Assembly: GCA_963766075.1 (NCBI GenBank)
Contig: CAVYAN010000038.1
Coordinates: 1-55,077 of the forward strand
Source of the DNA: an uncultured cyanobacterium
GTDB lineage: Bacteria > Cyanobacteriota > Cyanobacteriia > Leptolyngbyales > Leptolyngbyaceae
Direction of reading: 5' to 3'
Length of the DNA: 55,077 nt
Positions 1 through 55,077 of the stretch are shown here, in pieces. The notes below the pieces were generated by a model, which saw only the letters and a list, made by a program, of their open reading frames with translations, was not told where the DNA came from and did no database searches. Both the position numbers and the translations under genes were made by a program. Position 1 is the first letter of the stretch. Each line of letters begins with the position of its first letter.

Positions 1-514
1 GTGCGGCTCTTTATATCAATCGTGACAGCACAATCAACAACCCAGATAAGAATCCAGTCCTGCCTTGCCTTGCACTTAACGTCCTTCACAACCAGTGCGG
101 AATTCAGGGCTGTTGGTTTTGTCAGAAATGTGTAGTGAGGCCCGATACATCGCATTCTACAGGAATAGCCCAAGCGCCATTTGAAACTGGTCGTGGATCG
201 CCAAGCTTGATCCCGCCAAACCGCCTGAACGAAACTCCAGGTGATGTGGGACGAAGTCACACATCCGGTCAGCGTAGAGCAGGAGACGGCGGCAATGGTC
301 AGCCCCGCAAACAGCATCAATGAAACGATGAGCAGTCTTGTTTTCATTGGGGAGAACATGTGCAGGCAAAGCAGAACGCACGTTCTAAGAATACGGAACA
401 GGTCGAGTTGCTGGCGCAACGGCCAGACAGGCCTGGGTAAGCACAAGCAACACGCACTCTCCGCAGCGGCCGACGGCCAGCCGTTCGGCCGCGACTCCTC
501 GTCTGCGTGCAGGT

Positions 515-2715
<2,201 letters not shown>

Positions 2716-2719
2716 GGCG

Positions 2720-4895
2720 CAATCTTTCGCTGACCTGCGGCTGAAGGAAAATGCTAAGGTGCCGGAACTTTGGGTGCAAGATGTCACCGATCTCCAGGCG
2801 CAGATTTATCCCCTGCTGGGCGATCGCGACATCCTGGGGCGGAGTTCCCAATCAGATATTGTCGTGCGCAATCCGGTGGTGAGTCAAACGCACTTGACCG
2901 TCAGCAGGGACAGTCGCAAAAACGGTTGGTTACCCAATCCCTTCTGGATCCAGGATGAAGGTTCCACGAACGGCATTTATCGGGGCAAAGCCCGAATCAC
3001 AGGGGCGGAGCTCCGCCATAATGCTGTCTATACTTTAGGCCCCCCCGACCTGGAAGGCTGCGTGCGGCTCCAGTATATCGAATCCGCCGCCCTGGTATCT
3101 GCGGACTTTCCGCTATGGTGTTTATGGCCTAGGTGGATTGACCGCGATCGCCCTGCTGGCCACCCTGATCGAGTGGCAGAAATTCTCCGTCACTCCCCTG
3201 CCCCTCTCCATCCAAGGCCCAGTGGTGGTCTATGCGGGCGATGAACAAACCCCCCTCAAGCCGCAAAGCAGCCGCACCCACACTGAACTCAAGAACATCA
3301 AAGACTTTTCACCCTATCTGCCGCAAGCCTTGATTGCTTCGGAAGATTCCCGCTTTTATTGGCATGTGGGCGTAGACCCGATTGGCATTGGGCGGGCACT
3401 GGTGGCCAATCTGCGCGGCGGCGAAATCCGCGAAGGGGCCAGCACCCTGACCCAGCAGTTGGCCCGGAATATGTTCCGGGGCTACGTGCGGACGGGCGAC
3501 GACGCGGGCCGCAAGCTGCGGGAAATGATTGTGGCGCTCAAGCTAGAAACGGTCTATAGCAAAGATTTACTGCTGCTGACCTACCTGAATCGGGTGTATT
3601 TGGGCATCGATGTTTACGGCTTTGAAGATGCCGCCCAGTTTTACTTTGCCAAATCCGCTAAGGATCTGGATCTTTCGGAAGCGGCCACCCTGGCAGGCAT
3701 TCTGCCCGCCCCCAATCGCTTTAATCCAGCCAGTGACTATGCCAAAGCCATCAAGCAGCGAAATGGCGTACTGGAACGGATGGTGCAACTCGGCATGGTG
3801 AGTGCGGAGGAAGCTCAGCGGGCACGGCGATCGCGCCTCAACATCAATCCTAAGGCTAAGGAAGATTTGTCCAGAACCCGTGCCCCCTATTACTACAGCT
3901 ACGTGTTTGACGAACTGCAAGAACTGCTGGGATCGGAGATGGCCAGTGAAGGCAACTTCATCGTCTATACCGGACTCGACCTCGACATCCAGGCCAAAGC
4001 GGAAGCCGCCCTGCGCAATGGGGTGGCGACAGACGGGGGGCAGAATGGCTTTACCCAGGGGGCAATTGTTACTCTGGATGCCCGCAATGGGGAAGTGCGG
4101 GCGATCGCGGGTGGCGTCGATTACCAAATCAGCCAGTTCAACCGGGCGACCCAAGCCGAACGGCAGCCCGGTTCCACCTTTAAGATCTTTACCTACACCG
4201 CCGCGCTGGAGCAGCAAATTTCCCCCAGTACGGCCTTTTCCTGTGCGCCCGTAACCTGGGAAGGCCAGACCTTTGAGGGCTGCGGCGGCGGCAGTTTGGA
4301 CATGTACACCGGGATTGCCCGCTCAGAAAATGCGATCGCCCTGCGCATCGCCCAAGAAGTCGGCTTGGACCGAGTCGCCGCCACCGCCAAACGGATGGGC
4401 ATTACCTCAAAGCTGAACCCCGTCCCTGGCTTAGTCCTGGGGCAAAGCGAAGTCACGCCCCTCGAAATGACCGGCGCATTTAGCGTCTTGGCCAATCGGG
4501 GACTATTTAATCCCCCTCGCACAATTCGGCGCATTCTAGACGGGGGCGACTGCAAAATTCGCAATGACCTGAGTTCCTGCCGTTTGCTCTATTCCACCGA
4601 GCAGGATTCCCAACGCAACCGCCAAGTGCTTTCACCGGAAGTGGCCGACACCATGACGACCCTGTTGCAGGGGGTCGTCAGTGGTGGAACTGGCAGGGCG
4701 GCGGCGATCGCCCCCGGCATCGCAGGCAAAACGGGCACCACCAACAACGGCGTGGATCTCTGGTTTATTGGCTACATTCCTGGCAGCCTAGTCACCGGCA
4801 TTTGGTTGGGCAACGATGACAACCAATCCACCTCCGGGCAGGGAGCCGTTGCCGCCGGAATTTGGGGGCGCTACATGGCAAAGGTGGTGCAGTAA
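2720..4895 (+). CDS. FHA-domain class A penicillin-binding protein (transglycosylase/transpeptidase); N-terminus lost at the junction, frameshift near 3085
   Basis: FHA motifs [20 protein letters not shown] and STNG; transglycosylase EDSRFYWH and [12 protein letters not shown]; transpeptidase SxxK (GSTFK), SEN and KTGTT. Confidence 0.9.
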
Positions 4896-4970
4896 GAATT
4901 AAACATGGGCCAGAGCAGCAGCATACAGCGCTGACACTGGATGCTGGCACCGGATATTTGGGTTGGATTT

Positions 4971-5483
4971 TTAATTTTCTAATTCCCACAGCTCTAAATG
5001 GGCCGGATAGGGAATCTGGATCCATCTCCCGGCCACCCGCTCCCACCAACGGGGGGGATGGGGCAGGGAGGCTACTTGGATGCTGGCACAGCCCACGAGC
5101 CATGCGCCCAGCATATCGGTGTGACGACTGTCGCCCACTACCACAGCCTGGTGGGGAGCTAAGTTCATGGTGCGCAATGCTCGCCGAAAGGCTTTTGGGA
5201 ATGGTTTACGGGCCGGACTGAGGGCGGGAATGGCTAACCGTTGGGACCAGGCTGCCACGCGATGCTGGCGCTTGCCATTGGATAGAATAAAAAATTGCAC
5301 ACCGTGCTGTCGGGCTTGCTGAATCCAGGTTTCGGCGTGGGGGGCGAGATAGCGATCGTCCTCGGAGACTATTGTGTTGTCTAAGTCCAGAATAATGCCC
5401 AAAATTCCCTGGGCTTTCAAGCTTTGCAGGTCGATCGCCGCTAGGGTGGGCGCTTGACGAGGGAGGGAGGGGGCGACATCCAT
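4971..5483 (-). CDS. YqeG-family HAD IIIA phosphatase
   Basis: DLDNT, LSN, ARKP and VGDSRHTD motifs. Confidence 0.88.
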   Translation of the reverse strand: MDVAPSLPRQAPTLAAIDLQSLKAQGILGIILDLDNTIVSEDDRYLAPHAETWIQQARQHGVQFFILSNGKRQHRVAAWSQRLAIPALSPARKPFPKAFRRALRTMNLAPHQAVVVGDSRHTDMLGAWLVGCASIQVASLPHPPRWWERVAGRWIQIPYPAHLELWELEN

Positions 5484-5487
5484 CTAT

Positions 5488-6420
5488 CTATTGAATCCAT
5501 CCTTGATGTTTGAGCAGCAGAATGATCAGGGTCAGCCCAATCCACCCCACAACGGTGAGCAAAATCGGTAAATCTGTCAGCAGCACTTCCTCTGGGCGCT
5601 CGGTTTGATTGGTCGGTTGCGGGCCGGACGGCTGGAGCCGGGTGGGCGTATCCTGAGGATCACTAAGCAATTGATAGCGAAACACGCCGTACAGGACAAA
5701 GGGCACCGTCAGCAGCATCCATTGGGTGGAAGCTCCGTTCACCTGGGGGCCGGAACTCCAAATGGTGTAGGCCAAAATCGCCCCTGTGGTCACCGTGCTT
5801 TCCATACGGGTCAGCAGTGCGAGGGAATACTGTTGTAGCACCGCTCGGGTGGTTCCGCCCTTACGCTCGGCAAGGCGTAGCTCGGCTTTGCGCTTTTCAA
5901 TGCCCAGGAATAGAGCCAGCATGGCCGTGCACACTAAGAACCAGGAAGAAAGGCGAATATCGGTAGCGGCGGCCCCGCCATAGGCCCTCAGCACAAAGCC
6001 TGCGGCAATGGCCAGGATATCCAAAATCACCGTTTGCTTCAGGCGCAGGTTGTAGGCAACCTGTAGCAGGGCGTAGAGGGTAATGATGGCACCTAACTGG
6101 GGGTTGTTAGCCCAGGCGATCGCCAAAGCCCCACCCAGAAGGATCACAGCGAGGGCGATCGCCTGGGGAACACTGATTTGTCCAGCCGCAATGGGGCGAT
6201 GGCATTTCACTGGATGGCGGCGATCGGATTCCACATCCGCCACATCATTAATCAGATAAAAACTACTGGATGCCGCACAAAATAAGACAAACGCTAGGGA
6301 TGCTCCCAGGAGAGATTCCCACTTTAGGCTGAAGGCAAACAACGGCGCTGCAAATACAATCAGATTCTTGGTCCACTGCCGAGGACGCAGTGCCCGACCA
6401 TAGGGGTTTTTTACAGGCAT
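5488..6420 (-). CDS. UbiA-family decaprenyl-phosphate phosphoribosyltransferase
   Basis: LRPRQWTKN, NDVADVESDRRHPVKCHRPIAAG, KRKAEL; multiple TM segments. Confidence 0.9.
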   Translation of the reverse strand: MPVKNPYGRALRPRQWTKNLIVFAAPLFAFSLKWESLLGASLAFVLFCAASSSFYLINDVADVESDRRHPVKCHRPIAAGQISVPQAIALAVILLGGALAIAWANNPQLGAIITLYALLQVAYNLRLKQTVILDILAIAAGFVLRAYGGAAATDIRLSSWFLVCTAMLALFLGIEKRKAELRLAERKGGTTRAVLQQYSLALLTRMESTVTTGAILAYTIWSSGPQVNGASTQWMLLTVPFVLYGVFRYQLLSDPQDTPTRLQPSGPQPTNQTERPEEVLLTDLPILLTVVGWIGLTLIILLLKHQGWIQ

Positions 6421-6768
6421 AAAAAATAGATGGCACCTACGGGATTAATCTCTCGTGACTGATCTATCTAATCTATCTAAGGGATCTATCGGTGATTATG
6501 ACGGTGATTGTGATCTCTAACTCGCGATTTTTGGGACTTCTGCCTACCCAGGTTCACATTGCATCCAGCAAAGATGCGTGAATGTTTCCAGAAACAAACG
6601 TGCCATTTGGGTATCTTATGCTATCGTGAACCGTCTAAAGCTGATTTGCCTCAGATCCAAAGGTCTTCCATCCCCAGAATGTGCATGGCACATCGGAAAA
6701 ATGGTGGATTTTACAGAGGACTATCTTGGTGATCCCGGTCACAGACAACTTGTTACTGTTTCGATTGG

Positions 6769-7008
6769 ATGGATGTTGATTCAATGATGATGCGCACAGA
6801 GGAGGTGATGGATCGGATCAGCCACAGGGGGCACTCGCAACTAATTCGATTTTTGCAGGAAGACTTGGCGATTTCAACAGCATCGCTGGCGATCGCCCTG
6901 CGCCACCTTGAGCATGATCCAGGTCCATTGCCCATGGTGCTATGGCAGTATGGATTAGTTACTTTGGAGCAGCTTGACCAGATTTACGATTGGTTAGAAC
7001 AGGCTTAA
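6769..7008 (+). CDS. DUF2949 family protein
   Basis: LIRFLQEDLAI...LPMVLWQYGLVTLEQLDQIYDWLE, a conserved cyanobacterial small protein. Confidence 0.8.
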   Translation: MDVDSMMMRTEEVMDRISHRGHSQLIRFLQEDLAISTASLAIALRHLEHDPGPLPMVLWQYGLVTLEQLDQIYDWLEQA

Positions 7009-7162
7009 TCGCCTAGAACAAGCTTAATGGTCCACCAAGCTTAATGATCCATAATGCGCCGGTCCATAATGCGTCGCTTTGCCAGAATTTTGTTTTGACC
7101 GAAGGATGACCTAGTTCAGCAGAGAGATAGCAACCCTAGTGGAGTTGTGAGCAAAATTGGGT

Positions 7163-7197
7163 CAGCTCCCCGGCTTTTTTAGAAAGCCGGGGAGCTG
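7163..7197. terminator. Stem-loop, probable intrinsic terminator or palindromic repeat
   Basis: CAGCTCCCCGGCTTT-TTTAG-AAAGCCGGGGAGCTG, 15-bp arms. Confidence 0.6.
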
Positions 7198-7419
7198 GCG
7201 TTTATGGATTATTTCTGGCAGCATCAGCCCCCCGTATAACTGCGCAAAGTGCCGAAATTTTTGCCCGTGGCCGCGATAACTGTACTGATAGTGGGAACCC
7301 TGGGAAACACAGTGTTTGCCTCAACAGGCTCTCGGCCAATCCATGGCAGTAGCTCAGTAGGAACATGGCTAAACACGGCATCAAACTCAATCACCACACA
7401 CATTAATCAGGGAAGGACC

Positions 7420-8104
7420 ATGCGAACTCAGGCTTTAGGGATTTTGCTCAGCTCCGTGGGCATCGTTGGGGCGGCAATGCTGCCCGCCCAGGCTCTGACC
7501 ACAACCTTCAGTGGAGCACCCCCTTTTTGAATAATGTCGCACCTGGAGTTTATTTGGAACCCTTCAGCACACTCGTGGAAGGCGACCTGGGGAGCCACGT
7601 CCCAAAACTTTTCTAGCAGTGGCTTTGCTTATACGGCGACCGCTGTAGGTGGCGGCAACCTTTACAGTAGCGTTGGGAATGTCGGGAGCCGGTGGATTTC
7701 CCTCACTACCAGTACGGATAGCCTACGCATTGACTTTACCAGTGGCAATGTCACCGCTGTGGGGGCAAGTTTCTTTCTGACCGATGTGGCGAGTAATTTG
7801 ATCAGTGGTGGGCTGACCGTAACCCTCAGTGACGGTACCAGCGTGAGCCTAAGTAGTCCCATTTCCGGGGCCTTGCCCTTTTGCTGGCTTCACAACAGAC
7901 AGTGGCTTCATCACGTCCGTACTCCTGACAACAGCCACATCTGAATACCTCACCCTAAATAATTTGTACGTGGGGCAATCGACTAGCGTGCCCGTGCCTG
8001 CCCCACCGCAGGCCGCAGGATTTCTGGTGCTGGGCGGGTTGCAGGCGGCCAAGCAAATCCGGCGCGGTCTCAAGGCATCCGCGGCCCAGTCCCAAAAGGG
8101 CTAA
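7420..8104 (+). CDS. Exported Ser/Thr/Gly-rich protein with a PEP-CTERM-like sorting tail (frameshifts near 7525 and 7885)
   Basis: Signal peptide MRTQALGILL...PAQA; C-terminal VPVPAPPQAAGFLVLGGLQAAKQIRR. Confidence 0.6.
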
Positions 8105-9041
8105 TTCCGCGCTGGCGGTTTGTCCCTAGAACAGGTTGCGCTCAGGAATATAATGCGGCCAAAAATAGCGTGTGGTGGAGGGCGATCGCCCTCCACCACA
8201 CGCTGTGATGACATTTGGGCTGTTCATCTGACAGGTCAGTAATTGTACGGAAAATCCATCAATATTTGGATTGTTTAGAAAATTCAGACCGAAAAAATCA
8301 GTATTCCTCAGGGTGCTGGAATTTCTCACAATAAAATCTTTTATTCAGATCTAATTAATAACGATTGGATATTTTTCAGATTTCACCTCTTTTAAAAGAG
8401 CTTAAAGCTAAATCAAATAATAATAGAAATCTTTAACATTTGAGGGGTTTCGCCCCCTTTTACATTATCTAAAATTCCGATTAATTTAGGATTAAGTTGC
8501 CTTACTCCTCCGTTATCTTTTTTAAAAAGAGAATCTGAAGATCCTCATATACTCGGCGCACTTTGAATCAGAAGCGAACTAAAATCATGACCCAAACTTT
8601 AGCTAAAACCTCGCTCACTCAATGCTCTAGATAACTTCAAGAAGCATCATTCAGCCAACGTTCAAGAATTATCTTGTTCAGATTGGGCGCTCTACAAAGA
8701 AATTTAGTGAGAAGTTAGAGAGAAATCCAGCGAATGGGTTTCTCATCATTTGACTCTTTTTGATGCGGTGTCGCTAGGCTCTCTTGCGGATTGATTATCT
8801 ACGGTTTATAGATCTCGTCGCTATCCGCTCACGGCTCTGTAAATGATCGATCCGGACAGCCATTCGCCCTACCAACGCTCAGTTTTTAATGCTCTCAGTG
8901 TGTTCCCTGCCAGCCCAATTGCATTGATTCGCACAATACTTAGATTTGCACAATACGCAATCGGAGTATGCACGGCTCATGAATTCGGGGCAATGCACCC
9001 CCTTGGGTCGCTTTTTCAATCTTTTTTTAGGAGTGTTACGC

Positions 9042-12000
9042 ATGTCACGGGATGCCCTAGTGGTGGGAATTAGCAGTTATCGGTGGTTGCCAGATCTGGG
9101 CGCACCCGCCAACGATGCCGAGGCGATCGCCCAAATCCTGCAAAGCCAGGGGGACTTCCGCGTCCAACGGATGCCGGAAATCGTCAAAAATAATCAAACC
9201 CAAGTCGGCGTGACTACCCCCGTCACCACCGCTGAACTAGAAGCAGCCCTGGTGAAGCTCTTCAAACCCAAGGGCAAAAACATCCCCCACACGGCCCTTT
9301 TTTACTATTCTGGGCATGGTCTGCAAAAGGATGCGGGCATTCAAGAAGGGTATCTCGCCACCAGCGATGCCAACCCTGAAGCCGCAGTATACGGACTTTC
9401 CCTCTTTTGGTTGCGCCGCTTGCTGCAAGAAAGTCCCGTGCGTCAGCGCATCATCATCCTGGACTGCTGTCACAGCGGCGAAATCCTCAATTGCTTAGAG
9501 GCTGACCCGGGTGCTAAATCCGGGACCGATCGCCTGTTCATGGCCGCCTCCCGCGAATACGAATCGGCCTATGAATCCCTCGAGGGCAACCACAGCGTCT
9601 TCACCCAAGCCCTTCTGGATGGATTGGAACCTAGCACCGCCGCCAACGGCACCGTCACGAATTACCACCTGTCCGACTGGGTGAGTAATGCCCTCCGCAG
9701 TGAAGTGCAGCAACCCCTGTTTGAAAACTCCGGCGGCGAAATTATCCTCACCCGCAATCAAAATGCCACAACAGTCCTGCGCACAGAACTAAGCCAGGAC
9801 ACCTGTCCCTACCGGGGTCTGGAGTACTTCGACGAATCCCACGCCAGCTATTTCTTTGGGCGGGAAGATTTGACCGATCAACTGATTGATAAGCTGAGAA
9901 CCCGCAACTTTGTGGCCATTGTGGGGGCCTCTGGCAGTGGCAAATCTTCCCTGGTGCGAGCGGGCTTAATTCATCGGTTGCGCCTCGGACACCAGTTTTC
10001 CGGCAGCGATCGCTGGCAAATCAAGATCTTGACGCCCAATGATCAGCCCTTTAAAAGCCTTGCCAATGCCTTTGTTAACCCCAAAGCTTCCGCCGTGGAG
10101 CGGGCCGAGCAACTGCGGCGAGCCGAAGTTTTTCTCAATGACGGTAGTGGGTTATCCCAACTGGTGCGCGCCAGTTTAATCCCCTCGGACAGCGACCAAA
10201 CTCCCGATCGCATGCTGCTCGTCATTGACCAGTTTGAGGAAATGTTTACCCTTTGCCAGGGCGTGCATGCCGATCGCGATCGGCATCAGTTCTTTAACGG
10301 GCTGCTCCAAACCCTGGACGAGTTAGGCGATTTGCTCAGTGTTGTGATTGTCCTGCGAGCGGATTTTTTCGGCAAATGCTCCATGTATGCCGGACTTGCC
10401 GAAAAAATTGAACAGAATCTGATTACCGTCACCCCCCTCACCTACGATCAAATCAAATCCTCCATTGTCAAACCCGCCCAAAAGGTTGGTCTAACCTGCG
10501 ATCAGAACCTGACTTACAACATTCTGCGGGATATCGTCGGCTCCCCCGGCGAACTGCCGCTGCTGCAATACACTCTACTAGAACTGTGGCATCGCCGCGA
10601 GGCCGATCCAGACGGTGGGCCAGCCCGCCTAACCTTGAATGCCTACACGGAACTGGGTGGCGTGCGAGGCACCCTGCAAAAGCGGGCAGACGAAATCTTC
10701 TACAGCCTTGCTCCTGACGAGCAGCCGATCGCCAAGCGGATTTTTATTGCCTTAACCCAGTTGGGCGATGGCACCGAAGATACGCGTCGCCGTATTCTCA
10801 AGTCAGAATTGGTCAGTCCTCGCTTTCCAGCAGCCCTAGTCGAGCGGGTGATTGAAAAGCTCGTGCGGGCCAAACTTGTCGTCACGAACCGAACCACACC
10901 CACCAATCGCTATCAAGAACGGATTAATCAAGGCTTTGCCAATGTTTCCACCGCCTTGCGCTTTGCCCAAATCCGGCGCGGCAAAATCCCCCGCAATGCC
11001 CCGGCCAGTGACACCAATTTTTTGGGGACTGTGCAAGCCCAGATTGCCGCCAGCTACAACCTCGGCATTGCGAAGGTGACGCAACTGCCGGGGGGGCACT
11101 CGTCAGCTTTACCCTTGCCCTCCACACCGGGCGCACCGTACCAGGAAACAATCGATGTCGCGCATGAGGCCCTGATTCGGCACTGGGGGTTGCTGTGCCT
11201 ATGGCTGGATGAAAATCGGGACATGCTCCGGCGGCAGCGCAAAATTGAACAGGCGGCGCGGGAATGGGACAGCTTGAACCAGCCGCGCTCCCCGGAATAT
11301 ACCCTGCGGGGCAATCACTTGATGGATGCCGAAGATTTCTGGGCGACCTATAGCGATGAACTGTCGGCGATCGCCCAAAAATACATCCAAGTTAGCCGAG
11401 CCGAAAGCCAACGCAGCCACAAAGAACTGCGGCTGCTGCAATTGTCTATTCCCTGCACATTGCTCGCAGCCCTCGTCGTCACCCTCAACCAATACCATTC
11501 CTTGGTGCGTAGCCAAACGGATAAGGATTACCAAATCAAAGTCGCGACTTCCCGGCAGCAAGCGGCGATCGCCCAGTCCATTCTGCAAGATCCGAATGGT
11601 GATCCCACGGCAGCATTGCTGATTAGCCGTCTGGCCGTAGAACAAGGGGAGCCGACCAAGGAAGCACAGGAAAGTTTACGGGCGGCGCTGCAAAAGCTGC
11701 GGCTTCAGGCGTCCTTGCCGGGACACCACGGCCCGATCCGCCATGTGGAATTTAGCACCAATCAAAACCAGATCGCCACAGCGGGGGATGATGGCACCAT
11801 CCGGATTTGGTCCCTTAAAAACGCCAGAGTTCAGTACGAACTGCACTGGACGGATGGGCCAACAGAACAAACCGACAGTAAACTCCCATCAGACCCATCT
11901 GGGCGTCTATCAGCGCCAACGACAGCGCCAACGGCAGTACAAACGGTGACTGAAATGCCCCCATCACCCATTGTGGGCATGGCCCTCAGCCCAGATGGGC

Positions 12001-14174
12001 AGCAGATCGCAGCGATCGCAAAAAACGCGAATTACGTCCAAGTCTGGTCAGTGGCATCGGGCAAAATGCAATTGCAACTCAGAGGGTTTAAGGCAGCCAC
12101 CACCAAGCTGGCCTTCAGTCCCCGAGGCGATTTGATCGCCGCTGTCAGTGCCGATAACGAAGTCCGCATTTGGCAAGCCCAATCTGGCATTCTGCAAACG
12201 CAATTGCGCTATACAGCGCCAATTCAAGCGCTGGAATTCAGCCCGAATGGTCAGTTTGTCCTGATTGCCAGCGGCAGCACCCTGAAATTAGTGCAGACGA
12301 AGAACGGCCACACCCGCTCAGTAATGCACCATTCCAGCATGATTACCAGCGCTCGCTTTAGCCCCAATGGGCAGTTCATTGCTGCCGGTGGCAAGGATGG
12401 AAATCTGCGGATTTGGCGGGTGAAAACTGCTCAAGTGTTCAAGACTTATGTTCAGGGAACCCGTGGGGTTACCCAGGTCCTGTTTAGTCCCGATAGCACC
12501 ACTCTCGCAACGACAGATCAGGAGAATCAGATCAGGTTGTGGACCGTGGCATCGGGGCTAATCGCAAAGTTAGATTCAAAATTAGATTCAAAATTAGACA
12601 ACGTTGCGATGCCAGAGGTCGATCGCGGCAGTGGCCGGGTGGCCATTGCTTTTAGTCCCGACAGTCAGAAGCTCGTCACCCCAACCTCCACGACGGTGGG
12701 ACCTGAAATGAATCATGCCCTACGCCAGTGGAATGCAAAAACTGGACAGGTACTGGAAACCTTTCCCATCGAGGCGGGGCCGATTGAAATAGTCCGGTTC
12801 AGTATCGATGGCTCGGTCATCGCCACGGCAGGGAGCGCTGGCATCACCCAGCTATGGTCTGCCCAGGGCGGCAGTGAATTGCCCACCCTCACAACCCTGG
12901 GACAGCCCAGCCAGTGGGCTACCTTTCGCCGCTCCCAGCAAGATGCGCCGCCGCCCCAAGGTGTCGATGAAGTCATAGCCCTTTCCTTGAATGGGACGTG
13001 GCAACGCTGGCATTTATTCGGTAGTGGAGCCTTGCCTTTTCCCCAGGCAAAGCGACACCCTGAGCCGATAGACTCACCCTTATCGCCAGAAGCGTTCAAG
13101 TTCAAGGCGCAGAAATTGTTGCAACAGGTGAGCTATGCCATCGGGTTCACGCGTCCAAAGCCCCTACCGGAGAGTGCACTGTCTGTAGGGCCGGCTCCAC
13201 GAGCAGAAAATGTGCCCACGGCGGAAAATGCGCCCGCAAACTCTGTTGCAGTTCCTCGCGGGCCGCTGCCCAAGAACGTGCTGGGCCAATTGACTCCGGG
13301 TGCGACCCTGACTGGGGTGGCGTTTAGTGGCGATGTGCGGCAGTTAGCGATCGCCGATAGTCAGGGCGCTATGGGCCTATGGACGTTAAATGCTGATTGG
13401 AGCCTAACGCTGATCCATCGGCTCCAGTCGCCATCAGATGGCAATATGCACCTAACCCGGCAAATGGCGTTTAGTGCGGACAAGTCCAAAGTCCTAGGCG
13501 TTGGCGATGATCGGGTGATCCGAATCTGGGAGGTGCAGTCTGGCAAATTGGTGAGCAGTTTTTCAGGCCATGACGCGGCCATCTCGCGAGCAGAATTTAG
13601 CCCCGATGGGACATGCGTCGTAAGTGCCTCCTATGACCGCAGTGCCCGGGTGTGGCAGGTCGCCTCTGGCAAGGAAATCCATCGGTTTAACCATAAAGCC
13701 GTGGTGACCAGTGCCCGCTTTAGCCCCGATGGGCAGATGATTGTGACGGCCAGTCAAGATAGTGCCGCTCGGGTCAGGGATCTCAATGGCGGTGGCTATC
13801 GGGTGATTTTGGCAGGCCACCATGGTGCAGTTTTGGATGCGGCGTTTAGCCCCGATGGCCGCATGCTGGTGACGGCCAGCGAGGATGGCACTGCGAAGCT
13901 GTGGGATGCGCAAACCGGGACGGAGCGGTCTACATTGCGCCCTGCCGAATCAGGGCAGAACCCTCGGCCTTTGCAAGAGGCGTTTTTCAGCGCGGATGGG
14001 CGTTATGTGGCAACGCTAGATGGTGAGGGGCAGTTGCGGACTTGGGTGGCGACCTGGGAGGGCTTAGTAGAGGTAGCGCAGCATCGCAGCCTACGACAAC
14101 TCCAGCCGGAGGAATGTCTGCGATATTTGGGGTTGCCTGCGAATGGGTGTCCGGTATTGCCGAATGTCCAGTAG
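9042..14174 (+). CDS. Caspase-like protease + STAND NTPase + WD40 repeat protein
   Basis: Caspase dyad YYSGHG / LDCCHSG; CPYRGL; Walker A GASGSGKS; Walker B LLVIDQFEE; VAHEALIRHW; many WD40 repeats. The ATG at 9042 follows an AGGAG. Confidence 0.92.
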   Translation: MSRDALVVGISSYRWLPDLGAPANDAEAIAQILQSQGDFRVQRMPEIVKNNQTQVGVTTPVTTAELEAALVKLFKPKGKNIPHTALFYYSGHGLQKDAGIQEGYLATSDANPEAAVYGLSLFWLRRLLQESPVRQRIIILDCCHSGEILNCLEADPGAKSGTDRLFMAASREYESAYESLEGNHSVFTQALLDGLEPSTAANGTVTNYHLSDWVSNALRSEVQQPLFENSGGEIILTRNQNATTVLRTELSQDTCPYRGLEYFDESHASYFFGREDLTDQLIDKLRTRNFVAIVGASGSGKSSLVRAGLIHRLRLGHQFSGSDRWQIKILTPNDQPFKSLANAFVNPKASAVERAEQLRRAEVFLNDGSGLSQLVRASLIPSDSDQTPDRMLLVIDQFEEMFTLCQGVHADRDRHQFFNGLLQTLDELGDLLSVVIVLRADFFGKCSMYAGLAEKIEQNLITVTPLTYDQIKSSIVKPAQKVGLTCDQNLTYNILRDIVGSPGELPLLQYTLLELWHRREADPDGGPARLTLNAYTELGGVRGTLQKRADEIFYSLAPDEQPIAKRIFIALTQLGDGTEDTRRRILKSELVSPRFPAALVERVIEKLVRAKLVVTNRTTPTNRYQERINQGFANVSTALRFAQIRRGKIPRNAPASDTNFLGTVQAQIAASYNLGIAKVTQLPGGHSSALPLPSTPGAPYQETIDVAHEALIRHWGLLCLWLDENRDMLRRQRKIEQAAREWDSLNQPRSPEYTLRGNHLMDAEDFWATYSDELSAIAQKYIQVSRAESQRSHKELRLLQLSIPCTLLAALVVTLNQYHSLVRSQTDKDYQIKVATSRQQAAIAQSILQDPNGDPTAALLISRLAVEQGEPTKEAQESLRAALQKLRLQASLPGHHGPIRHVEFSTNQNQIATAGDDGTIRIWSLKNARVQYELHWTDGPTEQTDSKLPSDPSGRLSAPTTAPTAVQTVTEMPPSPIVGMALSPDGQQIAAIAKNANYVQVWSVASGKMQLQLRGFKAATTKLAFSPRGDLIAAVSADNEVRIWQAQSGILQTQLRYTAPIQALEFSPNGQFVLIASGSTLKLVQTKNGHTRSVMHHSSMITSARFSPNGQFIAAGGKDGNLRIWRVKTAQVFKTYVQGTRGVTQVLFSPDSTTLATTDQENQIRLWTVASGLIAKLDSKLDSKLDNVAMPEVDRGSGRVAIAFSPDSQKLVTPTSTTVGPEMNHALRQWNAKTGQVLETFPIEAGPIEIVRFSIDGSVIATAGSAGITQLWSAQGGSELPTLTTLGQPSQWATFRRSQQDAPPPQGVDEVIALSLNGTWQRWHLFGSGALPFPQAKRHPEPIDSPLSPEAFKFKAQKLLQQVSYAIGFTRPKPLPESALSVGPAPRAENVPTAENAPANSVAVPRGPLPKNVLGQLTPGATLTGVAFSGDVRQLAIADSQGAMGLWTLNADWSLTLIHRLQSPSDGNMHLTRQMAFSADKSKVLGVGDDRVIRIWEVQSGKLVSSFSGHDAAISRAEFSPDGTCVVSASYDRSARVWQVASGKEIHRFNHKAVVTSARFSPDGQMIVTASQDSAARVRDLNGGGYRVILAGHHGAVLDAAFSPDGRMLVTASEDGTAKLWDAQTGTERSTLRPAESGQNPRPLQEAFFSADGRYVATLDGEGQLRTWVATWEGLVEVAQHRSLRQLQPEECLRYLGLPANGCPVLPNVQ

Positions 14175-14265
14175 AATTTAGACGGATGTTGGGATTGAAG
14201 CGGCTGTGAGCCAGCCAAGCGATCTGGACATCTGTGTTATTTACAGGCGATCGCGAGACACTAAC

Positions 14266-15117
14266 GTGGCAAAGACGGCAGCGGCGAAAACGGCAACGCA
14301 GTGGCGGTACTTCCTAAATATTCTCCAAGATTTGCCATTGACCGCGATGACAGCGGAATTTGCGGCTGTGGTCCAGAACTTGGCAGTGAAGTCTTGGGTT
14401 GGCAAGTCTGCGGTTGGCAAGTCCCTGGTTGGAAAGCCCTTGACCGCGCCGGGACGGTGGGTACTGGTCACATCGGGAGCCTTGGCCCTACTCTTCTGGA
14501 ATGGGCGACTGGTGCTGGCCACTGGCGTTGGGGTGGCAGTCATGGCCCTGATTTACTTGATGCAGGACTGCCAATTGCAGGTGCCCAAGGCTTCGCTACG
14601 CCGCTTGGTTCACCTGTTGAGCCAACCGTTGGTGTTGGCGGTGATGGGCGGCGGTACGGCTATGCTGTCTACCTATTTAGCAGCGTCCGTCTGGGTAGAA
14701 GTGGATAGTCCTTGGCTGGCAGCGGGTGGGATTTTGCAGGGTGCGGGCACCCTGGCGGTACTGCTGCTCCTCGTAGGACAGTATCTGCATCGCCAAACAA
14801 CGAATTCGCAAGGGCAGTTTAGTCAGAAGCTGGCGGACCTGACCCATGCCGATCCCCTGCGGCGGCTTATTGCGGTTCGGGAGTTAACGCGATCGCTCCG
14901 AGACTTAGACCAAAGTTCCTCTGAGCGCCGTGAATTGGCGGACTATTTTCGGTTGATGCTGAGTCAGGAATCCCAGGGGATCGTTCGCGAAGCGGTGCTG
15001 GACGGCCTACAGGCGTTAGACCAGGTTCAGGCTCTACCCACGGCATCTCAGCCAGTGATGCGTCCGGATCTGAGGCAGCGGGCCACTGTGAAGCGGCGAT
15101 CGGCGGCTCAATTTTAA
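14266..15117 (+). CDS. Conserved cyanobacterial membrane protein with a C-terminal HEAT-like helix pair (start uncertain)
   Basis: Hydrophobic segments; LTHADPLRRLIAVREL...VREAVLDGLQAL. Confidence 0.6.
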   Translation: MAKTAAAKTATQWRYFLNILQDLPLTAMTAEFAAVVQNLAVKSWVGKSAVGKSLVGKPLTAPGRWVLVTSGALALLFWNGRLVLATGVGVAVMALIYLMQDCQLQVPKASLRRLVHLLSQPLVLAVMGGGTAMLSTYLAASVWVEVDSPWLAAGGILQGAGTLAVLLLLVGQYLHRQTTNSQGQFSQKLADLTHADPLRRLIAVRELTRSLRDLDQSSSERRELADYFRLMLSQESQGIVREAVLDGLQALDQVQALPTASQPVMRPDLRQRATVKRRSAAQF

Positions 15118-15119
15118 GG

Positions 15120-15347
15120 TGATTTCCAGACAAGATTCTACCTTGGCGGTTTTGCCCTTCGACGCCACTCAGGGTGTCAGCTGGCTTCGGCTACGCTCAG
15201 CCAACTCGACTGTGCTCAGCCAACTCGGCTATGCTCAGCTAGAGGATGGTTTGCTTAGAAGAAGTCCTCTCAGGCAATTTCCCAAAAAATACGATGTCCG
15301 CTGGTTACTCCACCCAAGTCGTTCCCTGAGCGAAGTCAAAGGGAACA
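15120..15347. repeat. Cluster of REP-like palindromic repeats (TTCG(A/G)CT.CGCTCAG) between convergent genes
   Basis: CCCTTCGACGCCACTCAGGG, three tandem (C/T)TCG.CT..GCTCAGC units and a reverse copy CCCTGAGCGAAGTCAAAGGG; the same motif recurs near 23800. Confidence 0.6.
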
Positions 15348-15421
15348 ATTTTGGTCCTTGGTCAAATGAGCGGCCCAGAAATTTGGGCCGCTCATTGGCT
15401 AAGGTTGGAGGACGCTGGGAA

Positions 15422-16840
15422 CTAGCGCCCAACACCTACATAACGGAACCCGATCGCTTCCAGACCCGCTTGATCGAGGAAATTCCGCCCGTCAATCATT
15501 ACGGGGGCATGCATCAGGCTTGCCATTTTGGCGTAGTCTAAATCCCTGAACTGCTGCCAATCCGTGACCAAGACCAGCGCATCACAGCCATCTGCGAGTC
15601 GCTCGGGATCCGTCTCGACCAGAACGTTGGACAAACCATGCCGAATTCCACTTTGGGAAATAATCGGGTCGTAGGCCTTCACCCGTGTGCCAAGGCGATG
15701 CAATTGCTCGATCATATTCAGGGCGGGGGCATCCCGCAGATCATCGGTATCGGGCTTAAAGGTCAGGCCCAAGAGCCCAACAGTCTTGCCTTTAAGAATT
15801 TTCAACACTTGCTGCAATTTTTCGACGACGATCAGCCGCTGCCGTTCATTAACGCTAATGGCAGCTTTCAGTAGGGTGGCATCGTAGCCATAGTCATCGG
15901 CGGTATGCACCAGCGCCGAAACATCCTTGGGAAAGCAGGATCCGCCCCAACCAATCCCGGCTTGCAGAAACTTGCCGCCAATGCGCGAGTCTAAGCCAAT
16001 GCCCTTTGCCACTTCAACAACGTCGGCCCCGACCCGATCGCAAATATTCGCGACTTCATTGATGAAACTAATCTTAGTCGCGAGAAATGCATTGGCGGCA
16101 TATTTAATCATTTCTGCCGAGCTTAAATCAGTCTTCACCACGGGCACGGGCGGCAGTGTTTGATCCGCAGCAAACTGACGGCTGATGATCGGTGCGTAGA
16201 GATCTTCCATGCGGGCAAGAGCTTGGGCCATACCGCTGCCCAAGACGATGCGATCGGGATTGAACGTATCATAGACTGCGGAGCCTTCCCGCAAGAATTC
16301 CGGATTGCTGACCACATCAAACTCAGGCTCCGCGATCGCGGCAGTACTGGTTTGCACACCCACTTCCGTAGCCCCGGCGCCAACGAGCGCCTGGGTGGCT
16401 ACTTCTGCCCGCTTCTCCGCAAAGCCATCCAAAATCAGCATCCGGACCCAATCCCCGGAGCCAATTGGCACCGTGGATTTGTTGACGATCACCTTATAGG
16501 TATCGGGTTTCAGGTGAGCCCCAATCCCCCGTGCCACGGCTTCCACATAGCGGGTATCACTTTCCCCCGTGGGCAACGGCGGCGTACCCACTGCGATAAA
16601 TAGCACCTCGCCATGATCAACCCCTGCGCCTAAATCCGTCGTAAATTCAATCGTGCCCGCACGCAGGGACGCCTGCATGATCTCGGACAGTCCCGGTTCA
16701 AAAATGGGCGACTGTCCCGCTTTCATCAGCTTGACTTTTTCTTCGTTATTATCCACGCAAATGACGTGATGACCCACGTGAGCCAGACAGGCACCCGTGA
16801 CTAAACCGACGTAGCCCGTTCCAATGACACAAACCCGCAT
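15422..16840 (-). CDS. ugd: UDP-glucose 6-dehydrogenase
   Basis: MRVCVIGTGYVGL, NKSTVP, SNPEFLREG, GWGGSCFPKD, FKPDTDDLR. Confidence 0.95.
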   Translation of the reverse strand: MRVCVIGTGYVGLVTGACLAHVGHHVICVDNNEEKVKLMKAGQSPIFEPGLSEIMQASLRAGTIEFTTDLGAGVDHGEVLFIAVGTPPLPTGESDTRYVEAVARGIGAHLKPDTYKVIVNKSTVPIGSGDWVRMLILDGFAEKRAEVATQALVGAGATEVGVQTSTAAIAEPEFDVVSNPEFLREGSAVYDTFNPDRIVLGSGMAQALARMEDLYAPIISRQFAADQTLPPVPVVKTDLSSAEMIKYAANAFLATKISFINEVANICDRVGADVVEVAKGIGLDSRIGGKFLQAGIGWGGSCFPKDVSALVHTADDYGYDATLLKAAISVNERQRLIVVEKLQQVLKILKGKTVGLLGLTFKPDTDDLRDAPALNMIEQLHRLGTRVKAYDPIISQSGIRHGLSNVLVETDPERLADGCDALVLVTDWQQFRDLDYAKMASLMHAPVMIDGRNFLDQAGLEAIGFRYVGVGR

Positions 16841-16940
16841 ATAGACTCCTTTCCAACGACTGGATAACTCACTGACTAACTGAATTCCCGATAGAGCTGT
16901 CTTCAAAAAACCTCTCCATTGGGAAACCATTGCCTCACGC

Positions 16941-17903
16941 TTACTGGGCTGTAATGGTCTGAGAGGGTTCAGGACTGTTGAGGAGGCGATCGCGGAAGTC
17001 AGCGATCGTCATTTTCAACCCATCGGCCAAGGGCACCGTAGGCTGCCAACCCAGCATTTCCTTGGCCTTGGTAATATCCGGCTTGCGACGGCGGGGATCA
17101 TCCTGGGGCAGCGGCTCAAACCGAATCTTGGCATCCGGATTGACCATTTCTTGAATTTTTTGTGCCAATTGCAAAATAGTGTATTCCTCTGGATTGCCCA
17201 AATTCACCGGCCCCAGATAATCGCCATTCATCAGCCGCATCAACCCATCCACTAAATCTGATGCATAGCAGAAGCTGCGAGTTTGCTGGCCTTCGCCATA
17301 CACCGTTAGGGGAATCCCCTGCAATGCCTGCACGACAAAATTGCTCACAACGCGTCCATCGTTTTCCAACATGCGAGGACCATAGGTGTTAAAAATCCGG
17401 GCAACCCGAATATCTACATCATTCTGGCGATGATAGTCAAAAGCCAAGGTTTCAGCAACGCGCTTGCCTTCGTCATAGCAACTCCGAATACCGATGGTAT
17501 TGACATTACCCCGGTACTCTTCTACCTGGGGATGAATTTCTGGATCGCCATAAATTTCCGACGTGGACGCAAGCAAAAAGCGGGCCTTGACCCGCTTTGC
17601 CAAGCCCAGCATATTCATCGTCCCCATCACGTTCGTTTTGATGGTTTTGACGGGATTGTACTGATAATGCACCGGGGAGGCAGGACAAGCCAAATGGTAG
17701 ATTTGGTCCACTTCCAGACGAATCGGCTCCGTAACGTCGTGGCGAATTAGCTCAAAGTAAGGATGATCCATCCATTTCAGCACGTTACGCTTATGCCCTG
17801 TGAAAAAGTTGTCTAAACAAATGACCTCATGCCCTTGCAGCATCAGCCGATCAATCAAGTGCGAACCGATGAAGCCTGCGCCACCTGTGACTAGAATTCT
17901 CAT
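16941..17903 (-). CDS. UDP-glucuronate decarboxylase (UDP-xylose synthase, SDR family)
   Basis: [39 protein letters not shown]. Confidence 0.92.
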
Positions 17904-18274
17904 ATTTCTGCTTATTTAGAGGACGGGGTTAGAGGACAAACCAAAATTTTGACGTCTAGAGAGTTTTCATGGTTTACGGGAAAAAATTTGAAATCCGTAA
18001 ACTTCATCTCCATAGCTTACAGAGTTCCCACTTTTGGGTGTGTCTACCTAGACGGGAGATGCCAAAACCGCGGATTTTGTAAAACCTTAGCAAAAGTCGC
18101 GCTTGCTCCTCGATTAAACTACGAGGAGTTCATTAAATCTTCACAACGAATATTGACAGCGGCGCTGGATGCTTGAGGGTAATGATTCAGCGCCATCTAC
18201 ACAAGACATAAATTGGCGCAAGACCAAGACGTAAATTAGCGCAAGACGCAGAGTAGAAGCGTGATTGCGCTTCT

Positions 18275-20080
<1,806 letters not shown>

Positions 20081-20337
20081 ACAGGTTACTCAGACAGAAA
20101 GGAATAAAATTCGGTGCTTACCGCAATTAATAGGCAATCAACGCTTCATGTATTGTAATCCCTTCTTTCATCTCCCTCCAGCCGACTAATCCATCTCAGT
20201 ACTTCCCGGAAGAATAACGGGTCCGGGTCGGCCTATCCCCAAGGGCGTGAAATTTAATATCTGGATTTCCTTGGAGGAACACAGGTTTTGTGCAATACGA
20301 TAGATGGTGGTAGATTTCTGCTTTTCGCATAACCCCT

Positions 20338-20568
20338 ATGAATCAGCCCACTCTCCAGCCCCAGGTTCCATCCGACAAGGTAGAAGTTTCTATTCACTTA
20401 GATTCAGATTTGCTCAGCCAGATTCAGCACCTCACCACTGACCCCAGCAAGGTGATTGAGGTTGCTATTCGTCAATGGCTCAAAAATGAGCGTAATCGCG
20501 ACGATGATCTGACCCGCACTCTCCACCGTAATCCTCCGGTTCCACCCCGTGGAGAGTGGAATGACTAG
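20338..20568 (+). CDS. Small ribbon-helix-helix-like protein
   Basis: VEVSIHLDSDLL...SKVIEVAIRQWL. Confidence 0.6.
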   Translation: MNQPTLQPQVPSDKVEVSIHLDSDLLSQIQHLTTDPSKVIEVAIRQWLKNERNRDDDLTRTLHRNPPVPPRGEWND

Positions 20569-20713
20569 GTAGCCTAAGCTTCAGCGGGATTGATCTGCGG
20601 TTGATCCACGCTGAATCATGATTTTCTAGGTAACGTATGACTGAGTAATGTATGCCTGAGACAGTGCAAACGCTGACCTCTGTATTCTGCCCTTGTTGTG
20701 AGCCGGAACCCCC

Positions 20714-22183
20714 ATGATCCCCTCCACCAACCTGCCCTCCTCTCCAACGACAGACATCGAGGTCAGCCCCGACGCTGATAGCCCAATCCAATCGTCCTTT
20801 TCGACACCGTCCTGTCCCCATCCACTGTTCTCGCTGAGTGCTGACCATTACCACAAGCTCCTCACCCAAATCGCTGGTAATATCCGGCGCACACTCGATC
20901 TGCCGACCATCTGGCAACAAACGGTTCAAAGACTGGGCACTGCACTAGAAGTCAGTCGTTGTGTCATCTGCCCCTATAAAGAGCCAACTGCCACAGTTCA
21001 GATCGTGGCGGAATATCACCGAGAGGCCGTGCCCTCACTCTTAAACACGGAATTTGCGATCGCCGAACATCCTGCCATTCGTGAGGCGATCGCCTCGCTA
21101 ACCCCCCTCGCCATTACCGACACAGCCGATGGCATCTGGGCGGCGGGACAGGCTGTATTGATGGCGGCGACCTGCTATCAAGATCAGCCCAATGGATTAA
21201 TCGTGCTGTATCAGTGCGATCGCCCCCGCACCTGGAGCGCCGCCGAAATTGAATTTCTGCGGGAGCTCGCGGATCAGGTGGGCACGGCGATCGCCCATGC
21301 CACCCTTTTTGCCGAGACCCAAGCCCTCGCTGCCGAACTCCAGCTCACAAACAGTCGCTCAATTCAAAAAAATCGAGAGCTCGAAGAAGCGCGTCAGCAA
21401 GCCGAAGAAGCCTCCCGCCTCAAGAGCCAATTCCTAGCCAACACGTCCCACGAGCTTCGCACCCCCCTCAATGGCATGATCGGCTTTCTGAAGCTAATCA
21501 TCGAAGGACTTGCTGATGATCCCAAGGAGCAGAGCGAGTTCATCAACGAAGCCTACCGATCTGCGCTACTCCTCAACGACATCATTACCGATATCCTTGA
21601 CATTGCCAGAATCGAAGCCGGTCGATTTGAAATTGACCTCAATCCGGTCCAGCTTGACGATCTGCTGGCTGACATGGAAACCTTTAGCCGAAACCAAGTC
21701 GAGCAAAGAAACCTCACCTTCGAGATCCAAAAGCCCTCCACCCACGATGGCATTGTTCTCTATGGCAACTACCAGCGCCTCAAGCAAGTCTTACTCAACC
21801 TTCTCGGCAACGCGATCAAGTTCACCCACGATGGTGGCATCACCATTGGCGTAGAAGTCATTAAAAAGAAAATTACCGTCCAAAACCAGCCGCTACCCGG
21901 CATGGTCAAAGTTCGGGTTGCCGATACCGGCATTGGCGTTTCTCTCGATCAACAAAACCGCCTGTTCCAATCCTTTAGTCAAATTGATGGGACCCGAACG
22001 CGCCAATATGGGGGAACGGGGCTAGGACTTGCTATATCCCAACGGCTGGTCGAAGCGATGGGGGGGGAAGTCAACTTCTACAGTCTCGGCGAAGGTTTAG
22101 GATCCACCGTCACCTTTACCGTCCCCCTCTTCCAGGAACCCATCATGAGTACATCTCCCCAGGGAGCAAGGGCCATTCCCTAG
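20714..22183 (+). CDS. GAF-domain sensor histidine kinase
   Basis: GAF region, H-box SHELRTPLN, N-box NLLGNAIKFT, DTGIG, GGTGLGL. Confidence 0.93.
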   Translation: MIPSTNLPSSPTTDIEVSPDADSPIQSSFSTPSCPHPLFSLSADHYHKLLTQIAGNIRRTLDLPTIWQQTVQRLGTALEVSRCVICPYKEPTATVQIVAEYHREAVPSLLNTEFAIAEHPAIREAIASLTPLAITDTADGIWAAGQAVLMAATCYQDQPNGLIVLYQCDRPRTWSAAEIEFLRELADQVGTAIAHATLFAETQALAAELQLTNSRSIQKNRELEEARQQAEEASRLKSQFLANTSHELRTPLNGMIGFLKLIIEGLADDPKEQSEFINEAYRSALLLNDIITDILDIARIEAGRFEIDLNPVQLDDLLADMETFSRNQVEQRNLTFEIQKPSTHDGIVLYGNYQRLKQVLLNLLGNAIKFTHDGGITIGVEVIKKKITVQNQPLPGMVKVRVADTGIGVSLDQQNRLFQSFSQIDGTRTRQYGGTGLGLAISQRLVEAMGGEVNFYSLGEGLGSTVTFTVPLFQEPIMSTSPQGARAIP

Positions 22184-23067
22184 ATTTTCCCAGACGCTAG
22201 GTGTTCCCAAGTTCCCAGACCCTAGATGTTCCCAGAATTGACACTGCTAGCAGGGTGTTTTCTGCGCAGTCTGATTGCTACAGGTTGTGACCGAATTGTT
22301 CGGGATATTTACTGAACTGCTGTGCGATCGTCTGGCAGGCAACGGAGTTTTTACAGAGTTGCATAACGTAAGCAACCCAACATTTCATGCCTAGGGCATT
22401 AATTTTGGCTGGGATTTCCGTGCTCCTGAGTATTACTGAAGTATTAATTGTTAGAATTCCATCTATTACTTAACCATGGGTAAAAAAACTGATAGAAAAG
22501 AATTTATCCAGATAGGAACTCTGGACTATTTCAGTAAAAACATTCTTATTTTCAATAAATATTTTCCCATGAATCGCTCCCTCAATTCCGCAAACATCTT
22601 GGATGTAGCAATTAAACTCTTCTCCTCGTATAAATACGGATTTAACCAAAGGCATCACTAGGTATTGGATTGATCACTGCTGCTGAACCCAGGGATATTC
22701 GGGTACACAGGCTATTTGCAATTTAAACCTCCCTTTATATAGGGCTTAGTAACCTCATCAAAAATTTATTCATTTCAGTCTAGTGATTCATCACAATAAA
22801 AGAATGGATCAGGAGTCGTCAAAGGCTTGAATCAGTTTCCGTTAGTTCTCGAAAGCACGAAAGAATCGAATTTTAAGAATTTCTAAACCTTTGTAGGAAG
22901 GCTATTTTAAGTTCAGCGATTTAGCGGATCGCCCTCATTTTGTGGGAATGCTAAGTTTGGCAAGGATAGAGGTTGGCTGTTTAAACTCATCTTTTTGCCG
23001 CATTGCAACTCGATTAGACCCTGTTGAGCATTCCAAAACCTCTCCTAGTGCCGTCAGGCTTGTGAAC

Positions 23068-23343
23068 ATGAAACACGATTTAGGCTACCAACCCCCGACA
23101 CCAAGCGTGGGCGTCTATGAATGCGAGGTCCATCTCAAGTTCAGGCTAATTGAGGAAAAAGGCATCTTGGGCGATCGCGACAGACTACTAGAGATACTCC
23201 TAGACGCGTTTACCTGCGGCAGTGACGAGTATCTGGAATCCCTCCGGGTGGATGTCGAGGCGCAGGAAATTTCGGAGGTGGAAGCGTCCCCGGCAATGCG
23301 TCGCCAACTCATTCGTCTCCGGAACTCCAAGGATCTGGCTTAA
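23068..23343 (+). CDS. Npun_R1517-like cyanobacterial regulator
   Basis: YECEVHLKFRLIEEK...MRRQLIRLRNS; family recalled from memory. Confidence 0.7.
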   Translation: MKHDLGYQPPTPSVGVYECEVHLKFRLIEEKGILGDRDRLLEILLDAFTCGSDEYLESLRVDVEAQEISEVEASPAMRRQLIRLRNSKDLA

Positions 23344-23492
23344 TTTCTGATTGGAGTAATTCATTGCTCCTGGGATGCCGGGTGAAGTCCTGCGTGGATG
23401 CTGTAATCCACTTTAGGTGAGGCGTTTTAGGTGGGGCTGGGGCTTAGATTGGCAGCGATCTAAGCGCCTAGAAAACTAAATACGTGTTGGAG

Positions 23493-23521
23493 TTGACAGA
23501 TTCTCCGTTTTTAGCTAAATT
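23493..23521 (+). promoter_or_regulatory. Sigma70-type promoter of tRNA-Glu
   Basis: TTGACA(23493)-17 nt-TAAATT(23516), about 20 nt upstream of the tRNA. Confidence 0.75.
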
Positions 23522-23541
23522 AATAAAGGTCAAGCCGATGC

Positions 23542-23614
23542 GCCCCCATCGTCTAGAGGCCTAGGACACCTCCCTTTCACGGAGGCGACGGGGATTCGAA
23601 TTCCCCTGGGGGTA
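23542..23614 (+). tRNA. tRNA-Glu (TTC)
   Basis: Cloverleaf: acceptor GCCCCCA/TGGGGGT, anticodon arm CCTCC-CTTTCAC-GGAGG, T arm GGGGA-TTCGAAT-TCCCC. Confidence 0.97.
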
Positions 23615-23620
23615 TCTGGA

Positions 23621-23666
23621 AAAAACATTGAAGGTACAGAGTTAACTCTGTACCTTCAATGTTTTT
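23621..23666. terminator. 46-bp perfect palindrome; bidirectional terminator between tRNA-Glu and uvrB
   Basis: AAAAACATTGAAGGTACAGAGTT|AACTCTGTACCTTCAATGTTTTT. Confidence 0.8.
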
Positions 23667-23713
23667 GGGAGTAAACTTCAAAATCGAAGGATGCCTGAAG
23701 GAGATTAGAGTTT

Positions 23714-23860
23714 AGGCCATTTCCGACAAATATATATCTGCTGCTGGCTACCCTGCGGGAAGCGAACTATGACTCCGCTCAGCCAATGAGAGATTGCTCC
23801 CTTCGACTTCGCTCAGGGAGCAACCCCGGTCGGTATATTTTTTCCTGGAAATATCCCTAG
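23714..23860. repeat. MITE-like element containing REP-like hairpins
   Basis: Imperfect terminal inverted repeats (ATTTCCGACAAATATATA / TATATTTTTTCCTGGAAAT); internal TTGCTCCCTTCGACTTCGCTCAGGGAGCAA. Confidence 0.45.
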
Positions 23861-23869
23861 CTCTTGACT

Positions 23870-25876
23870 TCAGGGCGTTTTGCGGCCTAGAAGTTTATCG
23901 CGTAGATGTTTAATGCGATCGCGATATTCTGCCGCCTTTTCAAACTCCATTTTTTTCGCGGATTCTTTCATTTGCACTTCCAGTTGCGCAATCAGTTCTG
24001 GAATACTTTCCATGGGAATATCTTGAACCTGTTCATAGGCTTCATCCAACTGCTGCGTATTCAGACGACGAGAGATTTCCAGGAACGCCAAGATGGAGTT
24101 ATTAGCACGACTGACAATGGATTGAGGCGTAATGCCATGGGTTTCGTTATAAGCCTGCTGGATGGCGCGACGTTCCTCCGTGACGTTAATCGCCTTCGCC
24201 ATACTATCAGTGAGGTTGTCGGCATAGAGAATGGCTTGTCCCCGCACATGGCGAGCGGCCCGTCCAATGGTTTGGATCAGCGATCGCTCCGCCCGCAAAA
24301 ATCCTTCCTTATCCGCATCCAGAATCGCAACAAGGGAAACCTCTGGAAGATCCAACCCTTCCCGCAGGAGGTTCACCCCAATGAGGACATCAAACTCGCC
24401 TTCGCGCAGACCCTGAAGAATTTCAATGCGTTCAATTGAATTAATCTCAGAATGTAAATAGCGCACACGGATGGCTCGCTCCTGAAAGTATTCGGCTAAA
24501 TCCTCAGCCATGCGCTTCGTTAGCGTCGTGACGAGAACGCGCTCTTGGCGCTCGATGCGATCGCGAATCTCTCCATATAAGTCATCCACCTGTCCCGCCG
24601 TGGGGCGCACAAAGATTTCTGGATCCAAGACACCGGTGGGCCGGATCACCTGGTGGATAATTTGTTCCTCAGAGACTTCCTGCTCCCAATCTCCCGGTGT
24701 GGCGGACACAAAAACGCACTGGGTGACTTTTTCCCAAAACTCCTCAGCCTTTAGGGGGCGATTGTCCGCCGCACTGGGCAATCGAAAGCCGTGATCAATG
24801 AGGACCCGCTTGCGAGATTGATCCCCGTTATACATGGCACGGATTTGGGGAATGGTGACATGGGACTCGTCAATCACCAGCAGCCAATCCTTGGGAAAAT
24901 AATCCAGTAAACATTCGGGCGACTCCCCGGCTTGCCGTCCGGCCAAATGGCGGGAGTAGTTTTCGACCCCCTGGCAAAATCCCACTTCCCGTAAGATTTC
25001 TAGGTCATAGCGTGTGCGCTGCTCTAGCCGTTGGGCTTCGAGTAATTTGCCATTTTTTTCGAGTTCTTCCAAGCGTTCCTTTAGTTCCGCCTGGATATCG
25101 TTGCAGGCGACTTCGAGGCGCTCTTCGGGGGTGACAAAGTGTCGCGCCGGATAAATATTGACAGCTTCTAGGCTTTTCAGCGTGGAGCCAGTGACAGGAT
25201 CGACGTAGCGGATGGCATCAATTTCATCTCCGAAAAACTCGACCCGAATGATGCGATCTTCATAGGCTGGACCAATTTCGAGCACATCCCCCTTGACTCG
25301 AAATTTGCCCCGAGCCAGTTCCAGATCATTGCGAGCATATTGCACCGATGCCAAATCACGAATGATCTGGCGCTGATTCATTTCTTCGCCGACCCGGAGG
25401 GGGATGGCGGCTTTTAAGTATTCAGCGGGAATTCCCAGGCCATAGATGCAACTGATCGAAGCGACGACAATCACATCTTTGCGCTCAAACAGCGATCGCG
25501 TGGCAGAGTGCCGCAGCATGTCGATTTCATCATTAATCGCAGCGGTTTTTTCAATATAGGTATCCGTGGTCGGGATATACGCCTCTGGCTGATAGTAGTC
25601 GTAATAGCTGATGAAATATTCAACCGCGTTGTCCGGGAAGAACTCGCGTAATTCATTGCACAACTGGGCCGCCAGCGTCTTATTGTGGGCCAGAACCAAG
25701 GTGGGTCTACCCAAATTTTGGATTACACGGGCAATGGTGTGGGTTTTTCCGGTGCCTGTCGCACCCAGCAAGGTCTGATACCGATGGCCCGCGCTGATAC
25801 TTTTAACGAGTTGGGCGATCGCCTTGGGTTGGTCGCCTGCGGGTTCAAAGGGGGCTTGAATCTGAAAGTCTGCCAT
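23870..25876 (-). CDS. uvrB: Excinuclease ABC subunit B
   Basis: [31 protein letters not shown]-terminal UVR domain. Confidence 0.98.
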
Positions 25877-26211
25877 AAATCAAGAGAAAGGCTGAGAAGG
25901 AACCCAGACATCAATCGCACTGCATGCTTCAAAGCACCGGCTCGAATTCCTAGCCTTTTGCGATGGCTTGAGGCCCTGCCCTCATTCATTGCAGTGCCAT
26001 TGAACCCAGATTGCTTTAGTGTAGCGGAATGTCCCGGAGATGAGTGCCATCCCCACTCCTCCAGCGGCATATTTTCCCCAGAGTCAATTCGGGGTCTTGC
26101 CACCCATACCTGGACCTGGATAGGGGTACCCAACTTAAGCGTCATGTCCACGCGGCGATGTCCATGAGAAAGTGGATTAGTATTATTCCTAGTTCTCCAG
26201 AGTGTACGTTC

Positions 26212-26541
26212 ATGCAAATAGGAACAGCCTTTCGGATTCTCCGGGTTCGCTTTAATCTCTCGCAGGCGGAGCTTGCTGAAAAAACTGGAATTAAGGGTGT
26301 CCAAGAAATTGAGAATGGCCGGAGCGGAGCGGCCCTAGAAGATTTAGCAAAACTGGCGCAGATGCTAGGGGTCACGGTCTCTGCGTTGATTAAATTTTGT
26401 GAGGACTTAGATGATGCCAGCATCCTGATTCCTCAGCTCTTGACAGGAGCGGTGAAACAAAAGAAGCTGCCATCGGGGAAGGCAACCCGAAGCAACACAA
26501 GGATAGGGAAAAAGACCCAAAATGGATCGCGGCTGGATTAA
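26212..26541 (+). CDS. XRE-family HTH regulator
   Basis: LSQAELAEKTG...EIENGR...LAKLAQMLGV. Confidence 0.8.
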   Translation: MQIGTAFRILRVRFNLSQAELAEKTGIKGVQEIENGRSGAALEDLAKLAQMLGVTVSALIKFCEDLDDASILIPQLLTGAVKQKKLPSGKATRSNTRIGKKTQNGSRLD

Positions 26542-26730
26542 TCAGGTGGCTCAGGCATTGATCGGGATGAGCCTAGTCGCAGACTGCAACGACAACGACA
26601 TCCGCTTGTAGTTCATCCCGCCCTAGACTATCAGGGTCCGAAATGCCCCATCGATTCGAGTACTTGTAGCGACAAAAATTTGCCAAAGAAATAAAACCGA
26701 CAAAACTTAATATCTCCGGCGGTTTTAGGA

Positions 26731-26749
26731 AAGCCGATGGCGGGATTTG
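26731..26749 (-). other. tRNA-Thr-like 3' end fragment; candidate att site of an integrated element
   Basis: The reverse complement CAAATCCCGCCATCGGCTT is the T-arm 3' half plus acceptor stem typical of a GCCGATG-stem tRNA-Thr. A terminator-like AAAACCG..CGGTTTT lies downstream on the minus strand. Confidence 0.55.
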
Positions 26750-26894
26750 TCCCCTCCACGCACTCGATTCGGAATCGAGTGCGTGGAGGGGACAAAAACT
26801 TAGTGATGGAAAGGATTGTAGCCTATCTCAAATCTTATTGCACTCAATTTTATCTCCACCGCTGTAATGCTTTCCCTGTCAGCTTTAGGGTGAA

Positions 26895-27591
26895 TTATTC
26901 TAATTTCCAGTTCTGAATTGCGGTGAGTGCGATGGTGGCTTGTTCTGGGGATATCTGGGGTAAACGATTGGTGAAGTAATCATCAAGTCCCAGCGGGCGG
27001 CTTAACGCCTCCTCCATCCCATCTAATACTTCAGGGTGATTTGAGGTCAATGTCCAGTCTCGATCCCAGAAGATGCGATCGGCTAAGTCATCCACAACAA
27101 TCTGCCAGATTCGCAAATTATCAGAGCGTTTGTGAAAGGTATCTAACTCCTCATCCCAGCCAAAATCTTCCTGTCCAACTTGCCAGCTCTCCAAAAAGTA
27201 CGCTTCAAAAGCTTTCCACAGCAGGTCGCGGTAAAAATATTTCAGGGTTTCATCTCGATTTAGCCCTGCTTGCTCGATGTAAATTTCATCCTCAAGCCGC
27301 ATATTCAGAAACGCAAATGGGTAATAGGCAGCCGCTTCGGCTACGTTCGTTAACTTTGGCGCTGCGATATCTCGGTTTCAGCAATACGGAGAGGCAGTGA
27401 TGGAGTAGGACAACTTTTTGCCCAAAGCTGGCAATGTCAAAGATGCGATCGCCCGTGAGTACTTCCGGTTCATCCAAATCACGAGTGTCTTGAAGATGCT
27501 CGATCGCATCCTGCATGGCAGTTAAATAGACTTCTGCTTCTACATCTTCGAGGACTCGCTGTCCAAGGTTGGTGTCCCAAGTCATAATCAA
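26895..27591 (-). CDS. Hypothetical protein, split by a frameshift near 27300-27340
   Basis: Two overlapping acidic ORFs (27292-27591 and 26895-27302) read as one protein. Confidence 0.5.
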
Positions 27592-27784
27592 ATTCCCCGG
27601 AAATTTCCAGCTCGCTTGAATCTTGGTGGTGAGGTAATGGGTTTATTGCATCATTATGGTTTAGTTTTTACCTGTATCCATCGTACTAGATCTGCGATTC
27701 TGAAAGAAATCGCAGATCTGGGGTGGAAATAGCATTTTCCGGTGATGTTTATGCTGCGAGATATAGCTTCTCGGAGTGATTTTC

Positions 27785-28170
27785 ATGCTGGATTGGCAAC
27801 TGTTTCTGTCAGCGGAAAACTTTGCCGCAGCCTGGGCTAAAGTCCGATCAAACCATGGCTGTGCGGGCAGTGATGGTGAAACGATCGACCAATTTGATCG
27901 CCATGCGATCGCAATTTAGCCCAATTGCTGCGCTCGATTCAGCGGGGGACTTATCGACCCTTGCCGTTGCGATCGCTCTCCATTCCTAAAAAGGCCAAGC
28001 CCAAATCGGGGGAATTGCCCAAAACAGAATGGCGAGGGTTGGCAGTGCCGACTGTGCGCGATCGCATCGTCCAGCAAGCGTTGCTCAACCTATTGCATCC
28101 GATTTTGGAGCCACAGTTTGAGGAGTGCAGTTTTGCCTATCGTCCGGGGCGATCTTATAAGACTCTCTAG
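27785..28170 (+). pseudogene. N-terminal remnant of a group II intron-like / CRISPR-associated-type reverse transcriptase
   Basis: AWAKVRSNHGCAGSDGETI, TYRPLPLR, PTVRDRIVQQALLNLLHPILEPQFEECSFAYRPGRS; ends before the YxDD motif. Confidence 0.8.
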
Positions 28171-28303
28171 CCTTGAGGGCTTCTTTTAGGAGCATCTCGA
28201 CGACGAAGGTAAACGATCGCTGTTCTTTATCTGCGATCGCCTGAATGGCTTCTCTGACTTCATCCGGCAGATAAATACTGGTCTGGCGCTTTTGTGTAGT
28301 CAT
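28085..28303 (-). CDS. Arc/CopG ribbon-helix-helix protein (3' end runs into the RT remnant)
   Basis: TSIYLPDEVREAIQAIADKEQRSFTFVVEMLLKEAL. Confidence 0.75.
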   Translation of the reverse strand: MTTQKRQTSIYLPDEVREAIQAIADKEQRSFTFVVEMLLKEALKARESYKIAPDDRQNCTPQTVAPKSDAIG

Positions 28304-28456
28304 AGGAACCCTAAATCACTCCAGAGCAAGTTTAAGGGAGGTCTTGCGCAGGCAAGGTAATCTACTTTAGAGTAGAGCAAAGTAATTTGGATCGTATAGC
28401 TCGAAGGACAATATGCCCGGTTTGATTGTTAACTGCTCACAAGCGGCTGCAAACCT

Positions 28457-28837
28457 ATGCTCCATCCTGAAACTCTCACCTCTCAGATAGGTCGCCCCGT
28501 ATCACCGGGTGGCCCGCCTCAAATCTCCCTCGTGCTCCCAAAGTCTTTCCAAGTGGGTGATGAGCCGTCTACTGCGACCGATTTGCCAGAAACTTTCCCC
28601 CATGGTGAACCGCCACGATTTTTGGAGGGCGATCGCTTGCGGTGGATCGCTCAGGGTGAACCAACGGACTGGGGTGTGGCGATCGGCAGGTTCTACAGCT
28701 TCGCACCCCACCAGCGTTGTTGGACATGGTGTTACTTGATCTGGCTGGATGCTGACTCTCCCAGTGCGGCCTGGGTCAGGGCGGATATTGCCTGGGAAGA
28801 AGATCTCGAATCATTAGAAGTGGAGGCAATGCGATGA
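28457..28837 (+). CDS. Hypothetical protein of a cyanobacterial mobile-element family
   Basis: PRFLEGDRLRW...DWGVAIGRFYSFAPH...WCYLIWLD; stop overlaps the next start. Confidence 0.65.
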   Translation: MLHPETLTSQIGRPVSPGGPPQISLVLPKSFQVGDEPSTATDLPETFPHGEPPRFLEGDRLRWIAQGEPTDWGVAIGRFYSFAPHQRCWTWCYLIWLDADSPSAAWVRADIAWEEDLESLEVEAMR

Positions 28838-29145
28838 ATCCCCGTCCCCTCACCCCGCGCGAGCAAGACCTGATTGAACGCTATAGCTATTGTCAGCTTG
28901 GCATGACGCCGCAACGCTTCTATGCCAAGTGGCAGGTGAGCCAGGAAGTCATTGCGGCAATTTGCTCTCGGTCTGTGTCTACGGTGCACGGTTGGTTTCG
29001 CCAAGGCCGCAGCTATCGCCGTCCTACGGCCACGGATTTGCGGCATTTGGCGTTGATGGATTTGCTGCTGAATCAGGCGGAGCAAATTTCGCCTGACCTG
29101 TTGAATACGCTGTGTCCGCCCACGCCGGATGAGACACAAGACTAA
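28834..29145 (+). CDS. HTH DNA-binding protein
   Basis: FYAKWQVSQEVIAAICSRSVSTVHGWF. Confidence 0.7.
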   Translation: MNPRPLTPREQDLIERYSYCQLGMTPQRFYAKWQVSQEVIAAICSRSVSTVHGWFRQGRSYRRPTATDLRHLALMDLLLNQAEQISPDLLNTLCPPTPDETQD

Positions 29146-29264
29146 AACGCTCAAAAGTCAATACCAGCTTGAACTGTTTTACCTAGCCGCTTGCTCTGTA
29201 GGGTGGCTTTGGGGATGAGGTAGCGCCTGTCCTGACGATTCATCAACCGATGTGGCGGTGTTTT

Positions 29265-29507
29265 ATGACCTACTTCGACCAACTTCATCCCTGGTGCCTG
29301 ATGCGATTGTTGCCGAATCTGCAAAACCGAGTGATTGCGCGGTTTCGGCGGTGTAATGATGCAGAGGCCCATATGCGGGTGTTGAGGCAACAGGTTCCAA
29401 CGGCACGCTATGAGATTGTGTTTGATGTGGGGGGCGATTATCGCGCCGACAATTCGGCTTACAGCGGCTCGGTGACCTTTCCCCGGCGCTCTGGTAGGGG
29501 ATTGTGA
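29265..29507 (+). CDS. Small conserved cyanobacterial hypothetical protein
   Basis: QLHPWCLMRLLPNLQNRVIARFRRCNDAEAH. Confidence 0.55.
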   Translation: MTYFDQLHPWCLMRLLPNLQNRVIARFRRCNDAEAHMRVLRQQVPTARYEIVFDVGGDYRADNSAYSGSVTFPRRSGRGL

Positions 29508-29558
29508 ACCGCTGCTACTTTTTAAGCCGTTCTGGTAAAAATAATGGCGTCGCCCCAT

Positions 29559-29924
29559 TTACCCCGCCAGCAACTCGCCTTGATCGTGCAAGCGATCGCA
29601 CCACTGTTGGGCTAGCTGGGCAATGGTTTGCCGTTCCACCTCATTGCCCCAGACCTCCGACCAGCCGAGTTTCCACTGGCTGAGTAAGCGCTGGAGATCC
29701 ACCAGTTCCGTCGCAAATAGCAAATCCGTTTCCAAGTTCAGGCTCGGCACCGTCCACTCAATAAAAAACTGACTCTCTCTAACCAGGTGTTGGGCCACCA
29801 ACTCATCCGTGCCGCTCTGAGCTAGGGTTTGAATTCGGGTCAAATTTAAGGACAAACTCGCCAATTGAGCTGCTCGATTCGCTTGCAGATAGCGTGATTT
29901 CAGAATGTCCCAATTTATTGCCAT
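29559..29924 (-). CDS. Hypothetical protein, partner of the DUF5674 gene
   Basis: 121-aa ORF adjoining the upstream gene; ESQFFIEWT. Confidence 0.6.
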   Translation of the reverse strand: MAINWDILKSRYLQANRAAQLASLSLNLTRIQTLAQSGTDELVAQHLVRESQFFIEWTVPSLNLETDLLFATELVDLQRLLSQWKLGWSEVWGNEVERQTIAQLAQQWCDRLHDQGELLAG

Positions 29925-30255
29925 GGCACTTCACCGAGGAGAGTTTGCACAATTTGTCCCACTTCCGTAACCCTGGGTCTTGAATCTCCATCCAACGATT
30001 ATTGGCGCTGGGTCGGATGTTGATAATCGATTCATACCCCACAGTTTGCTTGAAGGGATACCAATCCGCCCCCCAGAGGTGGGCTTGATGGCTACCGTCT
30101 CTCAACAAAACTTGCTCACAGTCAGCATGAAGCTCACCACCGCCCGCTAAAATCCCCCGCTGGACATCGACCGCCAGCTTAATATAGATGCCTAAGGCTT
30201 CTAGCATCTGGTGCATTTGTTCAGGTGTCGCACGACTACGAATAATGTGAATCAT
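29925..30255 (-). CDS. DUF5674-like protein (3' end frameshifted)
   Basis: IKLAVDVQRGILAGGGELHADCEQVLL...WGADWYP...IINIRP. Confidence 0.7.
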
Positions 30256-30373
30256 CGATCGCACTCGGGAATGTCACCAGTGTACCAACTTACTCACCCT
30301 TCACGGCCACGATGGCCACCCATTGATCGTCACACCTCCAGCTGCCTATCCTTTCCCACGAGGAATTTCTGGT

Positions 30374-30871
30374 TCAGTTCCAGGTGTAGCGAAGCAGGCT
30401 AAAGTCCCTGATGGGATTGGCCATCACGCAAATTTGCCGCTGGGTGCCCCCAGTCCCCGATTGATTCTGGATGCCTTGCGTTTGGCCAAGCAATTGCAAC
30501 GCCTTCTGCACTGTTGATCTCGCATACTGAGTCATCGTAGCGACGGGAACTTGGCCCACATGAATCTGATGTTGCACGTAGGGACTCTGATGCAGAAAGC
30601 CCACCACGTCTTTTGCCGCATACCCGGATTTCAACGCTGCTAAGGCCACACCATCATCGAGCTTAATGGCAGCCCAATCATTGGGAGCAAAGCGTTGATA
30701 CAGCGTGGCGTAATCGACACTGGTCTCGCCAATCACCGCCCTGGCAAAGACCAGATAGGTTTGACGGGCTTCCTGACCAGCAGGCTTTTCGGGTTCTTTT
30801 GGGAGAAGGTCACGATCGGGAGAAGGGGAGGGTTTTAGGGTGAAGGAGGAATTTCTTTTGCTTTGGTTCAA
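30374..30871 (-). CDS. Plasmid-type hypothetical protein
   Basis: 165-aa ORF coupled to the upstream gene. Confidence 0.5.
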   Translation of the reverse strand: MNQSKRNSSFTLKPSPSPDRDLLPKEPEKPAGQEARQTYLVFARAVIGETSVDYATLYQRFAPNDWAAIKLDDGVALAALKSGYAAKDVVGFLHQSPYVQHQIHVGQVPVATMTQYARSTVQKALQLLGQTQGIQNQSGTGGTQRQICVMANPIRDFSLLRYTWN

Positions 30872-31407
30872 GCGGCGAGGTCAGTGAAGGAATCGTCATC
30901 CTCCAGCAGTAGGCCCAACTCACTCGCACCTGCCATCGTCACCCCTTGCCCAAATTGGAGAGTTGATGGGAGCAGTGTTGCGTGGGGAATTTCTCCAGAA
31001 ATGCCAGCCGGAAGGAAAGTGCCTGATCGCAGAGCCAGCGCGATCGCCAACCCATCCGCCAACACCGCCTCCAATCGCCCCAAACCATCCGAAGCCCCTG
31101 CCCCGGAATGGGCAGTCCTCGGAGACTCAATCTGGTAGCGACTACACAACGCCTCCATCTGCTTCGCCAAAACTTCCACAGAGTTGCGCACCACCTCCTG
31201 TAACTCCGCCTGGGACATCATGCCTCTATGCTCCTCCGCTAACGGACGATAGAAGGCTGAGATTGCATCGATCGCCTGCTGTCGCCCCTGGCGACTGGTG
31301 AAATGGGGATGATTGAGCAAGTAGTCCAGCACAATTCCTGCCGGAGCATCCCGTTGGGCGTTGTAGACCAGCTTCACCCGGTCTGAGCGGTCTTCGGTGT
31401 CAGTCAT
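30868..31407 (-). CDS. Plasmid-type hypothetical protein downstream of the ParM remnant (possible ParR-like adaptor)
   Basis: MTDTEDRSDRVKL...AIDAISAFYRPLA; start overlaps the stop of the ParM-like fragment. Confidence 0.5.
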   Translation of the reverse strand: MTDTEDRSDRVKLVYNAQRDAPAGIVLDYLLNHPHFTSRQGRQQAIDAISAFYRPLAEEHRGMMSQAELQEVVRNSVEVLAKQMEALCSRYQIESPRTAHSGAGASDGLGRLEAVLADGLAIALALRSGTFLPAGISGEIPHATLLPSTLQFGQGVTMAGASELGLLLEDDDSFTDLAA

Positions 31408-31680
31408 CAGGCAACTCCCTGGAGGCGGTTCACGTCTCCCAATAATGCCTGGAAGAGGCCAAAGCAGTTCACCATTCGCATCGGCATCGAAGGACATTCC
31501 TGGACCTCGGGCAGTTGATCTGCCACCCAAGTCTGCAACCGTTCTTGCATCCCCCAGGCCACAGTGCAGCGATCGCCAAAGCCCTTGCTCTCAAAGTACT
31601 GCTGCAACGCCGACCGCATTAAATAGGCCGCCCCACCCGCCAGGACGACTGCTCCTTTGCCTGTAGCTAGACTGGGAATC
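31407..31680 (-). pseudogene. C-terminal fragment of a ParM/StbA-like actin ATPase
   Basis: Extending the 31407-31619 ORF upstream gives GAVVLAGGAAYLMRSALQQYF, an actin-fold adenosine motif; no N-terminus. Confidence 0.5.
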
Positions 31681-31912
31681 AGATTGTCGTTGAAATAGGG
31701 GCCGAGAGCCGCCAGGTATTTGGTAGGGGAGAATCAAGCAATTGCCACGTGAGTGGATCAGATTGAGGAGCGTCTGGGTCAGAATTCGCAGAACTCATCA
31801 CAGCCGCCGTCGCAAGATGGATTCGGGAAAAAGGTGCGTCCAAAGCGGGAAAAAAGTGAGAGAAAACGGGGCGGATAGCCTGGACATGGTGGCTATCAAC
31901 CGAAATTATGGG

Positions 31913-32031
31913 ACGATCTCCCCGAGAACCCCGACAATCCAACTTTTTGCATCAGCGATCGCCCCTTGAACTCCAATATTCGCGCATTTTGCTCCAGCGA
32001 TCGCCCCGATAACCCCAACATTCCAACTTTT
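31913..32031. repeat. Three 42-bp direct repeats (iteron- or centromere-like), cut off by IS1
   Basis: Units start at 31913, 31955 and 31997 with (A/G)CGATC(T/G)CCCC...AAC.CC.A.A.TC...TTTT. Confidence 0.6.
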
Positions 32032-32784
32032 GGCGTTGCATAATAGGGGTATGAATTAGGGTGAATTAGCATGGAATGTCCTGAGTGCAACTCAACCCAT
32101 ATCCGTAAAAATGGAATCAAGAAAGGTAAACAAAATCACATTTGCGTCGATTGTGGTCGGCAATTTATTGATGTTTATGCCCCGCCCCGCGGCTACAGTG
32201 ACGCGATGAAACGGGAATGTCTCACGATGTATGTCAACGGCATGGGGTTTCGGGGGATCGAGCGGGTCAAAGGGGTGCATCATACCACCGTGATGACTTG
32301 GGTCAGACAAGTTGGCGAACGCCTGCCGAATGCTTACGCCCCTGACAAAATTCCTCAAGTGGGTGAATTGGATGAATTGGAAACCTTTATTGGTCAAAAA
32401 AACAAAATCTGGATCTGGACAGCCGTTGACCACTTCAGCCAAGGCATTTTAGGGTGGGTTTTAGGCGACCACAGCGCCGAAACGTTCCGGCCGTTATGGG
32501 CCATTGTGGCCACTTGGCAGTGCTATTTCTACGTCACGGATGGGTGGTCAGTCTATCCCGGCTTCATTCCGGACGGTGACCAAATTATTTGCAAGACCTA
32601 CATGACTCGCGTGGAAGGCGAAAATACGCGATTACGGCATGATCTAGCCCGCTTACATCGCAAGACCCTCTGTTATTCCAAGTCAGCAGAAATGCTGGCA
32701 CACTCGATTCGATTGTTACTTCACTACCTGAAATTTTGGGATGTCCCGGTTCCCGCTTGATTCATACCTTCATTCAGCAACGCC
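32032..32784 (+). mobile_element. IS1-family insertion sequence (753 bp)
   Basis: Terminal IRs GGCGTTGCATAATAGGGGTATGAAT / ATTCATACCTTCATTCAGCAACGCC; no target-site duplication. Confidence 0.9.
32071..32760 (+). CDS. IS1 transposase (InsA-InsB in one frame)
   Basis: CPEC...CVDC zinc ribbon, HTH, ELDELETF, TDGW, VEGENTRLRH. Confidence 0.92.
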   Translation: MECPECNSTHIRKNGIKKGKQNHICVDCGRQFIDVYAPPRGYSDAMKRECLTMYVNGMGFRGIERVKGVHHTTVMTWVRQVGERLPNAYAPDKIPQVGELDELETFIGQKNKIWIWTAVDHFSQGILGWVLGDHSAETFRPLWAIVATWQCYFYVTDGWSVYPGFIPDGDQIICKTYMTRVEGENTRLRHDLARLHRKTLCYSKSAEMLAHSIRLLLHYLKFWDVPVPA

Positions 32785-34204
32785 CCCCTACCACCCCCGC
32801 CAATTCCCCAGTGCCATCCAGACAATTAAAGCTGCTCTGGAAACCATTGGCATTTACCGGACCGTACTCATCCGTTCCAGTTGGTCGGAGGGGTTGCACC
32901 TTTATATTCCCTTGCCCGCCGCCGTCTCCACCTTTGGGCTAGCCTGTGCCCTCAAGCAATGCCTCGAAGCCCAGGGCTTGGCCGTCAGCCAGGGCAAACT
33001 CGAAATCTTTCCCAACTGCAAGACCTACGCCAAACCCGGCACCTTTATCGAATACAACGCCCATCGGCTCCCCCTCCAACCCGCCTCGGGCTCCTGTTTA
33101 TTAGATGACGACTATCATCCCATTAGCCAAGATCTAGGCCGCTTTTTTGAAGTCTGGGATATTGCCGCTGCGGGCCAAGATCTGGGGGAGCTGCGATCGG
33201 CGATCGCCACCGCTAGAACAAACCGCAAAGGCAAGACCCGCCGTACCAACATTGTCGAAGACTGGCAGCAAGACCTGTTAAGTGAGATGCAGGAAGGTTG
33301 GACCGCGCCAGGGCAGACTAACCCCCTACTCAAGACCATCGCCTGCTATGGCGTTGTCTTTGAAGAACTTCAGGGTGATGCTCTGGCCGCATATATCGAG
33401 CGCACGGCCAGTGGTTCCCCTGGTTATGCCCAGTGGTGCCGCCATCAGCACGAAATCACCCAGCGTGCGCAGGTCTGGGCCCGCGCAGCCGAAGGCTATT
33501 ACTGGCCCCTGGGTGACCTTCCCAAACGCACTAGCAAATTTGATCAGGAACCAGAACCGAACATCGTTTCGTTCAATGGTGTTCGTTCCGAAGAAGCCCA
33601 GCAGCGCATCAGAGCCGCTGTGAACCACCTAGAAACTCAAGGCACACTCCCCGCAATGGCAACGGCTAGGGCAAACGAGATAGCAAACCAAGGCGGTATT
33701 AGCCTAAAAACCCTCTATCGCCATCGGCAACTATGGCATCCCCTCCATTACCAGCCCCTCTCCCGCGATGCACAGCCCGAACTGAGTAAAATACCAAGCC
33801 CAGAAGCAGTTTCCACGATTATTACCCTCGATCTGGAGGATGCTCCCAAAACGCCAGAACCCAGTTATGGCAAGGAGTTTTACACCTTAGAAAAATATAT
33901 GAAGGGTGAGCGGCCTGAGCCTGGTTTTTTGTGCCAAATAGATATTCACTCTGATTCCGGATCCCCGCGCCGACCCGTTGACCAAAAGTGTCACAGTGAA
34001 AAGGTAATAAATCCTGTACAATCCTTGCTATTAGAATATTCTGAAAATGAAACTGTCACAGAAGATGGTTTTCCACAGCCGCTCCAATCCCTTTGGGACG
34101 CAGGCACTAACCGCCAGGACATAGAAGACTTGCTGCGACTGCGCAGCGATTGGAACTTTCAATGCAGCAACGACGCAGGAGTGCAGGATGGACGGCAAAC
34201 CTAA
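32785..34204 (+). pseudogene. Cyanobacterial plasmid replication (primase-polymerase-like) protein, N-terminus removed by IS1
   Basis: SSWSEGLHLYIP (AEP-like motif), LEIFPN, HRLPLQP, GWTAPGQTN, PGYAQWCRHQ; begins abruptly at the IS1 end. Confidence 0.6.
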
Positions 34205-34592
34205 CGCCCTATCCGGGTTTCAACCATCGCTTTTACCCACAGTCGAAGGCTGTTGGCTGACCAATGCCGCCGATGATGTGGTCCAGCAGATTCCCTTGAA
34301 CCTGTCCGATGACCCCAACTCCATCGCTCAGCCCCCAGAACAGGCGCACCCGCAGAAAGATCAACGACGACGGCGTTCGGCCAAGGGTAAAGCCAGCGGC
34401 TGGATTGAAGAACGTCAAGGCAACCGGAAGCGGGCCAAGCCCACGGTGTACTACGTCTATAAATGGGACGATGTTCACCGAGTCAGACATACGCGGTATA
34501 TTCCCGCTGGCAAGCTGTGGCGCGTACAGCAAATGGTAGAAGTAGAAGGACAGACCATCGCCCAGGTCTTAGAGTTTTTGGCAAGTGTGTGA
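34188..34592 (+). CDS. Hypothetical protein
   Basis: RRSAKGKASGWIEER...YYVYKW...RYIP. Confidence 0.55.
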   Translation: MDGKPNALSGFQPSLLPTVEGCWLTNAADDVVQQIPLNLSDDPNSIAQPPEQAHPQKDQRRRRSAKGKASGWIEERQGNRKRAKPTVYYVYKWDDVHRVRHTRYIPAGKLWRVQQMVEVEGQTIAQVLEFLASV

Positions 34593-34604
34593 GGCATTCC
34601 AGGG

Positions 34605-34838
34605 ATGAAACTAAAGACGTGCCCCGAGTGCGAAGGCAAAAGAGCGGTGTGGCTAGATCCACTCGATAGCTACTACAGCCGGGGTCAGCGTATCCCTTGC
34701 CCCACCTGTGAGGGGAGCGGTACCATCCCCGCAGAACTGACAAGCCACTGTTTGGCCTGTGGTGAGCCGATAGAGCTAGGGCAGACGTGGTGCGAGGCCC
34801 ACCAGGCAGCGGCGGCGATCGCGGATGGCGATTCTTGA
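34605..34838 (+). CDS. Small Cys-rich zinc-finger protein
   Basis: CPECEG, CPTCEGSG, CLACG, WCEAH. Confidence 0.55.
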   Translation: MKLKTCPECEGKRAVWLDPLDSYYSRGQRIPCPTCEGSGTIPAELTSHCLACGEPIELGQTWCEAHQAAAAIADGDS

Positions 34839-35059
34839 GCCTCATGACCTGCCGAATCTATAAACAGGCTAGAAGCTGTCAGACAGAAATCTAAAATCAC
34901 AGAGATTTAGTTCTATAGAAATTTCGATTCCAACTATTAGCGAAACTTCAATCTCACCCCCTAAAATCACTTTTCTGCTTTTCGGGCGTTCACACAGTCT
35001 TCACCGGAATTCTGGTAGGGACACGGAACCGCTGCGAAATTTAGGATTCCATAATATGG

Positions 35060-36209
35060 GCAAGTCATGTTGCTGGCCCAATTGACGGCGGCGGTAACGG
35101 AATCTAAAATGGCTCCATTCCAATAGTTTTCTAAAATCGCCCAACACCGCTCAATCGGATTATATTTGCTGTGGTATGGGGGATAGTAAATCAATCGAAT
35201 GCGCACCCCAATGGCTTGGGTTAATTCGACCATGCGTTTGATAAATTGCGTCCGGTCACTGCGGGTCGCTGATCCCCCATCGAGGTCAATGACCCACTCA
35301 TCGAGGTCTGGATAATCCGCTTGGTTGTGCTGCCACCAATCGGCCAGACAATCGACGATAAAATCACTGGTTTCCGCTGACTGGCCCATGTAAATCGCGA
35401 GTTGGTCAGTGCGGGTATTCAAAATGCCAAAGGGGACGAGGACGGCTTGCCATGCCATGTCATGGTCATCCGCTTGTTTGGGGTCAAGGGTGCGGGCTTT
35501 GCCGTCTCGGGAGAGGTTGCCAATCTTCACTTTGGCTTTGCTATCGATGGAAATGCGTAATGACTGGGGATTGTCATCGGCGACTTGATTCTCCCGAAAC
35601 ACATTCTCGAAAATGGCCTCGGTTTGCGGCAGTTTTTTCAAAGGTTGGGTTTTTTGAGTTTTTTTAGGCGATAGCCCAGATGATTAAGGATTTCCCCGAT
35701 GGTCTGACGCGTTGGCAGTTGGGTCTCGGCATAACCTTTCTCATGGATCAGCGCCATGCGCACCGCACGAGCACTGATCCGGGCATAGTAAAAGGTGGAT
35801 TGAAACTTGGGGTCAGCTTGGGCTTGACCATCCACTAGCGCCAGGATATCGGCGATTAAATTGGGCAATCTGGTCTCACACTTATGGGCCCCTCGGGCCT
35901 GATAGTTATCGACACACAGAATCCCCGTGCGCCGTTCGTGTAAGCCCAATTGAACCGTATGCCGATTCCAGCCGAAACTGGTTTCGGCACGACGGGCGGA
36001 GCCATCCAAGTAATCTTCAGTCACTTTGGCCATAAAGTCTCGTTTGCGATGTCCCGTCAGTTTCTGAGCCGCATCTTTAAAGGTTGATTTGACTGAATCG
36101 CTAAGTTGCATATCGCCAGTGCCAGTCCTCAGTAATCATTCCAGGGGTGATCCCTCCCTGGCTTTTCATTCTTGACTATACTGGGATTCTATTTATCCGC
36201 AAGTCCCTG
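35060..36209 (-). mobile_element. ISAzo13-family transposase element, two ORFs (36111-35638, 35641-), 3'-truncated
   Basis: QAQADPKFQS, GYRLKKL frameshift window, RISIDSKAKVKIG, YYPPYHSKYNPIERCW. Confidence 0.85.
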
Positions 36210-36228
36210 AGCGAGAAATTTTTAACCT

Positions 36229-36775
36229 ATGTCTGACCAGAATTCTGAAGTGGTGTACCAGATTCGCCCCGACGACCTGATGACCGAGTTGGGTATTAAG
36301 AAAGATACGTATTACAACTATCTGAAATATTTGGGGCTGAAGGCAGAGAAGGATCACGACGGTAAAGCCTACCTGACAGATGAGCAGGCTAATGCGATGC
36401 GGGCGATGCGGCTACACGTAGAAACCACTGGAAAGATGGAAGGGTTTGTTAATAGTAATGGGGAGTTGGCGATTGCTAACGAGGCTAGTTTGGCCGATGC
36501 AGCGCTCAGGCCCTGAAGCGGATCCGAGCGACAACTGGTATGAGGAAGAACTGATCCGGGCGGCGGCTGAGCTGCGTGCCCAGCAGTTGGTGATGGAGCC
36601 GTTGGTGGTCCGAGAGTTGGCCAGCCGAATGAGCTATGACGATTTGCCGGAGGATGTGCGGGCAAAGGTGGATATGGTGCGAGAAAGCGCCTCCCCAAAG
36701 TTCCACCCCCAGGCGATCGCCGACAGCATCCTCGACCAGTGGCGCAATCGCAACCAGCAGCCCGCCACGGCCTAG
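36229..36775 (+). CDS. Hypothetical HTH-like protein (frameshift near 36505)
   Basis: LMTELGIKKDTYYNYLKYLG continues in another frame as LIRAAAEL...SPKFHPQAIADSIL. Confidence 0.55.
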
Positions 36776-36820
36776 AAAGTCGCCCAGAGAGTCTACGAGT
36801 GCCGCGTCGATAGTCAGGAT

Positions 36821-37650
36821 GTGGCGGAAGCCTACGCTGTCCTCAAACAGGGGGACAGTGTGTTGGTGCTGGGAGAGGCGGGGTCTGGGATTGGTGAGAT
36901 CCCTCGGGCGATTTATGATCTCTGCGCTGGGGAGTTTGATGTGGCGATCGCCACCTATAAGGGCAGTGCCAAGCAGTTCTATCTGGAGATTGCCAAGGCG
37001 CTAGATACTCCCTATGAGCTGCCGGTGTATGACAAAGAGGGTGAACTGAAGGGCGCGAAGCCGATGACGGTGGACCAGTTGAAGGAGGAGATTCTGGACA
37101 ATGTGGGCGATCGCACATTGCTGATCCTTCCCGAAGCAAAGCGGCTCACCACAGCAGTCCGGTATTGGCTGGAGGATGTGCGGGCGGCGGGGGCAAAACT
37201 ATGTGCCTGTGCGCCTATTAACCCCATGCGGGATATTTTTCTAGAGATGATTGAGGTGGAGCTGACGTTGCCGGATGATGGGGTGATTCGGACGGCGATG
37301 GTGAATGAGGCGAAGGCCCTGGGCTATGAGTTGGGGCGATCGCAGTTGGCGGAGCTGCAACCGCTGGCGGGGCGGAATCCGATGTTGGCGCGGAAGGTGG
37401 TGCGGCGGGCAAAGTTGGGGCTGGCTCAAACCCCAGAACACACGCAGTATGTGGTGATGATGCCGGTGATTATTGCGATGTTGTTTGCGTTTGCGGTGGT
37501 GCGATTTGTGGGGATGGGCACCAATAACAAGACGCTGTATATCATTGGTGGGATTTGCATGATTGCGGCGATGGCGTTGAAGCAGTATAGCCCGATGGGC
37601 ATTCCAGAAAGGGGTATGTACGGGGGAGCCGGAAGCGGTTGGGGCAGTGA
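36821..37650 (+). CDS. P-loop ATPase with C-terminal TM helices; probable natural end YVRGSRKRLGQ* is out of frame after a short insert
   Basis: Degenerate Walker A VLVLGEAGSGIGE, AGRNPMLA, two TM segments; TGA at 37648-37650 in the shifted frame. Confidence 0.65.
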
Positions 37651-37658
37651 GGGTGCTG

Positions 37659-37958
37659 TTATTGCAGCCGCTGCTGCCATTTTTGGGGGGATTGGCGGCA
37701 GTCAAAGACGGCGTAGACGATGATTTCAGTGTCAGTGGCTTCGTAGATCACTGCATAGGGGAATCGCCGGATCACGGCTCGGCGATAGGTTTTGTAAATG
37801 ACTGGATAGGTTTTGGGATTGCGGACGAGGGCTTGGATGGAGGCATCCACAGCGGTGAGGAATTCCCGACCTAGCCCAATGCGTTTGCTTTCGTACCAAA
37901 AATAGCCGTTGTCTGAGTCGGCTTCCGCTTCGGGGGTGAAGGTGACGATCCTAGCCAT
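37659..37958 (-). CDS. ParE/RelE-family toxin (copy 1)
   Basis: WYESKRIGLGREFL...RRFPYAVIY...VYAVFDCRQSP. Confidence 0.88.
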   Translation of the reverse strand: MARIVTFTPEAEADSDNGYFWYESKRIGLGREFLTAVDASIQALVRNPKTYPVIYKTYRRAVIRRFPYAVIYEATDTEIIVYAVFDCRQSPQKWQQRLQ

Positions 37959-38166
37959 GACGCTCAATGATTCGGCGTTGTACGTCTTCCCAGGAGCGAC
38001 CGGAGCCGGGGTTGGCTTCATAGGCGGCTTTGCGGCGATCTAGTTCGGTCTTTTGCGCGTCGGTGAGAGGGATGTCGTTGGCATCGAGGCTGTCCCAGAG
38101 ATCTTGCACTAGTAGCAGGCGTTCGGAGGGGCTGAGGTTGAGCAGGGCGGCGTGTTCTGTGTTCAT
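37951..38166 (-). CDS. Addiction-module antitoxin, TIGR02574-like (copy 1)
   Basis: LSPSERLLLVQDLWDSL...ELDRR...SWEDV. Confidence 0.88.
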   Translation of the reverse strand: MNTEHAALLNLSPSERLLLVQDLWDSLDANDIPLTDAQKTELDRRKAAYEANPGSGRSWEDVQRRIIERHG

Positions 38167-38315
38167 GGCAGGGGCGGTGAGGTTCTTTCTTTATACCGTG
38201 ATTTCTTGAACGCTGGATCGCGTGGGTGGAGTGGCGATGATTGCGGCGATGATGTTGAAGCAGTATAGCCCGGTGGGCATTCCAGAAAGGGGCAGTAGCA
38301 AAGAGCGATCTCGCT

Positions 38316-38924
38316 TCAGTTTCTAATGCTCAGGTTTAAGTGGAGCCACCGCCCGGTAATGGCTCCGGTGATGCTGGACATGATGACGGTGATGAGGACC
38401 ATGAGCTGGTTTTCACCCAGCTTGCCTGAGATGCTGGTATCGAGGAATAAAGGGGTGGTGATGCTGCCTCCCAGGAACCAACTGATGGTGTTAACGAGGA
38501 GCCAACCGTTGGGTCTAGTGACTTGCCCTTGGAGAAGGAGCCACTGGAGCAGCCCAAAGCTAGCGCCTGCAACGATGATGGCAATGGCATAGCTGATGGG
38601 TCCGGGCATGGGAATGCCGGGAGAAGCCCAGCCGGTAATGCCGATGCTTAAAGCCATGCACGCTACGAGGCTGCCCATGCCAATGCCAAAGGCCAACAGT
38701 AGCCCGAGGGCGGTTGCCGCAATCCACCACAGGGAGTTTTCAATGTGTTTTCTCAGGACGAACCACTGAGCGGTGCCCCCTAAGATGCCGCAGCCGAGTA
38801 ACCCGAGGCTTTTGATCTCGGCTGCACCGGCTATGACAGCGGCGATCGCCATGCCGCCGGAGAAGCCCAGAATTGTTGCCAAGCACCACCGGATCCAGAA
38901 TTTCGGGACGATTGACGTTGACAT
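38316..38924 (-). CDS. Multi-pass membrane protein
   Basis: Repeated G..QW.vLR...WW units and about six TM segments. Confidence 0.7.
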   Translation of the reverse strand: MSTSIVPKFWIRWCLATILGFSGGMAIAAVIAGAAEIKSLGLLGCGILGGTAQWFVLRKHIENSLWWIAATALGLLLAFGIGMGSLVACMALSIGITGWASPGIPMPGPISYAIAIIVAGASFGLLQWLLLQGQVTRPNGWLLVNTISWFLGGSITTPLFLDTSISGKLGENQLMVLITVIMSSITGAITGRWLHLNLSIRN

Positions 38925-39121
38925 GGAACATCCATCCTCAAGCTGTGCGTTGCTTTCATCGTAGTTCCAAGATCGGAGGTTGAAGAGGGATGTGTGGGAT
39001 GGCGGCGCTGGGGCTAAAGCGGTATCGCCTGGTGGGCATTCCAGGAAGGGGCAGTGAGGGCGTTGTAGAATGGCAGGCAAAGCGGTCGAATTCCTCTGTC
39101 TAATGCGTTGGTCGGAAGCCT

Positions 39122-39526
39122 ATGTCTGAAGCTATTACCCTGCAATTACCCGATCGCCTGTATCAGCGATTGGTGAATACGGCCCAAGCGACGCAGCGTT
39201 CGTTGGAGGCGGTGATTGTGCGGGCTTTGGAGGTGGGTGCGCCGCCGGACTGGGATGATATTCCCGAAGAGTTTCAGGCGGATGTGGCGGCGTTGGATCG
39301 GTTGGACGATGGGGCGCTGTGGCAGATGGTCCGAGGTCGCAAAACTGCTGAGGAGATGACGGACTACGATACGCTGTTGGAGCGCCATCAAGCGGGTCTG
39401 TTAACCCCGGCGGAACGGTTGGAGTTGACGCGGCTGCGGCGGGATTGCGATCGCCTGATGTTGTGTAAGGCCCAAGCTGCGGTGATTCTGCGCTGGCGTG
39501 GCTCTCAGTTATTGAAAATGTCCTGA
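39122..39526 (+). CDS. Antitoxin-like hypothetical protein (orphan)
   Basis: ITLQLPDRLYQRL...LDDGALW...MLCKAQAAVILRWRG. Confidence 0.65.
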   Translation: MSEAITLQLPDRLYQRLVNTAQATQRSLEAVIVRALEVGAPPDWDDIPEEFQADVAALDRLDDGALWQMVRGRKTAEEMTDYDTLLERHQAGLLTPAERLELTRLRRDCDRLMLCKAQAAVILRWRGSQLLKMS

Positions 39527-39924
39527 AACGTTGTGGCAGTAACAATCGGAACTGGAAAATCATCCACCAACACCAACAAATCCTGATCGCCCGTAACCAA
39601 GTACGCGGCCTGTCCCGCGATCGCTAGCCACAAAAAGGGAACGTCCTTGAGATCGCGACAATCCGGCACCGGTGGCGGTGGTGCGGGAATCTCGACGCGC
39701 TCACAAAACGGTAAATAGTCATTCAGTAAAGCAGTTTGCTCCACCGGCGTAAGCTGAAATTTTGGATAATTCAACACACGCCGAATTTCGGCTGCGGTGG
39801 ATTCTGAAACGAGGGGGATAATGTCGCCCTGTCGCCAAGCGGCCCGCAACCAAGCCAATCGCCCTTTGCCAAACACGAGTGCTGACAGCACTGTATTTGT
39901 GTCAAATACAACCCGCGTTGCCAT
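39505..39924 (-). CDS. PIN-domain toxin (TIGR00305-like)
   Basis: RVVFDTNTVLSAL, CRDLKD, YLVTGDQDLL. Confidence 0.88.
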   Translation of the reverse strand: MATRVVFDTNTVLSALVFGKGRLAWLRAAWRQGDIIPLVSESTAAEIRRVLNYPKFQLTPVEQTALLNDYLPFCERVEIPAPPPPVPDCRDLKDVPFLWLAIAGQAAYLVTGDQDLLVLVDDFPVPIVTATTFQDIFNN

Positions 39925-39927
39925 CCC

Positions 39928-40134
39928 TTAAGCCTCTTGCCGGGCCCAGGTGACCGCATCTTGAATATCCGACTCGGCGATCGGCAACGCGGCTAACTTC
40001 TCGCGCACCAAATCGGCGGTGATTGCGCTATCCTCTTGCTGCCAAAGGGCTAAGACGGTCTCGGGTACATCCACGGTAATGGAAGCTTCATCTTGCTCAA
40101 TCAGATACTGCTTTGGGATTTTAATGACTGGCAT
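39928..40134 (-). CDS. Putative antitoxin of the PIN toxin
   Basis: Directly upstream of the PIN gene; VREKLAAL..AESDIQDAVTWAR. Confidence 0.6.
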   Translation of the reverse strand: MPVIKIPKQYLIEQDEASITVDVPETVLALWQQEDSAITADLVREKLAALPIAESDIQDAVTWARQEA

Positions 40135-40165
40135 TGGGATTACCTGTTCCTTTACCGGCTATACC

Positions 40166-40354
40166 CTATGGTACGGCAAAGATGAAGTGCGGTGGATGGG
40201 TAGAGACGTTGCCTAGGGTTGGGTATGGCGGTGCTGGTGATTCGGTGAGGAGGATGATCACGCGGACGCGGCTGGGTTGGGTGACTGGGAGGGGGAGATC
40301 GAGGGAGAGTTGGCCTTGGGCGTTGATGGCACCGGTGGCTTCGATGGCTTGCAT
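40166..40354 (-). CDS. Small TA-associated hypothetical protein (probably truncated)
   Basis: MQAIEATGAINAQGQLSLDLPL...RVRVIILL. Confidence 0.5.
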   Translation of the reverse strand: MQAIEATGAINAQGQLSLDLPLPVTQPSRVRVIILLTESPAPPYPTLGNVSTHPPHFIFAVP

Positions 40355-40840
40355 GGGGGTGAAGGTAAGGGGTGTTGCTGAGATTCTAGTAGGGGGGATG
40401 GTGGTGCGGTTTGTGGGGATGGGGACGAATAACAAGATGCTGTATATCATTGGCGGGATTTGTATGATTGCGGCGATGACGCTGAAGCAGTGTAGCCCGA
40501 TGGGCATCCAAGAAAGGGGTATGTCAGGGGAAGTCGGAAGCGGTTGGGGCAGTAGTTCGGGGCACGGAGCGGTGAGAATGTTTTAGACAGAAAAGTCCGC
40601 TCTGTGCCCGTGCAAAGGTTGCCCGGTGGTACACGGGGCTTTCTGAGAGGTCATGCCATGAGGTGGGTGAAACGGCGATCTCCCCAGGATGACCCCAAAC
40701 CACTACTCGGCCCGCAGCAACTGCACCCGCGAGCCACGACTGGCATACCCTAGCCTCACCTCATCTCCCGGCACCGTGACCGGCACCGAAACCGCAAACC
40801 GACTAGGACCGTTATCCCTGGCCCGCACCACCACTGAGTA

Positions 40841-40983
40841 GCCCACCCCCTGCCCCTGGGCCTCGCTATCCTCGGCTCCCAACTCCCCGACATCGACACC
40901 AGCACCAGCCTGATCGGCCAAATCTGCTTCCCCATTTCCCACTGGATCGAAGACCACTATCCTCACCGCACCCTCACCCATTC
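40841..40983 (+). pseudogene. Internal fragment of the metal-dependent hydrolase found intact at 53979
   Basis: Near-identical to 54039-54180 ([19 protein letters not shown]...HRTLTH). Confidence 0.85.
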
Positions 40984-41078
40984 TTTGTTAGCGACGGCAG
41001 CGATCGCGTAAGCATTGCCGGACGCAGTAGGATGGAAACAGACTTAGAAATCTTACCGATAACAAGGTGTGGCCACTC

Positions 41079-41315
41079 ATGCTCCCTGTGAATGAAGCCC
41101 AATCCCAGTTGCCCGATTTGATTGATGCCGTTAGCCAATCCCATCAACCGATTGTGATCACCGGCCAACATCACAATGCCGTTTTACTTTCAGAATCGGA
41201 TTGGATTGCAGTCCAGGAAACGCTCTACCTCCTCTCGGTGCCAGGAATGCGAGAGTCCATTCGGGAAGGATTAGCCACTCCCATTGAGGCGTGCGATCGG
41301 GAGTTGCAGTGGTGA
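41079..41315 (+). CDS. yefM: Phd/YefM antitoxin
   Basis: EAQSQLPDLID...NAVLLSESDW..ETLYLLSVPGMRESI. Confidence 0.88.
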   Translation: MLPVNEAQSQLPDLIDAVSQSHQPIVITGQHHNAVLLSESDWIAVQETLYLLSVPGMRESIREGLATPIEACDRELQW

Positions 41316-41575
41316 GTTGGCAGATTGTCTATACCAAGCAAGCTCAGAAGGATGCGAAAAAGCTGGCTTCTAGCAACCTGCGTGACAAGGCACAAGCATT
41401 GCTAGCCATTCTGCAAGTTGACCCATTTCAGAATCCACCGCCCTTTGAGAAGCTCGTGGCTGATCTGGCAGGTGCCTATTCGCGGCGGATTAACATCCAG
41501 CATCGTCTGGTCTATGAGGTGATTGAGTCCGAGAAAACAGTGAAGGTTCTCCGGATGTGGACTCACTACGAGTAA
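41312..41575 (+). CDS. yoeB: Txe/YoeB toxin
   Basis: PPFEKLVADLAGAYSRRINIQHRLVY...MWTHYE. Confidence 0.9.
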   Translation: MSWQIVYTKQAQKDAKKLASSNLRDKAQALLAILQVDPFQNPPPFEKLVADLAGAYSRRINIQHRLVYEVIESEKTVKVLRMWTHYE

Positions 41576-42054
41576 TCGGGCGGCGGGGGCGAAGCTGTGT
41601 GCTTGTGCGCCTGTTAACCCCATGCGGGAATCTTTCTAGAGATGATTGAGGTGGAGCTGACGTTGCCGGATGATGGGGTGATTCGGACGGCGATGGTGAA
41701 TGAGGCGAAGGCGATTGGGTATGAGTTGGGGCGATCTGAGCTGGCGGAGCTGCAAACGCTGGCGGGGCGGAATCCGATGTTGGCGCGGAAGGTGGTGCGG
41801 CGGGCGAAGTTGGGGTCTGGCTCAAACCCCAGAACATACGCAGTATGTGGTGATGATGCCGGTGATTATTGCGATGTTGTTTGCGTTTGCGGTGGTGCGG
41901 TTTGTGGGGATGGGGACGAATAATAAGACGCTGTATATCATTGGCGGGATTTGTATGATTGCGGCGATGGCGCTGAAGCAGTATAGCCCGATGGGCATTC
42001 CAGAAAGGGCTATGTGCGGGGGAGTCGGAAGCGATTGGGGCAGTGAGGGCGCTG

Positions 42055-42354
42055 TTATTGCAGCCGCTGCTGCCATTTTTGGGGGGATTGGCGGCAGTCA
42101 AAGACGGCGTAGACGATGATTTCAGTGTCAGTGGCTTCGTAGATTACCGCATAGGGGAATCGCCGGATCACGGCTCGGCGATAGGTTTTGTAAATAACTT
42201 GATAGGTTTCGGGATTGCGGACGAGGGCTTGGATGGACGCATCGACAGCGGTGAGGAATTCCCGACCTAGCCCAATGCGTTTGCTTTCGTACCAAAAATA
42301 GCCGTTGTCTGAGTCGGCTTCCGCTTCGGGGGTGAAGGTGACGATCCTAGCCAT
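42055..42354 (-). CDS. ParE/RelE-family toxin (copy 2)
   Basis: Near-identical to 37659-37958. Confidence 0.88.
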   Translation of the reverse strand: MARIVTFTPEAEADSDNGYFWYESKRIGLGREFLTAVDASIQALVRNPETYQVIYKTYRRAVIRRFPYAVIYEATDTEIIVYAVFDCRQSPQKWQQRLQ

Positions 42355-42562
42355 GACGCTCAATGATTCGGCGTTGTACGTCTTCCCAGGAGCGACCGGA
42401 GCCGGGGTTGGCTTCATAGGCGGCTTTGCGGCGATCTAGTTCGGTCTTTTGCGCGTCGGTGAGAGGGATGTCGTTGGCATCGAGGCTGTCCCAGAGATCT
42501 TGCACTAGCAGCAGGCGTTCGGAGGGGCTGAGGTTGAGCAGGGCGGCGTGTTCTGTGTTCAT
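42347..42562 (-). CDS. Addiction-module antitoxin (copy 2)
   Basis: Same protein sequence as 37951-38166. Confidence 0.88.
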   Translation of the reverse strand: MNTEHAALLNLSPSERLLLVQDLWDSLDANDIPLTDAQKTELDRRKAAYEANPGSGRSWEDVQRRIIERHG

Positions 42563-42841
42563 GGCAGGGGCGGTGAGGGTTCTTTCTTTATACCGTGATT
42601 TCTCGAACGCTGGATCGCGTGGGTGGAGTGGCGATGATTGCGGCGATGGCGTTGAAGCAGTATAGCCCGGTGGGCATTCCAGAAAGGGGCAGTAGTCCGG
42701 GGCACGGAGTGCCTGAAGATCTTTTAGAGAGAAGGTGCTCTGTGCCCGTGGAAAGGTTGCCCGGTGGTACACGGGGCTGTCTGAGAGGTCATGCCATAGC
42801 GTGGGTGAAACGGCGATCGCTACGCGACGACCGCCAAACCA

Positions 42842-43144
42842 CTACTCAGCCCGCAGCAACTGCACCCGCGAGCCACGACTGGCATACCCTAGCCTCACCG
42901 CACCCCCCGGCACCCTGACCGGCACCGAAACCGCAAACCGACTAGGGCCGTTATCCCGCGCCCGCACCACCACTGAGTAGCCCACCACGGCTGACCACCG
43001 CACGGCAAACTCCCGTGGCAACGAGGCAAACCAGACCTCAGCCACGAAGCCGGTAAATGACCTGTCCAACTCCCGCCAGAAACAATCCACTGCCGCGAAC
43101 TCCACCGCGAGGCCCTCAACAAACAAATAATCGACTGCTAACAT
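42842..43144 (-). CDS. Plasmid-type hypothetical protein; its 3' part is also copied at ~40700-40847
   Basis: RSFTGFVAEVWF...GYSVVVR...FAVSVPV; the duplicate keeps the same frame. Confidence 0.45.
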   Translation of the reverse strand: MLAVDYLFVEGLAVEFAAVDCFWRELDRSFTGFVAEVWFASLPREFAVRWSAVVGYSVVVRARDNGPSRFAVSVPVRVPGGAVRLGYASRGSRVQLLRAE

Positions 43145-43630
43145 GCCATTCCTCCGAAACTAAAAAACCGAAAGCATGGCATCGATCTAGCGGAGGGGGG
43201 CAAGGGCGGAGCAAAGCGGAGTGCATTTTACCCTTGCGGCCTGTAGCTATGATAAATGCCGCTGAAGGTTCCCCCAGAGGGGGTTAGGGGGGTAACGGGG
43301 TTTGGGGGTATCCCCCAAGTTAGAGGTTTGGAAACCGCCGTAGGCGACCTTGGGGCTGGGGCAAGTTCACTCATTCACGCTGTTTTGTGGTCCTTTCTAC
43401 GGTCTGTGGGGATGAGAATGGCCAGCGGTGACGGTGCGATCGCGGATTTTGACGCCATCACCACGGGAACAGCGATCGCGTTGAAGCCTGGAAGACGTGG
43501 CAATTGAGGGGCGCATGGTTTCGCTGGTGTGAGATTTTGTCGGGAATGGTAAGGAATATACTTGGACTCTTCTCATTTTGGGAAAGCCGATGTTATCTTG
43601 AATCTGACGCATGAACTTCATGAAAGGAAA

Positions 43631-43807
43631 ATGCCGAGGAAAGTCTCGACTGAGCCGATTAAACGCCTGACTGTGGAGCTACCGGAGAGTGAATATAATC
43701 TCTTGGAAGCTTACTGTTTGGCGCGGCAGGAAAGTAAGCGGCAGGTGATCCGGGCGTTGATTCAGCGATTAGAGCAACAAGCGAGGGGCGGAAAGGAAGA
43801 TGGATAA
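43631..43807 (+). CDS. CopG/RHH regulator at the head of the conflict operon
   Basis: IKRLTVELPESEYNLLEAYC...SKRQVIRALI; stop overlaps the next gene. Confidence 0.7.
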   Translation: MPRKVSTEPIKRLTVELPESEYNLLEAYCLARQESKRQVIRALIQRLEQQARGGKEDG

Positions 43808-44140
43808 GGAAATTGCGCAGTTTTCACTGGCAGATGGGACGACTTTTCCTCGTTGAAGTGGAGGAACCCGATAGCCCTGCGGTGGAGCGGGTGGCAACCA
43901 AGACTGGCCAGATGGTAATTGAAGACGAAGCAAACTTTTGAAGAGGCTATCGAGGCCATTAAGCCTGTGGCGGCTACGCTGGTGACGCGATTGCGGCAGG
44001 GGATGACGACTCCAGCAGATGAGGTGGAAGTAAAGTTTGGACTGAAGCTGAACAGTGAGATGGGAGCGATTTTTGCCTCTGTGGGGGGTGAGGTGAATTT
44101 TGAGGTGACGCTGAAGTGGAAGGAAGAAAAGGCGACTTGA
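43800..44140 (+). CDS. Trypsin-co-occurring (Trypco1 / CU044_2847-like) protein, frameshifted
   Basis: MDKEIAQFSLADGTT..VEVEE...FEEAIEAIKPVA...DEVEVKFGLKL..EMGAIFAS...NFEVTLKW. Confidence 0.8.
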
Positions 44141-44144
44141 ATCC

Positions 44145-45030
44145 ATGGTGAACACAAATTATCGGCAGGCGTTTAAGTCCGCGATCGCCCGGATCTATCA
44201 CGCCAATGGGGCGATCGTCGGCGCGGGTTTCTTAGTGGCAGAAGGACACCTGCTGACCTGTGCGCATGTGGTGACGGCAGCACTGGGTATTGATCTGACT
44301 ACGGCCGAGGCTCCGGAAACGCTGCTAGAGGTGGATTTTCCGTTGATTGCGCCGGGGCAAAAGGTGTGGGCGCGGGTGAATTTCTGGAGATCGGTGCAGA
44401 GCGAGGGAGGAATAGCTCTGGCCGATGGGGAAGATATTGCTGGGTTGCGATTGGAGAGGGCAGCGCCCCAGGGCTGTAAAGCGGTGCGGCTGGTAATGGC
44501 GGATGAGCTGTGGTCCCATGGGTTCCAGATTTTTGGATTTCCGAATAAGCGAGATGAGGGGATTTGGGCTGCGGAGGATTCGCGATCGTCTGGCCAATGG
44601 CTGGGTGCAGATTGAGGATATTAAGGCGCAGGGACAGGCGGTGCAGCCGGGGTTTAGCGGGGCACCGATTTGGGATGAGGTGTTGCAAGGAGTGGTAGGG
44701 ATGGCCGTAGCGGCGGATAAGAAGCGGGAGGAGACGAAAACCGCGTTTATGATTCCTTCAACAATTCTCGGTCAAGCCTGGAAAGAATTAGCTCTTGTGA
44801 TTTCAGCTCCGCCGGTAGCCTCTACATGAGTTCGGTTCAGCAAGTCAGGCTAAAGGTTGCTCAAGCCCGGGTGAATGCTTTAGGGGAAGATTTTGAGGCG
44901 GGGCATAATCAATTGAACTTCACCCAGGATGAAGTCGAGCGGGGCCGGTTGACGCGCCGGATTACATCATTGGATCAGGAGCTTGAGAATGGCAGACGAT
45001 CTAGATGCATTGCAAGCATAGCGTGAGTAA
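44145..45030 (+). CDS. Trypsin-like serine peptidase with a C-terminal coiled-coil (effector-associated-domain-like) region; frameshifted
   Basis: Catalytic triad motifs LLTCAHVV, EDIAGL and GFSGAPIWD. Confidence 0.85.
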
Positions 45031-45054
45031 ACAGAAGCTAGGGATTGATTGAGA

Positions 45055-46059
45055 TGGTAGTGTCAAGAACCTGGGAACCTAAAAGCGGTTGTGGTATTGA
45101 TAAGCGGATAGCACGGTTATCCGGAAGACTACGTGCTGACAAATGATGGATTGATCGGACCAATGAGTCGAAGTTGAGCGTGAACGTTTGAGCGCGAGGG
45201 CTGACATCAATCGATAACAGAGATGAAAAAGGCAGAGAGATAGTTAGCACAGCTTAGTCAAGCCTAAGGGTGATTACAGGCACTCTTGGAATCATTGGGA
45301 AGATAACATTCACCACATTGATTTTGATGGGGCGAAGAAAATTACTGATACTCTGCTCAAAAAGCATGAAAAACGAGAAGGAGCGCACACTCTTTTTTCT
45401 GCACAACAGTCAAAAGATGGGCGGGAAATGGTTCCTCCGTGGTGTAAAGTCACAGCTTCAGAATTTGCCTTTATCGGAATGGGCTGAACCCTTTGAGTGT
45501 CGGCTTGACTCCCCTCCTGGAGGCGATCCGAAGTTTTCTTAAGTAAGTTATCGGTAAGATTTAATCCTAAAGATGAATATAAAACTAAACAGGAGCGGAT
45601 CGATCAAAGTCGTTGATAAAATCTACGAGGCATTAGAGCGTCGCCATGTCTTTTTGATAGCAATAACTCTTGAACAAGTTAGACCTCAAGATCAGTTTCT
45701 AGACTGGTTTGTTAATCAGTTTTGGCGGGTGATTTTGAACAAACTATCTGAAATTAAGCAAGAACGTCCATTAATCCGAATTATTGGTGTGATTTCTGTC
45801 GAAGCTAAGGTTGCGAAGCCGCAAATTCCGAGGCATCTTTGCTGTTCAGTAAAGCAGTTTGATCCAGAAAAAATGGTTGAGTTACCGCTTAAGACCTGGA
45901 ATACAGAACAAATTTGTACATGGCTGGAGGCCTATTCCACGCTAGATCCGTGGAGAAATTCCAGAACATGCTGAAAATATCTACACTGTTGCAGACAATG
46001 GAATTCCCTTCCTTGTTTATGACAAACTAATGACCAAAATCACGATGGAAGCTAGTTAA
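45055..46059 (+). CDS. Inactive STAND (iSTAND)-type protein with a probable N-terminal coiled-coil; many indels
   Basis: HIDF, LFFLHNSQKMGGKWFL, FLDWFVNQFW, VELPLKTWNTEQICTWL; located directly before MoxR. Confidence 0.65.
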
Positions 46060-46082
46060 AGCCCCCAGGGAGTCTGTACCGA

Positions 46083-47022
46083 ATGAATGCTGCTAAACGA
46101 TATACCTTTCAGGGCGACTCTAGCCTGCGCCCCAGACCGGCTGTCACCCGGACTCGCCCCAAGCGGCGGAACCCTACCTGGCGGATGCCGACCTCATTGA
46201 AGCGGTGAACCTAGCGATTTATCTGCGCCGACCGTTGCTGCTGGAAGGGGAAGCGGGCTGTGGGAAAACGCGACTGGCTTCGGCGGTGGCCTATGAGTTG
46301 GGATTGCCGTTATACCGTTGGAATATTCGCTCTACGAGTAAGGCGCAGGATGGGCAGTATGCCTATGATGCGATTCTACGGTTGCACGATGTGCAGGCTC
46401 AGAAGGTTGATGCCAAGCTGAAACGCGATCCCAGCGACCCGAAGGCGTATCGACAATGGGGGGCGATTGGCAAAGCGTTTCAAGTCACTGATCGCCCCGC
46501 TGTCGTGTTGATCGACGAGATTGACAAAGCTGATTTGGATTTTCCCAATGATTTACTGACGGTGCTCGATCAGCCCTGGGAATTTACAATTACGGAAACG
46601 GGGGAGCGGATTGCCGCCACGCCGGGAAATGAACCCATCGTCATCGTCACTAGCAACAAGGAAAAGGGGAATCTGCCCGCACCCTTTCTGCGGCGCTGTG
46701 TCTATCACTACGTTAAGTTCCCTGAGGATGCAGGACGACTGCGAGAGATTGTGGACCAGCACTATCGCGATCGCGAAGCCAAACAGACTCCCAAAGCCCC
46801 CCTCATCGAGGCTGCTGCTGAGCAATTTCTCAAGGTGCGACAAGCGGGTGGATTGTTTAAGTCCCCTGGAACCAGTGAGTTTTTGGATTGGGTGGAAGCA
46901 TTGCAGAATTTTGCACCGAAACCCTATGGGGCCAGTAAATTGAAGCAAGCCGATCAAACGCTACCCTATCGGGACTTGCTGTTTAATTCCGAGCTGATTG
47001 GCAAAAGTATGCGGCATCATGA
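46083..47022 (+). CDS. MoxR-family AAA+ ATPase (indels near both ends)
   Basis: RPLLLEGEAGCGKT, VLIDEIDKADLDFPNDLL, TSNKEKGNLPAPFLRRC. Confidence 0.92.
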
Positions 47023-48103
47023 GTGAGTTTTTGCCAGAACCAATCATTCTGCGATTGTTCCAGCGCCTGCGGCAGGCGGATTTTAGTTTGGGTATGAATG
47101 AGTACCTGGCGGCCTTGGATGCGATCGCCGGTGGATTTGGGGCCAACAGCTTGGAGGCGCTGAAGCAAATGTTGCGGATGCTGTCAGTGCCATTCGCTGG
47201 CAGAGCAGAGCCAGTTTGAATTGATCTGGCCGGAGATGCTCCAAGTACCCAAGACCCTTTGAACAGTCGGAGACCCGCGCTGAGTCGCTCTCCCCAAAAC
47301 CGCAGGGGCCGTCAGCCTTACCCTCTAAGGAGAAGCCTACCCCCGTAGCCACGCCCCAGCCTGTCGAACGGCCAGATACAGAGTTTTCCACCTTGCCGGT
47401 GGATCTCCCTTCATCCCGGCTGAGGTAGACGATTTACCCGAACTGCATACCTATCACCCACTGTCGCGGCAATCGATGTCCTATGGCTGGCGCTATCTGC
47501 GACGCTTGGCGGCAACCGGGATTGCGGATGTGTTGGATATGGAGGCCACGGTAGAACAAGCGGCACGGCAGGGCTTTTTTCTTGCTCCGGTGTATCGCCG
47601 CCCGAGCGGTAATCAAGCGCGATTGCTACTGTTGATCGATCGAGGTGGTTCCATCGATGCCGTTTCATCGGTTTACCCGTGATTTAGTAGAAACCGCCTT
47701 AGCGCCGGGGGTATTTCCTGAGGATCAGGTGCATGTGGGGTATTTCCATAACTTCCCCACGGAGTATGTGTATCGCGATGCCCACCTCACGTCACCCCGC
47801 CCGTTGGCCGATCTGCTGGCCGAGTGCGATCGCGAAACCAGTGTGTTGATTGTGAGTGATGCGGGCGCAGCACGGGGCTTTCGCCGGATAGAGCGGATTC
47901 GCAAAACCACCGAATTTTTGGTGAAGCTGAAGCAGTATTCTAGTTTAATCAGTTGGCTGAACCCGATGCCGCGCGATCGTTGGCTGGGGAGTTCGGCGGC
48001 GGTGATGGGTTACTTGGTGCCCATGGAACAGATGGATCCCAATAGTTTGGGCAATGCCATTGATGTGGTGCGGGGGCAATCGGTTGTCCTTGGGGAGCGG
48101 TAG
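47019..48103 (+). CDS. vWA-domain protein of a MoxR-vWA system (frameshifted)
   Basis: LLLLIDRGGS(M.PFH), YFHNFP, VLIVSDAGAARG, WLNPMPRDRW. Confidence 0.85.
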
Positions 48104-48111
48104 GGAGCAGC

Positions 48112-49885
48112 ATGAACCATGAACCGGCACGGCAACAGGTGAAACGATTTGTTCGGCGATTTGAGCCATCCTATCGCCGATTGGCTTACTATGCGGCGTT
48201 GCCGTTGGTGCTGACGCCAGAGCTGGTCCACTATTTGCGTAACCAGTTTTTGCTTAAGGATGCGGTGAGCCAGGACGGGGTGATCGAGAAAGGGGTGCCA
48301 TGGGTGGCTGAGGCCGACCTCCTGCTGTCGGATTTGTGTAGTCCGGTGGGCTATGAGCAATATGCAATTGACCCAGCGGTGCGGGCGTATTTGCTGTCGG
48401 AGATGGAGACGGTGATTGGGCGAGACCAGATGCAGGCCGTGGCGCGATTGTTGCTGAGCTATGTCCAGCAGTTGGCTCAGGCAAACCCAGAAATTTGGCA
48501 GCAGGAACTGAAGAATCAGCAGTGGGCCGCGATGGTCTATTTGGATGATCTCAACAGCCGCGAATCTGTCGTGGGGCAGCTCGCAGCGGAATATGAAAAG
48601 TGGGCGGCGGCGGGCAAAATCACGGCGATGGGAGCACAGGCGATCCAAGCCCAGTTAGATCAGTTGGTGCGTATACGCAGGAAATGGCACCGCAGGTGCG
48701 AGACTATCCGGAACTGGTGCGCTATGCGGATTTGCTGAAACGTTTGCTCTACGAACCGGAAGCCGTAAATCCAGCGGAGTTAGCGCAGCAGTTTGCCTTG
48801 GCTCCGGGGATAGAGGTGGCGGTGCCGTCTGTATTGGTGGGTGGACCTGCGATCTCTGCTGGGGATGTCCTGTGGGGCAGACCTTTGACTATGAGGTCAT
48901 GACAGTTGCTTTTGATGAGGATGGCGCAGGTGAAGAGGACTCAGAGGCCGAGGACTCAGACGCTGAGGACTTAGAGATTGAGTCCTTCGAGTTTGATAGT
49001 GCCACGGTGGTGGTGTCAGAGAAAGGCCGTGGTCGCAAGAAAGTGCCCGAATTGGCAATCGCACGACAACGAGGGCAAGCGTGGCAGTTTATTGAACGAT
49101 TACCCGAGTCAGTCGCTCTAAAGAAATGGTGGCAATTCCTGCTGGAGAGTTCCTCATGGGGTCGCCAGAGAATGAGCTCAGAGCGAATAGACTCTGAAGA
49201 CCCACAGCACCGCGTCACCGTGCCTGAATTTTATTTAGGCAAGTACCCAGTCACCCAGGCGCAATGGCGGGTTGTGGCTGGGTTTCCGGAGATTGAGCGA
49301 GAGCTTAATCCAGATCCGGCTAATTTCAAGGGGGATGAACGCCCAGTAGAGCAAGTTTCGTGGGAAGAGGCTGTAGAGTTTTGTGCGCGACTAAGCGAGT
49401 TCACCAGACGCGAGTATCGGTTGCCCAGCGAGGCGGAGTGGGAGTATGCCTGTCGCGCTGGGACAACTACACCGTTCCACTATGGGGAGACTATCATTAC
49501 GGACCTGGCTAATTACCGAGGTACGGATTTGAAGTATGAGGGAAAAACTTATCCAGGGTTTTACGGCGCTGGCCCACGGGGGGAGTATCGAGAGCAAACC
49601 ACAGCGGTGGGCAGCTTTCCTGCGAATGCGTTTGGTTTATACGACATGCACGGGAATGTGTGGGAATGGTGCTTGGACCATTGGCATGGAAATTATGAAG
49701 GCGCGCCGCCGGATGGGAGTGCGTGGTTAAGTGAAGAAAAAAGCTCAGAACGCCTGCTGCGCGGCGGTTCGTGGTGCAGCGTCCCGAGGAGCTGCCGATC
49801 TGCGGTTCGCAACGTCTTCGCGCCCGGTGACCGCCTCAACGGCAGCGGTTTTCGAGTTGTCTGTGTGGCTGCCAGGACTATGTAG
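48112..49885 (+). CDS. DGR target 1: conflict-system N-terminal domain plus FGE-sulfatase (CLec-fold) C-terminal domain with VR1; frameshifted
   Basis: ALPLVLTPEL...[53 protein letters not shown]...GFRVV. Confidence 0.88.
49751..49882 (+). repeat. DGR variable region VR1
   Basis: Colinear with TR 52724-52855: 20 mismatches at TR adenines and 4 at other bases over 43 codons (hand count). Confidence 0.95.
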
Positions 49886-49920
49886 CCCTCTGCTCTTTTG
49901 CCCTCTTGCCCTCTGCCCGT

Positions 49921-49935
49921 GCCGCCCTTGGCGGC
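49921..49935. promoter_or_regulatory. DGR target-recognition hairpin after VR1
   Basis: GCCGCC-CTT-GGCGGC; a counterpart follows VR2 but not TR. Confidence 0.7.
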
Positions 49936-50004
49936 TCAAAATTTTTTGTCCTTTTGGCAGTATGCTAAGGCGATGACAGAACTGCCGACATCCGACATCA
50001 GTCC

Positions 50005-50262
50005 CTAATTCAAAAGACGCTCATATTCATCATGATCGCCGATCCAAATCCAATAATAATCGTCGCCCTTTTTCAAGGCTAAGGCGCGATAGCCGCCACT
50101 CACTCGGGCAGACCAAAGATTCTTCCCAACTTTTTTGAAATGTAACGAGGGATGCAGAGCATTTTGCTGCCATAGTCGATATGCCTTCCGCGCCTGCACC
50201 TTCATCTCCGGCGATAATTGCGCATATCCTTGCCAAAAATCAGCCGTCGTCCAGGACTTCAT
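50005..50262 (-). CDS. RelE/ParE-like toxin
   Basis: FWQGYAQL...ARKAYRLW...HPSLHFKKV..WSARV...WIGDHDEYE. Confidence 0.85.
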   Translation of the reverse strand: MKSWTTADFWQGYAQLSPEMKVQARKAYRLWQQNALHPSLHFKKVGKNLWSARVSGGYRALALKKGDDYYWIWIGDHDEYERLLN

Positions 50263-50461
50263 CCAGATCCCTCACTGAGTTGGCAGCAATCTCTGCTTCG
50301 GCTTTGGCTATCAGGCGATCTAACTTGCCGGAGTCCAAATCGGTGACCAGTTGCTGATCCCATCGCTCATCGAGATAGGCTTGCAGCCACTTGGCCAGAT
50401 CGCGAACCTCACCCTCTGGTAATGCTTTGATTGCCGATTCCACCTCTAGTCGGGTCGTCAT
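50240..50461 (-). CDS. Cognate antitoxin
   Basis: VESAIKALP...WDQQLVTDLDSGKLD.LIAKA; overlaps the toxin start. Confidence 0.8.
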   Translation of the reverse strand: MTTRLEVESAIKALPEGEVRDLAKWLQAYLDERWDQQLVTDLDSGKLDRLIAKAEAEIAANSVRDLDEVLDDG

Positions 50462-50593
50462 AAGCCACTTCACAGCTCAACAACGTTTATATCGTAGCGC
50501 TAATCGTTCCAGGCGGATGCTAAGCGCTAGACTCAGGGTTCTCGGAGAACCCTGGGATCTGAAGTAGGCTCCTTTTGGCAGTATGCTAGGGCG

Positions 50594-50962
50594 ATGACAG
50601 AACTGCCAATTATCCAAAAAACCTACGATCTGATCAAATGGTATGTGCCAATCTTAAACAAGCTACCTCGCGATCATAAATTTGGGTTGGGTGACCGAAT
50701 GATCGCAGGTTTATACGATCTGCTCGAAGACTTACTCCGCGCTAGGTTTGCCAAGGAAAAGCGGGATTTGTTAAGCGACTTAAATACAAATCTGGATATT
50801 CTGCGTTACCAAACTCGGCTCCTGCACGATTTCAGACAAATCACAACTCAGCGCTACGAGTATGTCAGCCATCTCTTCAACCAAATTGGCATCGACTTGG
50901 GCGGTTGGATTAAACAGCAAAATCCAACAAAAAATTTAACAACAAGGGTAATCTCCCAGTGA
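50594..50962 (+). CDS. avd: DGR accessory variability determinant
   Basis: [33 protein letters not shown]...LRYQTRL...[10 protein letters not shown], directly before the RT. Confidence 0.93.
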
Positions 50963-52108
50963 AACGTTACGGCGACCTGTGGCCGCAAATCACGAGCTTT
51001 GAAAACTTGTTGCTCTCTGCCCGCAAAGCCCAGCGGGGCAAGCGCTTTCGGGATAACGTCCTGGCGTTTAACGATCGCTTGGAAACCAACCTGCTGGCCC
51101 TGCAAACTCAGCTCCAAACCCAGAGTTACCAACCCGGAGCCTACCGCACCTTCGAGATATTTGAACCCAAGCCGCGCATCATCTCTGCCGCGCCCTACCC
51201 CGATCGCGTGGTTCACCACGCCCTCTGCACCATTATTGCCCCGTTGTTCGAGCGCACCTTCATCCACGACTCCTACGCCAACCGCATGGGCTATGGCACC
51301 CACCGCGCCCTGCATCGCTTCACGCACTATTGCCGCTCCCGGCCCCTACATTCTGCAAGCCGACATCCGCAAATACTTCCCTAACATCGACCACGCCATC
51401 CTCAAAGCCCTAATCCGGCGCAAAATCAAGTGCCCCCAGACCCTCTGGCTGATTGATCAGATTATTGACAATAGTCATCACGTTTGCCCTCACCCTAGCC
51501 CTCTCCCCGAGGGAGAGGGAACAAGAGTTCTGGCTCCCTTCTCCCCAGGGAGAAGGGTTGGGGATGAGGGCAAGTTTCCTGGCGATGATTCACTCCCCTC
51601 ACTAGAGCGCCCGCGCGGCCTACCCATTGGCAACCTCACCAGTCAGTTTTTTGCCAACGTTTACCTCAACGGCTTCGATCACTTTGTCACCGAAACTCTG
51701 CGCGTCCCCTACCTGCGCTACGTCGATGACTTTGCCTTGTTTTCGAGAGATCGCGCCTTCCTTGCCGATGCCCGCTTGGCCATTGAAGCCTACCTGTCCA
51801 CCCTGCGCCTCCAACTCCACCCCGCCAAAACCCAGCTTTCCGAGACCCGCCATGGCGCTAGCTTTGTGGGATTCCGCGTTCTGCCCGACCGCATCCGCGT
51901 CCGCAGCGATAACCTGCGTCGTGCCCGTCTGCGGTTCCAACGCCTGCGCCGTGCCGAGGCCCAAGGCCATCGACTCGCGGCCCGCATTGACTCTTCCCGG
52001 CAAAGCTGGCTGGCCCACCTGAAACATGGCGATACCTGGCGATTACGGCAAAAAATCGAATCCAATCCCCTAATCATCGATCAGGCTGTGCCATGCGGGT
52101 TCGATTAA
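50959..52108 (+). CDS. DGR reverse transcriptase (frameshift near 51340)
   Basis: [54 protein letters not shown]. Confidence 0.95.
51484..51573. repeat. 90-bp palindromic repeat element inserted in frame within the RT
   Basis: TTGCCCTCACCCTAGCCCTCTCCC...GGGAGAAGGGTTGGGGATGAGGGCAA. Confidence 0.8.
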
Positions 52109-52137
52109 ACTAGAACAACTACACAGAGGAAAGGCTC

Positions 52138-52383
52138 ATGATGACTCGCCTAGACGTAGATAGCGAACTTCTACAGGCCGCGATCGCCCTTGACCCCGAA
52201 GCCACCCCAGGGCCAATCGTTGAAACGGCTCTGCGCGAATATATCCAACGCCGCCAGCAATTAAAACAGGCCGTCATGCTGGGCGCTGAGGCGGCGGATC
52301 GGGGTGAGTTAATCGATGGCGAAACTGCCATGAGCGCCCTCAAACAGAAATTAGAGGCTTGGCGAAACGAGGCATCAGCGTAA
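52138..52383 (+). CDS. Antitoxin (VapB-like N-terminus, ParD-like C-terminus)
   Basis: LDVDSELLQAA...VETALREYI...GAEAADRGELIDGE. Confidence 0.75.
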   Translation: MMTRLDVDSELLQAAIALDPEATPGPIVETALREYIQRRQQLKQAVMLGAEAADRGELIDGETAMSALKQKLEAWRNEASA

Positions 52384-52682
52384 TGCGCCGTTATGAGATT
52401 ACGACCCTTGCCAACCAAGATCTCGAGGCTATCCTACGACATATTGCTGACAACGTAGGATTTGATCAGGCTGATCGTTTTTTGAGCCGCTTCACCCAAA
52501 AATTGCGCCGCATTGCCGCCTTTCCTAACCTTGGCAAACCCCGTCGAGAATGGGGCGAAGACTACCGCAGCCTGACCCTAGATGATTACCTAATTGTTTA
52601 CCGCGTTACCAAGGAAATTGTCGAAATTCTCCGCGTTGTCAGTGGGTATCGCGACCTTGACACGCTTTTCAATGATTCATGA
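52383..52682 (+). CDS. ParE/RelE-family toxin
   Basis: ANQDLEAI..HIA...FPNLGKPR...YLIVYR...VEILRVVSGYRDL. Confidence 0.88.
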   Translation: MRRYEITTLANQDLEAILRHIADNVGFDQADRFLSRFTQKLRRIAAFPNLGKPRREWGEDYRSLTLDDYLIVYRVTKEIVEILRVVSGYRDLDTLFNDS

Positions 52683-52723
52683 TGCTAACCACATCGTAAG
52701 ATGAGGCCAGGGGTAGGCAGACC

Positions 52724-52855
52724 AACCTGCTGCGCGGCGGTTCTTGGAACAACAACCCGAGGAACTGCCGATCTGCGGTTCGCAACAACAATGCGCCCGA
52801 TAACCGCAACAACAACAACGGTTTTCGAGTGGTATGTGTGGCTGCCAGCACTCTT
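52724..52855 (+). ncRNA. DGR template repeat (TR)
   Basis: AAC-rich copy of both VRs (13 AAY codons in the target frame), with no start or upstream domain. Confidence 0.95.
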
Positions 52856-53025
52856 CCATAGTCAGAACTGGTTCATCCACGGATGGGCTGGGCGTACTCG
52901 AAGAGTCCAGACCTGCTCCCGTGCAGAGGACAACCGCTGCCGAAAATCAAACCGAGGGGGATAGCTTGGTAGCCCTGGCACAGCCGAGGCGAACAGTTGC
53001 CCCCCTCACCCCTATTTTCCCTGCC

Positions 53026-53833
53026 ATGGCCCTCATCTACAAACGTTTCACCCGTACTGCCCAGTTTTTCTCTCAGCAGTTGAGTCCTACTGTCGGCCTA
53101 GATATGGTGCTGATTCCGGGCGGTAGCTTTCAGATGGGGTCGCCAGAGGATGAACTAGATAGAGGAGAACAAGAAGGCCCCCAGCACCGCGTTACGGTGC
53201 CGTCGTTCTGTATGGGCAAGTACCCGATCACCCAAGCCCAATGGCGTGTTGTAGCAGAGCTACCCCCGGCAAATCAGGATCTGGATCCAGAGCCGTCCCG
53301 TTTTAAGGGGGATGAGCGCCCTGTGGAGCAAGTTTCGTGGGAAGAGGCTGTAGAGTTCTGTGCGCGACTGAGCCAGTTTACCGGGCGCGAGTATCGTTTG
53401 CCGAGTGAAGCAGAGTGGGAGTATGCCTGCCGGGCTGGGACGACGACACCGTTTCACTATGGCGAAACCATCACTCCGGATATAGCCAACTACGATGGCA
53501 ACTCTACCTATGGTCGGTGGACCCAAAGGTGATTTACCGTGAGGAAACTACGCCAGTGGGCAGCTTTCCTGCGAATGCGTTTGGTTTGTACGACATGCAC
53601 GGAAATGTGTGGGAATGGTGCTTGGATCATTGGCATGGAAATTATGAAGGCGCACCAGTGGATGGGAGTGCGTGGTTAAGTGAAGAAAAAAGCTCAAGAC
53701 GCCTGCTGCGCGGCGGTTCTTGGTACAACATCCCGAGGGACTGCCGATCTGCGTTTCGCATCAACATGCGCCCGATTACCGCAACAACAGCTTCGGTTTT
53801 CGAGTGGTATGTGTGGCTGCCAGGACTCTTTAG
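53026..53833 (+). CDS. DGR target 2: stand-alone FGE-sulfatase (CLec-fold) protein with VR2; indels near 53520 and 53766
   Basis: [50 protein letters not shown]. Confidence 0.88.
53700..53830 (+). repeat. DGR variable region VR2
   Basis: Versus TR: 10 substitutions at adenines, a 1-nt deletion in AAT, and 2 non-A differences (hand count). Confidence 0.95.
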
Positions 53834-53873
53834 CTCTTTGCCCTCTTGCTCTTTTGCCCTCTTTCTATGCCTG

Positions 53874-53888
53874 TCCGCCCTAGGCGGA
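53874..53888. promoter_or_regulatory. DGR target-recognition hairpin after VR2
   Basis: TCCGCC-CTA-GGCGGA. Confidence 0.7.
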
Positions 53889-53978
53889 TCAAATTTTTTT
53901 AGCTTTCCTCTCCCCCACGGGTTAGATCGCCCCGTCAATCGGGCATGCTTGCGCCAAGACATTTGCAGCTTTCTCCCC

Positions 53979-55005
53979 ATGATGGCCATCACCCACGCCT
54001 GCATCGCCCTGGCCGGCACCACCCTCCTGCTCAACACCGCCCACCCCCTGCCCCTGGGCCTCGCCATCCTCGGCTCCCAACTCCCCGACATCGACACCAG
54101 CACCAGCCTGATCGGTCAAATCTGCTTCCCCATCAGCCACTGGATCGAAGACCGCTATCCCCACCGCACCCTCACCCACTGCCTGATCGTCACCGCCGTC
54201 TTGGTGGCCCTCACCCTACCCTTCGGCCTGTTCTGGGGGCTATGGCACCCCCTCGCCCTACCCCTCGGCCACCTGCTCTCCACCTTCGCCGACACCTTCA
54301 CCCGCCAGGGCGTTCAGCTCTTTTACCCCTACCCCGCCTGGTGCATCTCCGTCGCCAATCCCAAACGCCGCCTAGTCACGGGTGGACCCGGTGAGTACTG
54401 GGTTTTAGCCGGAGCGATCGCCGCCTTCCTCCTGGGCCTCTCCCTCACCCTGGGCGGTGGCCTCACCCAGCAAGTGGGTCAAACCCTCGGCATCCGTCAG
54501 GGAGCCATTGCGGTCTACAACAAACACGCCAGCCGCTACCAGGTCTATGCCAAGGTGGAAGGCTACTGGAGCAGCGATCGCACCCGTGCCGATGGCACGT
54601 TACTTCATCGTGGCCAATGATGGCGATGAGTTCATCCTGAGCAACGGCACTGGCCTCTACAAAACCGGACAGCAAATCATCCCCGAACGCCTCACCGCTG
54701 AAGTGGGCAATCCTGGGACGATGCAGCTCCAAACCCTGAGCTTTAGCGATGAGGAAGTGGGGGAGAAGCTGACGGCAGCGGCGGCGCAGTTTCCGGGGGC
54801 GTTGGTGTTGCTGAGTGGGCAGATGGCGATTGATCTGCCGGAATCGGTGCGGTTGCCCTTGGTGCCCAACCAACTCCAGACCGCGCAGCTCTCTGGCAAT
54901 ACGGTAACGCTCACCCATCACCCCATAGAGAAAGCGATCGCAGAGCTAAGGGACCAGTATGGATCGGGCAACCTAACGGTGCAGGTCATTACACCCAAGC
55001 CATGA
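53979..55005 (+). CDS. Membrane-bound metal-dependent hydrolase (YdjM-like); frameshift near 54600
   Basis: [34 protein letters not shown]. Confidence 0.85.
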
Positions 55006-55077
55006 TCCGTTATTCCCTGTTGGCGATCGCGCTCCTATTGGTGAGCTGCTCACCCCCACCCCCATTCCCCCAGCCCT
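55002..55077 (+). CDS. Lipoprotein N-terminus, cut by the window end
   Basis: [16 protein letters not shown] lipobox; start overlaps the previous stop. Confidence 0.5.
   Translation, partial: MIRYSLLAIALLLVSCSPPPPFPQP

Follow-up and report, generated by a model that had tools for sequence, protein, structure and literature searches.

The six copies of a 35-bp motif that lie in a toxin-antitoxin (TA)-rich array on contig C38 of an uncultured cyanobacterium (the window; 55,077 nt) read as an ordinary gene tail carrying a small dispersed element: each joins the conserved 3′ end (...ALKQLGYVRGSRKRLGQ*) of a cyanobacterial plasmid-type ATPase-like gene to a 24-nt mini-element that stands in place of one T of that tail. 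An earlier note on this DNA had proposed that the motif serves as the dedicated att site for a system not described before. This did not survive the identification of the motif's two parts; moreover, tail duplication occurs without the element in other loci, and relatives more often hold stubs of the other flanking gene. We lean toward the view that two ordinary processes are superimposed here, namely hotspot accretion by recombination and later homing of the mini-element. On present evidence, the array is not a new integron-like system.

Anatomy of the array

As described previously, the motif copies start at 37580, 38258, 39017, 40485, 41976, and 42655; all six are in direct orientation. Within the 5.05-Mb genome, 35-mer matches at up to 6 mismatches were confined to these copies, and a seventh match, at 7 mismatches, lies on contig C61. 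Each copy sits in a diverged ATPase end of variable length, also as reported, with upstream ATPase-like homology extending from ~37 to 406 nt. The GCCC/GGGC hairpin claimed for the motif does not hold for copy 3, in which the stem is broken. Copies 1, 4, and 5 keep 30 nt (long form) that are missing from copies 2, 3, and 6 (short form), and the latter three also have a GGT loop in common. The block with copies 5 and 6 (41577-42695) is 96% identical to that with copies 1 and 2 (37181-38298), and the second ParE interval is 98% identical to the first.

Table 1. Features of the array and its flanking genes (window coordinates)
Feature	Position	Strand	Remarks
HTH-like backbone gene, 5′ of ATPase	36229..36775	+	two ORFs, frameshift-split
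ATPase-like backbone gene	36821..37650	+	original stop 37648-37650; frame now shifted by insert
Mini-element copy 1, inside ATPase-like gene itself	37587..37610	+	
ParE toxin + addiction-module antitoxin	37659..38166	-	PF05016, PF09720
Tail stub 2, VGGVAM allele type, short form	38222..38298	+	mini-element 38265-38288; X1 contig spans stub
Hydrophobic membrane-protein ORF	38316..39080	-	no Pfam family
Tail stub 3, most diverged, short form	38987..39057	+	mini-element 39024-39047; X13 contig spans stub
RHH-like ORF, candidate orphan antitoxin	39122..39526	+	PF22513, below cut-off
PIN_3 toxin + small upstream ORF	39505..40134	-	PF13470
Tail stub 4, long form	40400..40555	+	mini-element 40492-40515
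Unnamed ORF, 3′ part + flank	40556..40847	-	89% like 42696-43000
ydjM internal fragment	40844..41008	+	fragment also given as 40844-40981
YefM-YoeB pair	41067..41575	+	PF02604, PF06769
Tail stub 5, long form, 406 nt of ATPase	41577..42046	+	mini-element 41983-42006
Second ParE pair	42055..42562	-	near-copy of first ParE interval
Tail stub 6, short form	42607..42695	+	mini-element 42662-42685
Remainder of hotspot interval	42696..53978	.	last stub to ydjM
ydjM-family metal-dependent hydrolase, right-hand backbone gene	53979..55005	+	homolog matches PF04307

Pfam searches confirmed the cargo that had been read from the successive intervals (a ParE pair, a membrane ORF, an RHH-like ORF with PIN_3, YefM-YoeB, and the ParE pair again), and the picture of tandem cargo build-up behind a gene end, with one truncated end copy per unit, was upheld. 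The fourth interval indeed carries YefM-YoeB and additionally holds fragments of the downstream ydjM gene and of the unnamed ORF. The left joint of the ydjM fragment falls in GCCCACC(CC) microhomology, and its right end lies near 41000 at a HIP1 site. The true start of the membrane ORF is probably near 38925. Beyond the last stub are the unnamed ORF (42842-43144, with no match in Pfam or the ESM Atlas), a trypsin/STAND/MoxR-type/vWA/FGE-sulfatase cluster, a DGR, and a further ParE-type toxin. A link between the array and the nearby DGR was considered and rejected, having no sequence support. An Rfam scan returned a tRNA as its sole match.

The ATPase-like product has a degenerate Walker A motif from which the lysine is absent, and a C-terminal hydrophobic hairpin; it matches nothing in Pfam, NCBIfam, or PADLOC, and its assignment as an ATPase comes from AAA_22-type clusters in the ESM Atlas only. 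Matches to the gene were found in 43 plasmid records, of which 40 are typed as non-mobilizable. P0001, 96% identical to the window's protein, ends in ALKQLGYVRGSRKRLGQ, and the canonical C-terminal end is present in 124/131 related proteins, read-through being seen only in the window's own protein. The idea that the insert is conserved as coding sequence was rejected, as the read-through differs non-synonymously among copies, and a -1 frameshift restoring the ATPase frame was judged unlikely, with no good slippery site apparent. Both ORFs of the HTH-like gene fall in one cluster, found in 59 of 74 related loci and encoded by a single 192-aa ORF in one of them (L032); the ydjM cluster is present in 63/74. 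In the window, the ydjM frame is apparently broken near 54600, and the contig ends ~1.1 kb into this gene, inside the element.

The 24-nt mini-element

The mini-element has the consensus ATAGCCC-NNN-GGGCATTCAAGAAA and the usual target G-T^T-R-G. It was found in 12 of 89 family genomes and, in a sample of 200 other genomes from the class, in 14 representing eight families, with unrelated repeats as hosts and up to 31 copies; the reversed-pattern control in the class-genome search gave 0. Empty paralogous sites have a single T in 8/8 cases, without target duplication, and the ATPase allele P0001 is an empty counterpart as well. The earlier note had allowed that the motif might be a dispersed repeat unrelated to cargo boundaries: the 24-nt core is indeed dispersed in other genomes, yet in this genome it is confined to these boundaries. 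A plasmid BLAST search with a 34-mer gave two matches, at chance level; viral contigs gave 0 motif-pattern matches, with no ATPase relative among 598 candidates; and the insert was absent from all 83 ATPase loci examined. No mention of the mini-element sequence string was found in the literature searched.

Among copies 1, 4, and 5, the sequence 3′ of the insert shows seven changes, all (7/7) synonymous in the pre-insertion frame (p ~1-3e-4), so the insert came to these alleles separately, after they had diverged. The inserts of copies 1 and 5 are identical and have allele SNPs 10 nt to the left and 4 nt to the right. Comparison of copies 2, 4, and 6 places an exchange point inside the 10-nt GGGGCAGTAG. 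Separate arrival apparently occurred by homing between matching sites. Occupancy in other genomes, with one kind of host in each, likewise points to homology-guided homing: heptamer arrays are the host in all of the 30 contexts listed for one genome (G077), and one palindromic repeat hosts every listed context in another (G511). Five of the six array copies have a TTCC variant, and the dispersed contexts (n=58) have TTCA (57) or TTTA (1). An exchange tract of 10 nt is short for RecA, an observation that counts against the model we prefer.

The ATPase-ydjM junction and the origin of the array

Throughout the family, cargo genes collect in the gap that separates the ATPase-like gene from ydjM, a hotspot for which no prior description was found in the literature searched. 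After 6 of 80 fetched loci without a usable C-terminus were left out, 74 were counted; 10 of these had no ydjM downstream in the fetched DNA, leaving 64 intervals. More than 500 bp of variable genes occupy 47 of the 64, and 8 are empty, with an ATGA overlap. Cargo starts directly 3′ of the ATPase stop codon and includes TA, NACHT, Mrr, TIR, and Abi genes and enzymes. Since cargo of these kinds is accompanied by many ORFs without a Pfam family (61 of the 122 hotspot ORFs have a match), the hotspot is a ready source of defense-gene candidates. No transfer genes were found among the hotspot-locus gene clusters scanned.

Stubs of both flanking genes occur within these intervals. Ten loci hold 13 ydjM head stubs in intervals totaling 87 kb, and none were found upstream (406 kb), beyond the intervals (303 kb), or on the reverse strand (916 kb); the 13 are not independent, because some were inherited in common or belong to a single strain (L052, L090). 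Insert-free ATPase tail stubs are present in 2 of the 74 loci (L053, L098), and in L098 the order is cargo, head stub, tail stub, cargo. In the window, the ydjM fragment is followed by the 406-nt ATPase stub, the two being remnants of two tandem backbones. The five tail stubs in this one locus are far above the 2/74 seen elsewhere, a disparity that speaks against our preferred model and for which a founder effect is the sole explanation offered.

In the model that we prefer, the cargo hotspot at the ATPase-ydjM junction of cyanobacterial plasmids and integrated elements would grow when related elements meet and an allele enters via homology in one flanking gene. The second joint would be illegitimate or microhomology guided, arising by one-armed integration or from a cointegrate trimmed by deletion, and both cargoes would be retained with a flanking-gene stub between them. 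Presumably, addictive toxin-antitoxin pairs favor such retention. Repeated rounds, involving at least four ATPase alleles, would produce the array. The mini-element may first have entered one tail and then been copied precisely into the equivalent site in each other tail, last in the gene itself, by homology-guided homing or short-tract conversion involving a putative enzyme.

Alternatively, the mini-element may itself drive the array. As a selfish homing element, a parasite too short to have any coding capacity, it would promote integrase-free accretion of TA cassettes either by repeated inactivation of a needed backbone gene (it frameshifts the working tail, and a selected incoming allele restores the tail and moves the hit tail with its cargo downstream, in a hit-and-rescue ratchet) or, when nicked, as the crossover site. 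All 6/6 tails carry the insert, from different once-functional alleles, and the copies diverge within 4-10 nt to its right; insert-free loci have far fewer tail stubs; and in an independent run (X1) the gene tail is without the insert, whereas stub 2 has it. We nonetheless regard this alternative as unlikely, given that other genomes form stubs without the element, that copies 5-6 duplicate copies 1-2 at 96% identity and are not sequential rescues, and that an insert-bearing array was found in no second genome among the 89 family genomes and 83 ATPase loci searched. Less probable again is a dedicated site-specific recombinase that integrates and excises cargo circles at the ATPase stop region (core GGGGCAGT), which is the model of the earlier note with its core shifted to the stop. 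The exchange within ≤10 nt at the stop and the start of cargo at this codon in related loci would suit such an enzyme, although selection alone predicts a boundary there. The linked recombinase anticipated by the earlier note did not emerge, in that nothing on C38 matched PF00589, TIGR02249, PF00239, or PF01797; a tyrosine-recombinase cluster is, however, found in 12/74 related loci at a median of 7.3 kb downstream, and C38 ends, inside the element, short of that position. Inverted arms around the copies (best 7-8/11) equal those of random windows, and the variable inner ends of the stubs, which derive from either flanking gene, do not fit a single site.

Could a single insertion in one tail have given rise to all six copies by simple duplication and ordinary crossing-over, with no homing involved? 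The TTCC variant common to five copies and absent from the 58 dispersed contexts could be so explained, as could the GGT loop and short form of copies 2, 3, and 6, but a local donor accounts equally well for the former. Because the changes beyond the insert are all synonymous and SNPs lie near it to the left and the right, several of the crossovers would have had to fall within 3-9 nt of its right end, and we think this explanation very unlikely. An assembly error that fused strain variants into a chimera, across the array or in its second half, seems hardly credible. The yoeB/ATPase-stub joint (41576/41577) was not recovered in X13 or X1 contigs, one X13 contig stopping there, and none of the listed independent-run contigs covers the entire array. 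Against this, copy 2 is spanned by a contig of run X1 (37843-38516, with 23 other letters and 1 gap) and copy 3 by a contig of run X13 (38498-39083, with 18 other letters and 0 gaps), the two runs being independent, so that both junctions and their inserts are real; moreover, the duplicated block differs by ~4%, indels included, and its left joint has no common repeat able to mislead an assembler.

Comparison with known systems

Integrons have a linked intI, attC sites between cassettes, and mostly single-gene cassettes in one orientation. The array resembles them in its small tandem cargo units rich in TA pairs and differs in its multi-gene units on both strands and its lack of attC-like sites. 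The absence of linked integron parts noted earlier was confirmed: TIGR02249 exceeded its cut-off solely on contig C41, where the genome's true integron lies, and had no match on C38. Neither an attC-like end from C41 (no match on C38) nor RYYYAAC...GTTRRRY pairs (0 in 37600-43300, by pattern search rather than attC covariance model) were found. Xer/pdif modules have a 28-bp site with two 11-bp inverted arms, in alternating orientation; the array copies are all direct, with arms no better than random. Unlike integrase islands at gene 3′ ends, the array has neither a fixed crossover point, as stub 5′ ends vary from ~37 to 406 nt and stubs derive from both flanking genes, nor a single kind of duplicated fragment.

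As in the rhs C-terminal displacement arrays described by Jackson et al. 2009 (PMC2935791), variable-length fragments of a gene's conserved part lie downstream of the gene. However, no in-frame variable C-terminal domain is exchanged here, the C-terminus being conserved to the stop in 124/131 proteins. Moreover, in contrast to rhs arrays and the orphan cdiA-CT/cdiI modules reported by Poole et al. 2011 (PMC3150448), the fragments reach the stop codon, the cargo consists of free-standing TA and other genes, and the downstream gene has left stubs as well. The hotspots of SXT/R391 ICEs, as presented by Wozniak et al. 2009 (PMC2791158) and Garriss et al. 2009 (PMC2786100), are similar in holding variable DNA, including TA and defense genes, between conserved backbone genes, with the left boundary directly 3′ of a stop, and in the formation of hybrids by recombination of tandem related elements. 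SXT/R391 elements are conjugative and carry Bet/Exo. The array lies on an unrelated cyanobacterial backbone and retains flanking-gene stubs inside the interval. In the natural transformation of other bacteria, homology-facilitated illegitimate recombination (PMC6382021) combines a homologous anchor with an illegitimate joint; were it to operate in the element here, it would yield exactly such stubs.

Cyanobacterial small dispersed repeats (SDRs; Elhai et al. 2008, Genome Res 18:1484) are cited in PMC5861425, PMC2884548, and PMC4390886, and PMC5861425 reports none outside Nostocaceae, whereas the mini-element occurs in eight families. It resembles SDRs, as these are described, in being ~24 nt long, hairpin forming, dispersed, and precisely inserted without target duplication. 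It differs in occupying a protein-coding tail and its stubs. SDRs are dispersed repeats of 21-27 nt hosted by heptamer arrays and other repeats, as is the mini-element. We know of no settled account of how SDR-type mini-elements move. The six sites of the array, with SNP-marked alleles, limit the copied tract to a few bases past the element and thereby offer a direct donor/recipient assay.

Composition and setting of the 35-bp motif

The earlier note described cargo genes separated by six copies of a 35-bp motif, at 37580, 38258, 39017, 40485, 41976, and 42655 (copies 1 to 6). A search of the genome contigs confirmed these positions, and the whole 5.05-Mb genome contains only these six within 6 mismatches. 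The note's list of the cargo genes between copies also agreed with Pfam; the fourth interval holds, in addition, a piece of an unnamed ORF as well as an internal fragment of ydjM, the hydrolase gene farther downstream. The stretch 41577-42695 repeats 37181-38298 at 96% identity. Copies 2 and 3, insert included, are spanned by contigs of two other sequencing runs (ca. 97% identity); contigs of other runs did not reproduce the joint at 41576/41577.

We found that the motif is made of two parts: the ordinary tail of the ATPase-like gene and a 24-nt block (the element; consensus ATAGCCC-NNN-GGGCATTCAAGAAA). Homologs of the ATPase-like protein end in ...ALKQLG.V.G.RKRLGQ*, and P0001, a 96% identical relative, ends ALKQLGYVRGSRKRLGQ; copies 1, 4, and 5 encode an end of the P0001 type, split by the 24-nt block standing in for one T. 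The canonical end is present in 124/131 retrieved proteins, and read-through occurs in the window's own protein only.

The 24-nt block also occurs in unrelated contexts at 2 metagenome loci, in 12 of 89 family genomes (two of the 12 looking marginal), and in 14 of 200 class genomes from 8 families, with at most 31 copies; the control gave 0 matches. A T directly precedes the element and a G stands at +2 in 36/36 contexts each (56/58 and 54/58, respectively, in a second set), and at each of the 8 paralogous sites that lack the element, a lone T is found instead. The repeats that host it number one or a few per genome (heptamer arrays in G077, one palindromic repeat in G511, and few in G617), a pattern that could also arise if host repeats spread with the element inside. 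The only copy in the source genome outside the array is a variant in a different palindromic repeat (contig C61, position 115576). The 24-nt string was not found in the literature searched. In behavior the element is like the small dispersed repeats (SDR) reportedly described by Elhai et al. in 2008 and cited in later papers.

The array is not an integron, since the intI gene of this genome lies on contig C41 and the array lacks attC-like pairs; on both points the earlier note was right. Tyrosine, serine, and Y1 enzymes, the families searched, are absent from the array's contig (C38), and no inverted arms beyond chance surround the copies. The note's further proposal, an undescribed site-specific cassette system, is not supported, as the motif is a gene tail plus a dispersed block, and we consider it unlikely. 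The integron on C41 (95203-97211) has a true integrase and a cassette of two ORFs, and 85 nt of its attC-like end also terminate contig C17; short C-terminal fragments of intI lie on C31, C17, C65, and C8.

The ATPase-ydjM junction as a cargo hotspot

The array lies in a backbone module consisting of an HTH gene, the ATPase-like gene, the ydjM hydrolase gene, and more conserved genes. It is carried by 43 plasmid records, whose hosts are cyanobacterial in every named group, and also by genome contigs (80 loci, 74 of them with a usable C-terminus); the HTH and ydjM clusters are represented in 59 and 63 of the 74, respectively. The ATPase-like protein has no Pfam, NCBIfam, or PADLOC match, is placed with AAA_22-type clusters by the ESM Atlas, and has a Walker A motif without the lysine. 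In two close relatives, P0125 and P0127, unrelated sequence past NNKTL marks a further joint within the tail. In the window, the backbone element looks decayed, with IS1 at the putative rep gene, an ISAzo13-type transposase, and several frameshifted genes; contig C38 stops ca. 1.1 kb inside ydjM.

The junction is a family-wide cargo hotspot, a description of which was not found in the literature searched. ydjM lies downstream in 64 of the 74 loci; in 8 of these the ATPase stop overlaps the ydjM start, and in 47 the two are >500 bp apart. Half of the interval ORFs (61/122) have a Pfam family, including BrnT/BrnA, ParE/ParD, TumE, Gp49/HTH, NACHT, Mrr, TIR, Abi_alpha, HNH, and small enzymes. The interval in the window also holds a cluster in which several frames are apparently broken and a diversity-generating retroelement (DGR), whose reverse transcriptase and Avd group with homologous ORFs from several ATPase loci.

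Features of the window around the array
Feature	Position	Remarks
Perfect palindrome	23621-23666	23-bp arms
Perfect palindrome	26746-26796	25-bp arms
IS1	32033-32800	adjoins 5' end of putative rep gene
ISAzo13-type element with transposase	34967-36211	its end recurs on C42
Cluster inside hotspot interval	43919-49885	Trypco1, trypsin-like peptidase, EAD9, iSTAND, MoxR-type AAA, vWA, FGE-sulfatase
DGR	48872-53830
DGR targets	ends near 49879 and 53830	two FGE-sulfatase
DGR Avd	50594-50962
DGR reverse transcriptase	about 50961-52108	apparent frameshift
DGR template	near 52726-52852	adenine-rich

Fragments of both flanking genes occur within these intervals. Insert-free ATPase tail stubs were found in 2/74 loci, and outside that count in L032, where one was seen in detail, and in the plasmid locus L029, where it is shorter and weaker. 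Head stubs of ydjM are commoner (13 in 10 loci, which are not all independent), and none was found in 406 kb upstream, 303 kb beyond, or 916 kb of reverse strand. Their starts coincide with the ATG or lie close to it, and a HIP1 site marks, or just precedes, the end of several. In locus L098 the order is cargo, head stub, tail stub, cargo; similarly, the window has a ydjM fragment, with microhomology at one edge and a HIP1 site at the other, followed by YefM-YoeB and a 406-nt ATPase stub. We read the two window fragments as remnants of two tandem backbones. The interval of L097 contains a ca. 104-nt periodic repeat inside a TPR gene.

Formation of the array and movement of the element

Most likely, the array formed by homology-anchored plus illegitimate joining, or by trimming of a cointegrate. 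In the first case, homology within one flanking gene would anchor the incoming allele, and its joint in the other gene would be illegitimate; in the second, a cointegrate would be cut down by deletion. Either route would be expected to leave stubs of both flanks, with fixed ends at the coding boundary and variable inner ends. Only short stubs would persist, because long second arms presumably lead to clean replacement and long repeats recombine away. Array accretion of this kind would work like rhs C-terminal displacement (PMC2935791), orphan CDI modules (PMC3150448), SXT hotspots and hybrids (PMC2791158; PMC2786100), and HFIR (PMC6382021). Two findings count against this reading: copy 6 agrees with copy 2 on its left side and with copy 4 on its right side, mapping one exchange to the 10 nt at the stop, and a tyrosine recombinase lies downstream in 12/74 relatives, past the point where C38 ends.

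It is also conceivable, albeit unlikely, that the element itself drives the array as a ratchet, killing the working tail until an incoming allele rescues it. Such a ratchet would fit the five tail stubs here, all with the element, against tail stubs in 2/74 loci elsewhere. Stubs arise in its absence too, and the other genomes and loci searched yielded no second element-bearing array.

How the element reached the tails is a separate matter. A single insertion passed on by descent should have left the frameshifted codons after it to drift, yet the 7 changes by which copies 1, 4, and 5 differ past the insert are without exception synonymous when read in the old frame (p about 1e-4 to 3e-4). Between copies 1 and 5 the left arms show 18 synonymous and 4 nonsynonymous codon differences; their inserts are identical, but allele SNPs flank them at distances of 10 nt (left) and 4 nt (right), and the left arm of copies 2 and 6 is of another allele type, that of the relative P0003. 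None of the 56 other G/C-T-T-R-G sites counted in 36821-43300 carries the element, including a near-identical site 30 nt downstream. A TTCC variant is common to five copies and absent from the 58 dispersed contexts, which argues for a local donor. Taken together, the synonymous-only changes, close allele SNPs, empty other sites, local variant, and host confinement point to precise, homology-guided copying of the element between matching sites. The genome has four Y1-type genes, all on contigs other than C38, which as candidates for the copying enzyme are a lead only.

At 38166-38220, 38925-38986, and 40357-40399, a -10-like hexamer of minus-strand cargo genes, read by eye, apparently lies only 12-25 nt from the next stub, and these promoter-near stub ends look as if trimming had halted at the promoter. 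After the unnamed ORF, 43200-43400 is a G/C-rich, hairpin-like noncoding stretch, which resembles the origin regions of small plasmids.
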